Shown: positions 1-64,000 of the stretch, one piece after another | Position numbering within the stretch: position 1 is the stretch's first letter | Layout: every line of letters begins with the position of its first letter | Assembly: GCA_024460105.1 (NCBI GenBank) | Contig: JANFXS010000001.1 | Coordinates: 151,895 to 215,894 of the forward strand | Direction of reading: 5' to 3' | DNA from: Anaerotignum faecicola | Lineage (GTDB): Bacteria > Bacillota > Clostridia > Lachnospirales > Anaerotignaceae | Length of the DNA: 64,000 nt | Program-made: the position numbers and the translations under genes | The notes under the pieces: model-generated | What the model was told of the DNA's origin: nothing | What the model saw: only the letters and a program-made list of their open reading frames with translations | Database searches by the model: none

Positions 1-262
1 GCTTTTCAAATGTCCCGTTCACCAACAGATTTTTCATCTGCTCCACATTGGTATACGCGCCTACAATATTATTTGCATCCATAAAATTAAACATTGACAC
101 AATAATATATGACAAAAATATATTTATCGGAAGACCTAACAAAATCGAAATATCAAGTATTGATTTAAAACATGTTTTATACACCGTTTTAGAAATTGCC
201 ATTAGTTCAAATATATTAAATTCACGTTTTTTAAGTTCCTCAATAGGCAGCATGGTATCCTC
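1..262 (-). CDS. Partial CDS giving the N-terminus of a polytopic membrane protein. It starts at 262 and continues past the window start.
   Basis: The minus strand has a strong RBS AAGGAGGATACC immediately before ATG at 262. The frame stays open to the window edge. The translation MLPIEELKKREFNIFELMAISKTV... is hydrophobic and helix-rich. Family not recognised. Confidence 0.45.
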
Positions 263-365
263 CTTTATTTGTTATACTGAATGATATTATACTATTTTTC
301 CCATGAAAATAAAAGGAGTTTTTAACCATGTAATTTCCTTCGGTTTTTGTCGGAATATTCCGCTC

Positions 366-1196
366 CTAAATCTTCAGGCCGTATATCCTCTTGGCGTTTT
401 CATAAAAAACTTTTTCATGTTCGCTTTCGGGAATTAAAAACCTTGCAAACTCCAAATAATTTTCAATATTTACTATGGGCCAGTCCGTCCCGTATATAAT
501 GCGGCTGTAATCGCCTATATATCCAAGCCATGTTTTAATCATGTTTATATAATTTAAATTTTCGTTTATAAACTTTCCAACGTCAAACCTGCCTTCAAGT
601 ATACCGGAAATATCGGCGTACACATTACGGTTTTTTTCAATCACCGAGGCCGCGTCGCAAAGCCATGGATTTCCGAAATGGCACATAACAAAGTTTACTC
701 CCGGATGGCTGACGGCCGCCTCGTCAACTGTAAGCGGGTGGCTGTACTTTAGCAGGGAACCCCCTTTTTTTGTATTTGCCACTGCTCCGGTATGTATTGC
801 GACAGGCTTATTGTACTTTTCCGCAAGTTTATAAAAAGGTTCGTAAATCTCATCATAAACATAAAAATGGCAGTAACCCGGGTATAACTTTATTCCGACA
901 CATTCATCCCTTTTAAGATGAAGTTCAGCCATTTCCACAAAATATTTTAAAGGCCTTTCATTAAAAGTATTGCTGTCAAGGCCGACGCAATAACTCATGT
1001 ATTCCGGATATATATGGTTTTCAAGCTCCAAATCTAAATTTCCCATAACAATGGCATGACATATATTGTTTTTTTCAAAAACTTCTTTTAAATGCTTTTC
1101 ACTGTTTATATGCCCGGATGAAGCGGCCACCTCTGAAAAATTTTCATATTCAGGCCTGAAATGTATATGCCCGTCGATAATTTTCATAATTCTCAC
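366..1196 (-). CDS. Amidohydrolase-family (TIM-barrel metal-dependent) hydrolase
   Basis: 276 aa ORF. N-terminal DGHIHF motif typical of amidohydrolase-2/TatD-like metal-dependent hydrolases; HTG and CHFG motifs further in. Confidence 0.65.
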   Translation of the reverse strand: MRIMKIIDGHIHFRPEYENFSEVAASSGHINSEKHLKEVFEKNNICHAIVMGNLDLELENHIYPEYMSYCVGLDSNTFNERPLKYFVEMAELHLKRDECVGIKLYPGYCHFYVYDEIYEPFYKLAEKYNKPVAIHTGAVANTKKGGSLLKYSHPLTVDEAAVSHPGVNFVMCHFGNPWLCDAASVIEKNRNVYADISGILEGRFDVGKFINENLNYINMIKTWLGYIGDYSRIIYGTDWPIVNIENYLEFARFLIPESEHEKVFYENAKRIYGLKI

Positions 1197-1616
1197 CTCT
1201 GTAAATTAAATATGCCGGATTAAGTATACCACAATTATACAAATTATACACGATAAGAACAGAAGGTTTATTTACAAATGTCTTTTATAAGCCTCAAAAT
1301 CCATAATTTTAGTTAAACATAGCGCAATAGGGACGCCATACAATTTATTGACGGCTGTTATTCAATATATCCATATGCCGCAATTAAACAAATCAATATT
1401 TACAACAGGAATTCGCTGTGACATGGCGCCGTCATTAAACAGACGAGTTACCTCTGCTCCCATTAAACCGAGGCAAAATTCATATTTTCTTCTTAAACTT
1501 ACATACATATTATCTATGTCTTTTTTTAATCCTAGGGTTTCATAGCGCGTTTTTATGTTTACCGGCGCAAAAAAGAACGGCCTTCTTTTAAAAGCCGTTC
1601 CTTTTTGAGGGAAATA

Positions 1617-3038
1617 TTATATTTTATCACAATAAACCTTTCCGGGGTTTAGGATAAACTTTGGATCGAAGGCCGCTTTGATGCCTTCCATAATCTGTAT
1701 ATTCTTTTCGCCGAGGGACTGTTCCAAATATCCTACTTTGGCATGCCCTATGCCGTGTTCGCCCGAAACCTGGCCCCCCATTTCTTCGGCTTTATCATAC
1801 ATCTTTTTCATAACTTTGTTAAGGCGTTCCATCCATACGTCCTCTTCGAGATCGTCCTTACATACATAAACATGGATGTTCCCATCGCCGGCATGGCCGA
1901 AACTCCTAATCCTGATTTCACATTCCTTTTCAAGGCCGTTTACAAATTTAACAAAATCGGCAATTCTGTCCCGCGGTACAACAACGTCACATTCGTCCAT
2001 TGCAGGCGTCGAACTTTTAATAGCCTCAAGGAACGCCCCCCGTGCGGACCAAATCGCTTCCTTCCTTTCTTCGGTATCGGATATAAAAACGTCCTCGGCG
2101 CCGCAGTCAAGGCATACTTGCGCAACGCTGTCACAGATACTGTCAGTTTCTTCTTTTGTATTTCCGTCAAAAGAAAGTATTAAATAAGCGTCGGAGCCCT
2201 TGTCTGGGAACACCTTTCCCAAATATTCTTCTGCCGCCATTATGACTTCTCTCTGCATAAATTCAAGCGTTGTAGGTATAAGTTTATTTTCAAAAAATTT
2301 AGGCACTGTATCAATACATTTGTCAAGATCCGGAAACGGTACAAGAAGGCTTACGCTCCTTTTCGGAAGAGGTATAAGCTCCAAAGTTATTTTCGTTACA
2401 AAACCGAGCGTTCCCTCCGAGCCTATCAATATATCAAGCAGGCTGTATCCGGAACTGTTTTTAGCAACATTGCTGCCTAAGTTTATTACTGTCCCGTCGG
2501 AAAGCACAACTTCCATGGCCCTTACATAATCCCTTGTAACGCCGTATTTAACAGCCCTCATGCCTCCGGCGTTCGTCATTACGTTGCCTCCGATTGTAGC
2601 GCTTTTCTCGCCTGGATCGGGAGGATACAGAAGCCCTTTTTCCTGAACAATAGCCGCAAGCTCCATAAGCATAAGCCCCGGCTCTACCGTTATAGTAAGG
2701 TTATTCATATCAATACCGATAACCTTATTCATTTTTGCCGTAGAAAGCATAACTCCTCCGAATTTTGCAACGGCTCCTCCGCAAAGCCCCGTACCGCTGC
2801 CCCTCGGTACAACGGGTATGCTTCTTTCCCAGCAATAACGCATTATATTTGAAACTTCTTCAGTGGTGAGCACTTCAACTACGGCTTCAGGAGGATATTT
2901 ACCATATTCCGGCATTTCGTCATGGTAATAGTCAAGATTTATCGCATCTTTTACAAATACTCTTTCAGGCGAAGTCATATCAATAAGATCCTTTATATTT
3001 TCATCGCTGACTTTATTATAAACCGGTTTGTATGTCAT
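1617..3038 (-). CDS. FAD-linked oxidase, GlcD/LctD-like D-lactate dehydrogenase
   Basis: 473 aa. FAD-binding PCMH domain (RGSGTGLCGG) plus a C-terminal FAD-oxidase domain. It overlaps the upstream etfA stop by 4 nt, which suggests translational coupling. Confidence 0.85.
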   Translation of the reverse strand: MTYKPVYNKVSDENIKDLIDMTSPERVFVKDAINLDYYHDEMPEYGKYPPEAVVEVLTTEEVSNIMRYCWERSIPVVPRGSGTGLCGGAVAKFGGVMLSTAKMNKVIGIDMNNLTITVEPGLMLMELAAIVQEKGLLYPPDPGEKSATIGGNVMTNAGGMRAVKYGVTRDYVRAMEVVLSDGTVINLGSNVAKNSSGYSLLDILIGSEGTLGFVTKITLELIPLPKRSVSLLVPFPDLDKCIDTVPKFFENKLIPTTLEFMQREVIMAAEEYLGKVFPDKGSDAYLILSFDGNTKEETDSICDSVAQVCLDCGAEDVFISDTEERKEAIWSARGAFLEAIKSSTPAMDECDVVVPRDRIADFVKFVNGLEKECEIRIRSFGHAGDGNIHVYVCKDDLEEDVWMERLNKVMKKMYDKAEEMGGQVSGEHGIGHAKVGYLEQSLGEKNIQIMEGIKAAFDPKFILNPGKVYCDKI

Positions 3039-4225
3039 GCTAAAGCGCCTCCTTCTTCAAGCCTTTTTGTCATTTCGGGTATTATTTCGTATAAATCTCC
3101 CACTATACAATAGTTTGCTATATTAAATATGTTGGCGTTTGGATCGCTGTTTATGGCAATAATACATTCGGAGTTTTTCATTCCTGCCGCAAACTGTATT
3201 GCTCCCGATACGCCGCATGTTATAATAAGTTTCGGTTTTACAGTCCTTCCCGAAAGGCCGATCTGTTTTGTATAATGAAGCCAGCCCTTTTCTATTATCG
3301 GTCTTGTTCCCGCTATCCTTGCGCCTATCTTATCTGCAAATTCCTGAATCATGTCAAAGTCAGCCTTAACCTTAATCCCACGGCCGACTGCCACAAGCAC
3401 CTCGGCCTCTGCAATATCTTCCGTTTTAACAACAGGAACGCTTTTTATAACTTCAATAGCGTCCTTAACCATGCTGTCCGCAACGCCGCACCTTACTATC
3501 TCAGCCTTTGGATTGTCACGCCGTTCAGCCTTGTTCATGACTTTGCACCTGACTGTGGCAAACTGCGGGCGTGCATTTTGAGTCACTATCTGCGCCATTA
3601 TATTGCCGCCGAATGCCGGCCTAATCTGGACTAAATCGGAATTTTCTTTTATATCAAGCATTGTGCAGTCAGCCGTTAACCCTGTCCTGAACCTTGTCGC
3701 CAAGCTTGGGGCAAGGGAACGGCCTACAGGCGTAGCCCCTACAAGCACAACGGACGGCTTTATTTTATTTATACAGTCCTCAACTACATTCGGATAAACG
3801 TCGCCTTTAAAATACCTGAGTCTTTCATCCTCATATATATAAACTTTATCGGCGCCGTAAGCAATAACTTCCTTTGCAATTCCTTCCAGCCCTTCAGCTC
3901 CCAATACTACGGCATAAACCTGTTGTTTTACTTTTTCGGCAAGCTCAAGCGCTTTACCTACAAGTTCAAGTCCTACGCTGTGGGCCGCCCCTCCGTCAAC
4001 TTCTATGAACACAAGTATCCCTTTCCACTCGTCTTTATTCACAGCGCGCACTTTTGCAGTTTCAAAAGAAATTGCTTCGGCAGGACAAGCTTTTATACAA
4101 AGCTTGCAGTTTTTGCATCCCGCCCCTACTTCAGGCCTCCCGTCTTTCATTTCTATTGCATAAAACGGACAAGCGTCAACACATTTGCCGCATCCGATAC
4201 ATTTTCCGTTATTTATAACAATCAT
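3035..4225 (-). CDS. etfA: Electron-transfer flavoprotein alpha subunit with an N-terminal 2x[4Fe-4S] ferredoxin domain (LctC-like)
   Basis: 396 aa. N-terminus has CIGCGKCVDACP and CKNCKLCIKACP cluster motifs, followed by a canonical EtfA FAD-binding domain. Confidence 0.85.
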   Translation of the reverse strand: MIVINNGKCIGCGKCVDACPFYAIEMKDGRPEVGAGCKNCKLCIKACPAEAISFETAKVRAVNKDEWKGILVFIEVDGGAAHSVGLELVGKALELAEKVKQQVYAVVLGAEGLEGIAKEVIAYGADKVYIYEDERLRYFKGDVYPNVVEDCINKIKPSVVLVGATPVGRSLAPSLATRFRTGLTADCTMLDIKENSDLVQIRPAFGGNIMAQIVTQNARPQFATVRCKVMNKAERRDNPKAEIVRCGVADSMVKDAIEVIKSVPVVKTEDIAEAEVLVAVGRGIKVKADFDMIQEFADKIGARIAGTRPIIEKGWLHYTKQIGLSGRTVKPKLIITCGVSGAIQFAAGMKNSECIIAINSDPNANIFNIANYCIVGDLYEIIPEMTKRLEEGGALA

Positions 4226-4242
4226 AATGACGCCTCCCTATT

Positions 4243-5031
4243 TTAAACATACTTTCCTTTTTTAAGCACATCCATAAAACCGTCGCATTGTTCCATAAAG
4301 CTCCCTCTGATAAAAACGCTGTCGCCCTTTGTTTCCGGCGGGAATATCCTTTCAACGCTCGTTCCTGAACCCATAAGTCCGTAATTGCTTTCGTCCCTGT
4401 CGCCGAATTCATTTAATGTCAAAGTCGCAACCGGCCTGTCTTTCGTTTGTATTTTCTTTTTATAGGAAGGCAGTCTGGGTTCAAATACGCCTTTTTCAAC
4501 TGTAATTAAACAAGGATATTTAACTTTCACAGTCTGTGTAAACGTATTTAAGTCCTGCTGAACCGTTATGTACTGTTCGTCAAAATCTATAAGCTTATCA
4601 ACCCATGCAGCGTGCGGTATATCCAAAAATTCGGAGATTGCCGGGCCAACCTGTGCAGTATCCCCATCGGTTGTCTGTTTGCCGCATATTATAATGTCAA
4701 ACTCCCCAATCATTTTAATGCCTTGGCTTAAAGTATAGCTTGTGGCAAGCACATCGCTTCCGGCAAAGCGCCTGTCGCTGAAGAGGTAACCGTTATCAAC
4801 GCCCATTGCATAAGCTTCTTTTATTATTTCCGTTGCCTGCGGCGGCCCCATCGTACATACAGTAACTGTGCCGCCTGTTTTTTCTTTCATTTTAAGAGCA
4901 AATTCTATCGCGTATAAATCATACGGATTCATTTTTGAATCCACGCCGTCTCTTTTAAGCGCGCCTGTATTTTGATCTACCTCCACTTTGTTTGTGCCCG
5001 GAACCTGCTTGATACAAACAACGATGTTCAT
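4243..5031 (-). CDS. etfB: Electron-transfer flavoprotein beta subunit (LctB-like)
   Basis: 262 aa. MNIVVCIKQVP... is the canonical EtfB N-terminus. It lies directly upstream of etfA. Confidence 0.85.
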   Translation of the reverse strand: MNIVVCIKQVPGTNKVEVDQNTGALKRDGVDSKMNPYDLYAIEFALKMKEKTGGTVTVCTMGPPQATEIIKEAYAMGVDNGYLFSDRRFAGSDVLATSYTLSQGIKMIGEFDIIICGKQTTDGDTAQVGPAISEFLDIPHAAWVDKLIDFDEQYITVQQDLNTFTQTVKVKYPCLITVEKGVFEPRLPSYKKKIQTKDRPVATLTLNEFGDRDESNYGLMGSGTSVERIFPPETKGDSVFIRGSFMEQCDGFMDVLKKGKYV

Positions 5032-6049
5032 ATAAATTCCCCTCTCCCAATAAACAATAACATACTCTTACAGTGAAAAATCAGTTCTTGGCCTAATATT
5101 TCCAAGTTAGAATACCGCTAAATCAAATTCTTCAGCTCTGCTGCTTAGTTTTAAATTTCGGCTTTTTAATTTAAAAAATGTATTCCATGAAGCATCGAAA
5201 GCGGTATTATTTAATTACAAATTGCCTCCTCTTTGTGCGCCTCCTTTTTGCCTGATTTTCCTTAACAGAAATTGTGAAGGAAAAAACTATCTGTCAGGTT
5301 GTCAGACCACTATACCAACATACTACATTATTACCAAAAATTTGTAAAGTAGTTTTTGAAAAAAACAAAAAATATTTTGCATGGAAACTGCTTTGTTTAC
5401 GAAACAACCTTATTTTTAAGGTTTTTAAATACCGTTTTAATATAATAACAATAAAAAACATGCCGAAAAAAGTATTTCAAAGCATGTTTTGGATTGTTTT
5501 TCTCAATTTTCGCATGTAAAAAAAATAACAATAAAAGAAAAAATTATACTCTTCAATTATATATAACGTAATATAATAAACACATTATAAATTGTTGCAG
5601 ATTTTAACCGAAATTAATTTCATGTCAGCTTAAACCGATACTAATTGTTTTAAAATTTATTAACAGCTTCGGCTGATTTTAACATACAGCATAGCTCAAT
5701 AGCCGCGTTAAAGCCGCTTGACACAGTGTTTGCCGTTCCTGCTCATCTTTATTTTGCTCTTGCGGCACTGCGGCCCGTTAAAACCTTCCGGCCTAACAAG
5801 TGAAAAATTTCTTCTGTTCAAGATATATATACACAGGCAATCGGCTCCTACGGCAAGCATATGCAACACTGAAATTCGGAAATATTTCATTGCCATGAGT
5901 ATATGCTCCTGTAAACCGAAGTTGCCGTCAATATATTAATTATGTCAATTAATATTCGGCCATTGATATATATAAACTTCCGGGGGGCATAGCGCCTTAA
6001 TATTCCCCAATAATTCCCCTTGCCATGAACAAATCCGGCTTAATTATAA

Positions 6050-6090
6050 ATATAAAAACGGCCGCACAGCAAAGTTCGGCCGTAAATATC
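6050..6090 (-). terminator. Rho-independent terminator at the end of the thi operon
   Basis: Minus strand reads CGGCCGAACTTTGCTGTGCGGCCG followed by TTTTTTAT, 20-60 nt past the HAD gene stop. Confidence 0.6.
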
Positions 6091-6109
6091 TTATACTATT
6101 TAATATTCC

Positions 6110-6742
6110 TTATATAAGCTCTTTATAAGTTTTAATATACATATCGGCCGTTTTAATTATTGTATCCCTATCGTCCTTAGAGCTTTCATCTTCAACGGCA
6201 ACAGTATAATATCCCCTGCCTTTTGCATTTACAACGCCATGGCATGCATCCTCAAAAACAGCCGTATCCGCTGCCGTTCCCCCCAGCCTTTCGGCCGCGG
6301 CGTCATATATTTCGCCGCTTGATTTACTCATGCCAAGTCCCGTGCATGTAAAAATACCGTTTATAAACTTATCTATGCCAAGTCGTTTTACAGCCGGGAT
6401 AACATAATCTTCTTCGGAAGCGGTAAGAATACACATGTTTGTACCCTTTTTGTATTCCTTTTCCAAAAATTCGTACGCATATGGTTTCAGAGGTATTGTA
6501 TTTGCATAGCAGTCTTTAACCATTGATATAATCGACGAAATCATGTGATCAAAACTGCATTCAAGCCCTAAATTTTCGGCGAAATATCGGTGGCTTTCTT
6601 CAAAAGACATAGTTTTAAAAATTTCTTCAATATCTTCCGGCGGCTCAACGCCGTTGTCTTTAAGAAACTTTTTGCCTACGCCGTTCCAAACGGGCATTGA
6701 ATCTATCAAAGTGCCGTCAAGGTCAAAAATTATATTTTTCAT
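6110..6742 (-). CDS. HAD-superfamily hydrolase, probably a phosphatase in thiamine salvage
   Basis: 210 aa. MKNIIFDLDGTLIDS is HAD motif I. It overlaps the thiE stop by 4 nt, so it is co-operonic with thiW-thiM-thiE. Confidence 0.75.
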   Translation of the reverse strand: MKNIIFDLDGTLIDSMPVWNGVGKKFLKDNGVEPPEDIEEIFKTMSFEESHRYFAENLGLECSFDHMISSIISMVKDCYANTIPLKPYAYEFLEKEYKKGTNMCILTASEEDYVIPAVKRLGIDKFINGIFTCTGLGMSKSSGEIYDAAAERLGGTAADTAVFEDACHGVVNAKGRGYYTVAVEDESSKDDRDTIIKTADMYIKTYKELI

Positions 6743-7359
6743 TTTCCAGTCATCTCCTCAGAAAGCTTAAGGAGTTCTTTTGCGGCGCAATATGCATCAT
6801 CCGCGGCAAACAAGGCGGAAACTACGGCTACACCGTCCGCTCCGGAGCCTTTAAGTTCCAATATATTATTTTTGTTAATTCCGCCTATGGCAACCACCGG
6901 AATAGAAACGCTTTCCGTAATTTTTTTCATTTCTTCAAATGTTACGGCCGTAGCGTCCAATTTAGTATCTGTATGGAACACGGCCCCGACGCCTATATAA
7001 TCCGCACCGTTTTTTTCAGCCTGCAAAGCTTCTTCAAAGTTGCCTGCCGAAATACCGATAATTTTATCTTCTCCCAGTATCTGCCTTGCCTTCCTTGCCT
7101 CCATATCGCTTTGTCCAATATGTACTCCATCGGCGTCGACAGCTTTTGCAACTTCTATATTGTCATTGATAACAAACGGGACTTTGTATCTGTCTGTCAC
7201 TTCCTTGATTTTTTTAGCTTCGGAAATAAATTCCTTTTCCGAAATGTCTTTTTCCCTCAGTTGGACAAATGTCGCCCCTGCCTTTAAGATTTTTTCAACT
7301 TCGTCTTCAAGCTTTCTGCCGTTAAGCCATGTCCTGTCAGTAACGGCATATAAAAGCAT
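6739..7359 (-). CDS. thiE: Thiamine-phosphate synthase
   Basis: TMP-TENI fold motifs (LYAVTD, VQLREKD, GADGVHIGQSD). The ORF-track start at 7404 overlaps thiM; an internal Met at about 7359 (MLLYAVTD) is the more likely start. Confidence 0.8.
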   Translation of the reverse strand: MLLYAVTDRTWLNGRKLEDEVEKILKAGATFVQLREKDISEKEFISEAKKIKEVTDRYKVPFVINDNIEVAKAVDADGVHIGQSDMEARKARQILGEDKIIGISAGNFEEALQAEKNGADYIGVGAVFHTDTKLDATAVTFEEMKKITESVSIPVVAIGGINKNNILELKGSGADGVAVVSALFAADDAYCAAKELLKLSEEMTGK

Positions 7360-7366
7360 CGTTTCT

Positions 7367-8206
7367 TTATCTAACTTCAATTTTAGCGCCCTCCTTAAAA
7401 ACATCCGCCGTCATTTTGCTTACATAATCAATAAGGTGCATACGGAAAGACGACGTTCCTCCTTCAGTTTCAACTGTTTTTTTGTAAGCAAGCTCGCCTG
7501 CATATCCAAAACTGCTTACGGCAACAGCAGCCGCGTTAAGTATATCGTCGGGATTTGCCGAACAAAAAACGCCGATTAAACTTGAAAGCATGCATCCGGT
7601 TCCCGTCACCTTGGACATAATATTGTGCCCGTTTTTGATTATATAAGCTCTGGTACTGTCTGATATTATATCAAATTCACCGCTTATGGCAATAACCGCG
7701 CCTGTTTTTCTGCTTAATTCTTTGGCAAATCCGACTGTTTTGTCCAAATTTTCATATGTAACTTTATCGTTTTCATCCGCGTCAACGCCTTTAGCCGCAC
7801 CGCTTCCGGTAGCTAAAAATTTAATCTCCGATATGTTTCCCCTGATAACGGAAAAATTTACATTTTCCATAAGTTTAAAAAGGACGCTGTTCCTTTTTGC
7901 CGCCGCCCCTGCTCCAACAGGATCAAGCACTACGGGATGTCCGATATTGTTGTTCATTTTTCCCGCCCTGATCATGCTTTCCACCAAGTAATCGCTTATA
8001 TTCCCCATGTTTATAACAAAACCCGCGCATGCTTTTGTTATATCCTCTACCTCGTCGGGATTATCCGCCATTGTAGGGGAACCGCCGGCGGCAAGCGTAA
8101 TATTGGCGCAGTCATTTACAGTTACGATATTTGAAATATTATGTACTATAGGTTTTTTATTTTCAATATTTTTAAATATAACCTCCGCATTTTTAAATAA
8201 ATCCAT
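7367..8206 (-). CDS. thiM: Hydroxyethylthiazole kinase
   Basis: 279 aa with clear ThiM-family similarity (NIVTVNDCANITLAAGGSPTMAD, GTGCMLSSLI). Confidence 0.85.
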   Translation of the reverse strand: MDLFKNAEVIFKNIENKKPIVHNISNIVTVNDCANITLAAGGSPTMADNPDEVEDITKACAGFVINMGNISDYLVESMIRAGKMNNNIGHPVVLDPVGAGAAAKRNSVLFKLMENVNFSVIRGNISEIKFLATGSGAAKGVDADENDKVTYENLDKTVGFAKELSRKTGAVIAISGEFDIISDSTRAYIIKNGHNIMSKVTGTGCMLSSLIGVFCSANPDDILNAAAVAVSSFGYAGELAYKKTVETEGGTSSFRMHLIDYVSKMTADVFKEGAKIEVR

Positions 8207-8208
8207 AA

Positions 8209-8709
8209 TTATTCAGCCTCCTTTTGAAGTTTGTAAAGTATACCTGATTTTTTCATTGCCTTTAAGAGTACGACGGCGCACAGCGATCCGAAACATGTGC
8301 TTATCATAAATGCCGGAATATATGTAAATACTGCTACGCCCGGTGTTCCATAATAAAATTTGGCAAGAGGATAAGAGCAAAGCGCACCCAGTATCCCTGT
8401 ACCGAATATTTCACCGCCTACGGCCGCCCACATATTTTTTGTTTTGCCGAAAAGCACAGCCGCCAAGAATGCTCCTATAAGCCCTCCCGGGATTGAAAAC
8501 AGATCCTCTCCCATAATAACAAGCTTCATAACGGTTAAAAGCACAGAACATACGAAACCGTATACGGGCCCGAGAAGCACAACGCCCGAAACATTAATCA
8601 AATGCTGCATTGGAGCCGCATAACCGGGTATCCTGAATATCGGAGTCAGAACAAACCCTAATGCTGCCCATACCGCTGTGAGAACAAGTTTTTTTGTTTT
8701 TGAATCCAT
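8209..8709 (-). CDS. thiW: ThiW, the substrate-specific (S) component of an ECF transporter for a thiazole/thiamine precursor
   Basis: 166 aa membrane protein of the ThiW family. It is the first gene of the thiW-thiM-thiE-HAD operon. Confidence 0.7.
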   Translation of the reverse strand: MDSKTKKLVLTAVWAALGFVLTPIFRIPGYAAPMQHLINVSGVVLLGPVYGFVCSVLLTVMKLVIMGEDLFSIPGGLIGAFLAAVLFGKTKNMWAAVGGEIFGTGILGALCSYPLAKFYYGTPGVAVFTYIPAFMISTCFGSLCAVVLLKAMKKSGILYKLQKEAE

Positions 8710-8867
8710 TTTTATTCCTCCTTATAATAAAAAATTTTTTTATTTTGCAGGCCTTATATTCAATACATATTGATGCTATATTTATTATTTAAATCAAAAC
8801 AGCCTAATTATAATGTCGAACATACCGCCTGCTATAATTTACATTATTTTCCATAAAAACAGCAAAA

Positions 8868-8912
8868 AATGGGCCACACCCGCGGTGGTGTGCCCCATAG
8901 ACTGCAACGTTT
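8868..8912 (-). terminator. Rho-independent terminator downstream of the PPIase-like gene
   Basis: Minus strand reads GGGGCACACCACCGCGGGTGTGGCCC, a 10-bp GC stem, followed by ATTTTTTGCTGTTTTT. Confidence 0.6.
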
Positions 8913-9108
8913 ATTAAATTATATTTATTATAAATAACCGGGATAAGTTTGTCAATAAAAAATCAACGCCGCTTAAAATTAAAACTGTAAACACTGTATC
9001 GAATCCTACGGCCATTCGTCTTAAAAATGTTTCTTCAAAAACTCAATTCATGGTTCCACGCCATATCTTATAAGTTTCACGGCATAAGTAAAAATGTCTG
9101 TAATACTC

Positions 9109-10077
9109 TTATACGTCCACTTCTATTTTATTCCATGCCTCTTCGTTTCTGTATATGCTTGATTCCATCTGCCACTTTTCAAATTCTGCGCTGAAAATAT
9201 TTTGCCACACCGAATTTGTATAGTCTTCCCTGAGTTTGGCAATAACTTCTTCCCTGCTGCTTTCCTTTATTTCCATAACCCTGAATACGACGAATCCGTT
9301 GTTAATTTCTTCGGGTTTTGATATAAAACCCTCCTCAACACCTATAAATTCTCCCCATTCGCCCTCCAGTTCATTTTGATGCAGAGTTATATTTCCGCCG
9401 TCTCCCCAAGCGATTTCGGAAACATTATATTCATTGTAAAGCTCTTCAAAATCATCTCCGTTTTGAAGCCGCCCATATACTTCGTTTATTTTTTCCTCTT
9501 CGGTACAGAATATACCTTTCAGCTTTATCTGCCTTAATCCTGCCGCTGTGCTTTCATAATAGCTTTTGTAATACGCTTCATACTCAGCTTCGCTTATGGC
9601 ATAATCCTTAACGACATACTGGCGAACTTTTGAATAAAGCATTTCATCGTTAAGCACTTTCTGCATAAGCTTAATATTGCTTTCAGTGTTTTCCATTCCG
9701 TATGCCTCAAGGTATTCCGGAGCCTGACGTGCCGTTTGTTTTTCTTCGTCCTCAGTAAGCGATATATTAAAATCATTAGCCTTCTGCGCCGTAATTTTAA
9801 CGGCCGTCATAGAATTTAAAGCGCTTTCCTTCACTACATCTACAGCGCTGCGGCCGTCAAAATCCGTTTCCCATATATCATAGCCGCCTATTTCCTCAAA
9901 ACTTTTTACAGCTTCGTTCAAATATATATTAAATTCTTCCGCGCTGATTTCTTCGCCGTTTATAACCATAAAATCAGGCGGAGTTTCTTCCTTCTCAACA
10001 GTGCAGCCTGAAAATACAATTGAGGCCGCCAGCAGCACAGCGGATAATATTAATTTTACATTGTTCATCAAGCCCAC
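9109..10077 (-). CDS. SurA/PrsA-like peptidyl-prolyl isomerase lipoprotein
   Basis: 322 aa. Signal peptide with a lipobox (IVFSGC), a SurA-N-like domain and a parvulin-like segment. A foldase gene downstream of mfd is common in Firmicutes. Confidence 0.55.
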   Translation of the reverse strand: MGLMNNVKLILSAVLLAASIVFSGCTVEKEETPPDFMVINGEEISAEEFNIYLNEAVKSFEEIGGYDIWETDFDGRSAVDVVKESALNSMTAVKITAQKANDFNISLTEDEEKQTARQAPEYLEAYGMENTESNIKLMQKVLNDEMLYSKVRQYVVKDYAISEAEYEAYYKSYYESTAAGLRQIKLKGIFCTEEEKINEVYGRLQNGDDFEELYNEYNVSEIAWGDGGNITLHQNELEGEWGEFIGVEEGFISKPEEINNGFVVFRVMEIKESSREEVIAKLREDYTNSVWQNIFSAEFEKWQMESSIYRNEEAWNKIEVDV

Positions 10078-10092
10078 CTGCTTTCAAATTAA

Positions 10093-13000
10093 TTATAAAT
10101 TTTGTATTTCCTTTAACCTCTCCAGTATAATTTTAACATAAGTTATAGAATCAATACCTTCATTTTCATTCGTTTTTATTGTTATATATGGATTTGTAGC
10201 CGATGTAAACAAATACCTTCTCGGATTTTCCGCAACAACTCCCACAATAGCGGCAGGATTTATCTTTGCATCGCCTTTAAACGTCACGACAATATTAGCC
10301 TGTTTTTGTACAATAGAAAGTATATCAAGGCTGTGCGCGTCATTTTTCACCATAACAATCTCCAAAAGCATCTGTACGCTTTTAGGGATATTCCCGTATC
10401 TGTCCTCAATTTCTTCCTGAATATCAAAATAATCGTCTTTATTTGATATAAGGGATATTTTTTTATAGATTTCAAGCTTTTGTTCTTCATTCTTAATATA
10501 AAAGGGAGGTATATAAGCATTAACATTCAAATCTACCATCGTTTCAAATTCTTCTTCAATCTTTTCACCACGCAGCTCTTTAACTGCCTCGTCGAGAAGT
10601 CTGCAATACATGTCATATCCTACGGCTTCCATATGACCGTGCTGTTCCGCACCCAAAAGGTTGCCGGCTCCCCTGATCTCTAAGTCCCTCATTGCAATTT
10701 TAAACCCTGAACCGAATTCTGTAAACTCTTTTATTGTCTGAAGGCGTTTTTCAGACACTTCATTAAGTATTTTATTTTTACGGTACATCAAATAAGCATA
10801 TGCCATCCTGTTGCTTCTTCCCACTCTTCCTCTAAGCTGGTAAAGCTGGCTAAGCCCCATTCTGTCGGCATCCTGTATAATAATCGTATTTGCGTTGGGT
10901 ATGTCAAGCCCCGTTTCGATTATAGTTGTGCATACAAGCACGTCGATTTCGCCTTCTATAAAATCTTTCATTATTACTTCAAGTTCGCGTTCAGTCATCT
11001 GTCCATGGGCAAAAGAAACCCTTGCCTGAGGCACGAGTTCCTGTATTTTAAACGCTGTTTGTGAAATGCCGTCAACCCTGTTATACAGGAAATATACCTG
11101 TCCGCCCCTTGATATTTCCCTCAGTATGGCGTCCTTTATGAATTCCGGGTCGCTTTCCATCACATAAGTTTGGACGGGATGCCTTTCAAGCGGCGGTTCT
11201 TCAAGTATACTCATATCGCGTATTCCCGAAAGGCTCATGTGAAGCGTTCTCGGTATAGGAGTTGCGGTGAGCGTTAAAACATCAAGATTTTCTTTCATTG
11301 CCTTCATTTTTTCTTTGTGGGCAACGCCGAATCGCTGCTCCTCGTCAATTATGACAAGCCCCAAATCCTTAAACTTGACGTCCTTGCTTAAAATCCTGTG
11401 CGTGCCTATTACAATATCGGCAAAGCCCTGCTCCAAATCTTTTATAGTTTGTTTCTGCTGCTTGGGGGTTCTGAACCTGCTCATAAGCTCTACTTTTATC
11501 GGATAATCCCTCATACGGCTGACAAAAGTATTGTAATGCTGCTGTGCAAGTATAGTTGTCGGAACAAGGTATGCAACCTGTTTATTATCCTGTACGGCTT
11601 TAAAAGCCGCCCGTATCGCAACTTCCGTTTTCCCATACCCAACGTCGCCGCATATAAGGCGGTCCATAACGCGAGGGCTCTGCATATCCTTCTTTACGTC
11701 CTCTATGGCCATAAGCTGGTCGTCTGTTTCGGTATAAGGGAAAGTTTCTTCAAACTCTTTCTGCCAAAGGTTGTCCTCAGAATATACAAATCCCACCGCC
11801 GCCCTGCGTTTTGCATAAACTGCAATCAGATCTTCGGCAAGTATTTTAACCGCCGCCCTTACTTTTGCCTTCGCTTTGTTCCAGTCGTGTCCTCCGAGCT
11901 TATTCAGGCGCACTTTTTCACTGTCGCTGCCTATATATTTCTGTACGGCGTCCATCTGGCTTACCGGTATAAACAGGCTTCCGCCGTCGGCATAGCTTAT
12001 TTTCATATAATCTTTGTTTGCACCGTCTACGGTTATTTTTTCAAGTCCCCTGAAAACGCCTATACCATGGCTTTGGTGAACAACGTAATCGCCGACTTTA
12101 AGATCTGTAAAGCTCTGGATTGTTTTTGTATTCTTATTTTTTTTCTTCGGCTTTTTGTTTTCGCGTCCGTCAAAAATTTCATGGTCGCTGTAAACCGCAA
12201 ATTTAATGTCCCTGTACTCAAATCCGCGGCTTAAACTTCCTTTTGAAATATATATGCCGCCCGGCTTAAAGTCTATTTTTTCAAGGGTTTCCGAAAATCC
12301 TGCGGCAACGCCCTTATCAAGAAGTTCCTTAACCATCCTTTCACCGCGGCTCATGCTTGAAGTAAGCACAACAATGCTGTAGCCGTTTTCCTTAAGGCTT
12401 TTAACTTCATCGCAAAACAAATCCGTATGGTTATTAAACGAGGCTGTGCTTTTGACATAAAAAGGTATTATATCCTTAAAGTTAAAATAGCTTATTGTTT
12501 TTGATATGGTCGTAAAAACGGCAATCCTGTACCCTTCGCTTATTTTAACTATATCCGTATAATTAAATACATTGTCAGCTTCCCTTTTTAGTACATACCC
12601 TTTTAATATACGGCTTTTGATGCTTTCTTCAAATCGCTTGTAAGCAGTCTGCGCCTGATTCATCAACCTTTGAGGATCGTCTAGAAATAAAATCGTATCC
12701 TTCGCAAAATAATCAAGTATATTCCCTGTGTCCTCGTAGAAATACTGTATATATGCGGCTATATTTTTAACATATTTTTCTGTTTTTAACCGCTGTATGT
12801 CTTCGCCCACATGCTCGTCAAGCTTTTCCGCTTCCTCATCCATGCCTTTTTTTTCAAAAGACGCCCGTGTTTTTTTATACTCCTTCTCCATAAGGCCGAC
12901 TGCTTTTTCCAATTCCTTATTACCGTATACAACGTCGCCTATGGGAAATATTTTAACGCTTTTCACCCTTTCCATGGATCTCTGTGAATTTGTATCCATT

Positions 13001-13668
13001 GTTCGTATCGAGTCTATCTCGTCGTCCCACATTTCTATGCGAGCCGCCGTTTCCTCAACAGGGGAATAAATATCTATAATCCCTCCGCGTACAGAGAATT
13101 GCCCGGCGCCTTCTACAAGATCTGTCCTCTCATATCCCATAAGTATAAGTTTTTCAATAAAGCCGTCTATATCCAAAACCTGGGCTTCTTCTATATTTAT
13201 GACATACTTTTCAAAATCCACCCGGCGCATTTTTCTGTCCATAAGGCTTTCAACTGACATAACGGCCACAAGCCGCTCGTTTTCTAAAAGGGAATTTATA
13301 ATACCTGCCCTCTGCATTTCGGTTTCCTTACTGTGAACGTCGGCGTCATAAAAAATCAAATCCCTTGAAGGATAAAACCTTACATTTTTAACAAAAAATT
13401 TCAGATCGTCATAAATTTCCTTTGCTTTAAAATCATTCTCGGCCACAATAACAGCCGGAACGTCGATATTTTCAATCACAGCCCCTATAACATGGAGCCA
13501 TTGTACATCTATAACGCCCGATACTAGAATGGGAGTAATATCGTTTTTTAAATCTTCCAAAACGGCTTTAAAAGAGTCCAACTCCAAAAGAGGCTTTGAT
13601 ATTGCGCTCAAAAAATCCACTTCCTTCCTGCAAAAAGCAAGCAATTTAACCCTTGTACAAAAATACAA
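10093..13668 (-). CDS. mfd: Transcription-repair coupling factor
   Basis: 1191 aa. UvrB-homology region, RNAP-interaction domain, and a superfamily-2 translocase with GDVGYGKTEVA (Walker A) and DEEQRFGV (Walker B/DExx box), plus a TRCF C-terminus. Confidence 0.95.
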   Translation of the reverse strand: MYFCTRVKLLAFCRKEVDFLSAISKPLLELDSFKAVLEDLKNDITPILVSGVIDVQWLHVIGAVIENIDVPAVIVAENDFKAKEIYDDLKFFVKNVRFYPSRDLIFYDADVHSKETEMQRAGIINSLLENERLVAVMSVESLMDRKMRRVDFEKYVINIEEAQVLDIDGFIEKLILMGYERTDLVEGAGQFSVRGGIIDIYSPVEETAARIEMWDDEIDSIRTMDTNSQRSMERVKSVKIFPIGDVVYGNKELEKAVGLMEKEYKKTRASFEKKGMDEEAEKLDEHVGEDIQRLKTEKYVKNIAAYIQYFYEDTGNILDYFAKDTILFLDDPQRLMNQAQTAYKRFEESIKSRILKGYVLKREADNVFNYTDIVKISEGYRIAVFTTISKTISYFNFKDIIPFYVKSTASFNNHTDLFCDEVKSLKENGYSIVVLTSSMSRGERMVKELLDKGVAAGFSETLEKIDFKPGGIYISKGSLSRGFEYRDIKFAVYSDHEIFDGRENKKPKKKNKNTKTIQSFTDLKVGDYVVHQSHGIGVFRGLEKITVDGANKDYMKISYADGGSLFIPVSQMDAVQKYIGSDSEKVRLNKLGGHDWNKAKAKVRAAVKILAEDLIAVYAKRRAAVGFVYSEDNLWQKEFEETFPYTETDDQLMAIEDVKKDMQSPRVMDRLICGDVGYGKTEVAIRAAFKAVQDNKQVAYLVPTTILAQQHYNTFVSRMRDYPIKVELMSRFRTPKQQKQTIKDLEQGFADIVIGTHRILSKDVKFKDLGLVIIDEEQRFGVAHKEKMKAMKENLDVLTLTATPIPRTLHMSLSGIRDMSILEEPPLERHPVQTYVMESDPEFIKDAILREISRGGQVYFLYNRVDGISQTAFKIQELVPQARVSFAHGQMTERELEVIMKDFIEGEIDVLVCTTIIETGLDIPNANTIIIQDADRMGLSQLYQLRGRVGRSNRMAYAYLMYRKNKILNEVSEKRLQTIKEFTEFGSGFKIAMRDLEIRGAGNLLGAEQHGHMEAVGYDMYCRLLDEAVKELRGEKIEEEFETMVDLNVNAYIPPFYIKNEEQKLEIYKKISLISNKDDYFDIQEEIEDRYGNIPKSVQMLLEIVMVKNDAHSLDILSIVQKQANIVVTFKGDAKINPAAIVGVVAENPRRYLFTSATNPYITIKTNENEGIDSITYVKIILERLKEIQNL

Positions 13669-13793
13669 GGGTGGTATAAAAAATATTTATTTGTCGCTAT
13701 TTGTTTCCGCCTGCCAAATTAACGGCAGGCTTGATCATAAATTGCACGCTTAAACTTATAAAACCCATGCCGATAAAAACAAAGCGGTATTCT

Positions 13794-14537
13794 TTACCCG
13801 TAATATATATCAAACGCTTCTTTCGTATATACGCCTGGGCTTTCATATATAATAAGCGATGGCAATACTTTAACCATAGGCCTGCCGCTTCTTGAAGCTT
13901 CAATAAGCACCATTGCCGGCTCCTTATGGGAATACGCCTGTATAAACCGCACTTTCTTTGGCTCAAGTTTATACTTCCTTAAAGTACACATAATATCAGT
14001 AAGCCTGTGCGGCCTGTGTATCATATAAAATCTTCCGCCGAATTTAAGAAGTTTGGAGGAAACGCGCGCAATATCCTCCAGATTCACAAGTATTTCATGC
14101 CGTGCTACGGCTTTAGGGCTGTAATTATTCGTAAGCCCTCCGCCGCTGTTCATATACGGAGGGTTTGTAGTTATAACGTCAATAGACGACGGCTTAAAAA
14201 TTGAACCCGCGTCTTTTATATCGCCGTGTATAATCTCAATCTTATCTTCAAGGCCGTTCAGCTTAACGCTTCGGGCAGCCATTTCAGCACTTTCCCGCTG
14301 TATTTCAAGGCCGTAGAATTTCTTGCCTTCGGTTTTCGCTTCCATTAAAATAGGAATAATTCCGGTACCCGTGCCGAGATCCACAACAATTTCGTCTTTG
14401 CCGGCATTGGCAAAACCGCTTAAAAGCACTGCGTCAACTCCAAAACAAAATCTTTTCGGATCTTGTATAATAAGATAACCGTTCCTGTGCAGGTCGTCAA
14501 CACGTTCATATTCTTTTATTTCAACAGGATATTCCAT
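13794..14537 (-). CDS. Class I SAM-dependent methyltransferase, YabB / tRNA m6A37 MTase-like
   Basis: Small MTase fold (VVDLGTGTGIIPI, NPPY motif). Sits downstream of yaaT as in Bacillus. The track start at 14612 overlaps yaaT, so an internal Met at about 14537 is more likely. Confidence 0.7.
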   Translation of the reverse strand: MEYPVEIKEYERVDDLHRNGYLIIQDPKRFCFGVDAVLLSGFANAGKDEIVVDLGTGTGIIPILMEAKTEGKKFYGLEIQRESAEMAARSVKLNGLEDKIEIIHGDIKDAGSIFKPSSIDVITTNPPYMNSGGGLTNNYSPKAVARHEILVNLEDIARVSSKLLKFGGRFYMIHRPHRLTDIMCTLRKYKLEPKKVRFIQAYSHKEPAMVLIEASRSGRPMVKVLPSLIIYESPGVYTKEAFDIYYG

Positions 14538-14538
14538 A

Positions 14539-15447
14539 TCAATCATCCAAATCCAAATTAAGTATATCTTCGTCAATACATTCAACAGCCGTTTTCCCTT
14601 CGCCGTCAGCATGATTTTTATGTTTCTTTTTGCTTTTTATTACTTCAATTTCATTAACATTATAAAAAGCTATTGTAGGCGGATCGTTCTCCTTTTTCCG
14701 TACCACGGCCTTAACATTCTGCATCAGAACATTCACGGACATTATTTCTCCTGTTCCGTCAGGCGTTGAAATAATATCGCCCACGTTAGGAAGTCTGCTG
14801 TTTAATTCCTCATAAACATCCTCTTCATATTTAAGGCAGCACATAAGCCTTCCGCATATGCCGCTTATTTTGGTAGGATTTAAAGAAAGGTTTTGTTCCT
14901 TTGCCATTTTAATTGATACCGGAGTGAAATCTCCAAGGAAAGTAGCGCAGCAAAGCGGACGGCCGCATATACCTATGCCGTTAAGCATTTTGGCTTCGTC
15001 CCTGACGCCAATCTGCCTAAGTTCTATCCTTGTTTTGAATATCGACGCAAGTTCTTTGACAAGCTCTCTGAAATCAACCCTTCCGTCGGAAGTAAAATAA
15101 AATATAAGCTTGTTGTGATCAAACGTAACTTCAACGTCAACCAGTTTCATATCAAGCCCATGTTTGGCTATTTTCTCTTCGCAAATTCCAAAAGCTTCTT
15201 TTTCCTTGATTTTATCTTGTTCTTCCTGACATATATCCATGTCTGTGGCAATCCTGATAACTTTTTTAAGCGGCTGAAAAACTTCGCTGTCTTTGACAAG
15301 CATGTTTCCCTTTACGACACTGCCGAATTCAACGCCCCTAGCCGTTTCAACTATAGCAAAATCGCCCTCTTTGATTTTCAGCCCGTCGGGCGCAAAATAG
15401 TACACTTTTCCGGCCTTTTTAAACCTTATGCCAACAACTTCTACCAT
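14539..15447 (-). CDS. ricT: PSP1-domain protein YaaT/RicT
   Basis: 302 aa PSP1 C-terminal domain protein located between holB and the yabB-like gene. Confidence 0.8.
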   Translation of the reverse strand: MVEVVGIRFKKAGKVYYFAPDGLKIKEGDFAIVETARGVEFGSVVKGNMLVKDSEVFQPLKKVIRIATDMDICQEEQDKIKEKEAFGICEEKIAKHGLDMKLVDVEVTFDHNKLIFYFTSDGRVDFRELVKELASIFKTRIELRQIGVRDEAKMLNGIGICGRPLCCATFLGDFTPVSIKMAKEQNLSLNPTKISGICGRLMCCLKYEEDVYEELNSRLPNVGDIISTPDGTGEIMSVNVLMQNVKAVVRKKENDPPTIAFYNVNEIEVIKSKKKHKNHADGEGKTAVECIDEDILNLDLDD

Positions 15448-15450
15448 GTA

Positions 15451-16434
15451 TTAATTCTCCTTTATTTTCATAAGCGTCGTTTCCATTGCAAGCTGAAAAC
15501 TGACATTGCGCCCAACCAGCTTTTTGCCGTACCAAATCGCGTCAAGAGCCCTTATGATACTTTCAAAGCTTTCTTTTTCAGCCTGCTTTGATATTTTATC
15601 AGCCTTGTCCTTTTCAATTATATATTTATGGTTTTCCAAAGCTTTTGCGGCAAGTAAATCACGGTACCACAAATACATAATATCAAATATTTCTTCGTTT
15701 GCGCCGAACTCTGCTTTGATTTCTCTGCCCCAGCCTAAAATCTCGGCAAGATTTGCACTTTTAACGCCGAAAAGCCTGTCGGAAATATATTCCCTCATTT
15801 TATAAAAATTTTCGTCGTTTTTTAGCCGAACGGCTTTGCCTATACTTCCTCCGGCATATTCCGCAAGGAATTGGGCTTCCTCAGTTGGAACGCCGAATTT
15901 TTTTGATATATATTCCGAAACTTCCGTATTGCTTAACGGATTTATCTTAAAAACTACGCATCTTGACAAAACTGTAGGCAAAAACATATCCATATTCCCT
16001 GCAAGGAGTATAAACACGGCGTATTCCGGCGGTTCTTCAAGAGTTTTAAGAAAAGCGTTCTGTGCCGCCGCCGTCATAGTTTCGGCTTTATCTATTATAT
16101 AAATTTTGCGGCCGGATTTATATGGCTTAACGGCCACGTTTTCTATAACCTGTTCGCGAATATCCTCAACGCTTAACGCTTTTGTTTTTGACGGCGCAAC
16201 AAAAAAAACATCCGGATGATTTCCGCGGTCAAACACTCTGCATGAACGGCATGTTCCGCAGGCGTTTCCGTTTTCACAGCTTAGCGCCTTTGCAAATGTC
16301 TTTGCAATAAGCTTTTTCCCGCTTCCTTCAGAACCGCAAAATATATATGCGTGCGATACCTTATTATATTTTATTGCCGATTTGAGATTTTTTATAAGCC
16401 CGCCGTTGCCTATAATTTCCGAAAAACTATACAT
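15451..16434 (-). CDS. holB: DNA polymerase III delta-prime subunit
   Basis: 327 aa. AAA+ clamp-loader N-terminus (GSEGSGKK) and a Zn module (CGTCRSC). Confidence 0.85.
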   Translation of the reverse strand: MYSFSEIIGNGGLIKNLKSAIKYNKVSHAYIFCGSEGSGKKLIAKTFAKALSCENGNACGTCRSCRVFDRGNHPDVFFVAPSKTKALSVEDIREQVIENVAVKPYKSGRKIYIIDKAETMTAAAQNAFLKTLEEPPEYAVFILLAGNMDMFLPTVLSRCVVFKINPLSNTEVSEYISKKFGVPTEEAQFLAEYAGGSIGKAVRLKNDENFYKMREYISDRLFGVKSANLAEILGWGREIKAEFGANEEIFDIMYLWYRDLLAAKALENHKYIIEKDKADKISKQAEKESFESIIRALDAIWYGKKLVGRNVSFQLAMETTLMKIKEN

Positions 16435-16442
16435 ATGCGCCC

Positions 16443-16769
16443 CTAAATTTTGAGGAACTGCTCCACATCAAGCACAAATACCGTGGCGCCGCCGATTTGT
16501 ACCTCTATAGGACGGCGCATAAAGCCCTCGACATTTGTATACGGAGTACTGTCCCCGACAACTTTCTTTCTTGTTTTGCACCGCTCTTCAAATATTCCCG
16601 TTACCTCGTCTACTTTATCGTCTTCAACGCCTATTATAAGAGTTGTGTTGCCAACCCTCAAAAAACCTCCTGTTGAAGCCATTTTGGTAACCATAAGCCC
16701 TTTTTGGTTCAAAATACGGATAATATCGTTGGCATCGTCGTCATGTACTATAGCTAAAACAAGTTTCAT
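16443..16769 (-). CDS. darA: PII-like cyclic-di-AMP receptor DarA (YaaQ)
   Basis: 108 aa. Very close to B. subtilis DarA (MKLV.A.V.D.D...TGGFL..GNTT..IGVED...GGATVFVL). Confidence 0.8.
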   Translation of the reverse strand: MKLVLAIVHDDDANDIIRILNQKGLMVTKMASTGGFLRVGNTTLIIGVEDDKVDEVTGIFEERCKTRKKVVGDSTPYTNVEGFMRRPIEVQIGGATVFVLDVEQFLKI

Positions 16770-16785
16770 AAAAACACCCCCAAAG

Positions 16786-17403
16786 TTAAAGTATTACTTT
16801 AATAATTTTAATTACATCTTTATGGATCTCATCTATGCTCTTTTCAGCGTCAATCCTTTTTATCCTTTCAGGATACTTTTTTAAAAGCTCCTTATATCCA
16901 TTATATACCTTATAGTGGAAATCTATTTTTTCATTTTCTATCCTGTCCAATGTTTTTGATGATTCTTTGCGCAGGATGCCTATTTCCGGCCTTATATCAA
17001 AAAAAAGCGTTATATCCGGAATACATCCGCCGACTGCATAGCTGTTTATTTCTTCAATAAGCCTAACGTCAGTCCCCCTTGCATATCCCTGATACGCAAT
17101 ACTGCTGTCCGTAAACCTGTCGCATATAACAACCGTACCTTTTTTTAAAGCCGGCTTTATTTTCTCATCAATATGCTGGGCCCGGCTTGCCGCATATAAA
17201 AGCGCTTCGGCTGTATCGGCCATTTCAAGGTTTTTAACGTCAAGTATTATATCCCTTATTTTTTCACTTATGGCAGTTCCTCCCGGCTCCCGCGTAACAA
17301 GCACGTCGCGCCCCGATTTTTTTATATAATCCGCAAGCAGTTCTATCTGTGTCGATTTCCCCGCCCCGTCAGTCCCTTCAACAGTAATAAACAAACCCTT
17401 CAT
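16786..17403 (-). CDS. tmk: Thymidylate kinase
   Basis: 205 aa. P-loop GTDGAGKST and a Tmk LID region. Confidence 0.9.
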   Translation of the reverse strand: MKGLFITVEGTDGAGKSTQIELLADYIKKSGRDVLVTREPGGTAISEKIRDIILDVKNLEMADTAEALLYAASRAQHIDEKIKPALKKGTVVICDRFTDSSIAYQGYARGTDVRLIEEINSYAVGGCIPDITLFFDIRPEIGILRKESSKTLDRIENEKIDFHYKVYNGYKELLKKYPERIKRIDAEKSIDEIHKDVIKIIKVIL

Positions 17404-17605
17404 AAGGCACCTCTATATTTTAATATTGCAGTTTAAAATTTGAAACAGCATAAATCCAATCCATAAATTTTTACAAATTTAATTGCCGCTTTTGACGGTT
17501 AACCGTAATCCCGGAATATAAAATACGCCCTGGGACTTATCCTGTTTCAGCGGCCGATAAAAAATAATTATGTTATATTATACCATAAATCATCCAAATC
17601 AACAA

Positions 17606-18106
17606 TCAATATAATTCGACACTGTCAAAAGGATAAAATTTCATTACAACCTTTGCAGTAACGTCATCTTTTTCAACAAAACCGATACTCCTGCTGTCAA
17701 CGCTGCTTCCCCTGTTATCGCCCATAACAAAAATACAGCCGTCTTCAACAACGGCGTCAATATCTCCAGCCGTATCCTGATTTATGTATTCTTCTTCAAG
17801 CTTCAGCCCGTTAACATATACGTTTCCGCCTTTTATTTCAATTCTATCGCCCTCAACCGCAATAACCCTTTTAATCATTTCAACCTGCCTGCCATTTATA
17901 TCGTGCTTAAAAACAACTATATCGCCTTTATCATACATGTCCATATATGCCAAAATACGGCTGACAATTATCCTGTCGCCGTCGCAAAAAGTACGTTCCA
18001 TCGACGGGCCGTCCACTTTAACGGGAAAGAACACAAGGTATAACAGGGCAAATATCAAAGCCGCTTCAGCGGCGGCTTCTAACCAGCTTTTTAAATGCTT
18101 TTTCAC
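17606..18106 (-). CDS. lepB: Signal peptidase I
   Basis: 166 aa. TM anchor, then the GPSMERTF catalytic Ser box, and a GDNRGSSVDSR box at the C-terminus. Confidence 0.85.
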   Translation of the reverse strand: MKKHLKSWLEAAAEAALIFALLYLVFFPVKVDGPSMERTFCDGDRIIVSRILAYMDMYDKGDIVVFKHDINGRQVEMIKRVIAVEGDRIEIKGGNVYVNGLKLEEEYINQDTAGDIDAVVEDGCIFVMGDNRGSSVDSRSIGFVEKDDVTAKVVMKFYPFDSVELY

Positions 18107-18455
18107 TTTCCCTACCTCGTTTTTAATTTTATATTTAAGCCCTAAAGGGCTTACTTTATAAGTATATAATCCTTATTCGGCCTGTTCAAGGTTTTTAGAT
18201 GTAAAAAAAATTTTTTGTAAAAAAACTCAGTTTTTGATGAGTAGGGAAAATAATTTTATTAAAAATTAAGCCCATGTAATTTATGGTATCCGCCGTATAA
18301 ATCACGAAAAAGCCGTATTTGAGAAACCGGTTCATAAAGCTTGCCAAAGATAACTCCCCGCAAATTTTAAGCCTTCCGAAACTCCTGCTGTCCGTACATT
18401 TCAGACTCTCTAAAAAACGGCCGAAGCTTTATGCCGCGGCCGATTTAAAATCATG

Positions 18456-20189
18456 TTATAGGTTTTCAATTAAATCTGAAACATATTTTTCAATTCCTTT
18501 TAATTTATTTTCGGCATCTTCAAGGCTGCCGCCTTTTACGCCGAAATAAATCTTTATTTTGGGTTCGGTACCGCTGGGCCTTACGCACACCCATGCGTCT
18601 CCCAAAAGTGTGTAATGCAGTACGTTGCTCGGCGGCAGGTTTGTCGTTTCGGTTTCACCCGTCAAAATATTTTTAAATACCTTTTCTTTGTAATCCCTAA
18701 GCCATTCTACTTTCATGCCGTTAAATTCCGACGGCGGGTTATTCCTAAGGGCTGTCATAATATATTGTATTTTTTCCAGGCCTTCAATTCCTTTAAGCGT
18801 TATAGATTTAATTCCTTCACGGTAGAAGCCGTACTTTTCGTAAAGCACGGTAAGCCCCTCATACAATGTCATTCCCTTATTTTTATAATATGCCGCCATT
18901 TCCGCAACGAGCATTGCGGCCACAACCGCATCTTTATCCCTTGCATATGTGCCGGAAAGGCATCCGTAACTTTCTTCAAAACCAAATTCAAACGTATTGG
19001 AACCAGTTTCTTCAAACTGTTTAATTTTTTCGCCTATATATTTAAATCCTGTTAAAACATCAAAAACTTCAACGCCGTATTCTTTTGCAATGGGGCGAAT
19101 CATTTCGGTTGTAACTATTGTTTTAACGACGGCTCCGTTGCCGCTTAAAATTCCCTTAGCTTTTTTTTGTCCCAAAACGTAATCGGTTAAAAGCGCGCCT
19201 GTCATATTGCCCGTTAAGACAACGTATTTCCCGTCGTTATTTTTTACAACAACGCCAACCCTGTCAGCGTCCGGATCGGTTCCTATAATAACGTCGGCGT
19301 CCTCTTTCTCGGCTATTTCGAGAGCAAGTTTAAAAACTTCAGGATCTTCGGGATTCGGATATCCTACCGTTGAGAAGTTCTTATCGGGAAGCTCCTGCTG
19401 AGGCACAACAAATACATTTTTAAAGCCAATCTCCTTTAGTATACGCCTTACAGGCTTATTGCCCGTACCATGCAGAGGAGTATAGACTATTTTAATGCTG
19501 TCGGCCATCTTTTCAATTATGTCCCTGTTTATTGACTGTTCCTTAAGTTTTTCAGTGTAAGCGTCGTCTATTTTGCTCCCTATAATTTCATAAAGCCCTT
19601 TGGCTTTTGCATCTTCCAACGGCATTTCCTTAACTTTGTCATACTCCTCAACCTTATTTACCATAGATATTATGGCTTCGTCTTTAGGATAAGGCACCTG
19701 TCCGCCGTCAGGGCCGTAAACTTTGTAGCCGTTATATTCCGGCGGGTTATGGCTTGCAGTTATAACAATTCCCGCATCGCATCCAAGCTCCCTCACCGCA
19801 AAAGAAAGTTCGGGCGTCGGCCTTAATTCATCAAAAACGTACGCCTTAATTCCGTTTGCGGCAAGCACTACGCCCGCCCTCTGCGCAAATTTATCGCTTT
19901 TATTCCTTGAATCGTAGGCAATGGCAACGCTTAAATCGTTTCTTCCCTTATTTTCTGCTTTTATATAGTCGGCAAGGCCCTGAGTCGCCCTTCCTACCGT
20001 ATACTTGTTTATTCTGTTTGTGCCGGCTCCAATTATCCCGCGGAGCCCCCCCGTTCCAAACTCAAGATCTTTATAAAACCTCTCCTTTATTTCATTTTCA
20101 TCGTTCTCAATTCCTTTAAGTTCGGATTTGGTTTCTTCGTCAAAATAACTGCATTCAAGCCAGCTTTTGTACCTTTTCATATAATCCAT
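18456..20189 (-). CDS. Phosphoglucomutase/phosphomannomutase (alpha-D-phosphohexomutase)
   Basis: 577 aa. TASHNPPEYNGYK active-site serine loop, GTDPDADR metal loop and GTGGLRG. Confidence 0.85.
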   Translation of the reverse strand: MDYMKRYKSWLECSYFDEETKSELKGIENDENEIKERFYKDLEFGTGGLRGIIGAGTNRINKYTVGRATQGLADYIKAENKGRNDLSVAIAYDSRNKSDKFAQRAGVVLAANGIKAYVFDELRPTPELSFAVRELGCDAGIVITASHNPPEYNGYKVYGPDGGQVPYPKDEAIISMVNKVEEYDKVKEMPLEDAKAKGLYEIIGSKIDDAYTEKLKEQSINRDIIEKMADSIKIVYTPLHGTGNKPVRRILKEIGFKNVFVVPQQELPDKNFSTVGYPNPEDPEVFKLALEIAEKEDADVIIGTDPDADRVGVVVKNNDGKYVVLTGNMTGALLTDYVLGQKKAKGILSGNGAVVKTIVTTEMIRPIAKEYGVEVFDVLTGFKYIGEKIKQFEETGSNTFEFGFEESYGCLSGTYARDKDAVVAAMLVAEMAAYYKNKGMTLYEGLTVLYEKYGFYREGIKSITLKGIEGLEKIQYIMTALRNNPPSEFNGMKVEWLRDYKEKVFKNILTGETETTNLPPSNVLHYTLLGDAWVCVRPSGTEPKIKIYFGVKGGSLEDAENKLKGIEKYVSDLIENL

Positions 20190-20201
20190 AAATATCCTCC
20201 T

Positions 20202-21746
20202 CTATCCTTCAAAGTTTATTGTCGCCGTTTTTTCCGGCCCGTCAAGCGTTATATCCATTTTAACATCGTCGTATCCTTCAAGTTCTCCCTTTATTTTATA
20301 CTTTCCGTAAGGCAGTTTAACCATAACCGGGGAAACTCCTATATATTCGCCGTCAATATATATGTCTGCCCACCCTGGCTCCGAATATATTGTAATGCTT
20401 CCCTCGTTTTTCTTTTCTTCGGCAGGCTGTTGAACGGGTTTTTGTTCTTCTATTTCCTTAAGTTCCACATCAAAACTTACAGGTTCTTCCGAAACTGTCG
20501 CGTCAGCCGTCCATTTTTCATACCCCGCCTTTGAAACTTCTATTTTCACTTCACCGTAAGGCACTTGCAATATTGCGCTGTTTCCGTCATATTTTTCACC
20601 GTTAACCAAAACGGTATATCCCTTAACATTTACATTAAGGTCGATAATTCCTTTTTCATCCTCTTTTTCTTTAACTTCCGAAAGATCTATATTTATCCTT
20701 TCCTTCTCCGTTACGTTTATATTTACTATATAATCGTCTATATTATCCCCTGTAAGCGTTACTATATGCTGACCGCTTGAAACTTCTATAAGGCCGGTTT
20801 TTTCATCTTGAATAGTTTCACTGCCGTCTATATCTATTTTAAGATTTTCCACCTTTTCTCCGTTTTCAATAACGACATAACCGTGGCCGCTTTCAACAAC
20901 AGCGCTGAAAACCATTTCCCCCATGCCCTTTATAGTCACCGTATCGGTTTCGGCAATGTCCCCGGGGAATATCTCTTTGCCGTCATATGAAAAAAATGTG
21001 TCGCCGCCATAAAGATATTCTTCATTGTTATATATTATCTTGTTCTTTGTTATATCGACAACGGCCCCCGTAACGCTGTCTTTGCTCCAAACGTCCGAGG
21101 GTATTTTAACGGAAGAAGCAATTCCGGTATCCCCATTCTCCGTTACGACAACGACATCGCCTTGATTTAAATCAAAATAGCTGATTTTAACATTATTTTC
21201 GTCTTTAAGATCCGTACTTCCATCAACGATTACATTCATATTATCTTTGTCGTTTAAATTATAAAGGCTGAGCGTCCTGTCCTTTCCAACTTCTTTAACA
21301 ACGGCATATACCGAACTTGAATTTTCATCTTTTTCCAGCACGTCGGAAATGTTATTATTATTTTCGGTCGCCCGGTTCGGTTCCGTTCCGGCGGTATTTC
21401 CGTTATAGCCGCCCATGCTTGAAATAAAAACAACGGCAAAAATCAAAACAAAAACAATCATGCCGCCTATTATGCTCAATTTGATAATGCCGCTTGAAAA
21501 AATCCCGCCGCCGTTGCCTCCTTTGTTGTTTTTTCTTTCCGGCATATCGTTTCCACATCCCTTCTTTGGCTTCAGAGGCTCTCCAAACTGCAATGTATCC
21601 TCAAAATCAGTATTAGAAGTTTTTCTTATTTCATTGTTTATATTGTCAATCCTAACTGTTTCGCCAAAATTTTTGCTCTCGTCTTCAAAATTGTAATTTC
21701 CCATAAAAACCACCTTTACAATTTTATGATATCCTTCCGACGCCAA
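20202..21746 (-). CDS. Membrane-anchored protein with C-terminal PEGA-like beta-sandwich repeats
   Basis: 514 aa. Cytoplasmic N-terminus, one TM helix, then repeated PEGA-like segments. Function unknown. Confidence 0.5.
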   Translation of the reverse strand: MASEGYHKIVKVVFMGNYNFEDESKNFGETVRIDNINNEIRKTSNTDFEDTLQFGEPLKPKKGCGNDMPERKNNKGGNGGGIFSSGIIKLSIIGGMIVFVLIFAVVFISSMGGYNGNTAGTEPNRATENNNNISDVLEKDENSSSVYAVVKEVGKDRTLSLYNLNDKDNMNVIVDGSTDLKDENNVKISYFDLNQGDVVVVTENGDTGIASSVKIPSDVWSKDSVTGAVVDITKNKIIYNNEEYLYGGDTFFSYDGKEIFPGDIAETDTVTIKGMGEMVFSAVVESGHGYVVIENGEKVENLKIDIDGSETIQDEKTGLIEVSSGQHIVTLTGDNIDDYIVNINVTEKERINIDLSEVKEKEDEKGIIDLNVNVKGYTVLVNGEKYDGNSAILQVPYGEVKIEVSKAGYEKWTADATVSEEPVSFDVELKEIEEQKPVQQPAEEKKNEGSITIYSEPGWADIYIDGEYIGVSPVMVKLPYGKYKIKGELEGYDDVKMDITLDGPEKTATINFEG

Positions 21747-21986
21747 TGGCCTTGCGGCGTATATCAGGGTTAAAAAAACATATGTATATTTATTGTAATA
21801 TTTTATAACAAATATATCAAGAAAAATTAACGCCTTAAATTCTTAAAGCTTTCTAAAATATGATTACGCCAAAAAAATATTCCCAATTTCGCAAAGCGTT
21901 GGCACAGGTTTTGTTTTATTAAAAAAGCCGCGGCTTTCAAACAGAAAACCGCGGACGCGATATTTTAACATTAAACGCCGCATCAA

Positions 21987-23264
21987 TCACTTCTTTGGTA
22001 TCATAAGCTTTTGGCCGCTGAAAATATAGTCGCTGTCAGTAATCCCATTAGCCTCCATAATATCGTCAACGCCTTCGTCATTGCCGTAAAATTCCCGGCT
22101 TATATACCAAAGGTTATCTCCGTCCTCAACATAGTATACATAATATTCCTCGCCGTTTTCCACAACGGTTGTCCCTGTGTTCTCAGGCGAATTTTTAACA
22201 AAAATTCTTTCTTTGTCATCTTCAAGAGCGCTTTCGTTATCTTCCGGTGTTTCCTCGCCGTTATTTTTCCCCTGTTCTTTCTCTTCTTCTTTCCGTTGTA
22301 CGGCAAATACCTGGGCCGTTGCATTCGTAACAAGCCGGTTCATATCGTCATATGTAGACTTCACGTTTACAAGTTCGGCCTCAAGCCTGCGTATGCTGAC
22401 TCTGTTGGCCATCAGGCCGGAAAATATAACAAAGCAGACAATACACAGCGCTCCGCATGAGGCCATGAACGCTGCCTGTCTGTTTTTTGTTTCCTTCTGC
22501 CTGATTTCCTCTTTTTGCTTCAATATCTCCCTTATGCGCACAGCGGCGTCGGGCCTGTCGCTTTCATTTGCAAGTTTAAAAGCTTTTGCGCGGGCGCGTC
22601 CCGTAACTTCAAGAAGCCGCTGCACTGCCGTTTTTCCCGAACCGCCGAAATTGAATTTCCGTTCCTTAACTTCTTCCTTAGGCTTAATAACATTGCTCTC
22701 AATTATATAAGTCTGCATATCTTCATTTTTTTCGTAATAAATAAAATAGCCGCGCGACTGCCGCATGGAAACCGCGCCCTTATCATAGCAGTAAAATGCG
22801 TCCGAACGCTCTATAGGATCGATTACGAAAAGCACCTGCCACGGCTCCTCAAAGCACCTTCTGTGAAACGTTAAATCCCTCGACATAAGATTTGTGCCAA
22901 AATCCGGCTGTACATGTACCCAGCCAACTACCGTCAGGCCCTTAAAATACTTTTCCTTCTGAGATATAATGTAATTCCAGCTGGCTTCTGTAAAACATAA
23001 ATCGTCGTCATTATATTCCGTTGCCACACCCTCGACCGCACCGCTTATCATTACCACGTTTGTTCCCTCGATTTGAAGGTATTTTCCGATTAAAACGGCA
23101 AGTTTCTCGCCTCCGCCGACTTTTGCAAATTGGTATAAATATGTATACACGTAATCCTCAACATATATCTTTATTTCTTTATCTATGTTTCCCATTTGTT
23201 TTATATTTGCAGGAAATTTGAATTCCTTTAACTCACCTTCAGCCGGCAAAACATTTCCCATCAC
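21987..23264 (-). CDS. Membrane protein with coiled coil and a C-terminal LysM domain
   Basis: 425 aa. Central TM helix. The C-terminal YYVYYVEDGDNLWYISREFYG...GQKLMIPK is a LysM peptidoglycan-binding motif. Confidence 0.5.
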   Translation of the reverse strand: MMGNVLPAEGELKEFKFPANIKQMGNIDKEIKIYVEDYVYTYLYQFAKVGGGEKLAVLIGKYLQIEGTNVVMISGAVEGVATEYNDDDLCFTEASWNYIISQKEKYFKGLTVVGWVHVQPDFGTNLMSRDLTFHRRCFEEPWQVLFVIDPIERSDAFYCYDKGAVSMRQSRGYFIYYEKNEDMQTYIIESNVIKPKEEVKERKFNFGGSGKTAVQRLLEVTGRARAKAFKLANESDRPDAAVRIREILKQKEEIRQKETKNRQAAFMASCGALCIVCFVIFSGLMANRVSIRRLEAELVNVKSTYDDMNRLVTNATAQVFAVQRKEEEKEQGKNNGEETPEDNESALEDDKERIFVKNSPENTGTTVVENGEEYYVYYVEDGDNLWYISREFYGNDEGVDDIMEANGITDSDYIFSGQKLMIPKK

Positions 23265-23607
23265 AAAGCCTCCTCCTTATTACTGGTGTATGAAGAATAT
23301 ACCACTTTTAGCATGGAAATTTTTGTAAAAACATGAATGATGAGAATTGTTTTTAGCGTCAAATTAAGGCGAACAAGCCCATAAATCCATTAGTTCCAAT
23401 ATATTTTTGCCAAAATTTATAAAAACGCCTTGAAAAACTCTTTTTATGACAGCAAAAACCACATTCCGAAAACATAAGTATATTATCAGGCCGTTGACAA
23501 CAGAAAAAACCGGATTTTCAAAGGTATTCATATCCTTCATAAAATCCGGTTTCATAAGTATGTTTTTGCAGCGCCCGTTTTATAAAAATGCGTTAAAAAC
23601 TATCTAT

Positions 23608-24588
23608 TTATTTGTTTAAAAATTCCCTGAGATTTTTCTCATACACTTCAAGATCTACGTCCTCAGGAACAAGGTTTCCTATTTCGCATACTCCAACAGG
23701 CTTAACGTCAGCCTCGTATTCGGCAGTATCGGCCGGAGTTTTGCGGAGTTTTTCATATATAGGCGCCTTTGTAACGTCGTCTGCAAAAGGCATAGGGAAA
23801 TTATAGTCCCTTAAATGCTGTACGTAGTGATCCAAAAACATAGTCCCGTACTGCCTGCTTCTTTCAACAAGGTCAAGATCAAGCGTAACTGTCGCAATAG
23901 TAGGCTCCTGCCCAGCTTCCCAAAGGAGATTGCCCTCCGGGCTTACCACGAGAGAATTTCCGTAAAGATGCACATTATTGAAAAATCCAACGCCGTTTGT
24001 CGAAACAAGATAAGCCTGGTTTTCAAGCGCGCGCGTAAAATGCACCGGCTTATTAAGAAGATAAAGTTCCTGAGGATCCATAGTAAGTTTAACAAGAACT
24101 TCGGCGCCCATTAAAGTTTCGTTCCTGGAAATTTCAGGGAAGTTAAGGTCATAACATATCTGCACGCCTATTTTTGTATTCTTCTCCGGAATATCAAAAA
24201 CAACATATTTGTTTCCCGGCACGGTAATGTCTTCCGACGGCCTCCATGGAGCCATTTTCCTGTATGTGTCTATAAGCTCGCCTTTAGGATTAAAAATAGG
24301 GGCCGTATTATAGAACTTGCCCTCCGGAAGTTCGTCATGTTTTTCAAACATTGTGCCCGGAATAAAATATATGCCGTATTTTTTTGCAAGGGAACCGAAA
24401 TATTCCGTCATAGGCCCTGGTATATATTCAGGCGTGAAACACTCCATACATTCGACGCCCAAAACAAGTTCGGGCTTATGATAACCGGACATTAAAGCAG
24501 CTAGCTTTTCCTCAATAAACCTCAAATTTTCAACAGTATCCTTACTTACAGGCATCTGAATAATGCCGACATTTAAAAACCTTCCCAA
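23608..24588 (-). CDS. Carbon-nitrogen hydrolase family protein (nitrilase/amidase-like)
   Basis: 326 aa with a CN-hydrolase fold (catalytic E, K, C context ...QICYDLNFPE...). Downstream of and co-oriented with the MFS transporter. Confidence 0.75.
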   Translation of the reverse strand: MGRFLNVGIIQMPVSKDTVENLRFIEEKLAALMSGYHKPELVLGVECMECFTPEYIPGPMTEYFGSLAKKYGIYFIPGTMFEKHDELPEGKFYNTAPIFNPKGELIDTYRKMAPWRPSEDITVPGNKYVVFDIPEKNTKIGVQICYDLNFPEISRNETLMGAEVLVKLTMDPQELYLLNKPVHFTRALENQAYLVSTNGVGFFNNVHLYGNSLVVSPEGNLLWEAGQEPTIATVTLDLDLVERSRQYGTMFLDHYVQHLRDYNFPMPFADDVTKAPIYEKLRKTPADTAEYEADVKPVGVCEIGNLVPEDVDLEVYEKNLREFLNK

Positions 24589-24611
24589 TTAAAACATCTC
24601 CCTTCGATAAA

Positions 24612-25841
24612 TTAAGCGTTCTCTTTTTTAAGTTTATTTATAATTAATATACAGCATATTACACTTACAAAACCTACGGCGCCGCATATGCCCCAGCCTA
24701 TATTCCAAAGCCCTTTAACGCCGAAAATGATGCCTACCACAATAGGAGCGAATGTCATGCCGGCGTCACCGCAGCCTCCAATAAATCCTGTGGCAACCGG
24801 AAGCGTATCGTCGGAAAATACTTCCGGAAGTATAGAATAAAAGCATCCAAGCCCCCAAGAACCGGAAAATGACAAAAGCAGTACACAGAAATAAAATACC
24901 GAAAAATTTTCAAGCGGCAATGTCAGCAATAATATAGTTGAAACAACTATAAGTATGCATCCTATCATTAACACGCTTACCCTGCCTATAGCCTTGCTTT
25001 TGTTCCTTGCCGCCGCAAAATCCGAAGCCTTGCCGGAAACTACGCAGGCGCTTATAATACCGATTGTTACGGCTGTCATAATTTTTCCTATTTCCATCTC
25101 TCCGTAGTTGAGGTATGAACCAAAAAGCGTCATATCCACCGATATGGCCTGTACAAGCCATGTCGTGCTCAAGAAACCGAAAACAAAAAACCATACTAAA
25201 GGCATTTTTAGAAGCTTGCCGTAAGATATCGTTTCTCCTTTCGTATCTTCCGCAACCTCTTTTTTCCCGCTTTTTTCTTTTACTGTTATAATCCAAACGA
25301 CAGAAATAACCGCCTGTAAAATACCAAGAGCATAGAATGATGAAACCCAGCCCCATTTTGTTATAACAAAACCGGCAAAAGTTCCTCCGATACCGCCGCC
25401 GCCATAAAATATGCCGTTAAATACAGCCGTAGCAAGGCCAGTTTCGCTTTCGCTTACCCAATCCATTATTATAAGAAGGAACACAGGAAATACAAGCGAA
25501 GCAAAACCCTGTATAAATTTTAATATGTACTGTATCATTATACTGTCAACATGAGGCAATATAAAAAGCGGTATTATTGCAACTGTCATCGAAAAAGCGA
25601 ATACCTTTTTCGCACCGAACTTTTTATATGCAACCCCCGACAGCATCATTGAAAGCACAACGCTTATTGTTTTAATTGTGTCCCCTGCAAGCAGGGCTTC
25701 CTGCGTAACCCCCATTTTCTCCGCCATATACGGCACGCTCATGGAGAACTGCGGAAAACCAGCTGACAGTACACACCCTACCAAAGCATTTATAAAAACA
25801 ATATACCAACCATAAAGCCTATTTCCCTTTACTTTTTCCAT
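24612..25841 (-). CDS. MFS transporter
   Basis: 409 aa, about 12 predicted TM helices. First gene downstream of a sigma-54 promoter. Confidence 0.8.
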   Translation of the reverse strand: MEKVKGNRLYGWYIVFINALVGCVLSAGFPQFSMSVPYMAEKMGVTQEALLAGDTIKTISVVLSMMLSGVAYKKFGAKKVFAFSMTVAIIPLFILPHVDSIMIQYILKFIQGFASLVFPVFLLIIMDWVSESETGLATAVFNGIFYGGGGIGGTFAGFVITKWGWVSSFYALGILQAVISVVWIITVKEKSGKKEVAEDTKGETISYGKLLKMPLVWFFVFGFLSTTWLVQAISVDMTLFGSYLNYGEMEIGKIMTAVTIGIISACVVSGKASDFAAARNKSKAIGRVSVLMIGCILIVVSTILLLTLPLENFSVFYFCVLLLSFSGSWGLGCFYSILPEVFSDDTLPVATGFIGGCGDAGMTFAPIVVGIIFGVKGLWNIGWGICGAVGFVSVICCILIINKLKKENA

Positions 25842-26134
25842 AATAATCCCCCGTTAAAAATTAAGTTAAAATTAAAACACTACGTCAAGCCTTCTTTGCC
25901 AAACCTCCTTTTTCCATTTGGAGTCGCACCATTAAGTAATTTGAACTTTTTATTTGTAAGCGGTCATTCTATAATTCATACAAATACATACGGCGCAAAT
26001 ATTCCTATTGCTGCCGAATGTATTCCGTTATAAAACTATACCTGATCATGACGCCATATAATGATACTGACGCCGCGCGCTTTAACGTCAGCATTTAACA
26101 CCGTACATCTTTCAGGCTATTTGGTTATATATTA

Positions 26135-26152
26135 AGCAAACCGTGTGCCAAA
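26135..26152 (-). promoter_or_regulatory. Sigma-54 (-24/-12) promoter
   Basis: Minus strand reads TGGCAC-ACGGT-TTGCT, an exact GG-N10-GC match to the consensus TGGCACG-N4-TTGCW. It is oriented toward the MFS/CN-hydrolase genes and next to the sigma-54 activator gene. Confidence 0.6.
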
Positions 26153-26319
26153 GTTAGTCAAAATACCACTTATATAAATCATTGTATCAATATAAACAAA
26201 TTATTTACTGTAAAATCGCATTTTAAGCCTCATAATATATACAATTTTACTAATCACTTAAAACATTTAAACTTCAAAAAAATATCCGAACAATTTTTAT
26301 GCGGCAGAAATTACATTTT

Positions 26320-26366
26320 AAAAAAAGTGTGCGTTCAATAATATGAACACACACTTTTTTTAGACT
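26320..26366 (-). terminator. Bidirectional rho-independent terminator downstream of the sigma-54 activator gene
   Basis: AAAAAAGTGTGCGTTCA-ataatat-TGAACACACACTTTTTTT forms a 13-bp stem flanked by an A-run and a T-run. Confidence 0.6.
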
Positions 26367-26448
26367 AATAAAATACCGTATAATAGCCGTATTCCTTTTA
26401 AACAGCAAATGTCAAAATCTTGAACATAGTTCATTTTTTTGAACATAT

Positions 26449-27900
26449 TTAAAATTTTTGCTGATTAAGGCCGTATTTCTGCATTTTATAATAAAGCCCC
26501 GTCCTTGAGATTTTAAGTATTGCCGCCGTTTTGTTCCTGCTGCCTCCGGTAATTTCCAGCGCGCGCCGTATGGCTTCCTTTTCCGCTTCGTCCCTGACTT
26601 TTTCAAGAGGGTTTTCTTCATCCGACGCAAGCTCCGGTTTTGAAGAAATTGAGTCCACAATAAAATCCGTAAAGCAGTCCATTGTCAAAACGTCGCCGTT
26701 ACATGCGTTTACCGCCCTTTCGAGTATATTATTAAGCTCGCGCACGTTGCCCGGCCAGTCATACCGCATAAGCATATTCATAACTTCCGGTTCAATGGAT
26801 TTTACTTTTTTCCCTGTTATTTTATTGAGGTTTTTAAGCTTATTATTTGCAAGAAGAGGTATATCCGAAAGCCTTTCGCTTAACGACGGAACCTTGATTT
26901 CAACCACGTTCAGCCTGTAATATAAATCTTCCCTGAACTTTCCCTGTTCGACAAGCTCCTTTAAATTTTTGTTGGTTGCGGCAATAACCCTTATATTAAC
27001 CGGTATGGTTTTCCCGCCGCCGATACGGGTTATTTCCTTCTCCTGAAGCGCCCTCAAAAGCTTCGGCTGTACATGCCATGGAAGCTGATCAATCTCGTCA
27101 AGGAAAAGAGTGCCTTTATCCGCAAGCTCAAATTTGCCTATTTTTCCACCTTTTTTCGCCCCTGTAAAAGCCCCTTCCTCATATCCGAAAAGTTCGCTTT
27201 CAAATAAATTGTCCGGTATAGCCGCACAATTTATTTCGACAATATGCTGCATGCGCCGCCTGCTTACATTATGTATGGAATGGGCCACAAGTTCTTTGCC
27301 GCATCCTGTCTGTCCTATTATCATAACCGTCGATTCAGATTCGGCCATAGCGTGGATTTGCTTTCTAAGCTCCTTTATCTGCATACTGTCGCCTATTATA
27401 TCGGAAACACAGTATTTAACACTGTCAAGCTTTTTCATAACGCCGTAAATTGTGTTTATCGTTTCCGTTAAATTTAAAAATCCTTTAAGCGAATAATCGA
27501 CGATTTGATCCATAAAAGCTTTCAGATCATAATCGTCGCTGAAAATATCATAATCTATCGCCCCTTTAAGTTTTTTATCCGAATATATCGGTTTAATACG
27601 CGCTATATTCGTAACGCCAAGGCTGAAATAAAAACAATTTCTTATTTCCTCCCCGCTTTTTAAAACGCTGCATATTTTGCTTAAAGGGTGAACTTCCTCT
27701 ATGTGCCGCCCTGAAACGTCGTTCGGAACCGGCCTGCCTTCTATCGCATGTATTATCTTAAAAAGATTAGGCGAAAGGTACTTAATGTACCCGCCGCTGT
27801 CAACCACAACAAGATTGTCTATTGTGTCAAGTATTTCATTACACTCTTCAAGCGTTAAATCAAAATTGTCATACTTTTTATCCCTGTCCATAACCGCCAT
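26449..27900 (-). CDS. Sigma-54-dependent transcriptional activator (bEBP) with a PAS-like sensor domain and a C-terminal Fis-type HTH
   Basis: 483 aa. AAA+ sigma-54 interaction domain (GQTGCGKE Walker A, GAFTGA loop, ESELFGY) and a C-terminal HTH. Confidence 0.85.
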   Translation of the reverse strand: MAVMDRDKKYDNFDLTLEECNEILDTIDNLVVVDSGGYIKYLSPNLFKIIHAIEGRPVPNDVSGRHIEEVHPLSKICSVLKSGEEIRNCFYFSLGVTNIARIKPIYSDKKLKGAIDYDIFSDDYDLKAFMDQIVDYSLKGFLNLTETINTIYGVMKKLDSVKYCVSDIIGDSMQIKELRKQIHAMAESESTVMIIGQTGCGKELVAHSIHNVSRRRMQHIVEINCAAIPDNLFESELFGYEEGAFTGAKKGGKIGKFELADKGTLFLDEIDQLPWHVQPKLLRALQEKEITRIGGGKTIPVNIRVIAATNKNLKELVEQGKFREDLYYRLNVVEIKVPSLSERLSDIPLLANNKLKNLNKITGKKVKSIEPEVMNMLMRYDWPGNVRELNNILERAVNACNGDVLTMDCFTDFIVDSISSKPELASDEENPLEKVRDEAEKEAIRRALEITGGSRNKTAAILKISRTGLYYKMQKYGLNQQKF

Positions 27901-27960
27901 GCTCCCAATAATAACATGTATCCCAAAATAAACTTAACTCAAACTGCTTTATACTTTCCC

Positions 27961-28743
27961 CTAACTTCGGATTAATCCCTGCTGTATCAGCCACAAATTC
28001 ATCATAACCTTTTGCGGAAGTATTTTAGCGGCCAAATGGCATGCCTTCACATACGGGCCGTATACAGACATATCGCGGCCCTTCAACGCGTCTTTCACAG
28101 CTTTTTCAGCAACTTTATCGGGAGAAACCATACCCATAAAATTATTTGCGGCCATAACCGCCCCTATCTCCGCACGCTTATAAAGCCCCGTATCCATCCA
28201 ACCCGGGCATACGGCGGTAACCGTAATCCCTCTATCCTCAAGCTCTACGTTTAACGCACGCGAATAGCTGCGGACAAACGCCTTTGTGGAGCTATAGATA
28301 TTCTGGTACGGAAGCGGCTGAAACGAAGCCTGCGACGCAATATTTAAAATATGTCCGCCCCTTCGCATAAACGGTATGCATATAAGCCCCATGGCGACAA
28401 CGCCGCTTACGTTTAAGTTAATCATATTTACGGATTCTTCAAGGCTAAGGTCGCTGTAAGAGCAAAATTTTGCAAATCCGGCGCTGTTAACAAGGTATCT
28501 TATTTCCGGTTTTTTCTTCCTGATTATTTCCCCAAGCTTTTTAACGGAAGAAAAATCCGACAAGTCAACCGAAAAAAGTTTTATATTATTTCCATATTCT
28601 TCTTTTAATTTTATTAAATTATCCTTGTTTCTGGCTATCGCCCAAACCTCGTCCAAGTTCCTGTTTTTTATAAAAATCTTAACAAATTCTTTTCCGAGGC
28701 CGCTGCTTGCGCCTGTTACAACGGCAATTTTTTTCCGCTCCAT
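27961..28743 (-). CDS. SDR-family short-chain dehydrogenase/reductase
   Basis: KIAVVTGASSGLG (TGxxxGxG) and a YxxxK catalytic context. Likely start is MERKK at about 28743, which has a GGGGA RBS, rather than the track start at 28809. Confidence 0.75.
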   Translation of the reverse strand: MERKKIAVVTGASSGLGKEFVKIFIKNRNLDEVWAIARNKDNLIKLKEEYGNNIKLFSVDLSDFSSVKKLGEIIRKKKPEIRYLVNSAGFAKFCSYSDLSLEESVNMINLNVSGVVAMGLICIPFMRRGGHILNIASQASFQPLPYQNIYSSTKAFVRSYSRALNVELEDRGITVTAVCPGWMDTGLYKRAEIGAVMAANNFMGMVSPDKVAEKAVKDALKGRDMSVYGPYVKACHLAAKILPQKVMMNLWLIQQGLIRS

Positions 28744-28985
28744 AACAAATCCCCTTTGTTTATAATATTTTTCAGTATTAATATTATATTTCCGAAAATA
28801 CTCAAACATAATCGTATATATTTTACCACATTATTACATTAATAAACAGATGTTTTTGCTTTGCGCTTTTTTATTAGAATTAAGGTTAAAACTATTCCGT
28901 CGTTCTGCATTTCCATTAAAAATTCCATTTACGTACAATAGGATTATATATCATGTCCCATATATAAAAACATGCGGCTTCGCTT

Positions 28986-29255
28986 TACATGGCGCGCATG
29001 CCCCGCAATGAAAAATTTTCCGCATTTACGTTCTGCATACGCTTGCCGTAGGATCCGCACCGCCGGCGCGTATGCGCCTTGAAGCGCAAAAATTTTTTCC
29101 TTGCGAGGCCGAATAATTTTAACGGACGAGCGGCGTAAGGTCAAGGCAAATACGTACAGGCGTACCGACTCCCACGGCAAGCGGCTTCAGCACGGCTGTT
29201 GTGCCGCTGACGCCCGTTAAAACCGCGTGCGCTCTTGTAAACCGAAACTGAGAGT
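28986..29255. repeat. Copy 1 of a roughly 270 nt GC-rich dispersed intergenic repeat, possibly a structured RNA or a MITE/BOX-like element
   Basis: Shares long identical blocks with 57335-57600: GAAAAATTTTCCGCATTT..., GCATACGCTTGCCG ... CCGGCGCGTATGCG, CGCAAAAATTTTTTC, GAGGCCG, TTTTAA(C/T)GG ... CGCCCGTTAAAACCGC..TGCT.TTGTAAACCGAA. Conserved internal inverted complements surround a divergent core. Confidence 0.7.
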
Positions 29256-29427
29256 CCGTCCGAAAAATTCATCCGCGCCTCTGCTTTAACCATTCTTAAA
29301 AAAATTGTTATGCGAGCTTGCATCCGAACCGCCGTCCTGCCGTATTCGTTCAAAAAGTTCATACCATTGTAAAAATAATCCCGGCTAAAAAACCCACGCC
29401 GGCAAATTCGGCATGGGCTGTATGATA

Positions 29428-30222
29428 TTACACTATACAAGCTTGTTGGAAAGCATTTCTTCCAAAAACTATATCGACGAAAATATTATCAAGTTCTTCA
29501 AACGACTTATAATTTCTCTCCGGCAGGAAATCGGCAAGACCTTTAAGATCAAGAAGCTGGTTTTCTATATATCGGTTTATACTGTCTATTCTTTTTACGC
29601 TGCCGTACTCTTTTGAGTTTCTTTTCAGGCTGAGCAGGTTTAAAACTTCCTCCTTAACGCTCCCGTCTAACTGCGATTCCACAAGTCTTTCAAACTCCAT
29701 GGGAGACGGCGCGCCCTTTTCAGCAATCCATCTGCATGCAAGCAGAGGGCGCAAAACATAGAAATATTTTTTTATTTTAACTTCGCCGCCTTTCAGGTAT
29801 TCCCTGTAATTGCCTTTGGCCATGCTTAAGTAATGCCAATAGCCGGCCCTTGAAGTAAAATACATATTTATGATTTTTTCCACTTTCCGCCATTGCGGGC
29901 TTGAACAGTATACCACAGGAGAATTGGCCCATTCAAATATCGTAGGGTTTGATTTATGAAGCAGTCTTAAAGCCTTTTTCAAATCCCATCCGTTTATATC
30001 AAGCGTTTCATCAAGCTGCCATTCTATTACGTCCTTCGTTTTTTCAAGCTTTAAATAGTATTCAGGTTTGCGCACATATATAAACCTAACGTCATAGTCG
30101 CTGTCGCATGAAGCAAATCCCCATGCGCGGCTGCCCGATTCGGCGGCATAAATTATCTTTACATTTTCCTTTTCCTCTATTTCTTCAAGCTTTTGCCTGA
30201 TTAAATTCCGCACTGCACACAC
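29428..30222 (-). CDS. Pol-beta-superfamily nucleotidyltransferase (COG3541-like)
   Basis: 264 aa. N-terminal GSRAWGFASCDSDYDVRF is a GS...D.D nucleotidyltransferase motif. It lies 8 nt downstream of rtcB on the same strand. Confidence 0.6.
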   Translation of the reverse strand: MCAVRNLIRQKLEEIEEKENVKIIYAAESGSRAWGFASCDSDYDVRFIYVRKPEYYLKLEKTKDVIEWQLDETLDINGWDLKKALRLLHKSNPTIFEWANSPVVYCSSPQWRKVEKIINMYFTSRAGYWHYLSMAKGNYREYLKGGEVKIKKYFYVLRPLLACRWIAEKGAPSPMEFERLVESQLDGSVKEEVLNLLSLKRNSKEYGSVKRIDSINRYIENQLLDLKGLADFLPERNYKSFEELDNIFVDIVFGRNAFQQACIV

Positions 30223-30229
30223 TCCTTCC

Positions 30230-31453
30230 TTATTCCACGGCTTTAAAATTATAGAGCGGCTTTATTTCTTTTATTATCTTTGCCGTAGGGAAAATATTTT
30301 TAACTATATCGTTTTTATCTTTATACGCCATAGGGCACTCGTCAAGCGTAAGGCTATTAACCGACGTAGTGAAAATACCTTTCATTTCATTTTTAAACTC
30401 CTCAACGGTAAACGTTTCGTTTGCTTTAGAACGGCTGTAAAGCCTCCCCGCCCCGTGCGGAGCGGAAAAATTCCATTCGGGATTTCCTTTTCCGACACAA
30501 ATAAGGCTTCCGTCGCGCATGTTAATCGGTATCAGCATTTTTTCGCCGCTCAATGCCGAAACAGCTCCTTTTCTTATGATATTGCTGTTGTGATCCACAT
30601 AATTATGGACTGTTTCAAAGCTTTCAAAATCATCAGGAGATTTATCAAACATATTTTTCAATATAAGCTCCGCTATTACAGAACGGTTAAGCGCGGCGTA
30701 GTCCTGGCATATTTCCATATCCTCAAGGTACATCCTTCGGCAATCTCCCGTAAGATAGCAAAGCTCCTTGGGGACGTCAATCTCTTTTTCTTTCCAATCT
30801 TTCATAAGTTCTTTAATTTTACCTTGTATCTCTTTTCTTCTTCCTGCTGCTTTATATTCGGCTATAATCCTATCTTTTTCCTCAAAAAACTTATCCTTTC
30901 CCTTCATAATATCATATGCAAGGCTCTGATAATACTCCGCAACCTGCTTTCCCAAGTTCCTGCTGCCCGTATGGATAACAAGGTATTTATTGCCGTTTTC
31001 ATCACAGTCTATCTCTATAAAATGGTTTCCCCCGCCTAAAGTTCCGATACTTCTTTCAATCCTTTTTGTATTTTTCAACATTCTATAACAATTCAAATCC
31101 ATTAAGCGCCCATATCTTACAATTCGCCCTTCATGGGTATTCTTACCGCTGGGAACAAATTTTCTTATAACGTCGTCAAGCTTTTCAAAATCTATTTCCA
31201 TATCCCCAAGCTCTACCGTAAGCATGCCGCATCCTATATCGATGCCAACTATGTTTGGTATAACTTTATCGCCGAGATCCGCCGTAAATCCTATAACGCA
31301 CCCCGCGCCTGCATGCACGTCCGGCATAATCCTTATGCGGCTTCCCTCGGCAAAACTTTGATTACAAAGCTTTTGTATCTGTTCCAATGCATTCTCCTCA
31401 ATTTCATCGGCATATGCCACAGCCATGTTATACCTTCCAACTATCTCTTTCAT
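30230..31453 (-). CDS. rtcB: RtcB-family RNA 3'-phosphate ligase
   Basis: 407 aa. GIDIGCGM metal site, SAPHGAGR (catalytic His/GMP site) and HNYVDH. Its start directly abuts the SPFH gene stop. Confidence 0.9.
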   Translation of the reverse strand: MKEIVGRYNMAVAYADEIEENALEQIQKLCNQSFAEGSRIRIMPDVHAGAGCVIGFTADLGDKVIPNIVGIDIGCGMLTVELGDMEIDFEKLDDVIRKFVPSGKNTHEGRIVRYGRLMDLNCYRMLKNTKRIERSIGTLGGGNHFIEIDCDENGNKYLVIHTGSRNLGKQVAEYYQSLAYDIMKGKDKFFEEKDRIIAEYKAAGRRKEIQGKIKELMKDWKEKEIDVPKELCYLTGDCRRMYLEDMEICQDYAALNRSVIAELILKNMFDKSPDDFESFETVHNYVDHNSNIIRKGAVSALSGEKMLIPINMRDGSLICVGKGNPEWNFSAPHGAGRLYSRSKANETFTVEEFKNEMKGIFTTSVNSLTLDECPMAYKDKNDIVKNIFPTAKIIKEIKPLYNFKAVE

Positions 31454-32548
31454 TTACATTCCCTCCCTGAACGCCGCCGAAAGCTGCGCCAACAAATCAT
31501 TATTCCCATTTAAATTAATGTTTCCCACATGCGAACATATCTTCTCAATATATTCCAGTTCCTTCAGCTTATAAAGGGTTTTATTTTCATCCATAAGCCT
31601 TGCCGTATTAAGAAGCGAACGTGTGGACGCTACTTCTTCCCTGCGGGTTATAACGTTTGCCTGAGCCCTTTTTTCGGCTATAAGCACAGTATTCATAATA
31701 TCGCGTATCTCTCCCGGGAGTATTATATCCTTGACCCCCGCATCCTTTACGCTGATATAATAATCATTCTCCTTTTCTTTCAGCTTTTCAAGCACATACT
31801 TAGATATTATGTCTTTATTTTCCAGTATCTCGTCAATTTTATGCCCGCCCGACACTTCCCTTAAAGCGAGCTGTACCATTACATGTATATGATTTTCGTA
31901 ATTGTCTACGGAAGCTTGTTTTATAAAATCGGTAATACTATAGCTTAAAACAAAATTAACCCTTATGGTTACTTTATCCTGTGTAAGAACCTCCTGTCCG
32001 TTTATATTCATTTGTATAAGCCTTGTATCCGCAAACTCTGTCCTGATCCTGTCGTTAAGTTTCCAAAAATAATATGTTCCCGCTTCAAGAAGCCTCTCAA
32101 ATTTATTGTCAATATATAGCCTTGCTTTTTGATATGGAGCAACGTCTGATTTTATATAAAGCTCTTTCGGAAGCTTTGAAAAAATATATTCAGGTATCTC
32201 TTCGGCCGTTTCCGGAATTGACATATCGTATACTTTAAATTCATGTTTATGAAGCAAATTCCAAAAAGCATGTTTGCCGCACAAAAGAAAGCCTGCATAT
32301 TTGCCGTCGATATAGTGGAGCGCTATTTCCTGATCCTTTACATCAATAACGTCTGCCTCCTCCGATATTATTTCGTCCTTTAAAAGTGTTTCCAATGAAC
32401 ATAATTCCGAAAAAATCGGGCCGTTTATATCCACGGTTTCTATCCTGCGTCCAAAAAACGCATAATATTTACCGTCTTTAAGCGCCTTCACAAAGCTTCC
32501 GTTTTTAAAAAGCAATCCTCTTTCTTCATTACTAATTGTTGTCATCAT
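31454..32548 (-). CDS. SPFH/band-7 (stomatin/slipin-like) domain protein
   Basis: 364 aa. The central region VNFVLSYSITD...QLALREV...LIAEKRAQANVITRREEVASTR matches the SPFH core plus its coiled-coil tail. No N-terminal TM is apparent. Confidence 0.55.
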   Translation of the reverse strand: MMTTISNEERGLLFKNGSFVKALKDGKYYAFFGRRIETVDINGPIFSELCSLETLLKDEIISEEADVIDVKDQEIALHYIDGKYAGFLLCGKHAFWNLLHKHEFKVYDMSIPETAEEIPEYIFSKLPKELYIKSDVAPYQKARLYIDNKFERLLEAGTYYFWKLNDRIRTEFADTRLIQMNINGQEVLTQDKVTIRVNFVLSYSITDFIKQASVDNYENHIHVMVQLALREVSGGHKIDEILENKDIISKYVLEKLKEKENDYYISVKDAGVKDIILPGEIRDIMNTVLIAEKRAQANVITRREEVASTRSLLNTARLMDENKTLYKLKELEYIEKICSHVGNINLNGNNDLLAQLSAAFREGM

Positions 32549-33324
32549 ATATAAACCCCCCTAAGGATTATTTCCGCCGCTCCGCCATACATATACGGCG
32601 GCTTATAAATTCAGGCGCCGTATGCCAAAGCGGGATATCAATCTGGCTTCGGCATATAAGCGACGGTATCCTTTATAAGGCATGGCCGTATATGTATTTT
32701 CCCAAAAGTTATGGCGGTAACACTTTAACAATTTAATACTTGAGCTTTACAGATAACCTAATCCGTATTAAGTCTCCAAAGTCGGAATACATTACGGCAC
32801 AGCCTCATGCACCGCGGTATGTCGCGCACGGAATATAACCCGTATCATCGCCGTCCGCATATTACGCCCAATCGGAGTAAAGCGTCTCCGCCGGGCGCCG
32901 CATCCGGCAGCAGTACGCCAAATACCGGCTACTGACTTTGTATTTAAAGTATAATACTGGAAATAATATTAATCACGGAAAAAAAGTTGCGAAATCAAAT
33001 ACCATGTCGGCCTGCCAAGCTTGCCCAAATTGGGAACAGACAAATCCTGCTTATTGACATAACGTATCTGCTTTAAAAAACTGCCGGAAAATAAAACCTA
33101 AAAAAGATATATCTGCAAACGCCTGTATACATAATATTGCCCGTTTTGCAGAACTTTGCAGTATCCCGCCGTTCAATATACAGCTTATTGCGGACTTGCT
33201 TAAACATACGGCAGTTTTTAAAACAGTATACCTGACGCTGTAAACTGAAAGGCATATAAAAATTGTCGGGCAAATACTTCCCGACAGTAAAAACAATTCT
33301 ATAAATTCGTTAAATATTACATTA

Positions 33325-33361
33325 AAAACGGCGTTTTCAAAATCCGAAAACGCCGTTTTTA
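33325..33361 (-). terminator. Bidirectional rho-independent terminator after the second WYL gene
   Basis: AAAACGGCGTTTTC-ggatttt-GAAAACGCCGTTTTT. A perfect palindrome with flanking T/A runs, immediately after the stop at 33362. Confidence 0.7.
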
Positions 33362-34273
33362 TTATTTTATATTGCATTTCTTCTGCATGACAAGCCGCTC
33401 TTTAATTAGATTTACAAATCCCTCCGGTTCGACCGCTTTCACCTGAGGACCAAACGACAAAACCCGTATTACAAGTTCTGTTTCATCTTCTTTTCTGTAA
33501 AACACTTTCATCTTAAAGCGTCCTTCTCCGACTTTTTCCGCCTCTTTTTGAAAATGAGCAAAATGCATCATTACCCTTTCCAACGCATTCCTTTTATCTT
33601 CAATTTCAATCACAAAGCTTTTCTTTTCAACCGCGTTTTTTATATCATATGTTTTTTTAAACGCGTCAGCCATACTGCATGAAATAATCTTTCCCAGGTT
33701 AAGAACCGAAACTTCGCGTCTGCCCGCCGTATAAAGCCTGAATTTATCGTCTTTTGCCGAATACTCAAGCTTGACCGGGACAATACATGTATTTATAACC
33801 CTTCCGTTTTTTCCGCTGTAAGATATATAAAGCCTTCTTTTTTCGTTCAGCCCTCTAAGTATTATCCTGAAATTTTTGATATATGTTTCATCCTGAAAAT
33901 TATCTCCGTCATTATAACGGTCAAACACAAAATAATCGTCCGTAAGAAACAGAGGCTCGATATCTTCCAATCCTTCCGTTCCAACGCCGAAAAGTTTAAA
34001 CCTCGGATCTAAACTTACGGCCTTTAGCCAACGTTTTTGTATTTCCGTAAGCGGCATCGACGGCGTATGCTTTATCGGGGTTGTCATATCCCTGCATATA
34101 AGCTGCCACTCCTGTTCTTTTATTGACGGTATAATATTAAGCGCGCTTTCTTCAAAGGCATATTTATTTATAATCTCACTCATACGGCTTTCCGTAAGGC
34201 CGCCTTCCTGCGCGCATTTAATTATGTCAGCCACTGCGTTATAATACGAACCGTATATTTCATGAAAAATCAT
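33362..34273 (-). CDS. wHTH-WYL-WCX transcriptional regulator (BrxR/CapW/PafC-like)
   Basis: 303 aa. N-terminal helix-turn-helix; central WYL-like segment (RLYISYSGKNGRVINTCIVPVKLEYSAKDDKFRLYTAG); C-terminal WCX-like beta-rich tail (LVIRVLSFGPQVKAVEPEGFVNLIKERL). Confidence 0.65.
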   Translation of the reverse strand: MIFHEIYGSYYNAVADIIKCAQEGGLTESRMSEIINKYAFEESALNIIPSIKEQEWQLICRDMTTPIKHTPSMPLTEIQKRWLKAVSLDPRFKLFGVGTEGLEDIEPLFLTDDYFVFDRYNDGDNFQDETYIKNFRIILRGLNEKRRLYISYSGKNGRVINTCIVPVKLEYSAKDDKFRLYTAGRREVSVLNLGKIISCSMADAFKKTYDIKNAVEKKSFVIEIEDKRNALERVMMHFAHFQKEAEKVGEGRFKMKVFYRKEDETELVIRVLSFGPQVKAVEPEGFVNLIKERLVMQKKCNIK

Positions 34274-34285
34274 GCCGCAACCACC

Positions 34286-35506
34286 TCAATAAACGCCGTA
34301 CATATCATACATTTCTTCCAGATCGTTTTTGAACGTGTTCTCAACCGTTCTGTTTGAAAAATCAAGCTGCGTAATCCTGCCGATAAAAGTCCTTATCCAT
34401 GGTATCATTTCCGAAGTGTCAAAAACGTCTGCATAAAACCTGTACTTGTTTTCGCCAAGAAACTCAACTTCGCCGCATCGTTTTTCGCGTTCCAGCCTGT
34501 TTAGTATATATTCCTCGCCGTCGTTTATTTTTATTGTAAATTCCACATGCTCAAGACCGTTTTTGCCGTTACAGCATATTCCCCATATATTGTCTTTTAT
34601 ACTGTTTAATCTTTCAGTCAGCTGTTCGTAGTTTTCACATTCTTTGCCGATCTCAACTTCATTTATAAAGTCTGTCCTGTAAGAATTTATAACTTTGTAA
34701 TGCTTATCACAGCCAATTAAATACTGCCTTCCCGTTTGCGAGCTTACATAAATTTTAAGCGGAGTTACGTTTATATTGTTTTTATTGCTTTCGCCTTTTT
34801 TTATGGTTACGTCGCGTCTTTGCCTTATAGCGTTAAAAAGAACGAAAACAATTCCGCTGTCAAGGGCATATGTAATATAGTGGTGTTTAAACGTAAAATT
34901 GCCGTTAAGCTTTCCCATTTTGTCGAGTATAAAGCTTCCTATCACTCCGCACTGCGAAGCTTCCGAAAAAAACGACACCGCATCTTTAAAACCTGATATG
35001 TCAAAACTTCCGCGCCGCCTGTATAAAACATTCCTGCCTCTTTTTTCAGATTCCGTAAGTCCAAGGATACAATACTCCTTCAGTTTTTTTCTTACCCCCG
35101 ACTCGTCAAAAGCCATCGGCTTATCAAAAACAGAAAGATATTCGGCATTAATCTTTTCCATTATTTCTTTCATTGTAAAACATTCATCGGGCTTGTAAAG
35201 TATATCCATTATTATAAAATGCAGAGTTATATCCCCGCTTGTGAAGCTTTTGGCTTTAAAAGCTTTATAAAGCGGGTTTCCCGATATAATCCCTGTGTCA
35301 ATGGATATAAAAACATTTTTTCCGGCCGCCGTCCTGTTAAACCCCATATATCCGCAAAGGTAGCTTTCAATACGCCGGCGCTCATTATCGTACGAACGCA
35401 GGCTTTTCCCGCTGAAATCCTCACGGCTTTTAAATCCGTATACATAAAAATCCCGCATATAGCCGCGTATTTTAGAAAAGTTTTTTATAAGTTCGCTATA
35501 TGCCAT
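34286..35506 (-). CDS. Second WYL-domain regulator (longer wHTH-WYL-WCX paralog), tandem with 33362-34273
   Basis: 406 aa. N-terminal HTH-like region; WYL-like core (...TGRQYLIGCDKHYKVINSYRTDFINEVEI); WCX-like C-terminus (EMIPWIRTFIGRITQLDF). Confidence 0.55.
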   Translation of the reverse strand: MAYSELIKNFSKIRGYMRDFYVYGFKSREDFSGKSLRSYDNERRRIESYLCGYMGFNRTAAGKNVFISIDTGIISGNPLYKAFKAKSFTSGDITLHFIIMDILYKPDECFTMKEIMEKINAEYLSVFDKPMAFDESGVRKKLKEYCILGLTESEKRGRNVLYRRRGSFDISGFKDAVSFFSEASQCGVIGSFILDKMGKLNGNFTFKHHYITYALDSGIVFVLFNAIRQRRDVTIKKGESNKNNINVTPLKIYVSSQTGRQYLIGCDKHYKVINSYRTDFINEVEIGKECENYEQLTERLNSIKDNIWGICCNGKNGLEHVEFTIKINDGEEYILNRLEREKRCGEVEFLGENKYRFYADVFDTSEMIPWIRTFIGRITQLDFSNRTVENTFKNDLEEMYDMYGVY

Positions 35507-35539
35507 GTCAAAATCCCGTCCTTAAAATATAATTGAAAA

Positions 35540-37102
35540 TTACTCCGCTTTCGCAAATTTCCCTTCAAAGAGTATTTCGCCTGTTTCCTTATCCCTTAAA
35601 AAATAATAAAACGGCCTGTCGGCTATAAATTTTTTCTGCTCGGGAATACTTCGTACAAGCGAAACAGAAGAAACAGAAGCCGCTCTTGTACCTTTCTCAT
35701 CAACGCTTATAGCTGTATTTTGAATTATATCAGAAACATAATAATTATACCCTTCCTTCAGCATCGGGCTTAACTCGGCTTCACCTGGTTCAAATATATT
35801 TGAAACTCCCATATTTTTAAGCATTTCCTTTATATTTATATTGTTGTCTATTTCAAATTCCGGCATTTGGATATATACGTTTTCTTTTTTGCTTCCGTTG
35901 AATATTCTTTCAAGCATGCCGTTGTCAACAGGCTTATCGGATAAAACAAATGTCATGTCGTACGGCGTATAAAGTTCTGCCATATCGCCGGTAATAATAT
36001 CCATGTTTCTAGCCGTACCGTATGCAAGCGTTAATGCCTTCATCCCTTCTTCTTCATAATATTGGAACAAATCTTCATCTCCGAGAGGCTTATCCATAAC
36101 CATATAGTCTATGTCAATTTCCGTACCATCCGCATTATGGAATATGCCTTTTTTATTGTCGCCGTCAAATGGACAAATCCATGTCCCCTCAAATAAGGCT
36201 GCGTTCAAAAGTACAATTTCAAATTCGGCGTCTTTTACAGGAGATTTAACATAACCGTCTGTTTTTTCCTCGACCCATTCATTAATAGGGCTTATATCGC
36301 TATTTTCAATTATTTCTGCCGTACTTTTATAATAATTTTCGGCTGTATCTTTAAATTCCTTTTGCAGCTCGTTTTCAGCCCCATTTATCCATATTGAATT
36401 AGCGCTTGTATAAACAGCCGTCGTAAAAGGCGAATTTTCCCAAAGTTCCAAATTTTTGGCTGAACGTCTATTATAGCTTTCAAGCTCCGATATATTTAAA
36501 GCATTTAAAATCTGTTCCCGCGTTTTGCCTTCTGTGCCGTTTGCCGTCATCGCAAGAGCTGTTTTAAGGCTTTCAACGGCTATTACGCTGTTCTCTGTTT
36601 CAGGAAGTTCATTTAAAAGCGATACGGCGAAAGTATAATCGTTCTCTCTCCGGTTTTTATTGCTTTCGTCACGCCATGTTATTAAAACATTTCCTTCATC
36701 CACAGACAGGCCTGTTTCATAGAAAATCCTGTAAAGAAGATCTGAAGGTATGTACATAACACCATCCGAAACTTCGATTTTGTTTTTTAATTTTATTTCA
36801 ATATTTATTTCACCATAATATAGAGTGTCTTCCGACAAACTTACCGTGTTGCTTTGCGGTCCCCGATCTATTATTGCATACGGGTGCGAATATGCAACTG
36901 TATATCCCAATTTTTCGCAAAGTTCCCTCAGAGGAAGGTATACAACGCCGTTTTTCTCATAAGGTTCATTCAAAAATTCTTCCTGTTCCATGCTGTTGAT
37001 ATAAACATTTAAATTTTTTTCACTTGCGTTTTTTGCATAAGCGAATGAAGGAAACGTCATCGAAATTACGACTGCGGCAAATATCAGCTTTTTAAAAAAC
37101 AT
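35540..37102 (-). CDS. Secreted serpin (serine protease inhibitor) with an N-terminal copper-amine-oxidase-N-like stalk domain
   Basis: Signal peptide MFFKKLIFAAVVISMTFPSFAYA after an AGGAGG RBS; the start is probably at 37102, not 37144. C-terminus has the serpin hinge and reactive-centre loop (EKGTRAASVSS) and the FIADRPFYYFLRDKETGEILFEGK signature. Confidence 0.8.
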   Translation of the reverse strand: MFFKKLIFAAVVISMTFPSFAYAKNASEKNLNVYINSMEQEEFLNEPYEKNGVVYLPLRELCEKLGYTVAYSHPYAIIDRGPQSNTVSLSEDTLYYGEINIEIKLKNKIEVSDGVMYIPSDLLYRIFYETGLSVDEGNVLITWRDESNKNRRENDYTFAVSLLNELPETENSVIAVESLKTALAMTANGTEGKTREQILNALNISELESYNRRSAKNLELWENSPFTTAVYTSANSIWINGAENELQKEFKDTAENYYKSTAEIIENSDISPINEWVEEKTDGYVKSPVKDAEFEIVLLNAALFEGTWICPFDGDNKKGIFHNADGTEIDIDYMVMDKPLGDEDLFQYYEEEGMKALTLAYGTARNMDIITGDMAELYTPYDMTFVLSDKPVDNGMLERIFNGSKKENVYIQMPEFEIDNNINIKEMLKNMGVSNIFEPGEAELSPMLKEGYNYYVSDIIQNTAISVDEKGTRAASVSSVSLVRSIPEQKKFIADRPFYYFLRDKETGEILFEGKFAKAE

Positions 37103-37256
37103 ATATACTCCTCCTTTGACAATATTGAAATTTATATATTTCAATATTACTATATGGCAATAATTTTGTCAATTTTCCCCATTTCATATCTTTGACGATG
37201 AAATTCAATTATGATAAAATATCAGAAATAAACAGGAAAAACGGAGGCATTTTTAC

Positions 37257-39122
37257 ATGCGCAAACACGAAAACAATCAAAAATATAAACCAAAAACCGA
37301 AACCTGCGACATAAAATTTGAAAAATTTGCCGCCTTATTTCCGTCCGCAGTTACGCAAACAGTTATAAACGGCCGAGTAGTCCGGGCTGTTGACAAGGAT
37401 ATATTATCCGCCGAAATTAACGCCGAAATTGTCGGCGGAACAGACGAGGAATATGTATTTTCATGGCCCGGCAAAAGGCATGCCGCTCTTGATACATTCT
37501 CTAAAGCATCCGCGTCCCTTGTGCCATGCAGAAGTGAAAGCGTATTTTTTGATGAAACCGAAAATATATATATCGAAGGCGATAATCTGACCGCTTTAAA
37601 ACTGCTCCAAAAATCTTATAAAAGCAGCATAAAAATGATATATATCGATCCTCCATATAATACGGGCAATGATTTTGTATATAACGATCGATATGCGCAG
37701 AGCGTTTCCGAATTTTCCGCAAAAAGCGGGAAAAGCAAATTTTGCGGCGGCCGCCTTCACACAAACTGGCTTAATATGATGTATCCCCGCCTTTCGGCGG
37801 CCCGAAACCTGTTATGCGATGAAGGAGTTATCATAATAAGCATTGATGACAATGAGCTTGCAAATACAGAAAAAATATGCGACGAAATATTCGGAAGCCA
37901 CAATCATTTAGGCACTTTTATCGTTAATTCAACCCCAAACGCCCGCGATTACGGCCATATAGGGAAAATGCATGAATTCGCCCTCTTTTATGCAAAAGAC
38001 TGCAAAAAGGCAAAAACTTTCAGCATCCCCGACGCCGAAAAAAAATTCAAATACAGCGATGAAAACGGCGGCTTCAACATACACCCTCTTTACAACAGCA
38101 ACGAAGCCTTTACAAAGTATAACCGACCGAACCTTTACTACCCATTTTATCTGTATCCTGACAGGCCCTACGGCAAAAACTTTTTTGAAATCGGCTTTGA
38201 AAAAACCGCAAACTCCATTGAAATATATCCTCCGAAATCCGTAAAAAATTCGGTGCAGTTTGTATGGCGTTGGGGAAAAGAGAAATCCATGAAATACATG
38301 AATAAAGAAATAACCGGCTATATGACAAGCTCCGGAGAATACAGGATTGTACAGAAAATGCGCCGGAAAGATAAAATTATACGTTCTATGCTTACCGATA
38401 CGAAATATTCAAACAGACGCGGAACACAGGAATTTGAAAAGCTGTTTAAAAACAAATGTTTTTCTTTTCCGAAGCCTCTCGGCCTAATAAGCGATTTTTT
38501 AACGGCCGGAACGGATAAAGAAAGCATTGTGCTTGATTTTTTTGCCGGCTCGTCTACAACGGCGCAGGCTGTTATGGAGCTCAACGCCGCAGACGGCGGA
38601 CACCGAAAATTTATCATGATACAACGCCCCGAAAAAACGGCCAAAGACAGCATCGCTTACAAATCCGGATTTAAAAATATATGTGAAATAGGCAAAGAGC
38701 GCATACGCCTTGCAGGGGAAAACATGCGCGAAAGCTGTTCCATGCAAACCGCCGCAGACACAGGGTTTCGTGTTTTTAAACTTCGCGAACCTACCGCGAA
38801 TGTCAAAAGCTGTATTTTGGCTGATAACGCAAACAACTATGACTATGCTGTATTCAACTTAATGGCCGAATCAGGCGTAAAACTTTCATGCAAAGTCATA
38901 GAAAAAACAATATGTTCAAACAGAATATACGAGACTTCCGAAGGCGCCTTAACAGCTTGTTTTGAGGAGTTTATATCCGATGAAGCCGCAAAATACATGG
39001 CCTCTGAAAAACCCGAATACTTTATCGTTTCCTCGCCGCCGTCCGAAAATATAAAACGGATTTTTGAGAATGTCAGCCCTGAAACAAAAATCAAAAACAT
39101 CGGAAAATCCAATAATATTTAA
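37257..39122 (+). CDS. N6-adenine (beta-class) DNA methyltransferase, Type III Mod-like, with no adjacent Res gene (orphan)
   Basis: 621 aa. Motif IV IYIDPPYNTGNDFVYND precedes motif I DFFAGSSTTAQAV, the Mod-type order. GGAGG RBS. No restriction-subunit gene on either side. Confidence 0.8.
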   Translation: MRKHENNQKYKPKTETCDIKFEKFAALFPSAVTQTVINGRVVRAVDKDILSAEINAEIVGGTDEEYVFSWPGKRHAALDTFSKASASLVPCRSESVFFDETENIYIEGDNLTALKLLQKSYKSSIKMIYIDPPYNTGNDFVYNDRYAQSVSEFSAKSGKSKFCGGRLHTNWLNMMYPRLSAARNLLCDEGVIIISIDDNELANTEKICDEIFGSHNHLGTFIVNSTPNARDYGHIGKMHEFALFYAKDCKKAKTFSIPDAEKKFKYSDENGGFNIHPLYNSNEAFTKYNRPNLYYPFYLYPDRPYGKNFFEIGFEKTANSIEIYPPKSVKNSVQFVWRWGKEKSMKYMNKEITGYMTSSGEYRIVQKMRRKDKIIRSMLTDTKYSNRRGTQEFEKLFKNKCFSFPKPLGLISDFLTAGTDKESIVLDFFAGSSTTAQAVMELNAADGGHRKFIMIQRPEKTAKDSIAYKSGFKNICEIGKERIRLAGENMRESCSMQTAADTGFRVFKLREPTANVKSCILADNANNYDYAVFNLMAESGVKLSCKVIEKTICSNRIYETSEGALTACFEEFISDEAAKYMASEKPEYFIVSSPPSENIKRIFENVSPETKIKNIGKSNNI

Positions 39123-39387
39123 TACATGAAAAATTTTTACCTCTGCCGTCCCAACAAAAATCCTCATAATAATCCCGGAAGGGAATATATATCTTTTACT
39201 GCTTATTTAATTGTAAAGCATAGCTGTATAATTCGGAACGGAATATTATCATTTACTTTCAAAACAATAAAATCCGTCGGAAAGCAACTTTGAATAAAAT
39301 AAAATCGTACGGGTTATATCAAATATATAAATGACAGCCGTTTATGAAATTTCAACTCTTTTTGCGATTTATATTTACAAACATAAA

Positions 39388-39422
39388 AAGACAGGTCCCT
39401 TATAAAAGGACCTGTCTTTTTA
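39388..39422. terminator. Bidirectional terminator between the MTase and tRNA-Leu
   Basis: AAAAAGACAGGTCCC-ttataaaa-GGACCTGTCTTTTTAT. Confidence 0.65.
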
Positions 39423-39502
39423 TGCGGATAACAGGAATCGAACCTGCACCCTCTCGGACTGGATTCTAAGTCCAGCGCGTCTGCCAGTTCCGCCATATCC
39501 GC
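39423..39502 (-). tRNA. tRNA-Leu (anticodon TAG)
   Basis: Minus-strand cloverleaf: GCGGATA acceptor, anticodon loop CTTAGAA, long variable arm, GGTTCGATTCC T-arm, 80 nt. Confidence 0.8.
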
Positions 39503-39781
39503 ATGAAGCAAAATTTCTCATCATATGCATGCCGCAAAGACCTTGCGCCTAATATACATCCTATCTTCCATGCCGCAATGCGATATACCAAAATATTATA
39601 CATTATAATAATAAAAAGTCAATATATATGCTCCAAAAATCCATTAATCCGTGAAGCAAACATTCCGAATATATAAAAGCTCCGTTTCTGTTAAACCAAA
39701 ACGACATACGCTTTACATAATAAGAAAACAAAAACGCCGTAAAATCAAAAAAGCCTTCTGGCTTATGCAGAAGGTAATAAA

Positions 39782-39855
<74 letters not shown>

Positions 39856-39881
39856 GAAACGTCATTTTTGAGATTGAAAAA

Positions 39882-39952
39882 AGCGGGTGATGAGAATCGA
39901 ACTCACGTGTTCAGCTTGGAAGGCTGACGTTCTACCATTGAACTACACCCGC
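39882..39952 (-). tRNA. tRNA-Gly (anticodon TCC)
   Basis: GCGGGTG acceptor, anticodon stem-loop TCAGC-CTTCCAA-GCTGA, T-loop TTCGATT, discriminator U, 71 nt. Confidence 0.8.
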
Positions 39953-40015
39953 ATATCAACAATAGCTATTCTACAACATAGAATATAAATTGTCAATAAC
40001 TTTTTTCAAAATTTT

Positions 40016-40522
40016 CTAAATTTTTTCTGATTTGCCTTTCGATATAAATTTATATGTTTCAAATAAGATGCGCCCGCCTTCCGTAATCTCCGCAATTCCG
40101 AAAGTAGGAAAATCCGTTCCCCTCGGCAATGATATGCTTCCCGGATTAAAAACGGCAACCCCCATGCTTTCATCATAAAACGGGCTGTGCGTGTGGCCGA
40201 AAAGAGCGGCGTCAGCCCCGTTTTCCTGAGCTAGAAATATAAGATTTAAAACCCCGTAATTAACCCTTTGCCTGTGCCCGTGAACAAGCAGAAACTTTTT
40301 ACCGCCGATATTCACAGACATTTCAAAGGGAACCTTCCCTGAAAAATCATTATTGCCGGCAACATTATAGAACTTCCTGTCCGGAAAAATCTTTTTTAAA
40401 TTTTCTACGTCTTCAACAACATCCCCCAAATGGATTACATCCTTTATGCCGCCGAACGTTTTTATAACTTCGGCGGCATTATCCAAATACCTGTGGGTGT
40501 CGCTTAATATAAGTATCTTCAT
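40016..40522 (-). CDS. YfcE/MJ0936-family metallophosphoesterase
   Basis: 168 aa. MKILILSDTHRY, GDVVE and GHTH calcineurin-like motifs. Confidence 0.8.
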   Translation of the reverse strand: MKILILSDTHRYLDNAAEVIKTFGGIKDVIHLGDVVEDVENLKKIFPDRKFYNVAGNNDFSGKVPFEMSVNIGGKKFLLVHGHRQRVNYGVLNLIFLAQENGADAALFGHTHSPFYDESMGVAVFNPGSISLPRGTDFPTFGIAEITEGGRILFETYKFISKGKSEKI

Positions 40523-41113
40523 TTAAATTAACCCCTTTAATTTTTCCTTCATGGCCTCAAGCGCCTTTCCCCTGTGGCTGATACTGTTTTTAAGTTCAAC
40601 GTCGATTTCAGAGAGAGTTTTTTCAAACGGCGGATAAAAAAATATCGGATCATAGCCGAACCCGTTTGTCCCCTTCGGCTCATAAGCAATAATTCCCTCG
40701 ACAGTTCCCCTCGCCGTAATAACCTTTCCGTCCGGGAACGCCGCCGCTATGACGCTTACAAATCTTGCCGTCCTCTCCTTCTCATCAACGCCTTCAAGCA
40801 TTTCCAGTATTTTTGCGTTTTTAACCTCATAAGGAGTTTCTTCGCCCATAAATCTTGCGGAATGGACTCCCGGCTTTTTTCCTATGTAATCTATTTCGAG
40901 GCCCGAGTCGTCGCTTATGCTGACGCATCCGCTCGCTTCCATAACGGCTTTAGCCTTAATAATGGCGTTATCCTCGAAAGTTTTCCCGTTCTCGTCTATA
41001 TCAATATCTATACCGGCCTCGGTCATTGTCAATATTTCCGCGTTAAGCTCGCTTAGCATGAGCTTTACCTCTTTAACTTTTCCTGCGTTTTTTGTAGCAA
41101 ATATTATTTTCAT
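40523..41113 (-). CDS. rdgB: Non-canonical purine NTP pyrophosphatase (RdgB/Ham1)
   Basis: 196 aa. ATKNAGKVKE, GFGYDPIF and the SHR motif. Confidence 0.9.
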   Translation of the reverse strand: MKIIFATKNAGKVKEVKLMLSELNAEILTMTEAGIDIDIDENGKTFEDNAIIKAKAVMEASGCVSISDDSGLEIDYIGKKPGVHSARFMGEETPYEVKNAKILEMLEGVDEKERTARFVSVIAAAFPDGKVITARGTVEGIIAYEPKGTNGFGYDPIFFYPPFEKTLSEIDVELKNSISHRGKALEAMKEKLKGLI

Positions 41114-41922
41114 TTTTTCCCTCCGTCTGTCCGCTGTACTATTTTCTCTGACAAAAATCTTTTTCTGTATTTTATTTCCGCATACTCGGCAATTCTTTTC
41201 ATATAAACTGCGTCAAAAAATCCTCCCACGGCCCCTATTACAACAATTCCCTGTATAAATTTCATATATAAAATTTCTTTTGAAATTGATTCGGCGGCTT
41301 TTTTAATTAATTCGTCTACAGGCCGGCTTATTTGACAAATCCCTTTTTCTATACACATATTTATTTCATTGTCAATTTCCTTAAATCCACTTCCGCCTGA
41401 AAACGCCCCCTGTATAATAAGCAGTATAAAACGCCGCTCATCCTCCGTTTCATAATCAAAACCGAAGCTTAAAGCCGTTTCATATATATTTTTAAGCATA
41501 ATCGCCGTAAATACGGGTATATCCGGAACACCTACGCCTATAACGCCCATTCCAACGCCGGACACTCCTGAAATTAATATATTCTTTGCCTTGGCCCTTC
41601 CGGCTCCTTTGGAAAACTCTTTTAGGGTTTTTCTTGTTTTATACACTTCATCCGCATATTCATTTACAAGGAATGTTTTTTTCATTCCGCTTTTATCATA
41701 CGTCTTTTCAATAATTCCTGTCCCTTTTTCAAATACGGCGGAAAAAGCCTTTATAAACGCCGCGTCTAATGTTTCCTGAAGTTTCCGGGGAACCTTGCCT
41801 TCAAACGCCTTATTAATACGCGATTCTTTTCCGTTTATTCTTTTCAACATAAAGCGGCGTTCCTGTTTTTCCAATTTTTTGATTTCAAGCTTAACCTGAT
41901 CTTTCTTTTGAAAAAAAATCAT
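41110..41922 (-). CDS. EcsC-family protein
   Basis: 270 aa. Resembles EcsC domain proteins (N-terminal basic helix, G-rich central region). Moderate certainty. Confidence 0.6.
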   Translation of the reverse strand: MIFFQKKDQVKLEIKKLEKQERRFMLKRINGKESRINKAFEGKVPRKLQETLDAAFIKAFSAVFEKGTGIIEKTYDKSGMKKTFLVNEYADEVYKTRKTLKEFSKGAGRAKAKNILISGVSGVGMGVIGVGVPDIPVFTAIMLKNIYETALSFGFDYETEDERRFILLIIQGAFSGGSGFKEIDNEINMCIEKGICQISRPVDELIKKAAESISKEILYMKFIQGIVVIGAVGGFFDAVYMKRIAEYAEIKYRKRFLSEKIVQRTDGGKK

Positions 41923-42149
41923 TTTCCACCCCCAATTTATAAGACGTTCCCATATAATTTATATAATACCATAAAAATTGCTTTATAATATATTTTTCAT
42001 CAAAAAAATATAAAGAGAAAATCATGTAAATTTACTTGAATAATAATTTTGTTGCCGCAAATACTATTTCCATAGAATTTCAAATGCAAAAACGCCTTAA
42101 TTAAAACAGGCTGCATTTTGCAAATTTCATTCTAGGAGGAATAATATTA

Positions 42150-42695
42150 ATGAAAGCTACAGGTATTGTCAGGAGAATAGATGACCTCGGAAGAGTAGTT
42201 ATTCCTAAGGAAATCAGAAGAACAATGCGTATAAGGGAAGGCGACCCTTTAGAGATATTTACAGACAGGGACGGGGAAATTATATTAAAAAAATATTCGC
42301 CTATAGGCGAACTCGGAACCTTTGCCAAAGAATATGCCGAAAGCCTTGCGCAAACGGCGGGACACATAACGTGCATTATAGATAAAGATCAAATAATTGC
42401 CGTTTCGGGCGGCGGAAAAAAAGAATTTCTTGAAAAACACATCAGCCCTGCTATGGAAAAATGTTTAAGCTCAAGGAATTCCTTAAATGCAAACAGAAAG
42501 GAATCCGCATTCGTGCCAATCCTTGAAGACGACGTTGCCGACGCATATAATTACCAGCTTGTAACTCCCATAATCTCCGAGGGCGACGTACTCGGAGCAG
42601 TCGTATTTTTATCAAAGGATCAAAAAATGGGAGAAGTTGAAGGCAAACTTGCTCAAACGGCCGCGGCATTCCTCGGAAAACAAATGGAACAGTAA
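42150..42695 (+). CDS. spoVT: Stage V sporulation protein T (AbrB-N swapped-hairpin plus GAF domain)
   Basis: 181 aa. MKATGIVRRIDDLGRVVIPKEIRRTMRIREGDPLEIF is the AbrB/SpoVT N-domain. A hairpin with T-run follows at 42842-42870. Confidence 0.85.
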   Translation: MKATGIVRRIDDLGRVVIPKEIRRTMRIREGDPLEIFTDRDGEIILKKYSPIGELGTFAKEYAESLAQTAGHITCIIDKDQIIAVSGGGKKEFLEKHISPAMEKCLSSRNSLNANRKESAFVPILEDDVADAYNYQLVTPIISEGDVLGAVVFLSKDQKMGEVEGKLAQTAAAFLGKQMEQ

Positions 42696-42841
42696 GAAAA
42701 GCGTCGGCTTGGAAATCATTTATAACCTTAAATATTAACTTCAATAAAAATTCCAACATAAAAGCCGCAAATACGCTTCTGAATACAATATATTTTAAGC
42801 ATAATAAGCTGATTTAAGCAAAATAAAAAATCCGCCGTGCT

Positions 42842-42870
42842 GCTTCCCCCTGATACAGGGGGATTTTTAT
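42842..42870 (+). terminator. Rho-independent terminator of spoVT
   Basis: CCCCCTG-atac-CAGGGGG followed by ATTTTTAT. Confidence 0.65.
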
Positions 42871-42968
42871 ATAATTCAATACTACTTGAAATTCCTTTCT
42901 GCTCAGTATAATCGGTAAATACCCGAATTAAATGCGCCTTCACTTTTTAAAAAGATCTTAATACATAC

Positions 42969-43064
42969 TTGCCTTTTCAGATACTTTATGTTAATATACA
43001 TTCAAGATTAATTTTTGGGGTTGAGTTCCGCACATTCCGTCAGAAGTGTCGGGACTCTTTTTTA
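42969..43064 (+). ncRNA. Candidate small RNA: orphan sigma-A-like promoter plus terminator unit
   Basis: TTGCCT (-35), a 17-nt spacer, TAATAT (-10) at 42969-42997. About 25 nt downstream is a GC-rich imperfect hairpin (GAGTTCCGCACA...TGTCGGGACTC) followed by TTTTTTATTG. There is no plus-strand ORF for about 1.4 kb downstream. Confidence 0.35.
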
Positions 43065-43382
43065 TTGTTTTAAGAAAAGAAAATGCTTTATATAAGTTAA
43101 AGCTATGTTTTAATTAACTTATACAGGCTATGCCTTTTTTGAAACCATAAACTCTATCGGCGGCAAAGCCTGTATAATTAAACTTCAATAAATTCCAAAG
43201 CTCCGTTAATTATTATAATTTATCCGCCAGCCTAAACAAGTCAAAACCCTTATAGAGGCCCGTCCATGTGAAATAAACAACTGCATATAGAAAACGATGC
43301 GCAAACCGCCATACATACGGAGCGCCCACTAAGCACGCGTGGACTGCAAAATTCAGCCGGCTCTAAGCCGCCGCTATCAATC

Positions 43383-43577
43383 CTATTTCAGATACTCTTC
43401 CTTGACATACTGGATTGTATTTGGATTTGTAATAAGACAGCTTATCTCTTTTTGTTTAGTCTTGCCGCCGTTAAAAAGCCAGTTTAAAGAACCTATAAAC
43501 AGAAATCTGTCGTCTGCCAGCAGAAGCTTTACATGGGACGGCGGTTCATATTTTTTGACAAAAAAGAAAAATTGCAC
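43383..43577 (-). pseudogene. Remnant of a phospholipase-D/cardiolipin-synthase-family gene (HKD motif fragment)
   Basis: 64-aa ORF with a GTG start. It carries HVKLLLADDRFLFIGSLNW, an H-x-K-x4-D-x6-GS-N PLD signature, with no upstream domains. It sits in about 1.7 kb of AT-rich non-coding DNA. Confidence 0.3.
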
Positions 43578-44434
43578 TGTTCCGTAAAAACGTCAATTCC
43601 TATATCGCTCTTTACAGCGCCGCAAAACATATTATCATATAAATCATACTCGCAAAAATATGAAATAAGCTTCTTAAAACACGCCATACCAACGCCCCCA
43701 TTTACTAAAACTCGACAGCATGGATAATAAATATTTTACAATAACATGCAAAGCTAAACATAAATATCCCGCTGCTCCAGCTATGCGTCCCACTGCTTTC
43801 AGTTGTATTTTAACTTGCAGAACAAATTCAAAAAAAACAAATCGGATAAGCTCCGCTACAAAATCATCCGTTTCAAATAACCTTATATAAAAGCCTGTTT
43901 CGTCATTAAATATATCTTGCTATATTTCCGCTTTATCAGATATATGTAAGCTTTATTGTCATGAAATATATAATTATAATGAACTGAGCTGAATTTTCCT
44001 GCTTTATGCCGCTATTTTACCACAATTTGTCACCCAATGTCCACGTAAAATTTATTACTTCCGTCCGCAGTATTATCGTAGCACGATGATATTATTATAA
44101 AAATTGCAAGCGGGCGTTCATGTATATATTCCTTATTTCCATTACTATACCGATGTCCCTGACACGGCAGTCCCTTTTGAAAAATACGCGCCGTTCTTTT
44201 TTCACTTAATTATTAAATGCATATTCGTCATTTTCTTTTTAAAGCAGTTTTCGAAACAAAATAAAGCTATTGCAATCTATTTACGCCGCGTCTTACGGAG
44301 CCTGAATTTAGCCTTAAATATAATTCGATATATTATGGCAAATTAGATTTATAAACCGTATTCTATAAATAAACTAACAAAACTGAAAATAATATGATAT
44401 ACTTTTATATCATCATTATTAAGGAAGGGATTTT

Positions 44435-45316
44435 ATGTCTAACAAAACAAAAGGAATATTATATATTATAACAGCAGCGTTCTTTTTTGCTCTAATGAAC
44501 ACGTTTGTCCGTCTTTCAGGCGATTTGCCGCCTATGCAGAAATCTTTTTTCAGGAATTTTATAGCTTTTTTTGTGGCGCTGTTCCTGCTTTTAAGAACGG
44601 AAGAAAAATTTTCATTTAAAAAAGAAAATCTGCCGTTTTTTATATTCCGTGCATTTTTTGGCACAATAGGCATATTCTGCAACTACTATGCCATAGACCA
44701 TCTGCTTTTATCCGACGCGACAATGTTGAATAAATTGTCGCCGTTTTTTGCCGTTATTGCATCATACTTTATACTGAAAGAACGCCTTTCTTTATCGCAG
44801 GCGCTTTGTATAATAATAGCCTTTATAGGAAGCCTTTTTATTATAAAGCCCGGCGCCGGCGGACTTTCCGCAAGCTTTCCTTCTTTTATAGGGCTGATAG
44901 GAGGCATTTGCGCCGGAACCGCATATACGTTCGTAAGGCTTTTAAGCAAAAAAGGCGAACGCGGGCCGTTTATAGTATTCTTTTTTTCAGGCTTTTCATG
45001 TTTGGCGTCCATACCGTTTTTTGCATTTAATTTTCACCCAATGACATTATTCCAGATTATTTATCTAATATGCGCCGGCCTTGCCGCTGCCGCCGCTCAA
45101 TTTGCAATAACGGCGGCTTACTCCAACGCCGCTGCAAGTGAAATTTCCATATACGACTACACGCAGGTCATATTCTCGGCGTTACTCGGTTTTATACTGT
45201 TTTCGCAGGTTCCCGATATGTACAGCATTTTAGGGTATATAATAATATGCAGTGTATCAATGTTTAATTTTATTAAAGCAAACAAAAAAACGCGTATATA
45301 CATGAAAAAAGCTTAA
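44435..45316 (+). CDS. EamA/DMT-family transporter
   Basis: 293 aa, about 10 TM helices with duplicated EamA-domain topology. Confidence 0.8.
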   Translation: MSNKTKGILYIITAAFFFALMNTFVRLSGDLPPMQKSFFRNFIAFFVALFLLLRTEEKFSFKKENLPFFIFRAFFGTIGIFCNYYAIDHLLLSDATMLNKLSPFFAVIASYFILKERLSLSQALCIIIAFIGSLFIIKPGAGGLSASFPSFIGLIGGICAGTAYTFVRLLSKKGERGPFIVFFFSGFSCLASIPFFAFNFHPMTLFQIIYLICAGLAAAAAQFAITAAYSNAAASEISIYDYTQVIFSALLGFILFSQVPDMYSILGYIIICSVSMFNFIKANKKTRIYMKKA

Positions 45317-45480
45317 AGTCAAATCTTGTAAAAATTTTATGGCGCAATAAAAACATAAAACGCGCCTTATGCAGTATTTTCTGTATAAGGCGCCTCCATA
45401 TTGCATATTTATTTTAAAAATCCGTCACTAAAGCGGCGTTAGACATTACCCGTAAAGTTTTCAGAATTCTGCCCCGAAGC

Positions 45481-46932
45481 CTAGAGTCTTTTAAACACTT
45501 CCTTAAAAAGCTTCCAGAACTTCTGTACGGAAGATATAGTTACATATTCCCCTACTGTATGTAGATTCCTTATATCGGGTCCGGCTGCAATCATATCAAC
45601 ATATTCCGGGATTTTTTTGCCTATAACTCCACATTCAAGACCTGCATGCAGCACAAGTATTTTTGCCTTTTTACAAAACAACTCCTCATAAACGGAAGAA
45701 AAAAGGTCTATAATCTTTGACTTCGGATTAAATTCCCATTCAGGGCAGTTTGACATTATTTCTGTTGTGCCTCCCATCATTTCCGCAAGACGTATAACTT
45801 TATAATATGTATCCATATATATACTTTCCACCGAACTTCTTGTCATTGTAAGAATAACGGCATTATCGCCTTCCAATCGCACCGTACCAACGCTTACCGA
45901 GCTTTCGACTCCTTCAAGTTCAGCGTGCATCCTTATAATTCCGCACTCCGAAAACATTATAAAATCGTTAATCCTATTTTTTGAATCCTCATTAAGCGTT
46001 GTCCCGTTTCCCTTGATAATTCCAGCTGTTACATATAAACCGGGTTCCGTTGAATAATACTCGGCCTTAAATGCACCCTCCATTTTGTTCACAATGTCAA
46101 CAGTCTTTTTAATATCGTTTTCTCCTACATAGATTACGGCGCTTGCCTCCCTTGGAATAGCATTATATTTAAGCCCTCCGCTTATATCCGAGAGGCTGTA
46201 AGCCACTTCCCTTCCGACTGCCGCCAGTATCCGGTTAAGAAGTTTATTGGCATTTGCCCTTCCTCTGTGAATATCTTCGCCCGAATGACCTCCCATCAAA
46301 CCTTTAACACTTATATGCAAAGCCTTCATACCGTCTACAGCTTTTTCCTTTACTATTGGAATTTCAATCCTTATAACAGGCCCGCCTGCACTCCCGGCTA
46401 TAAATATACCCTCGTCGTCAGCATCAAGATTTACAAGCGTCCTTCCTTTGAGAAGCCCTGTATCAAACGCCTCAGCGCCTGTCATCCCGCGTTCTTCATC
46501 GCTTGTGCATACTATCTCAAGAGGCGGATGGCAAGCCGTTTCGTCAGCAGCCAGCGCAAGAGCAAACGCAATTCCAATGCCGTCATCCGCACCCAAAGTT
46601 GTTTCTTTTGCAATAATTTTATCATCCTCTACTTCAAAACTTATAGGTTCCCTCGTAAAATCGTGAGAAGTCCCTTCATTTTTTTCACAAACCATATCCA
46701 TATGCCCTTGAATTATAACCACAGGCTTGTTTTCATAACCTTTTGTTGCAGGAACCTTTAAAAGGACATTTTTTGCCTCATCCTTGTAATATTCAAAGCC
46801 ATGGCTTTGTGCAAATTGAAACAAATATTCGCATACCATTTCCTCATTGCCTGAATCCCTTGGTATCCTTGTAAGATCTTCAAAATATTTAAAAACAAGT
46901 TTCGGTTCAACATCGTCTAAAATTCTTTCCAT
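45481..46932 (-). CDS. pepD: Aminoacyl-histidine (Xaa-His) dipeptidase, M20C
   Basis: PepD-like N-terminus (FEDLTRIPRDSGNEE, GHMDMV) and M20 metal ligands. Probable start is MERILDD at about 46932 rather than 46962. Confidence 0.8.
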   Translation of the reverse strand: MERILDDVEPKLVFKYFEDLTRIPRDSGNEEMVCEYLFQFAQSHGFEYYKDEAKNVLLKVPATKGYENKPVVIIQGHMDMVCEKNEGTSHDFTREPISFEVEDDKIIAKETTLGADDGIGIAFALALAADETACHPPLEIVCTSDEERGMTGAEAFDTGLLKGRTLVNLDADDEGIFIAGSAGGPVIRIEIPIVKEKAVDGMKALHISVKGLMGGHSGEDIHRGRANANKLLNRILAAVGREVAYSLSDISGGLKYNAIPREASAVIYVGENDIKKTVDIVNKMEGAFKAEYYSTEPGLYVTAGIIKGNGTTLNEDSKNRINDFIMFSECGIIRMHAELEGVESSVSVGTVRLEGDNAVILTMTRSSVESIYMDTYYKVIRLAEMMGGTTEIMSNCPEWEFNPKSKIIDLFSSVYEELFCKKAKILVLHAGLECGVIGKKIPEYVDMIAAGPDIRNLHTVGEYVTISSVQKFWKLFKEVFKRL

Positions 46933-46958
46933 AATAAGTTGCCTCCTAAAAAATAAAA

Positions 46959-48389
46959 TCAAAAAAGGATAACCGTGGCTGCCGCAAGCACAACTATTGT
47001 AGCCACTACTATAAACAACAGGAATTTTCCTACAAACTTAATCCATACAGAATATGGCGTTTTTGTCATAGCAAGCACTCCCATAAGAAGCCCACATGTC
47101 GGCGCTATAAGGGCTATCATTGAATTAGCGGCAGCATACGCTATAACAACAATTTCCCTTCCGACATTCGCAAAGTCCGCCAAAGGAGCCATAATCCCCA
47201 TTGAAAGCGTAGCAAGCGCCGAACTTGACGGCACAAAGAATGAAAGTACTAGATATACAATATATGTAGCCGTTGAAAAAACAACCGTCGATGTACCCGT
47301 TAAAAACTCTTCGCCGGCATGCAGTATGGTATCAGTAATCATAGCGTCGTTCATTAGCACTGTAACTCCCCTTGATACCCCTATAATTATCGCAACCCCC
47401 AGAAGGTCTTTTGCCCCTCCGATAAAAGTATCAATAAAATCTTCCTCACACATCCCTGCTATGACAGCCACGATAATGGACGCTACAAGGAATACTCCGG
47501 AAAGCTCTCCGAACCACCAATGCATTGTAGGTATAAAAGTAATTCCCAGATCTTCCCACGAAAGCACTCCCCAAAGCATAACAAGAAATGAAATAATAAA
47601 TACCGCCATTACAAGTTTCCTTTTAAGCGTAAATTCGGGAAGGACATCATAGTTTGCATTCTTGAGAAAAAATTTCCTGTTCTCCTCAGAATGTTCATAG
47701 ACAAGTGATTTTGTCGGATCTTTACGCACTTTTTCGGCATATCTCATTGTAAATATTATTCCAGCCGGGATATAAATTAAGAGAAGTATTATTCTGATTC
47801 CTATGCCTTCGCCCATAGATATTCCCGCAAAACGGCTTGCAATAGCAACGGCAAACGGGTTTGCAATGGAAGCCATAACCCCAAGCGCCGCGCCCATTTT
47901 AATAACGCTCAATCCAACCAGTGTGTCATACCCTGCCGCAAGCAACACAGGAATTAATACCGGGAAAAACGGAAGCGTTTCTTCCTCAATGCCAAATGCC
48001 GCCCCAGCAAAGCTGAAAACAAGCATGAGTATGGGAATAAGAAGTTTTTCCTGCCCCTTAAGCTTTCTGATAATATGGCCTATAGCCGCGTCTATAGCTC
48101 CCGTTTTCATAACAACCGCCAGAAAACCGCCTATAACCAATGTGTACAGTATAATATCAACAGAATCATAAAAACCGTTAATCGGGGCAAGTATAATTGC
48201 GCCAATCCCCTGTGGATTTGATTCTATGGCATGATATGTGCCTGCTATAGGCTCAAGTTTAGCGGCTGTCGGATCGACATACTCATAAGCCCCTCCAGGC
48301 AACACATACGAAAGTATCGCTACCGCAATCATAATAGCAATAATAATTAAATATGACGATGGCATTTTGAACTTTTTCTTTTCATTCAT
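46959..48389 (-). CDS. YfcC/DcuC-like family membrane transporter, putative peptide or amino-acid carrier
   Basis: 476 aa polytopic membrane protein with YfcC-family architecture. Flanked by two dipeptidase genes. Confidence 0.7.
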   Translation of the reverse strand: MNEKKKFKMPSSYLIIIAIMIAVAILSYVLPGGAYEYVDPTAAKLEPIAGTYHAIESNPQGIGAIILAPINGFYDSVDIILYTLVIGGFLAVVMKTGAIDAAIGHIIRKLKGQEKLLIPILMLVFSFAGAAFGIEEETLPFFPVLIPVLLAAGYDTLVGLSVIKMGAALGVMASIANPFAVAIASRFAGISMGEGIGIRIILLLIYIPAGIIFTMRYAEKVRKDPTKSLVYEHSEENRKFFLKNANYDVLPEFTLKRKLVMAVFIISFLVMLWGVLSWEDLGITFIPTMHWWFGELSGVFLVASIIVAVIAGMCEEDFIDTFIGGAKDLLGVAIIIGVSRGVTVLMNDAMITDTILHAGEEFLTGTSTVVFSTATYIVYLVLSFFVPSSSALATLSMGIMAPLADFANVGREIVVIAYAAANSMIALIAPTCGLLMGVLAMTKTPYSVWIKFVGKFLLFIVVATIVVLAAATVILF

Positions 48390-48448
48390 AATAACACTCT
48401 CCTTAATAACATAAGATAATAAAACTTCAATACCACGCCATATTATTA

Positions 48449-48465
48449 AGCAAATTAAATGCCAA
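48449..48465 (-). promoter_or_regulatory. Sigma-54 (-24/-12) promoter upstream of the yfcC-like/pepD genes
   Basis: Minus strand reads TGGCAT-TTAAT-TTGCT with exact GG-N10-GC spacing, 60-75 nt upstream of the transporter start. Confidence 0.55.
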
Positions 48466-48675
48466 AAAAAAAGCGGCTGCCCGTTCTGCCATAAAGATCC
48501 GCAAATATTATTTTGTTTTTAAATTCTTATTTCGCATTTATTCAAAAAAATTTATTATAAAATATGCTATCCTTTTGTTTTGAGTTATTTTCAACTCGAT
48601 TTTTAAAAAAAATAAGTCAAAATCAACTTATTTTAATCTTGTTTCTAACATATAAGTTGTTTTTGACTCATTTTT

Positions 48676-50064
48676 TTACAATAATCCTAATTCTACTATG
48701 GCATTTGCATAAATCTCCGACATTTTAAGAAGGCTGTCAATCTCTATGAATTCATTAACCCTATGCCAAGCCTGATTTCCACCGGGGAAAATAGCTCCAA
48801 ACGCCGCAACATTAGGAATAACTTTTGAATAACTGCCACTGCCGCTTACCAACGGATCCGTTTTGTCTTTTGTTACCTGCCTATATGCTTTCAAGAGCGC
48901 TTTTATTAAAAAATGTTCCTTTGGAAAGTAAACAGGATCCCAATATGAACATTCAAACTCATCAAAACCGTTGGAATTAAACACCTCTTTCAGCGCATTT
49001 GCCGATTCTTCAAAATCGCATGTGACGGGATACCTTATATCCAGCCTCACGCGGGCTTCCCTTCCATCATAATCAATTATGCCGAAATTTACCGTAAATT
49101 TCCCAGAAAAACCGTCTTCAAAATTCACTCCCAGCTTTTCCCCATATATGTCGAATCCCAAGTAATTGTTTAAAAAAGCAATAAGTTTTCTGACTTTTCC
49201 TTTCCCAAAATGTATGCGGTTTAAAAAGCTTATCAGAGGGCATATGGCGTTAATTCCCATTTCAAGCGCCATACTGTGGGTTTCCATACCGTATGATTCT
49301 ATTATAACGCCGGTTTCTACAATCCTTACAGACATGTTATGCCTTGTTTCGCATGCAAATAAAGACAGCGTATTTACTATTTCCATTTTTCTTTCCGTTT
49401 CAAGGAAAGCTTCGCAGTAACCTGGAACCGTATTTTCACAAGTCCCCCCTTTTATATAAATAATCCTTTCTTCTTCCTCCTGTTCAAAAACCCCTCTGTA
49501 CTCCATCATGGCAAGACCTTTTTCAGCGTAAACCGCCGGAAAATGCCCGTCAAGCGTAAATCCCGCTATAGGAGGTTTTTCCTTTTTAAGATAGTATTTC
49601 ATATCCTCATAATAACGTTCTTCATCGGTTCCTATTATAAACCTGACTTTTTTATTAAGTTTTTTCCCACTGTCTTTAACGGCTTTGAGTGCATAAAGCG
49701 CGGCTATGAGAGGGCCTTTGTTGTCCATTGTCCCTCTGCCGTAAATCTTTCCATCGATAATCCGCCCTTCAAAAGGCGGAACCGCCCACATATCACCTGC
49801 CACACATATATCTACATGCGATATAACGCATACATACAAATCCCCTTCCCCATATTCAATATAACCGCAATATCCGTCAAGCATCTTAACTTTAAAGCCC
49901 ATGCTCTCAGCCAAAGCAAGCACATACTCAAGGGCTTTGTTCATATCCTCGCCAAAAGGCATACCAACAGTTCCCTTTTGTTTAACGCTTGGTATCCTGA
50001 TAAGTTCCTGAAGCGAAAATATCATATTATCTTTTTCATTTTGTATCATTTTTTTCAATGTCAT
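48676..50064 (-). CDS. M20-family dipeptidase (PepV/Sapep-like)
   Basis: 462 aa. IPSVKQ..., ISHVDI.V and GTMDNKGP motifs of M20A dipeptidases. Confidence 0.8.
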   Translation of the reverse strand: MTLKKMIQNEKDNMIFSLQELIRIPSVKQKGTVGMPFGEDMNKALEYVLALAESMGFKVKMLDGYCGYIEYGEGDLYVCVISHVDICVAGDMWAVPPFEGRIIDGKIYGRGTMDNKGPLIAALYALKAVKDSGKKLNKKVRFIIGTDEERYYEDMKYYLKKEKPPIAGFTLDGHFPAVYAEKGLAMMEYRGVFEQEEEERIIYIKGGTCENTVPGYCEAFLETERKMEIVNTLSLFACETRHNMSVRIVETGVIIESYGMETHSMALEMGINAICPLISFLNRIHFGKGKVRKLIAFLNNYLGFDIYGEKLGVNFEDGFSGKFTVNFGIIDYDGREARVRLDIRYPVTCDFEESANALKEVFNSNGFDEFECSYWDPVYFPKEHFLIKALLKAYRQVTKDKTDPLVSGSGSYSKVIPNVAAFGAIFPGGNQAWHRVNEFIEIDSLLKMSEIYANAIVELGLL

Positions 50065-50252
50065 AAATTCATTTCCACCCGCCAGTCAATATAAAATTTA
50101 TATTAACAACAATTATATCAAATACAAACTTTAAGTATATAGTTTAATACAAAATATTTATATTATTAAGCCGCTTTGACTTTATGCAAATAAATATGAT
50201 AAAATAAATTTTTAAAACAGTTGTCACATTTAGTTTTAATGGGGGTGCAATT

Positions 50253-51569
50253 TTGTCTGATAATTTATTTTTATTTGAAAACATCTTAAACGCTATCGGA
50301 TATTACATATGCGTTTACGACAAATACGGCTGTATAAAATACTGTAATAAAGCCTTTAAAAACGCATATCTGCATGGATCCGACACATTTTCAGGCAAAC
50401 ACTTTTCTAAAATAAAAAGCCGCGAATATCAAAATATTACGGGAATTCCAAATATACTTATAACACATTCAAAATCATCTGTTCAAAAAAAAGTTGAAAA
50501 CAACGGCACATTTTATATTGATACGTCGCCGTGCTTTAACAATGACGGCAGTATCGATTACATAGTTGAAACCATTGCTTCTCCATTCAAAGCTCCTGTA
50601 CTCCCTTTAAAAGAAGATGTGCCTAATACGCCTGCAACAGATATATTCCTCGGAGATGTAAAAATGAAAGGCATACTTGAAACAATAAACAGGATTTCAA
50701 AATTTGATTCCACCATACTTATCACAGGTGAATCTGGAACCGGAAAAAGCATGCTTGCAAACTTCATACATTCAAAAAGCAAACGATGCAACATGCCTTT
50801 TGTGACGATAAACTGTGCCGCAATACCAGAAAACCTTATTGAATCCGAGCTTTTTGGATATGTCCCCGGCGCTTTTACCGGCGCAAGCCCAAAGGGCAAA
50901 AAAGGCCTTGTCGAAATAGCTGACAAAGGGACGCTTTTTTTGGATGAAGTAGGACTTCTTCCACAAAACTGCCAAGCAAAGTTTCTTCAGCTTATCCAGG
51001 AAAAAATATATACGCCCATAGGTGCGGTAAAACCAAAAACAACCGACATACGCATTATATCCGCAACTAATTTAAATTTAAAAAAGGAAATCTCTGAAAA
51101 TAAATTCCGCGAAGATTTATATTACCGTTTAAGAGTAATAGAATTCTACATGCCTCCTTTAAGCGAACGTCCCGACGCAATAGATCCGCTTATCGATTAT
51201 TTTTTATGTCAATACAACAGAATGTATAGTATAAACAAGTCTCTTTCACCAAAAGCCCGGGAAATACTCCACAGCTATACATACAAAGGCAATATCCGTG
51301 AGCTGCAGTATATAATTGAACGGCTTATAGTAACATCCGCTGAAAACCAGATAATGGCGTCGGATATGCCAAACCTCGCTGAAACCGAACCGACGCCGCA
51401 AAACAATTCTATAGAAAATATGGACTTTGAAACTGCAGTCGAAAACTATGAAAAAGAAATACTGTTAAAATATTTTGCTAAATATAAAAGCACCTATAAA
51501 ATAGCTGCCGCCCTCGGCATAACCCAATCAAAGGTATCAAGGCTTATGAGAAAATACCAAATAAACTAA
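50253..51569 (+). CDS. Sigma-54-dependent transcriptional activator (sensor domain, AAA+ domain, HTH), divergent from the dipeptidase/transporter genes
   Basis: 438 aa. GESGTGKS Walker A, GAFTGA, ESELFGY, and a C-terminal Fis-like HTH. Confidence 0.85.
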   Translation: MSDNLFLFENILNAIGYYICVYDKYGCIKYCNKAFKNAYLHGSDTFSGKHFSKIKSREYQNITGIPNILITHSKSSVQKKVENNGTFYIDTSPCFNNDGSIDYIVETIASPFKAPVLPLKEDVPNTPATDIFLGDVKMKGILETINRISKFDSTILITGESGTGKSMLANFIHSKSKRCNMPFVTINCAAIPENLIESELFGYVPGAFTGASPKGKKGLVEIADKGTLFLDEVGLLPQNCQAKFLQLIQEKIYTPIGAVKPKTTDIRIISATNLNLKKEISENKFREDLYYRLRVIEFYMPPLSERPDAIDPLIDYFLCQYNRMYSINKSLSPKAREILHSYTYKGNIRELQYIIERLIVTSAENQIMASDMPNLAETEPTPQNNSIENMDFETAVENYEKEILLKYFAKYKSTYKIAAALGITQSKVSRLMRKYQIN

Positions 51570-51753
51570 GCCTTTTCAGGCGTTTTATAAATAGAACTGC
51601 GGAGCTCAATAAAAGCCCCGCATTTTTGTTTGCCGCCATAATCCTAAAATCTGTTTTTATGTTATTCCCACTATGAAATCAGAAATTAAAATCATTATCT
51701 CCGATGAACCGTATTTTCAATTTATATATAGCCTTTTCTGCAATCCGCTTAAA

Positions 51754-53859
51754 TTAATTCCGCCTTTTAAACTTAAATGCCGTAACAAGCCCTGACATTA
51801 AAACTACAGCCGATACTAAAATCAATATTATTGCCGCCTTATCATTTTGTCCGTCCTGCATATCCAGTTCGGGAATATTTCCGGTTACATTTAAAGATGT
51901 TCTGTTCTTTGGTTTTATATCTGAAGCCGCATTTCCCCAGTTTCCGTTCTGCATGTTAAATTTGTCCGCCACACTATTCCCATCTCCGCCGCCCGTCTGC
52001 ATATTGCCGTCTATTGAAACCGTTTGTTCTGCCTGTATTCCGCCGTCAACCGCATCATATTCTCTTTTATTAAAATAGTTATTTTCCGTAGAATTTTCCG
52101 TTTTGTTTTCCGAATTTTCAAAATCAGGATTGTTTTTCCAAAATGGATTAAAATTTTGTTCTTTTACGTTTTCAGGGTTCCCTATTCCCGCTCCCATGGA
52201 CCCCATGGCCGAAATGTCAATATCATAAGATCCGATAAACGGATCGTTTTCATTTTCGCTCCCCTCTTGTACAGACGGTATACTTCCGTCAAGCTGTCCC
52301 CTAATGCTTTGCGCCCTCGCAATGGAAAATTCTTTGAGGACATTGAACCCTTTTTCAAATTCATCATATGTGCAGAATTTTGTAGGATCTTTTTGTACAT
52401 AGGGCGAAATCATGCTGTACACAGAATCCATCATTTCTTCAAAATAACCGCTTTCAAAATATCCCGATATAAATTCATCAAAATAACTGTGATACGTCTG
52501 CGTATACCGTTCATCTGCAAATATCCATGCAAGCATCGGACGCGACTCCACAGTACCGCCAAAAACAGGCGTATCAATAGGATAATTTATAAGGCTTTCC
52601 GCGTCAATAGACGACTGAAACCCTCCGAACGCAAGATTATAGTCCCAAGGTATCATAGAAAGTTTTCCGTCTTTCTCATATAAATAGTAATTATGGATTA
52701 TGGAACCTGTATAGCTGTCAAAATTACATACAAAATTATGAACGACAAAATATCTGATAACTTCATCGACGTCAACCACATTTTCAATATCTGTATTTTC
52801 ATTAAGCAGTTTAATGGAGTTTATAAGGCGTTTTTTGTCTGCATCATCAATATCTGTTTTTGCATTGTCAAATATGTTGCCGTAACTTTCAAACTCATCG
52901 TTTGTGTATATAAGGGAAACGTCGTCCCCTCCCATTACGCCGCGGTTTTCATGGAAAGGCGCGCCGTTTTCCCCCTCACTGTCCGTTTCTGAAAATCCGT
53001 GCTCAAAGCCTTCTTCCACCGCGGCGACGCTTTTGTCCTCCGCTGTTTCCCCCTTTTCATTAGGAATATCTATTTCTTCCGTTACGGTATCAGCCGTTTC
53101 TGCCCGCTGTCCGCTCGGCCCGTCAATATTGCCGCTTTCTTCATGCGACGGCATTTCTGCCTTCATCAAGTTTTCAAAGTTGTGCTGCGCTTTATCTTTA
53201 AATCCGTCTTTATTTCTTTCAGGGCCGCCGCCTATATTTGTGCTGTCAGGTTTATAAATCTCGCCGTAATCACTTCCGTAATTGCGTTCAAGGAAACTTT
53301 CTTCAACTCCTTCAACTGCAATATAAAGCCCCCATTCCTCTCCGTTGACAGTTATATATACAAAACTGCAAAGCGGAGCGTCAACCCCAAAATATCCCAT
53401 CATTTGGTATGTAAGGTAATCCTTCATATAAGTATTGTCCTGAATTACATTATTGAGCACCAGTTTATCGAGTCCGTGGTAAGTTTTCGTATCGTCATAG
53501 TGGTCGAACTCAATTTTAAAGCTGTATCTGTTATTGCCGTATGCCGCAACCTGCATTAACGAGGTGTTTCCCTTAGCCCTTATAGCTGCATTTTTGTAAG
53601 ACTCGCCGTCAATTACAATGGCACATTCCGCATATTCTTCATTTTCACACGTTTCAATGAAACTTTCCCAGTCGTCCATAACAATATCCAGCGTGTGTAC
53701 ATATGAATCGTTAAATATCCTGTCCTCATAACCCATTTTGCCGGCGGACGTTTCTATTCCAAACTTTTCACCGTTAATAAAAACAGCGGTTAAAGCAATT
53801 ACTGCGGCAATGGCAATACAGCATACTTTGTCAATATACTTGTGTGTAGACATCCGCAT
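51754..53859 (-). CDS. CotH-family protein (atypical kinase fold) with an N-terminal signal/TM and a C-terminal TM anchor
   Basis: 701 aa. CotH core (YHGLDKLVLNNVIQDNTYMKDYLTYQMMGYFGVDAPLCSFVYITVNGEEWGLYIAVEGVEESFLE), a long low-complexity region, and a terminal TM helix. Confidence 0.75.
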   Translation of the reverse strand: MRMSTHKYIDKVCCIAIAAVIALTAVFINGEKFGIETSAGKMGYEDRIFNDSYVHTLDIVMDDWESFIETCENEEYAECAIVIDGESYKNAAIRAKGNTSLMQVAAYGNNRYSFKIEFDHYDDTKTYHGLDKLVLNNVIQDNTYMKDYLTYQMMGYFGVDAPLCSFVYITVNGEEWGLYIAVEGVEESFLERNYGSDYGEIYKPDSTNIGGGPERNKDGFKDKAQHNFENLMKAEMPSHEESGNIDGPSGQRAETADTVTEEIDIPNEKGETAEDKSVAAVEEGFEHGFSETDSEGENGAPFHENRGVMGGDDVSLIYTNDEFESYGNIFDNAKTDIDDADKKRLINSIKLLNENTDIENVVDVDEVIRYFVVHNFVCNFDSYTGSIIHNYYLYEKDGKLSMIPWDYNLAFGGFQSSIDAESLINYPIDTPVFGGTVESRPMLAWIFADERYTQTYHSYFDEFISGYFESGYFEEMMDSVYSMISPYVQKDPTKFCTYDEFEKGFNVLKEFSIARAQSIRGQLDGSIPSVQEGSENENDPFIGSYDIDISAMGSMGAGIGNPENVKEQNFNPFWKNNPDFENSENKTENSTENNYFNKREYDAVDGGIQAEQTVSIDGNMQTGGGDGNSVADKFNMQNGNWGNAASDIKPKNRTSLNVTGNIPELDMQDGQNDKAAIILILVSAVVLMSGLVTAFKFKRRN

Positions 53860-53865
53860 GCCCCC

Positions 53866-54561
53866 TTATCCCATATAATCGCCGTTATAGCTTACAAGCA
53901 CCGCGCTGTTTACCCCCTCCAATTCAGAAACGGCATTAATAAAATCCGTGCCGCCGTCTTTCAGCCTTATTTCAAGGTTAAGTTCTACAGAACCTTTTTG
54001 GACGGTCTTGCTTTTAACAACGCATCTTTGCACCATGCCTTCAAGAAATTCCATTACGGCTTTTTCGCTTTGACTGCCACAGCAGTTTATGACAATTATA
54101 TATGGGTTTAAATATGATTTTTTGTTGCTGAATATAAGAAGGATAAGCCCTATAACAACGCTTCCTATTACGGCAAGAGGAATCATCCCCGCTGCAAGCA
54201 CAATGCCTACCGCTATCGACCAAAAAAGGAAAGCTATATCAAGCGGTTCTTTAATAGCCGTACGGAAACGCACAATAGAAAGCGCGCCTACCATACCTAG
54301 AGAAAGCACTACATTGCTTGTTACCGCCAGTATTACAACCGTTGTTATCATAGTAATGGCAACGAGCGTGACTCCGAAGCTTGAAGAATACATTACGCCT
54401 GTAAATGTTTTTTTGTAAACCATAAATATAAAAAGCCCAAGTCCAAACGCAAGCGTTAATGCCAAAGCCATATCAAATACGCTTATACTCGCAACATTTT
54501 CAAGAAAGCTTGATTTAAATATATCATTAAAAGTCATATTAATCCTCCTTAATACTATCAT
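53866..54561 (-). CDS. DUF4956-like integral membrane protein
   Basis: 231 aa, multiple TM helices. Sits between the VTC gene and CotH, which is the reported CotH neighbourhood. Confidence 0.55.
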   Translation of the reverse strand: MIVLRRINMTFNDIFKSSFLENVASISVFDMALALTLAFGLGLFIFMVYKKTFTGVMYSSSFGVTLVAITMITTVVILAVTSNVVLSLGMVGALSIVRFRTAIKEPLDIAFLFWSIAVGIVLAAGMIPLAVIGSVVIGLILLIFSNKKSYLNPYIIVINCCGSQSEKAVMEFLEGMVQRCVVKSKTVQKGSVELNLEIRLKDGGTDFINAVSELEGVNSAVLVSYNGDYMG

Positions 54562-55229
54562 CCATATATACGGCAGGCGGCATATTTTGAAAACGCTGTT
54601 GTCCGGCGGCCGTCAAGCTGTATTATATCTTTTATTACAGACGGAAGAAACTCATCCCATTTTACTTCAAGTATTATATATTCCCTTCCTGCGGGAACAG
54701 TTACGCAATCCGGATTCAGAAAATCCGTACATCCAAGCCCTGTCCTTATGCTGTAATCTATAGTAACCCTAACATTGCCGGGAGAATATACAAATGCTTC
54801 CCGCGTATAATCGACTATTGTCTTTGGACGCAGGCCCTGACTTTTCATTTTGCAGTAAAGTTCTTCAACCGTCCCTCTCCCGCTTTCAATCATCCAGTCT
54901 GTTATCCCATCTACTATAAGCTGAGCTTCCTTTTTTGAAATCACGGCTTTATCCTTTTTGCCAAGCCCGTTGATTTTACTCTTCTTTTCAAGATGTATAA
55001 ACGAAGTGTCGTCGTTATAATACCTTATGCGGAATTTTTCACGCCTGTTAACGCCGTCTATTTTCTCTCTCAAAGCTTTATCCGAAGGGCTGTCAAAATA
55101 AAGGCTTCTGATTTTATACCGGCCGTCAACGGAGTTTCCGTCCGTTTTTGCCACCGCCCTGAGCCTTTGGCGTACCGCTATCATATCGCATATATTTATT
55201 TCATGTTTCCATTCATGCCTAAAATCCAT
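54558..55229 (-). CDS. VTC-domain (CYTH-like, polyphosphate-polymerase-type) protein
   Basis: 223 aa. Pattern of charged beta-strand residues (HEWKHEI..., RIRYYND..., E.K...) consistent with a VTC/CYTH domain. Overlaps the next gene by 4 nt. Confidence 0.6.
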   Translation of the reverse strand: MDFRHEWKHEINICDMIAVRQRLRAVAKTDGNSVDGRYKIRSLYFDSPSDKALREKIDGVNRREKFRIRYYNDDTSFIHLEKKSKINGLGKKDKAVISKKEAQLIVDGITDWMIESGRGTVEELYCKMKSQGLRPKTIVDYTREAFVYSPGNVRVTIDYSIRTGLGCTDFLNPDCVTVPAGREYIILEVKWDEFLPSVIKDIIQLDGRRTTAFSKYAACRIYG

Positions 55230-55349
55230 ATGGCATCAGTCCTTTTCTTTAATTTTACTTATATTTTACACCCCCAACCTTAACCGTAACTTAGAAAAAA
55301 ATACCCGCGCCGAACAAAAGCGCAGGTATTGTGTTAACAATTTGTTAAT

Positions 55350-56579
55350 TCAGATTCTTACTTTAAAAGAAATTTCATTTCCTTTCCTATATTCGGCAGT
55401 AATTTCTCCTTTTTGAATTTCAACTATAGCCGCCGCAACCGAAAGTCCGACGCCATATCCGCCGTTTTTCTGGGTTCTCGCGCTGTCGCCCCTGTAAAAA
55501 CGGTCAAAAAGTTTTTCCGGACGCCCTTCCGGCAAAAAACTGCATGTATTTTTAATACAAAATTCGGCCCCGCTGTCATTCCTTTTAAGCTCAATGTCTA
55601 TACGCCCACCCTTATCCGTATATTTGGCGGCATTATCAAGAAGTATCGAAATCAACTGTATTATATTTTCCTTATTCGCGTATACGGCCACATCCTGTTC
55701 TATATCGGCTTTAATTTCCGTGTCGTTAAGCTCCGCAAGCTCATAAAAAGGTTCCAGCATTTCGGCAAATAACCCGCTTAAAGAAAATCTCTCCCGCGGG
55801 AAGCCGCCGCCTTCGTCCATTTTTGCAAGTGTAAGCAGGTTTTTCATAAGTCTGTCAAGCCTTTCTGTTTGAGATCTTATATTCCTGCTCCATTTATTCC
55901 CGCCGTTGTGCAGTTCCATAGCGTCGACATTAGCCATTATGATGGCAAGCGGGGTTTTTATTTCATGTCCGGCATTTGTAACAAACTGTTTTTGTTTTTC
56001 AATATTTGCGGCTATTGGGAATATCGCTTTTTTTGAAAGCGCCGCTACAAGAAGAAGCATAAGCGTCCAACATAAGATACCCACTGAAACGGAAATAACC
56101 ATTACGATAAATATAGAGTACAGCTGTGATGAAGTATCAAGGAACACTGACATAATCTCACCGCTTACATTTTCTGTCACCTTATATTTAAATCTGCCTT
56201 TGCTCCCGCTTTTCCTTCCACCGCTCAATATTTCATCTGCAATTTCTTCCGCTTCCGCCGGCGTTACCGATGAAATACGGCTTACGTCAGTTTTTATTAT
56301 ATTTCCGTCGGAGTCTGAAAAAACAATAAAATACCTTGCCGACATGGCGTCGTCTTTGTCAATAGGCGGAGCAAAAAAATTCGGTTTCCTGCCTTCGCCG
56401 GGGTTTATTTTCGGAGGAAACATTCCCATGTTTTCCGTAAGGGCCAAAATCATTCCGTCGCTTTGCTTGTCCGTTATATAATAGTTTGCAGCGTTGATTG
56501 CCCCGACTAATACAATCAGAAGTATTGACACTGCCGACATTGCAGTTATTATAAACTTTTTTTGCAGGGTTTTTATCAT
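55350..56579 (-). CDS. Sensor histidine kinase
   Basis: 409 aa. Two TM helices, H-box HEIKTPLAII, and N, G1 and G2 boxes. Confidence 0.85.
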   Translation of the reverse strand: MIKTLQKKFIITAMSAVSILLIVLVGAINAANYYITDKQSDGMILALTENMGMFPPKINPGEGRKPNFFAPPIDKDDAMSARYFIVFSDSDGNIIKTDVSRISSVTPAEAEEIADEILSGGRKSGSKGRFKYKVTENVSGEIMSVFLDTSSQLYSIFIVMVISVSVGILCWTLMLLLVAALSKKAIFPIAANIEKQKQFVTNAGHEIKTPLAIIMANVDAMELHNGGNKWSRNIRSQTERLDRLMKNLLTLAKMDEGGGFPRERFSLSGLFAEMLEPFYELAELNDTEIKADIEQDVAVYANKENIIQLISILLDNAAKYTDKGGRIDIELKRNDSGAEFCIKNTCSFLPEGRPEKLFDRFYRGDSARTQKNGGYGVGLSVAAAIVEIQKGEITAEYRKGNEISFKVRI

Positions 56580-57250
56580 ACCGCGGCCTCCAAAGTATAA
56601 CCTATATTCCGTTTGGCTTTAATCTCAACCTTCCGGCTTAGCGACGATAATTTTTTCCTTAAATACGATATATAAACCCAAACAACCCCTATTTCCGCAT
56701 CCGTATCATATCCCCAAACTTTGGCAAGCAGATCTTCAGATGAAAGGTACCTTCCCTGATTCAGCATTAATATCTCCATAAGCCTGTATTCAAGATTTGG
56801 CAGCACATATGATTTTCCGCCGCCGCTTAATTCGTAACTGTGAAGGTTAAGGGATACATCGCCGCATGTGAGTATATCCGGCGTAAATTCTTCACGACGA
56901 CGCAGCATAGCTCTTACCCTTGCCAAAAATTCTCCCATTGCAAATGGTTTCGGCAGATAATCGTCGGCGCCGAGATCAAGGCCATATATCCTGTCCTCAA
57001 TTTCGCTTTTTGCCGTTAAAAGTAATACCGGCGTATATATACCGTCTTTTCTGAGCTGCTTTAATACCTCAAGCCCGTCTTTTTTCGGCATCATAATATC
57101 CAGTATAATTCCATCGTAATGCTCCGCACGAGCGTATTGCAAAGCCTCTTCCCCGTCATAAACGGCGTCAACCGTATATTTATGATACTCAAGTATATCC
57201 ACAACCGCCTCTGACATAGCCTGTTCGTCTTCCGCAAATAACAGTTTCAT
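56576..57250 (-). CDS. OmpR-family response regulator
   Basis: 224 aa. Receiver domain (DD..D...K) and a winged-helix output domain. Confidence 0.9.
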   Translation of the reverse strand: MKLLFAEDEQAMSEAVVDILEYHKYTVDAVYDGEEALQYARAEHYDGIILDIMMPKKDGLEVLKQLRKDGIYTPVLLLTAKSEIEDRIYGLDLGADDYLPKPFAMGEFLARVRAMLRRREEFTPDILTCGDVSLNLHSYELSGGGKSYVLPNLEYRLMEILMLNQGRYLSSEDLLAKVWGYDTDAEIGVVWVYISYLRKKLSSLSRKVEIKAKRNIGYTLEAAV

Positions 57251-57334
57251 ATCAAATCACCCTTTTATATTATATCACGCAAACCTTAGCAAAAACTTAG
57301 AATATATAAAAAATTCCGTTAGTTTCGGTTTTCA

Positions 57335-57600
57335 ATGGCACACAAGCCCAGCAAGGAAAAATTTTCCGCATTTCCATGTTGCATACGCTTGCCGAATGAG
57401 CCGATACGCCGGCGCGTATGCGTTTCCAACCGCAAAAATTTTTTCTTTGTGAGGCCGGAGAGTTTTAATGGGCGTTAGCGACTTAAGAACAATGCGAAAG
57501 CGCGCTAGGCGCAGAAAATTAGCAGGGGCTTTAACGCAGATATTTCGCCGCCAACGCCCGTTAAAACCGCATATGCTATTGTAAACCGAAGCTAAACTCA
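57335..57600. repeat. Copy 2 of the roughly 270 nt GC-rich dispersed repeat
   Basis: Block-wise near-identity to 28986-29255 with a divergent central core. Lies between a minus-strand terminator (57598-57640) and the start of the response-regulator gene. Confidence 0.7.
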
Positions 57601-57640
57601 TATAAAAAAGCCCTTGTATTTAACAAAGGCTTAGTATGTA
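57598..57640 (-). terminator. Rho-independent terminator of the P1-peptidase gene
   Basis: Minus strand reads GCCTTTGTTAAATACAAGGGC followed by TTTTTTAT. Confidence 0.6.
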
Positions 57641-57771
57641 CTGCTTATGTATTTTTTCAATCTTTTTCCGCGCATATCCGTAAACATTTATTTCGGCTTT
57701 TTTACCAGCCAAAGCTAGATATGCATACTGTAATAAAATACTTTAATGCCGCCATTCATAATAATTATCCG

Positions 57772-58890
57772 TTATTCAGGCTGTGAAGGAGTTCTGCCTT
57801 CTTCCCTCAATGTTGCGGCTCCGTCAACGCCTGCAAGCGATTCCGCATTATATCCGGCGCTGTAAATCGCATTTTCCATTGCATTAACCGCAAGCACGCC
57901 TATTAAGTTCATATTTGTTGTAACTTCGCCCCATGTTGAAGCCGACGACTCAACATTTCCTACGGACATTGCAAATATCGTGTCGCCGTCCGATACCGTA
58001 TGAGTCGGCTCTATTGCTCTTGCATAGCCGTCATGGGCCATTTCTGCAAGCTTATTTGCCTCAGACTGCGTAAGTTTGGCGTTTGTCACAATAAGCCCGA
58101 TTGTAGTGTTCTCTGCCGATGAAGGCATCTCATAGCGGTCGCTCATTGTCCATTCTTCCAAGTCTATGAAAGAATTCGTTTCAGGATCAACCTTTCCCGC
58201 TACAATCTCACCTGTATCCGGGTTAATAATTTGGCCGGCAGGATTTGCAACAACTATTGCTCCTACATATAAATCGCCGTACTTATATGCATACGAACCG
58301 AGCCCGCCCTTCATATCTCCTGCACCGGCTCCTGTTCCTCCGCCGATATTGCCGTCGCTCCATTCAAGGCCGGCAAAAGCATTCTGCGCCGCTTTATATC
58401 CTTCTTCAACTCCCGGACGTACCATGTCCTTTCCGAGAGCGGCGTCTTCACCCATTGCAAGATCAAATATTACTGCCGTTGAAACTATAGGCACAACCGT
58501 AACTCCTACGTCTACGCCCATCCCTTTCTCTTCAAGATACTTCATAACCCCGCCGGCAGCGTCAAGTCCAAATGCGCTTCCCCCTGTTAGGCAAACTGCA
58601 TTTACTGTCTGCACAGTTTTTGTAGGGTCGAGAAGATCTGTTTCACGCGTTCCAGGCGAACCTCCCCTTACGTCAACTCCGCCGATTGCCCCGTCCGGGT
58701 TTTCGGCGATTATTACCGTTGTACCCGTAGCATTTTCAAGATCCGTATAGTGCCCGACCTTAATACCCGGAACTTCCGAAAAAGGTACTGGCTGCGCCCC
58801 TGTCGCCGGGCTTATTTCACCTGCAAAAACAGTTGAAAATGCCGAAACAGATAAAACCGAAACCAATGCTGCACATAAAAACTTCTTCAT
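57772..58890 (-). CDS. Secreted P1/S58-family (DmpA-like) aminopeptidase
   Basis: 372 aa. Signal peptide, then the DmpA/OAT fold (GVRVGH-like GIKVGHYTD, TNA..., autoproteolytic GGTG/S site context). Confidence 0.7.
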   Translation of the reverse strand: MKKFLCAALVSVLSVSAFSTVFAGEISPATGAQPVPFSEVPGIKVGHYTDLENATGTTVIIAENPDGAIGGVDVRGGSPGTRETDLLDPTKTVQTVNAVCLTGGSAFGLDAAGGVMKYLEEKGMGVDVGVTVVPIVSTAVIFDLAMGEDAALGKDMVRPGVEEGYKAAQNAFAGLEWSDGNIGGGTGAGAGDMKGGLGSYAYKYGDLYVGAIVVANPAGQIINPDTGEIVAGKVDPETNSFIDLEEWTMSDRYEMPSSAENTTIGLIVTNAKLTQSEANKLAEMAHDGYARAIEPTHTVSDGDTIFAMSVGNVESSASTWGEVTTNMNLIGVLAVNAMENAIYSAGYNAESLAGVDGAATLREEGRTPSQPE

Positions 58891-59335
58891 AATTAATTCC
58901 TCCCTTTTTTATATGTTTCAGACTGCAAAATGCAGTCGGCAAGACAATCATTCCTTCTTCCAACCATTTTCATAAGCGCATAAAATTTGTGTAATATTCA
59001 GCCTCCATTCCCAAAAAACGACAAAACAATATAAAATATGCGTAATAAAACACCATATATTAGTGTAAATATATACTTTTTATATGATATAAAACTTGTT
59101 TATATTATATCATCGGTATAAAATAAGTCAAACAAAAAGTAAAAAATTTAAAATAAATTTTGCTTTACGATTAAGGTTTGCGGCCGCCATAGGAGATATG
59201 CATTTTTAAGCGGAGATATTGTAAAAAAAGGGCTGTTATGATATTATAAAAACAAGTTCTAACAACAGATTAGTAAGCTCTAATCTGCTGAAATGTTGAT
59301 AGTTAAGTTTATATTAAAAATTTGGAGGAACAACA

Positions 59336-60877
59336 ATGAAAAACGAATTAGTTATTGTTCTTGATTTTGGCGGTCAATATAACCAGCTGATTGCAAGGCG
59401 CGTCAGGGAATGTAAAGTATATTGCGAAGTCAAATCTTATAAAACGCCTTTGGATGAAATAAAAAAACTCGGCCCCAAAGGAATTATATTTACAGGAGGT
59501 CCTAACAGCGTATATGACGAAAAGTCCCCGCATATTGCAAAAGAAATCTTCGAAATGGGCATACCTATTCTCGGCATATGCTACGGATGCCAACTTATGG
59601 CATACACATTAGGCGGAAGCGTTGAAGATGCAAGCGAAAAAAGCGAATATGGAAAAACCGGCGTTATAATCTCGGATTGTGAAAGCAAACTTTTCGACGG
59701 CATTGAAACAGACCAGATCTGTTGGATGAGCCACACTGATTATATAAACAAAGTGCCGGACGGTTTTAAAATAACAGCGTCAACCCCTACATGCCCGGTT
59801 GCGGCTATGGAATGTGAAGAAAAAAATTTCTATGCAGTCCAGTTTCATCCTGAAGTCAATCACACGCCCAACGGCAAAAAAATGCTTTATAACTTCCTTT
59901 ATAATGTTTGCCGCTGCAAAGGCGACTGGGTTATGACGCGCTATATAGATGAACAAATCAAGTCTATAAGGGAAAAAGTGGGTTCCGGTAAAGTTCTCTG
60001 CGCTCTCTCCGGAGGCGTCGATTCTTCCGTTGTTGCCGCTTTAGTAAGCAAGGCTGTCGGAAGACAGCTTACATGCGTTTTTGTTGATAACGGGTTAATG
60101 AGAAAAGATGAAGGCGACGAAGTTGAAGCGGCTTTTAAAGGCGTATTTGACAGTAACTTTGTCCGTGCAAACGCACAGCAGAGATTCCTGGACAAACTTA
60201 AAGGCGTAAGCGAACCTGAAAGGAAAAGAAAAATTATAGGTGAAGAATTCATTCGCGTATTTGAAGATGAAGCTAAAAAAATCGGCAAAGTAAGTTTCCT
60301 TGTACAAGGCACAATATACCCTGACGTTATCGAAAGCGGTCTTGGCGACAGCGCCGTAATAAAAAGTCATCACAATGTAGGCGGCCTTCCCGATGTAGTA
60401 GATTTCGACGAACTTATAGAACCGCTCAGGATGCTTTTTAAAGACGAAGTTAGACAAATGGGCCTTGAACTTGGGCTTCCCGACTCCCTTGTATGGCGTC
60501 AGCCCTTCCCCGGTCCCGGACTCGGAATAAGGGTTATAGGCGAAGTTACCGAAGAAAAGCTTTCTATACTTCGCGAAGCCGACGCTATCTTCCGCGAGGA
60601 AATAAGGATAGCCGGGCTTGACAGGGATATAAACCAATATTTTGCAGTTATTACAGACATGCGTTCCGTAGGAGTTATGGGCGATGGAAGGACATACGAT
60701 TATACGCTTGCCCTAAGAGGAGTAACAACCACAGATTTTATGACGGCAGACTGGGCACGAATACCCTATGAAGTACTAGATAAAGTAAGCGTCAGGATCG
60801 TTAATGAAGTAAAACATATTAACAGGGTTGTGTATGATATAACTTCAAAACCGCCTGCTACGATTGAGTGGGAATAA
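59336..60877 (+). CDS. guaA: GMP synthase (glutamine-hydrolysing)
   Basis: 513 aa. GATase-1 (GICYGCQ), N-type ATP-PPase SGGVDSSV P-loop, and a GMP-synthase C-terminal dimerisation domain. GGAGG RBS. Confidence 0.95.
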
Positions 60878-60963
60878 TTTCAGAGGCCCGAAAAAGCCCG
60901 GAATGACTGGGTTTTCTAAGGTTTGATGCCCTCTGTGGCAACGAAATGGCAACATTTTTTCAT

Positions 60964-61016
60964 TATTCATAAAAAGAGAGCTAACTGATTTTGATTAGTC
61001 AGTTGGCTCTCTTTTT
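60964..61016. terminator. Bidirectional terminator at the boundary between guaA and the mobile element
   Basis: AAAAAGAGAGCTAACTGA-ttttga-TTAGTCAGTTGGCTCTCTTTTTCTTTTT. A long stem with flanking A and T runs. Confidence 0.65.
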
Positions 61017-61074
61017 CTTTTTATTATTATTCTGTGCAACAAACGGCCTCTCCCGTGGCCTACAAGTGAGAGGG

Positions 61075-61563
61075 TCAAACGAGATCCTGGGGCGGCATCT
61101 TCACATAGTTCTGAGCCTTGTCAAACTCCGGGTAGTGGTAGCGCCACTTGTCGTAATCCTCTTTGGAAATCTCGCCCGCCTCCAACATGGTAGCGGCCTG
61201 CTGCCATGAACAGAGCATCTCGTGCAGTCGGGCAGCGTCCTTGTTCTTCCGAACATCGACCTTCAAGCAGATTTCTCCATCCATCTCGTTAACCTTGAGC
61301 CCGTAGTTATCCTCCAGGGTAAACAGCGTGTGCATCAGCCCTACATAGGAGTCTATGTCCGGAACAGAGAGCGCATGGGGCGAGACATCCAGCACCTCAG
61401 CCAGGGCGGCGGTCAGGTCTGCCTTAGGGGTTCTTGATCCTGTTTCGTACTGTGCAAGGCGCACATCAGCAGACTTCTCCGGGAAGCCCAGTGACATGCC
61501 AAGATATTTTTGTGTCATCCCCCGCAGGAGACGGAAAAAGTGAATTCGTTCACCAATCGCCAT
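61075..61563 (-). CDS. XRE-family HTH transcriptional regulator, putative element repressor
   Basis: 162 aa. N-terminal HTH (IHFFRLLRGMTQKYLGMSLG...). Confidence 0.7.
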   Translation of the reverse strand: MAIGERIHFFRLLRGMTQKYLGMSLGFPEKSADVRLAQYETGSRTPKADLTAALAEVLDVSPHALSVPDIDSYVGLMHTLFTLEDNYGLKVNEMDGEICLKVDVRKNKDAARLHEMLCSWQQAATMLEAGEISKEDYDKWRYHYPEFDKAQNYVKMPPQDLV

Positions 61564-61834
61564 ATCATCAACTCCAATCGTTAGCTGTCTTTATAAAAAG
61601 CGTAGCAGAAATGCTTAGGAAAGTCAAGAGAATACTAAACAATTTTATTTAATTTATTTTGTGTGCGCTGATTGACACAAGCTATTATGCTTAGTTAGAA
61701 TAACTGAAGAAACTTTTTTCAAAATTCTTGGGTGCAAAATCTGAAAAAAGTGGCAGTAGAGAGTAAGGAGGTCTTTATGAAAAACAAAATTGGCAGGCAG
61801 AAACAACCAACAAGGAAAGGAAGGTATTTTATTT

Positions 61835-62032
61835 ATGCAGAAACAGAGTTTTATGCGAGCAGACGAAGTTGCTCAAGAATTGGGCATCTCCAAATCCCAC
61901 GCCTACAAGGTAATCCATGGGCTTAACGAAGAATTGCAGGAGAAAGGATATTTGACCATCTCCGGCCGTGTCAATCGAGAATTCTTTAGGGAGAAGTATT
62001 ACTATACCAAAACAGCAAAGGAGGAGTCATAA
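61835..62032 (+). CDS. Excisionase/HTH_17-like small DNA-binding protein
   Basis: MQKQSFMRADEVAQELGISKSHAYKVIHGLNEEL... with a GGAAGG RBS. Immediately upstream of, and overlapping by 1 nt, the integrase gene. The track start at 61790 is probably too early. Confidence 0.55.
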   Translation: MQKQSFMRADEVAQELGISKSHAYKVIHGLNEELQEKGYLTISGRVNREFFREKYYYTKTAKEES

Positions 62033-63105
62033 TGGCCGTTTACAAGGAAGAAAAAACCGGCACCTGGCGAGCAGTTTATCGCTATACCGACTGGAATGGT
62101 GAGCGGAAGCAGACCCAGAAACGCGGTTTTAAGACCAAGCGAGAGGCACAGGCCTGGGAGCGTGAACAGATTCATAAAACCAGTGCCGACCGGGATATGA
62201 ACTTCAAAAGCTTTGTGGAACTTTACACAGCGGATATGAAGACCCGGCTCAAGGAAAACACTTGGGCCACAAAGGAGCATATTATCCGCACCAAGCTGCT
62301 CCCCTACTTCGGCAAGCTGAAGATGTGTAACATCACCGCCCAGCAGATTATCACCTGGCAGAACGAGATGATGAACCATAAGGATGAAAATGGGCAACCT
62401 TATTCACCTGTGTACCTTAAGACGGTTCACAATCAACTCAGTGCAATCTTTAACCATGCAGTACGGTATTACAATCTCCGTGATAACCCTTGTAAAAAGG
62501 CAGGCAGCATGGGGAAAAAGAAAAACCGAGAGATGATGTTCTGGACTAAGGAGCAGTATTTGAAATTTGCCGAGGTGATGATGGATAAACCGCTATCCTT
62601 CTATGCCTTTGAGATGCTTTACTGGTGCGGTATCCGAGAGGGAGAACTTCTGGCTCTGACCCCGGCAGATTTTGACTTTGAGAAGCGCACTGTCACCATC
62701 AACAAATCCTATCAGCGGCTAAACGGGCAGGATTTGATTACCACTCCAAAAACAGAAAAGAGCAATCGTGTCATCACTATGCCGCAGTTTCTGGCAGAGG
62801 AAATTCAGGATTACCTCAAAATGCTCTACGGCATTGGAGCAAATGACCGAATGTTCACCGTCACCAAGAGTTATCTCCACCGGGAGATGGATAGAGGCTC
62901 CAAAGAGGCCGGAGTCCCGCGTATCCGAATCCACGATATTCGTCACAGCGCAGTTTCGCTTTTGATCGACATGGGGTTCTCCGCCACAGCCATCGCAGAT
63001 CGGGTGGGTCATGAGAGCATCGACATCACTTACAATTATGCACACCTGTTTCCGTCCAAACAAACGGAAATGGCAGATAAATTGAATATGGAAAGGGGCA
63101 ATTAA
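62032..63105 (+). CDS. int: Tyrosine site-specific integrase
   Basis: 357 aa. N-terminal SAM-like domain, then a catalytic domain with R...HDIRHS...ITYNYAHLF (the R-H-R-Y tetrad). Confidence 0.9.
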   Translation: MAVYKEEKTGTWRAVYRYTDWNGERKQTQKRGFKTKREAQAWEREQIHKTSADRDMNFKSFVELYTADMKTRLKENTWATKEHIIRTKLLPYFGKLKMCNITAQQIITWQNEMMNHKDENGQPYSPVYLKTVHNQLSAIFNHAVRYYNLRDNPCKKAGSMGKKKNREMMFWTKEQYLKFAEVMMDKPLSFYAFEMLYWCGIREGELLALTPADFDFEKRTVTINKSYQRLNGQDLITTPKTEKSNRVITMPQFLAEEIQDYLKMLYGIGANDRMFTVTKSYLHREMDRGSKEAGVPRIRIHDIRHSAVSLLIDMGFSATAIADRVGHESIDITYNYAHLFPSKQTEMADKLNMERGN

Positions 63106-63107
63106 AA

Positions 63108-63443
63108 ATGTCAGCAAAAAATTTGGATAAGCACAATCGTTGGAGAAACAAGGCCGTATCTTTCCGGGTCTCCCCTGAGGAGGATGCCCAGATTGAAACA
63201 GCAGTCAAGCTCATCGGACTGACCAAGCAGGATTATATCATCCGTCGGCTGCTCTGCCGGGATGTGGTGGTGCAGGGAAATCCAAGAGTCTATAAGGCAC
63301 TGCGAGATCAGCTGGCTGCTGTGCTGGACGAGCTGCACCGTATTGAAGCCGGGCAAGGAGTAAATGAGGAACTGTTGGACACCATTCAGATGATCACAAC
63401 CATTATGAAAGGAATGCAGGAGGATATTGCCTATGATCGATGA
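63108..63443 (+). CDS. MobC-like/RHH mobilisation accessory protein
   Basis: 111 aa. KAVSFRVSPEEDAQIETAVKLIGLTKQDYIIRRL resembles MobC family proteins. Confidence 0.45.
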   Translation: MSAKNLDKHNRWRNKAVSFRVSPEEDAQIETAVKLIGLTKQDYIIRRLLCRDVVVQGNPRVYKALRDQLAAVLDELHRIEAGQGVNEELLDTIQMITTIMKGMQEDIAYDR

Positions 63444-64000
63444 AAAAAAGAAAATGACCACCCATGCTTCATCTGTTGGCGCAGACGATGGGCAGTCAAT
63501 CTCTAAAAACTCTGACATTAGTATAACCACTTCTAAGGAAGAAATCAACGATGAAGTTGTAAATCCTCAGGAAAGCCTGGAAGAAATGTACCGCAAGATA
63601 CAGCGCATGAGCGACCCAGCTTACCTGCACACTGTAACCCTGGACGAGCTGATGGACAATGTGTTTGAGGTAAAGTCTGCGGTGATTGAAAACCTGCTCT
63701 ATACTGGAGCATATATCCTTGCCGGAGCGCCCAAAATCGGCAAATCTTTTCTGGTGGCGCAAATCGCCCACCATGTCAGCACTGGGCAGGATTTGTGGGG
63801 CTACAAAGTTCATCAGGGAACAGTCCTCTATCTTGCTTTGGAAGATGACGAAAGCCGTTTGCAACGCAGGATGTTCCGCATGTTCGGTGTGGAGGGGACA
63901 AGCTCTCTCCACTTTGCTACCAGTGCCAAGATGATCGGCAGCGGTCTGGATGAACAACTTGAAAAATTTGTCCGTGAACACAGCGACACCAAGCTCATTA
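63433..64000 (+). CDS. Partial CDS: AAA_25/RepA-like ATPase (primase-helicase-type) of the mobile element, truncated by the window end
   Basis: Frame open from ATG at 63433 to the window end. It is absent from the ORF track because it has no stop in the window. Walker A LAGAPKIGKSFLVAQIA and Walker B LYLALEDDE. Confidence 0.6.
   Translation, partial: MIDEKKKMTTHASSVGADDGQSISKNSDISITTSKEEINDEVVNPQESLEEMYRKIQRMSDPAYLHTVTLDELMDNVFEVKSAVIENLLYTGAYILAGAPKIGKSFLVAQIAHHVSTGQDLWGYKVHQGTVLYLALEDDESRLQRRMFRMFGVEGTSSLHFATSAKMIGSGLDEQLEKFVREHSDTKLI

Follow-up and report, generated by a model that had tools for sequence, protein, structure and literature searches.

In the available descriptions, ERIC/IRU, Ypal, EFAR, SMAG and REP/BIME sequences are imperfect intergenic palindromes that occur in either orientation and are restricted to a species or genus, and ERIC-type repeats are thought to act, if at all, as hairpins in read-through RNA. 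BOX elements are assembled from boxA, boxB and boxC modules, with a variable number of boxB. Prokaryotic MITEs are shorter than 500 bp, non-coding and intergenic, carry terminal inverted repeats of ~4-30 bp and have a stable fold; they are typically, though not obligatorily, AT-rich, and their target-site repeats fade in old copies (PMC10969869). In this study, we describe a self-complementary non-coding repeat of ~270-285 bp with at least four copies in ~82 kb of a human-gut Clostridia genome. Our preferred reading, to which we give a probability of roughly one half, is an old MITE/ERIC-like palindromic intergenic repeat family of small to moderate size that is limited to this species. The family is undescribed, and it is of a kind that is familiar among bacterial intergenic repeats.

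The window, by which we mean the whole 64,000-nt stretch of DNA analysed, has ~40% GC, a strong negative GC skew and nearly all of its genes on the minus strand, and it is a Firmicutes-type chromosome segment. Exact protein matches put it at ~926-990 kb of a metagenome-assembled contig of 2.016 Mb, and its proteins carry the name Anaerotignum faecicola at NCBI. It was extended by ~8.4 kb to the left and ~9.1 kb to the right via loci fetched with window proteins, which gives the ~82 kb considered here. Three copies of the repeat lie in the window and a fourth to its left (Table 1), and searches with nhmmer --max and a covariance model detected no further copy in the window or in the right-hand extension. 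Positions 28974-29256 are homologous end to end to 57318-57600 (nhmmer E ~1e-90), with 74.7% identity over 273 aligned columns, as expected from the earlier note on this DNA, which had reported two copies with shared blocks. The third copy, described there as partly inverted, is indeed homologous but turns out to be a full-length minus-strand element. It looked partly inverted because the element itself is palindromic, so that its parts also match in the other orientation; its 3′ end has been rearranged or deleted.

Pairwise identity between loci ranges from 60 to 76% among the four copies, and the family is therefore old. All four are intergenic, they occur in both orientations and their flanks are unrelated, while the homology among them starts and stops at the terminal inverted repeat (P1). 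Because the ends are defined at P1 and the flanks are unrelated, we regard the repeat as a discrete element and not as a segmental duplication. A local segmental duplication or chance similarity could be proposed on the grounds that the known copies are all found within 82 kb and that pattern scans found none elsewhere, but those patterns miss copy 4, and hence diverged copies, and the E-values run from 1e-43 to 1e-90. With four copies in unrelated flanks, one of them inverted, and homology that stops exactly at the terminal repeat, such a reading is hardly credible and is effectively refuted already by the defined ends and unrelated flanks. The proposal of a dispersed element with internal complementarity thus holds (four copies, defined ends, compensatory changes). 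GC content of the element is 42-55%, against mostly 25-35% in the flanks, with one flank at 44%. The short ORFs that overlap it are spurious, as had been suspected: they are frame-inconsistent between copies and lack homologues, with no match among 5.8 billion proteins when one of 89 aa was used as bait.

Table 1. Positions of the repeat copies, of their parts and of contig ends that fall inside the element (window coordinates unless a locus is named).
Feature	Position	Strand	Remarks
Copy 1, whole element	28975..29250	+	276 nt; nhmmer E = 4e-90; CM R1 318 bits; 55% GC, flanks 26% (left) and 44% (right)
Copy 1, P1 5′ strand (CTTCGCTTTACATGGCGCGC...)	28975..28997	+	pairs with 29227-29250; consensus helix 1
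Copy 1, arm A, long imperfect hairpin	29000..29109	+	helices 2 and 3; opposite-strand nhmmer self-hit
Copy 1, arm A stems			outer GCAATGAAAAATTTT / AAAATTTTTTCCTTGC; inner GCATACGC / GCGTATGC; conserved apical block TTGCCGNANGANCCG
Copy 1, arm B, TTTTAACGG...CCGTTAAAA stem around the most variable segment	29116..29223	+	helices 4-7
Copy 1, P1 3′ strand (...GCGCTCTTGTAAACCGAAAC)	29227..29250	+	
Copy 2, whole element	57320..57594	+	nhmmer E = 1e-90; CM 272 bits
Copy 2, P1	57320-57343 with 57571-57594	+	
Copy 2, arm A	57346-57455	+	
Copy 2, arm B	57462-57567	+	
Copy 3, full-length decayed element	~5652..5924	-	nhmmer E = 2e-79; CM 213 bits
Copy 3, P1 5′ strand	5924-5901	-	
Copy 3, arm A	5898-5791	-	
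Copy 3, arm B	~5784-5675	-	
Copy 4, full-length, more diverged	L073:15781-16047		4.7 kb left of window; E = 1e-43; CM 238 bits
Contig ends inside the element	29226, 29236, 57366, 57389, 57394 (twice), 57526		

The copies share one architecture, in which P1, a terminal stem of ~24 bp, closes two long imperfect hairpin arms to give a Y shape. The P1 consensus (CTTCGGTTTACAATGGC... / ...TTGTAAACCGAAGC) comprises 20 consensus pairs with 88% of cells paired, and arm A has in all copies an outer stem of A/T tracts, an inner GCATAYGC stem and an apical block that is conserved. Each of the four copies contains P1, arm A and arm B once, in identical order. Variation between copies consists of substitutions and small indels at a constant module number, and the BOX-like modular build that had been envisaged is not seen, since the parts are constant in order and number in every copy. 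As to the conserved blocks of complementary sequence, the pair GCATACGC...GCGTATGC is found at 29035-29075 and 57381-57421, where zero chance matches are expected. The second pair is also found, as TTTTAAYGG...CCGTTAAAA at 29117-29222 and 57463-57566 (zero chance matches expected), except that copy 2 reads TTTTAATGG, which makes a G-T wobble, and not TTTTAACGG. The central segment, which had been called completely different between the copies, is their most variable part and yet can be aligned, with a block, CGGCTTTAACRCGGCTATTG, common to all copies. The supposed restart of the 5′ block at 29262-29285 comes down to a 12-nt match with an indel (GAAAAATT..CCGC). A similar instance is found at 37320, within a gene that is unrelated; nhmmer --max and the covariance model both passed over the match at 29262-29285, and we leave it out of the element.

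Pairing is partially maintained across the copies. In an alignment of five distinct sequences, the 78 consensus pairs are 86% paired, compared to 36-46% when the partners are slid by 1-3 columns. Compensatory changes on both sides that keep pairing were seen at 12 pairs versus 1-5 in the slid controls, a comparison of low covariation power with five sequences, and the observed pairing or covariation score was reached by 0 or 1 of 500 shuffles of these same five. The copies differ in how much of the fold they have kept: copies 1, 2, 4 and 3 preserve 97%, 88%, 78% and ~70% of the consensus pairs, respectively. This unevenness is expected if the individual insertions are not all under selection. 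MFE z-scores of copies 1 and 2 range from -2.6 to -4.2, with copy 2 at -4.1 (plus strand) and -4.2 (minus strand); the fold of copy 3 is weak (z = -1.3), and a consensus fold built from copies 2-4 alone is poor. Conserved sequence resides mostly in the stems and less in the loops or junctions.

Such a pattern invites the question of whether the repeat is an undescribed structured RNA, that is, a ~280-nt three-way junction of P1, arm A and arm B present in paralogous copies, with the interior of arm B free to vary. The low MFE z-scores of copies 1 and 2, the preserved pair cells together with the compensatory pairs and the rarity of shuffles that do as well, the presence of every copy in all strains examined, and the GC-rich islands in mostly AT-rich flanks, a common hallmark of structured RNA in AT-rich Firmicutes, are all in its favor, as is the distribution of allele differences discussed below. 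We nevertheless hold it to be possible rather than probable, though a serious alternative. The conservation lies mainly in stems, not in loops or junctions; 22-30% of the pairs are gone from copies 3 and 4; ~110 kb of related genomes lack the element; and covariation computed from five distinct sequences carries little statistical power. At the gathering threshold of Rfam 15 only three tRNAs are found in the window. With E up to 10, copies 1 and 2 gave chance matches only (12-23 bits) and the locus of copy 4 none, so the comparison with Rfam that the earlier note had proposed brings up no relevant family at that threshold.

Signals that would assign the element to a strand are contradictory. 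The consensus folds of the two strands are mirror images of each other and equally good. G-U outnumber A-C combinations by 33 to 18 on the sense strand, a count made for a structure predicted on that same strand, whereas MFE prefers the strand opposite to the element sense in three of the four loci (copies 1, 2 and 4). Put in terms of the chromosome, MFE is lower on the minus strand of the window at 4/4 loci, regardless of element orientation. This bias is more easily reconciled with chromosome-strand mutation bias than with a functional RNA strand that is always the same, and it is also what read-through from minus-strand genes would produce. No strand asymmetry was found to follow element orientation. 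Neither a sigma-70 promoter nor an intrinsic terminator exceeded shuffle expectation at any copy, and no promoter- or terminator-like site is conserved between copies. The idea of a structured RNA with a variable domain is consequently not borne out by an Rfam match, by promoter or terminator signals or by an orientation-linked strand asymmetry. Separately, the sequence ATATATAAAAA is located at 28962-28972 and 57305-57315, 9-12 nt ahead of P1 in copies 1 and 2. Read on the minus strand, it is a U-run, UUUUU(U)AUAUAU, that comes 5-7 nt past P1, and it is not found in this form at copies 3 and 4.

Strain variation provides a second view of the same stems. Approximately 29 assemblies of the three window loci all carry the element in colinear alignments of 95-100% identity, with neither an empty site nor an inversion among them. 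Copies 2, 3 and 4 are nearly invariant across strains. For copy 1 there are two alleles, of which 8 loci carry that of the window and two (L004:9554-9838 and L009) the other. The alleles differ at 21 positions within 29009-29226, most of them in arm B (29112-29226), and copy 1 is the densest cluster of differences in a 20-kb locus that overall differs by 0.9% (99.1% identical). When they are placed on the consensus structure, 3 of the 155 paired and 18 of the 123 unpaired positions carry a difference; with the own fold of copy 2 as an independent structure, they fall on 6 of 178 paired versus 15 of 100 unpaired positions (p = 0.0007). This avoidance of stems, as judged on predicted folds, points to present-day structural constraint at the copy 1 locus and is the best evidence for it. 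The loops are not clearly hypervariable, since the adjacent DNA outside the element, within this patch of divergence, differs by ~3.7%. Both alleles have changed, given that roughly half of the differences in either direction agree with states found in other copies, and gene conversion from unseen family members possibly lies behind these changes. A diversity-generating retroelement was rejected as the cause of the allele differences, which are substitutions of mixed types and not adenine-specific.

Seven contigs assembled from short reads of independent samples stop within the element (L009, L077, L063, L064, L058, L059 and L060; positions in Table 1), which suggests the behavior typical of repeats, or else alleles that co-occur. 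One of them, L077, from a variant with 97%-identical RlaP, yields no new allele because its contig ends there. The allele pattern allows a tentative broader proposal, which we would not rate as probable: a functional, undescribed structured nucleic acid with helices selected today and the interior of arm B diversifying, be it a three-way-junction RNA of ~280 nt with several paralogous copies or a fold-dependent mobile element without target-site duplication.

The near-equal folding of the two strands and the conservation of stem sequence are also what double-stranded or cruciform recognition would call for. The repeat could then be a site that works at the DNA level, such as a switch that inverts, a target of recombination or protein binding, or a cruciform or single-stranded structure with a part in replication or recombination. 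T- or Y-shaped hairpins are used by some single-stranded DNA systems, and the nested palindromes and terminal repeats seen here resemble them. We find this quite improbable all the same: no assembly contains an inverted segment (29/29 intergenic alignments are colinear), no recombinase gene is adjacent, the copies lie 10-28 kb apart among housekeeping genes, and plasmid and phage records hold no match. REP/RAYT and IS200/IS605-type ends, integron attC, retron or omega RNA, and plasmid single-strand origins or promoters were also considered and dropped, since size, context or adjacent genes would not fit.

The position and orientation of the copies relative to neighboring genes are not constant. 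Copy 1 is between an RtcB-RlaP pair and an SDR/sigma-54-activator pair. Copy 2 lies ahead of a response-regulator/kinase operon and starts 5 nt from the intrinsic terminator of the upstream peptidase gene, which occupies 57608-57632 on the minus strand. Copy 3 is between a thiamine/HAD operon and ETF genes, in the opposite orientation relative to its neighbors, and copy 4 is between convergent FBPase and DUF1292 genes. The copies are thus intergenic, as first described, while their placement upstream of minus-strand genes holds only loosely, given the opposite orientation of copy 3 and the convergent genes around copy 4. Copies 1 and 2 share the same relative orientation and end 165 nt and 69 nt, respectively, upstream of the start of the next gene. 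These two could therefore be minus-strand cis-acting leaders or attenuators of the SDR/sigma-54-activator genes and of the response-regulator/kinase operon, with copies 3 and 4 as dead duplicates. The UUUUU(U)AUAUAU run after P1 on the minus strand of both, their more stable minus-strand fold and a promoter-like site (TTTATA-17-TACAAT) that overlaps P1 of copy 2 would agree with this. The downstream genes are, however, functionally unrelated, a gap separates the U-run from the stem, copy 3 runs opposite to its neighbors and copy 4 lies between convergent genes. Moreover, copy 2 abuts the terminator of the upstream gene and so leaves no room for an upstream promoter, and in close relatives the element is missing from the same response-regulator/kinase pair. 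A leader function is accordingly improbable.

Several features of the surroundings are recorded here in their own right. Directly upstream of copy 1, a Band_7 - RtcB - RlaP string of the RNA-repair type extends over 29428-32548 on the minus strand. A Y RNA tied to these RNA-repair genes was considered and rejected, as only one of four copies is nearby and no Y-RNA-like Rfam match exists near RtcB-RlaP. The response regulator and histidine kinase downstream of copy 2 are the first genes of an operon that also encodes VTC-domain, DUF4956 and CotH proteins (51754-57250, minus strand), and in the closest relatives that pair instead follows a RelA/SpoT-domain gene. Copy 3 sits in an unusually long AT-rich intergenic region (5032-6109, 1.08 kb), where ~620 nt that separate the copy from the ETF genes are unaccounted for. 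A 400-nt gap, 8710-9108, precedes the thiW-thiM-thiE-HAD thiamine operon (6110-8709, minus strand) and has no Rfam match to a TPP riboswitch even at E up to 1, which is unexpected for a thiamine operon. At the right end (61900-64000), an integrative element with a tyrosine integrase (62032-63105), a NikA-like protein and an AAA_25 ATPase is located beside guaA and a small HTH gene (also in L014, L016 and L076). Its GC content reaches 45-48%, its GC skew flips, and beyond the window it continues with a DNA methylase and an Eco47II-type restriction enzyme. A similar integrase module is found beside guaA in two other genomes, so the site looks like an integration hot spot.

In the mobile-repeat reading that we prefer, the family would go back to a non-autonomous mobile element, formerly able to spread, of the MITE, ERIC or "stem-loop repeat" kind. 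Its dispersed copies in both orientations, inverted termini, lack of coding capacity, uneven decay, inconstant placement relative to genes, missing transcription signals and restriction to this species in the data searched agree with a small palindromic intergenic repeat, and its size, terminal-repeat length, AT-rich intergenic setting and stable fold fit the published account of prokaryotic MITEs (PMC10969869). Its mobility probably relied on the terminal repeats, perhaps in a folded single-stranded form, being recognized by an enzyme acting in trans, and insertions would have landed in AT-rich intergenic DNA near terminators. The copies would now be fixed and diverging, with copies 3 and 4 visibly decaying, and any copy read through by neighboring transcription would endow the RNA with a highly stable hairpin. 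In the window the terminal-repeat motif is found only at the ends of the element (4 matches vs 0.2 expected). For the hallmarks of transposition itself, no consistent flanking direct repeat of at least 3 bp was detected at any boundary offset in any copy, the sole match being TATA in the AT-rich flank of copy 4. As such repeats fade in old copies, the missing target-site duplication weakens the case for a MITE without excluding it. Neither a related transposase nor a solitary terminal repeat was found in the 82 kb examined. Pairing in copies 1 and 2 is also better kept than neutral decay would give, which speaks against the mobile reading, as do the GC-rich composition, the lack of an empty site in ~29 assemblies and the stem-sparing allele differences of copy 1. 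The lack of a target-site duplication, the GC-rich composition and the Y-shaped double hairpin mean that strict MITE membership is not established.

Searches beyond the locus were made with sequence patterns and profiles. The scan pattern TGCATAYGCTTGCCGNANGANCCG fits all three window copies; it had 0 matches in species-representative genomes, and in metagenome contigs its matches were confined to the loci of copies 2 and 3 in this same species. A looser pattern, GCTTGCCG..AGGCCG..TTTTAA, gave 1 chance match in viral contigs and 38 in genomes, all nhmmer-negative. Copy 4 fits neither pattern, and the scans would thus miss diverged members and set no limit on the copy number. A blastn search in distant mode with copies 1, 2 and 4 produced no match among phage or plasmid records. 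Five related genomes (GuaA 82-88% identical) contain no element in the ~110 kb around guaA according to nhmmer and the covariance model; two of the five have the same response-regulator/kinase pair with a different upstream neighbor. The sequence blocks of the element were not found in the full text of papers. In the data searched, the family so far appears confined to this species.

Should the repeat be no more than an old palindrome, its importance is mainly practical: it disrupts short-read assemblies of a common gut bacterium and yields spurious ORF calls, and the two sharply different alleles of copy 1 could serve as a strain marker. If its stems are truly selected, it would represent either a large structured RNA not described before or a novel mobile element that depends on its fold, in a gut lineage that has been little studied, and the copy 1 alleles would be a natural test of which structural parts matter.

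How the element relates to described systems can now be stated. Paralogous sRNA families resemble it in their diverged intergenic copies, GC-rich on an AT-rich background, with some compensatory changes. It differs from them in having no promoter or terminator signal above chance, no assignable strand, no conserved single-stranded seed and no Rfam relative, and in not being conserved outside the species in the data searched. With BOX of Streptococcus pneumoniae it shares the composite intergenic layout of conserved blocks and a more variable middle, but its parts occur once each in a fixed order. Compared with ERIC-type families, it has no sequence similarity and no RAYT-type transposase was seen; at ~280 bp it is twice the size of ERIC and ten times that of REP, and it is built from three helices, not a single hairpin. 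MITEs are set apart by their target-site duplications and cognate insertion sequences, of which none was seen here, by presence/absence polymorphism, also not seen, and by a simple hairpin in place of the two nested long palindromes that form the interior of this GC-rich element, the copies of which are 60-76% identical. Like the MITEs Correia/NEMIS of Neisseria, RUP of Streptococcus pneumoniae, bcr1 of the Bacillus cereus group and QMITE of Coxiella, on the other hand, it is a non-coding element of <500 bp with terminal inverted repeats, here ~24 bp long, it is dispersed in several copies over AT-rich intergenic sites, and as a transcript or single strand it would form a highly stable stem-loop.

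Follow-up and report, generated by a model that had tools for sequence, protein, structure and literature searches.

A candidate WYL-linked Band-7/SPFH-RtcB RNA-repair cassette in Anaerotignum faecicola and other Clostridia

Systems combining a Band-7 protein, the RNA ligase RtcB and the nucleotidyltransferase RlaP with a tRNA-like RNA were predicted from genomes by Burroughs and Aravind (NAR 2016), as quoted in bioRxiv 10.1101/312249, and PMC9503650 refers to the same work for WYL transcription factors in systems of this sort. In the RtcR-RtcBA operons of E. coli, Salmonella and Pseudomonas, RtcB is placed under a dedicated ligand-sensing activator, RtcR, whose signal is damaged tRNA (PMC7790460); the Pseudomonas rtc locus also holds RlaP and, in P. 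aeruginosa, the SPFH gene PaFlo8 lies inside the RtcR-controlled region. A third arrangement, Ro60 (Rsr)-Y RNA (YrlA)-RtcB, sets a ring or scaffold protein and a structured, partly tRNA-like RNA beside RtcB. To our knowledge, systems of the kind predicted in 2016 have never been tested. Here, we analysed 64,000 nt of Anaerotignum faecicola DNA (the window) against a comparative set of 80 Clostridia genomes. We lean towards the view that the locus, taken jointly with the mechanism proposed below, is a complete RNA-repair cassette, self-contained and of the Band-7/SPFH-RtcB class.

The five reading frames lie on the minus strand where the original prediction had placed them (Table 1), and the identities proposed there (two WYL proteins, SPFH, RtcB and a Pol-beta nucleotidyltransferase) agree with Pfam, homologues and Foldseek, the nucleotidyltransferase being RlaP (PF10127). 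The SPFH protein, which has more than 7000 homologues, contains no hydrophobic or membrane segment (maximum KD19 0.81), and its 145-aa N-terminal region has no Pfam match. RtcB, whose start abuts the SPFH stop, carries both expected motifs intact, GIDIGCGM at residue 70 and APHGAGR at residue 331. The gene for RlaP, which appends 1-2 NMP to damaged RNA 3′ ends (PMC12776372), begins 7 nt past RtcB.

Table 1. Features of the cassette in the window, in the direction of transcription.
Feature	Position	Strand	Remarks
WYL-A regulator	34286-35506	-	N-terminal region 1-91, winged HTH ~105-165, WYL ~230-290, WCX ~319-402
WYL-B, divergent paralogue	33362-34273	-	helical N-terminus, WYL ~146-204, WCX ~218-299
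Intrinsic terminator of WYL genes	33323-33361	-	16-bp stem, bidirectional, window-specific
Window-specific ~330-nt insertion, WYL-B to box	32994-33322	-	conservation profile zero across the stretch
21-nt box TTCGCAACTTTTTTTCCGTGA	32973-32993	-	putative WYL-pair operator, ~-53 to -33 of the operon promoter
-10 element TATACT	32948-32953	-	19 nt downstream of box; in relatives TGGTAAAAT, extended -10
5′ RNA module closed by P1	32777-32940	-	contains long hairpin, T-loop-like hairpin, P2, P3
P1	CAAAGTC 32940-32934 with GACTTTG 32783-32777	-	pairing read from first MFE fold
Long hairpin of 5′ module, window-specific	32911-32850	-	
T-loop-like hairpin of 5′ module	32843-32828	-	
P2	32827-32813	-	
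P3	32813-32784	-	
3′ RNA module (rod)	32574-32707	-	four coaxial helices, conserved internal loops
Soluble SPFH/Band-7 protein ("slipin")	31454-32548	-	Pfam Band_7, E 3.5e-24
RtcB 3′-phosphate/5′-OH RNA ligase	30230-31453	-	Pfam RtcB, E 3.9e-61
RlaP Pol-beta nucleotidyltransferase	29428-30222	-	Pfam PF10127, E 4.5e-90

The order WYL-A, WYL-B, spacer, SPFH and RtcB recurs in the 80 genomes, with members in Oscillospiraceae, Lachnospiraceae, Christensenellaceae and Erysipelotrichaceae, and the linkage of the WYL genes to SPFH-RtcB is far above chance. Gene neighbourhood had been set by the original prediction as its refutation test, and the result speaks for it; counting only loci with at least 4 kb of upstream DNA, both WYL genes stand directly upstream of SPFH in 44 of 52 and the same order is kept, whereas the adjacent pair is missing in the other eight, where the promoter box is mostly retained. 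RtcB is present in 50 of 65 loci, and RlaP is an optional member found in just about 8 of 41. Across Clostridia, three elements are shown to form the constant core, namely the promoter box, the structured RNA and the soluble SPFH protein; a divergent WYL pair (~85% of loci) and RtcB (~77%) are usually added to it, and RlaP (~20%) sometimes. The cassette is widespread in gut Clostridia. One related locus (L081) has the same five genes between different flanks, and the flanks are different in each of the other genomes examined; the serpin, the methyltransferase and the tRNAs, once thought to form one island with the cassette, are therefore neighbours only, and the GC content is flat.

Compared with the RtcR-RtcBA operon, the cassette lacks RtcA (none among the cassette genes scanned with Pfam), RtcR and a conserved sigma-54 promoter. 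That a CARF/sigma-54 RtcR is absent from the locus had been anticipated: the sigma-54 activator encoded at 26449-27900, 1.5 kb downstream of the cassette, was considered for this role and rejected, being PrdR-like. Control appears to have passed to the WYL pair, acting at a promoter of sigma-A type, and the role of dedicated ligand sensor would be common to both arrangements.

Homologue domains and predicted structures confirm both regulators as WYL-domain proteins. WYL-A reaches 20.5 bits for the Pfam WYL domain, under the 21.8 cut-off, and WYL-B has no Pfam match of its own, but PF13280 is carried by most WYL-A homologues, and PF13280 and/or PF25583 by some WYL-B homologues. When AF2 models (pLDDT 67.5 for WYL-A, with residues 1-91 unmodelled, and 79.6 for WYL-B) were compared with Foldseek, both matched DriD, PafBC, CapW and BrxR at E 1e-12 to 1e-5, the best matches of the pair being the activators DriD (8tp8, E 1e-12, for WYL-A, which also matched PafBC 9fnd) and PafBC (9fnd_X, E 6e-9, for WYL-B, which also matched 6sj9). 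The modelled proteins would therefore share the HTH-WYL-WCX fold of mycobacterial and actinobacterial PafBC and of Caulobacter DriD, although sequence similarity to these is negligible, an additional ~90 aa are conserved at the N-terminus of WYL-A and WYL-B has no recognisable winged HTH. The description of both as wHTH-WYL-WCX proteins thus stands in full for WYL-A, but only for the WYL and WCX domains of WYL-B. The proposed resemblance to PafB/PafC, as two adjacent divergent paralogues, holds: WYL-B starts 12 nt past the WYL-A stop, and it adjoins WYL-A wherever the latter occurs (with a gap of 12-18 nt or a 4-nt overlap). A point against the model proposed below is that the two proteins are barely alignable to each other (weak hhalign match). 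As with PafBC and DriD, self-regulation is not evident, and neither the box nor any conserved sequence was found upstream of WYL-A in the related loci compared, a pattern shared with constitutively expressed activators. Unlike the DNA-repair genes under PafBC and DriD, the genes regulated here would repair RNA.

Where, then, would such a pair act? The most informative part of the locus is the spacer between WYL-B and SPFH, which had been described as 770 nt of untranslated sequence; it measures 813 nt (32549-33361) and carries a promoter box and a conserved structured RNA. The terminator hairpin reported after the WYL genes is indeed present but is not conserved in other loci, and an ORF at 33051-33377 (108 aa), with no match in Pfam or NCBIfam, is probably spurious. 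In most genomes the box starts 5-10 nt past the WYL-B stop, whereas in the window it is 370 nt away. It occurs once in the window, exactly once in 73 of 80 loci and twice in two (L004 and L048), and it is mostly 21/21 or 20/21 identical whereas the proteins are only 45-60% identical. More than 40 loci keep the same spacing between box and -10 element. From these sequence features, we read box and -10 element as the probable operator and promoter of the SPFH operon, with transcription likely starting near 32941. A site that replaces or overlaps a weak -35 before a good -10 is also what PafBC and DriD use, the site here being putative. In most loci the WYL-B terminator, a hairpin that covaries, takes its 3′ arm and U-tract from nucleotides 1-17 of the box, so the conservation of the box partly has another cause. 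The box is, however, kept in at least 10 loci without the terminator partner, and in a locus (L084) where the WYL genes diverge from the RtcB operon.

The leader RNA spans ~370 nt in the window and comprises a P2/P3 core, which covaries, and a rod of 135 nt; across loci it spans ~370-450 nt and is built from several independent modules. P2/P3 is 98.4% paired, with two-sided changes in 9 of 15 pairs (46 sequences), and the corresponding model (R2) matches the window once (32762-32849, minus strand, 23 bits, E 1e-4). The P1 pairing of the window does not recur when the whole leader is folded; an equivalent exists in relatives (RNAalifold, 13 sequences). The rod has internal loops GCCUUG/CCGC, GGAUACC, GCCAAAAG/CUUUCCGC and CACUNAAG, and shows compensatory changes in 31 of 34 pairs and 89.9% pairing, against ~40% when slid and with none of 500 shuffles reaching it. 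Its model (R1) has a sole match in the window (92 bits, E 2e-23) and one match in 80 of 81 SPFH loci. The structured RNA belongs to the cassette system. In most relatives this RNA includes anticodon and T arms of tRNA-like form, which have decayed in the window, where the 5′ module is arranged differently from that of the closest relative and ARAGORN and Rfam detected nothing tRNA-like; no Rfam family, tRNA and Y-RNA-type models included, matched the leader.

As far as the quoted account of the b7a-tRNA systems of Burroughs and Aravind goes, the cassette shares with them the syntax of Band-7 scaffold, RtcB ligase and RlaP nucleotidyltransferase, as well as a gene for a non-coding RNA immediately ahead of the Band-7 gene, but the RNA here is far larger than a tRNA (P1-P3 core, optional anticodon and T arms, and rod) and its tRNA-like part is degenerate in the window. 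Relative to Ro60-Y RNA-RtcB, SPFH replaces the TROVE-type protein. Two SPFH-less variants (L084 and L085), on which both RNA models fail, carry near-canonical tRNA-like or Y-RNA-like genes, with Y-like GGCACC...GGUGCC modules and tRNA-like domains, downstream of the WYL box found in the cassette; L084 additionally encodes a DUF2828 protein there.

The best model, which we hold to be somewhat better than evenly supported, is that a PafBC-like WYL-A/WYL-B pair at the box turns on an SPFH-RNA-RtcB-RlaP repair particle upon RNA damage. Induction by DNA damage finds no support in the present results. WYL-A and WYL-B would be expressed from their own unregulated promoter and form a heterodimer in which the canonical winged HTH comes from WYL-A alone, and this heterodimer would bind the asymmetric 21-bp box overlapping the weak -35 of an extended -10 promoter. 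The WYL domains may bind a nucleic-acid damage signal. Judging by analogy, since PafBC, DriD and CapW sense ssDNA and RtcR senses tRNA halves, the most likely candidates are fragments of single-stranded RNA, cleaved tRNA among them. The signal-bound pair would then activate a transcript whose 5′ part is the structured RNA, ending in the rod. This RNA might be the cognate partner of an SPFH oligomer, much as Ro60 has Y RNA, and the resulting scaffold could present broken RNAs to RtcB, which would ligate them, and to RlaP, which would rebuild their 3′ ends.

It is also possible, though we find it doubtful, that the leader is a cis-acting regulatory RNA (a riboswitch, attenuator or protein-binding leader) controlling SPFH-RtcB translation or transcript stability, and not a trans-acting partner of SPFH. 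In the window ~12 nt lie between the end of the rod and the SPFH ribosome-binding site; most loci have a similar gap, with the rod always on the same strand and transcript, and autoregulation through SPFH binding would equally produce its strict linkage to SPFH. Yet 640 nt or a 221-aa ORF separates rod and SPFH in at least 7 loci, a leader of this length with independent modules including tRNA-like arms is unlike known riboswitches, Rfam offers no match, and the place of the leader is taken in the sister systems by free-standing RNAs of tRNA-like or Y-like type.

The direction of regulation could be the reverse of the one we propose, the pair acting as a repressor like BrxR/CapW that occludes the -35 at the box until released by a damage ligand. 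The overlap with the -35, the fold matches to CapW and BrxR, and the naming of conflict-operon WYL factors as negative regulators by Aravind's group all speak for it. We consider it unlikely: the box is asymmetric whereas homodimeric BrxR/CapW use a palindrome, the WYL genes have no autoregulatory site upstream, activators are the best fold matches, and a poor -35 with an extended -10 and a site centred near -42 is typical of activator-dependent promoters. Least probable, in our opinion, is that the WYL genes are mere neighbours of an SPFH operon that is constitutive or otherwise controlled, the box owing its conservation to a double role as WYL-B terminator and A/T-rich UP element. Covariation of the hairpin that runs from the last WYL-B codons to the box, and the loci missing the WYL pair or RtcB (8 of 52 and 15 of 65), are in line with this reading. 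Against it, the box, including CCGTGA past the U-tract, is unchanged without a hairpin partner, also in this window, and where the WYL genes are divergent; the pair accompanies the box into SPFH-less RtcB operons; and order and orientation are kept across several families while all other neighbours vary.

No description of the operator box, the promoter layout or the rod RNA was found in the searchable literature. The architecture had been called uncharacterised, which is right in experimental terms, but Band-7, RtcB and RlaP with a tRNA-like RNA had been predicted in 2016, as quoted in bioRxiv 10.1101/312249. The locus is therefore a better-resolved example of an already predicted system, and the control elements and the RNA of the cassette are now mapped finely enough for testing.

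The five open reading frames of the cassette lie on the minus strand with the boundaries originally assigned to them, and HMM searches of the repair trio matched Band_7, RtcB and RlaP in Pfam; the catalytic motifs that had been read from the RtcB sequence are found in the protein. SPFH and RtcB genes abut and RlaP follows 7 nt away. The SPFH protein, 100% identical to an Anaerotignum faecicola 'slipin family protein', has no hydrophobic segment (maximum KD19 0.81) and is therefore cytoplasmic. RlaP is optional in relatives, where it is found 3′ of RtcB in about 8 of 41 loci, and no other gene is conserved downstream of RtcB in 41 loci. The small ORFs located 3′ of RlaP gave no family matches.

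Positions of the cassette genes, of the promoter and RNA elements between them and of neighbouring genes
Feature	Position	Strand	Observation
WYL-A	34286-35506	-	406 aa
WYL-A residues 1-91	35234-35506	-
WYL-B	33362-34273	-	303 aa
SPFH/Band_7	31454-32548	-	Pfam E 3.5e-24
RtcB	30230-31453	-	Pfam E 3.9e-61
RlaP PF10127 ('RNA ligase-associated Pol-beta')	29428-30222	-	Pfam E 4.5e-90
New terminator after WYL-B	33323-33361
Box, window copy TTCGCAACTTTTTTTCCGTGA	32993-32973	-	single copy in window
-10 TATACT	32953-32948	-
P1	32940-32934 with 32783-32777		read from first MFE fold
R2 (P2/P3 model)	32849-32762	-	sole window match, E 1e-4
R1 (rod covariance model)	32707-32574	-	single window match, 92 bits, E 2e-23
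ORF of 108 aa	33051-33377		treated as spurious
Serpin	35540-37144	-
N6/N4 DNA methyltransferase	37257-39122	+	621 aa
Sigma-54 enhancer-binding protein	26449-27900	-	PrdR-like
Genes beside it	27961-28809, 24612-25841, 23608-24588

WYL-A reaches 20.5 bits with the Pfam WYL model, whose cut-off is 21.8, and WYL-B has no Pfam match; most close homologues of WYL-A carry PF13280, and some WYL-B homologues carry PF13280 and/or PF25583 (WCX). Because PDB sequence searches with WYL profiles gave marginal matches only, fold searches were needed. AF2 models of both proteins, built from 34-sequence alignments, matched DriD, PafBC, CapW and BrxR in Foldseek (E 1e-12 to 1e-5). WYL-A is composed of an N-terminal region of 91 aa, a winged HTH, a WYL and a WCX domain, and WYL-B of WYL and WCX domains behind a helical N-terminus. 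The wHTH-WYL-WCX layout first proposed for both proteins thus applies in full to WYL-A and, in WYL-B, to the WYL and WCX domains, since neither AF2 nor Foldseek gave a recognisable wing or HTH there. The two sequences are barely alignable and give a weak signal when their profiles are compared directly; like PafB and PafC, they are paralogues that diverged long ago. The first 91 residues of WYL-A are among the most conserved of the protein, with many invariant Y, F, R and K residues, match no Pfam family and stay below pLDDT 50 in the model; these N-terminal 90 residues may constitute an undescribed domain. On the same strand, 33 nt separate the WYL-A start codon from the end of a serpin gene, whose product has a copper-amine-oxidase-N1-type domain at its N-terminus. 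In this genome, serpin and WYL genes may share a transcript; in other genomes, unrelated sequence occupies that position.

How constant is this arrangement? A search with a profile built from SPFH homologues yielded 80 loci in species-representative genomes of Oscillospiraceae, Acutalibacteraceae, Lachnospiraceae, Christensenellaceae, one Erysipelotrichaceae MAG, Ruthenibacterium and Robinsoniella, whose gene content was determined by tblastn with the window proteins. One of them, L037, comes from an isolate genome of Robinsoniella peoriensis. WYL-A followed by WYL-B lies directly upstream on the same strand in 44 of the 52 loci with at least 4 kb of upstream DNA. WYL-B adjoins WYL-A in every locus that has WYL-A, with a gap of 12–18 nt, and in the closest complete relative both genes overlap by 4 nt. 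RtcB is directly 3′ of SPFH in 50/65 loci. The co-occurrence of the WYL pair with rtcB, on which the original prediction depended, was thus borne out by comparative genomics. RtcB is missing next to SPFH in the other 15 of these 65 loci (L001, L010, L028, L031, L037, L038, L043, L045, L048, L054, L067, L069, L070, L071 and L077), L045 having an RtcB fragment only. Most of them retain the box and the rod RNA described below, the box being missing in L028, L038 and L071; thus, the RNA-SPFH pair is more constant than the ligase. The flanks, both 5′ of WYL-A and 3′ of the cassette, differ in every genome compared and the GC profile of the window is flat. Therefore, the cassette is a self-contained module, and the serpin, the N6/N4 methyltransferase and the tRNA-Leu/Arg/Gly cluster, once taken as signs of an accessory or defence island, are mere neighbours. 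The Pfam match of the methyltransferase is split over residues 125–459, which implies a large insertion.

The spacer between WYL-B and SPFH measures 450–550 nt in most genomes and 813 nt in the window, because an unconserved insertion of around 330 nt, which brings a strong terminator of its own, follows WYL-B. That terminator had been correctly noted, though 'untranslated spacer' was an inadequate description of a region that holds a promoter box and a structured RNA. A 108-aa ORF in this region spans the terminator and has no family matches. The conserved part of the spacer opens with a 21-nt box, TTCGCAGCTTTTTTTCCGTGA, present in 75 of 80 loci (one copy in 73, two in L004 and L048) usually with 0 or 1 mismatches, whereas the flanking proteins are merely 45–60% identical. 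The -10 element, TGGTAAAAT in most loci, always lies 19 bases past the box; this fixed distance therefore places the box at about -53 to -33, overlapping a poor -35. Nucleotides 1–17 of the box serve, in most loci, also as 3′ arm and U-tract of an intrinsic terminator, whose 5′ arm consists of the last WYL-B codons (...KSCGLK*) and whose hairpin covaries (CAGCT/AGCTG to CAACT/AGTTG). In the window, this pairing has been lost, WYL-B ends in KKCNIK and a new terminator is found. Nevertheless, the box is unaltered in at least 10 loci without the terminator partner arm, the window among them, in loci without an adjacent WYL pair, and in L084, an IMG/VR contig whose WYL genes are divergently oriented relative to the RtcB operon and whose spacing from box to -10 is kept. 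Since the terminator cannot explain the box in such loci, it is a promoter-bound element also recruited as a terminator arm, and our view of it as a pure protein-binding site had to be revised in part, its 5′ half having a double use. Neither the box nor any other conserved motif was found upstream of WYL-A in 50 loci, so that an autoregulatory site at that position was discarded.

Downstream of the -10, an alignment of 45 loci contains several conserved, covarying elements. The 3′ module, a 135-nt rod, folds in RNAalifold with 34 pairs, of which 31 show compensatory changes. Its cells are paired in 89.9% of cases compared with about 40% in slid controls, two-sided changes number 281 against 47–78 in the slid controls, and 0 of 500 shuffles matched the observed values. 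The corresponding covariance model, R1, has one match in 80/81 loci, always just upstream of SPFH. Around 640 extra nt separate the rod from SPFH in L074, L012, L034, L041, L056, L064 and L027; in L074, this stretch (9303-9968) holds a 221-aa ORF of no convincing family.

In the 5′ module, P1 (UUGCAAG/CUUGCAA) encloses P2 and a highly conserved P3, GGUGCAC-AGGAUAUUCC-AAAGUGUAUGCC. Over 46 sequences, P2/P3 pairing reaches 98.4% compared with 21–56% in slid controls, with two-sided changes in 9 of 15 pairs. A long-range CACUG/CAGUG pairing in the 5′ RNA was dropped, because inspection of the alignment by eye gave no covariation. The middle part of most relatives combines a canonical T arm (CGCGGGUUCGAAUCCCGC; GGTTCGAATCC) with an anticodon-like hairpin and two further hairpins, and ARAGORN calls a tRNA in 4 related loci. 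The 7-nt loops located 5′ of the T arm read CUGUCAA (11), CUGUAAA (5–6), CUGUUAA (5), CUGACAA (4) and UUGUGAA (1), in loci that are not phylogenetically independent; examples are found in L008 (~9640-9680), L010, L023, L054 and L060. Except for CUGACAA, these loops carry GUN 'anticodons', which belong to the Asp/Tyr/Asn/His queuosine family, the targets of colicin E5-type tRNases. The window copy is rearranged: inside P1, P2/P3 are preceded by an additional hairpin rich in GC and by a T-loop-like one, and the usual anticodon and T arms are gone except for a remnant, CUGUAAAGCUC. Neither ARAGORN nor Rfam found a tRNA gene in the window spacer, where Rfam, at gathering thresholds or at E up to 10, gave only junk terminator matches; a related locus gave T-arm fragments only, and Rfam 15 holds no family for the P2/P3 or rod elements.

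Which parts travel together is best seen in two SPFH-less IMG/VR contigs reached through the box, L084 (671-8600) and L085 (7681-11478). Both have the WYL pair, the box and RtcB, and neither has an SPFH gene or a match to R1 or R2. Where SPFH loci have their RNA, the promoter of these contigs drives near-canonical tRNA-like genes (Rfam tRNA, 48–49 bits) set in Y-RNA-like GGCACC...GGUGCC stems. L084 additionally encodes a DUF2828/DUF7788 protein, RlaP and a CCA-type nucleotidyltransferase, and its RNAs have repeated AACAGCAA motifs; beyond the elements shared by both contigs, nothing further was identified in L085. Therefore, the WYL pair and the box go with the promoter of RtcB-type repair operons, and the rod and P2/P3 RNA go with SPFH. 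In L004 (7319-9520), where the box is duplicated, a 488-aa DUF2828/DUF7788 ORF lies between the copies, upstream of the usual RNA-SPFH-RtcB genes, so that both scaffold types occur in one locus.

The absence of RtcR from the locus agrees with the original prediction. The sigma-54 activator encoded 1.5 kb downstream was considered as a candidate and rejected: it is PrdR-like and has no CARF domain, its N-terminus aligning with PrdR and the RtcR model matching only in the AAA+/HTH part (295 bits, with a cut-off of 650). Its neighbours are a short-chain dehydrogenase, an MFS transporter and a nitrilase/amidase-family gene, and together these genes have the appearance of an independent sigma-54 catabolic unit with no relation to the cassette. 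A sigma-54 promoter candidate in the spacer, TGGTATTTGATTTCGCA, was rejected: it is one base off the consensus spacing and its upstream half is unconserved in other loci; no conserved GG-N10-GC element was found 5′ of the operon. Unlike the Rtc system, then, the cassette lacks both RtcR and a sigma-54 promoter element, and RtcA had no match among the cassette genes and their immediate neighbours.

Is the WYL pair an activator or a repressor? We infer that an activator of the PafBC/DriD type fits better, because the site is asymmetric and centred near -42, next to an extended -10 and a poor -35, and there is no sign of autoregulation. The indirect signs of a PafBC-type heterodimer, which would activate at a motif standing in for the -35 element, are the strict co-occurrence of the two genes, their close or overlapping spacing, the asymmetric box around -53 to -33 and the extended -10. 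Of the two adjacent paralogues, WYL-A has all three domains of that type, WYL-B has no recognisable HTH, and the mutual profile match is weak. A repressor of the BrxR/CapW type, in which a homodimer binds a palindromic operator in its own promoter, fits less well, since the box is not palindromic and the WYL-A promoter region has no such site, even though CapW and BrxR were also among the fold matches. A similar choice concerns the RNA. A soluble SPFH protein together with a strictly SPFH-linked RNA is the pattern expected if both formed a particle, by analogy with Y RNA and Ro60. A cis-acting leader subject to feedback by SPFH would give the same pattern; the at least seven loci with ~640 nt between rod and SPFH speak somewhat against a simple translational switch.

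The association of Band-7 and RtcB with a 'band-7-associated tRNA', and the name RlaP, go back to Burroughs and Aravind (NAR 2016), as quoted in bioRxiv 10.1101/312249 and in the RlaP preprint PMC12776372. According to that preprint, RlaP extends the 3′-OH of damaged RNAs by one or two nucleotides, and over-damaged tRNA-Asp depends on it to regain aminoacylation. A later paper from the same group (PMC9503650) cites the 2016 work for 'WYL domain TFs' and proposes that CARF and WYL factors may sense cyclic phosphate-ended RNAs and regulate RNA-repair pathways. In P. aeruginosa, the rtc locus under RtcR control includes an SPFH gene, PaFlo8. Our cassette shares with the 2016 system an SPFH gene abutting RtcB in one operon and RlaP PF10127 in that operon; compared with its b7a-tRNA, the window has a T-loop-like hairpin and an anticodon-arm remnant, and a distinct conserved structured RNA is clearly present. 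Hence, a WYL factor in the place of RtcR on a Band-7/RtcB operon is very probably already in print as a genomic prediction, and no experimental work on such operons was found in the searchable literature. The original reading of regulators and repair genes stands, those of spacer and island do not, and 'uncharacterised architecture' overstates the novelty of a kind of system predicted in 2016. To judge from the searchable literature, there appears to be no previous description of two divergent WYL genes that always occur as a pair (one of them without a canonical HTH), of the invariant operator/promoter geometry with its double use as a terminator arm, or of the rod and P2/P3 RNA families and their strict SPFH association.

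A speculative model, which we consider possible but rather unlikely, would connect these parts. The WYL heterodimer would sense damaged RNA, not ssDNA, and turn on the promoter, whose first product would be a composite RNA made of a tRNA mimic and the rod; this RNA and the cytoplasmic SPFH cage would assemble into a Ro/Y-RNA-like ribonucleoprotein that would bring RtcB and RlaP to broken tRNAs. In relatives, the anticodon loops of the tRNA mimic are mostly CUGUNAA, of the GUN (Asp/Asn/Tyr/His) family; on this reading, they would suggest that the mimic serves as a bait or a template for anticodon-nuclease damage of the colicin E5 type. If true, the rod and the P2/P3 core would count as novel RNA families, and SPFH as an RNA-binding scaffold of a new class.

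The locus is a well-resolved case of a known, experimentally untouched type of system. Among RtcB repair operons, only the RtcR/sigma-54 form of Proteobacteria has been studied well; the present locus bears on three questions standing since 2016: the part that SPFH proteins and their RNAs play in RNA repair, the ligands of WYL domains beyond DNA damage and phage defence, and the induction of RNA repair in Gram-positive gut bacteria. Between them, it and its ~80 relatives provide a candidate operator of 21 bp, a defined promoter, two small regulators and a strongly covarying RNA of 135 nt whose occurrence is strictly tied to that of the SPFH gene. Clostridia of the human and animal gut carry the system in abundance; ribotoxins, colicin-like tRNases and ribosome-targeting antibiotics are relevant stresses in this setting, and this locus turns an old prediction into a directly testable one.
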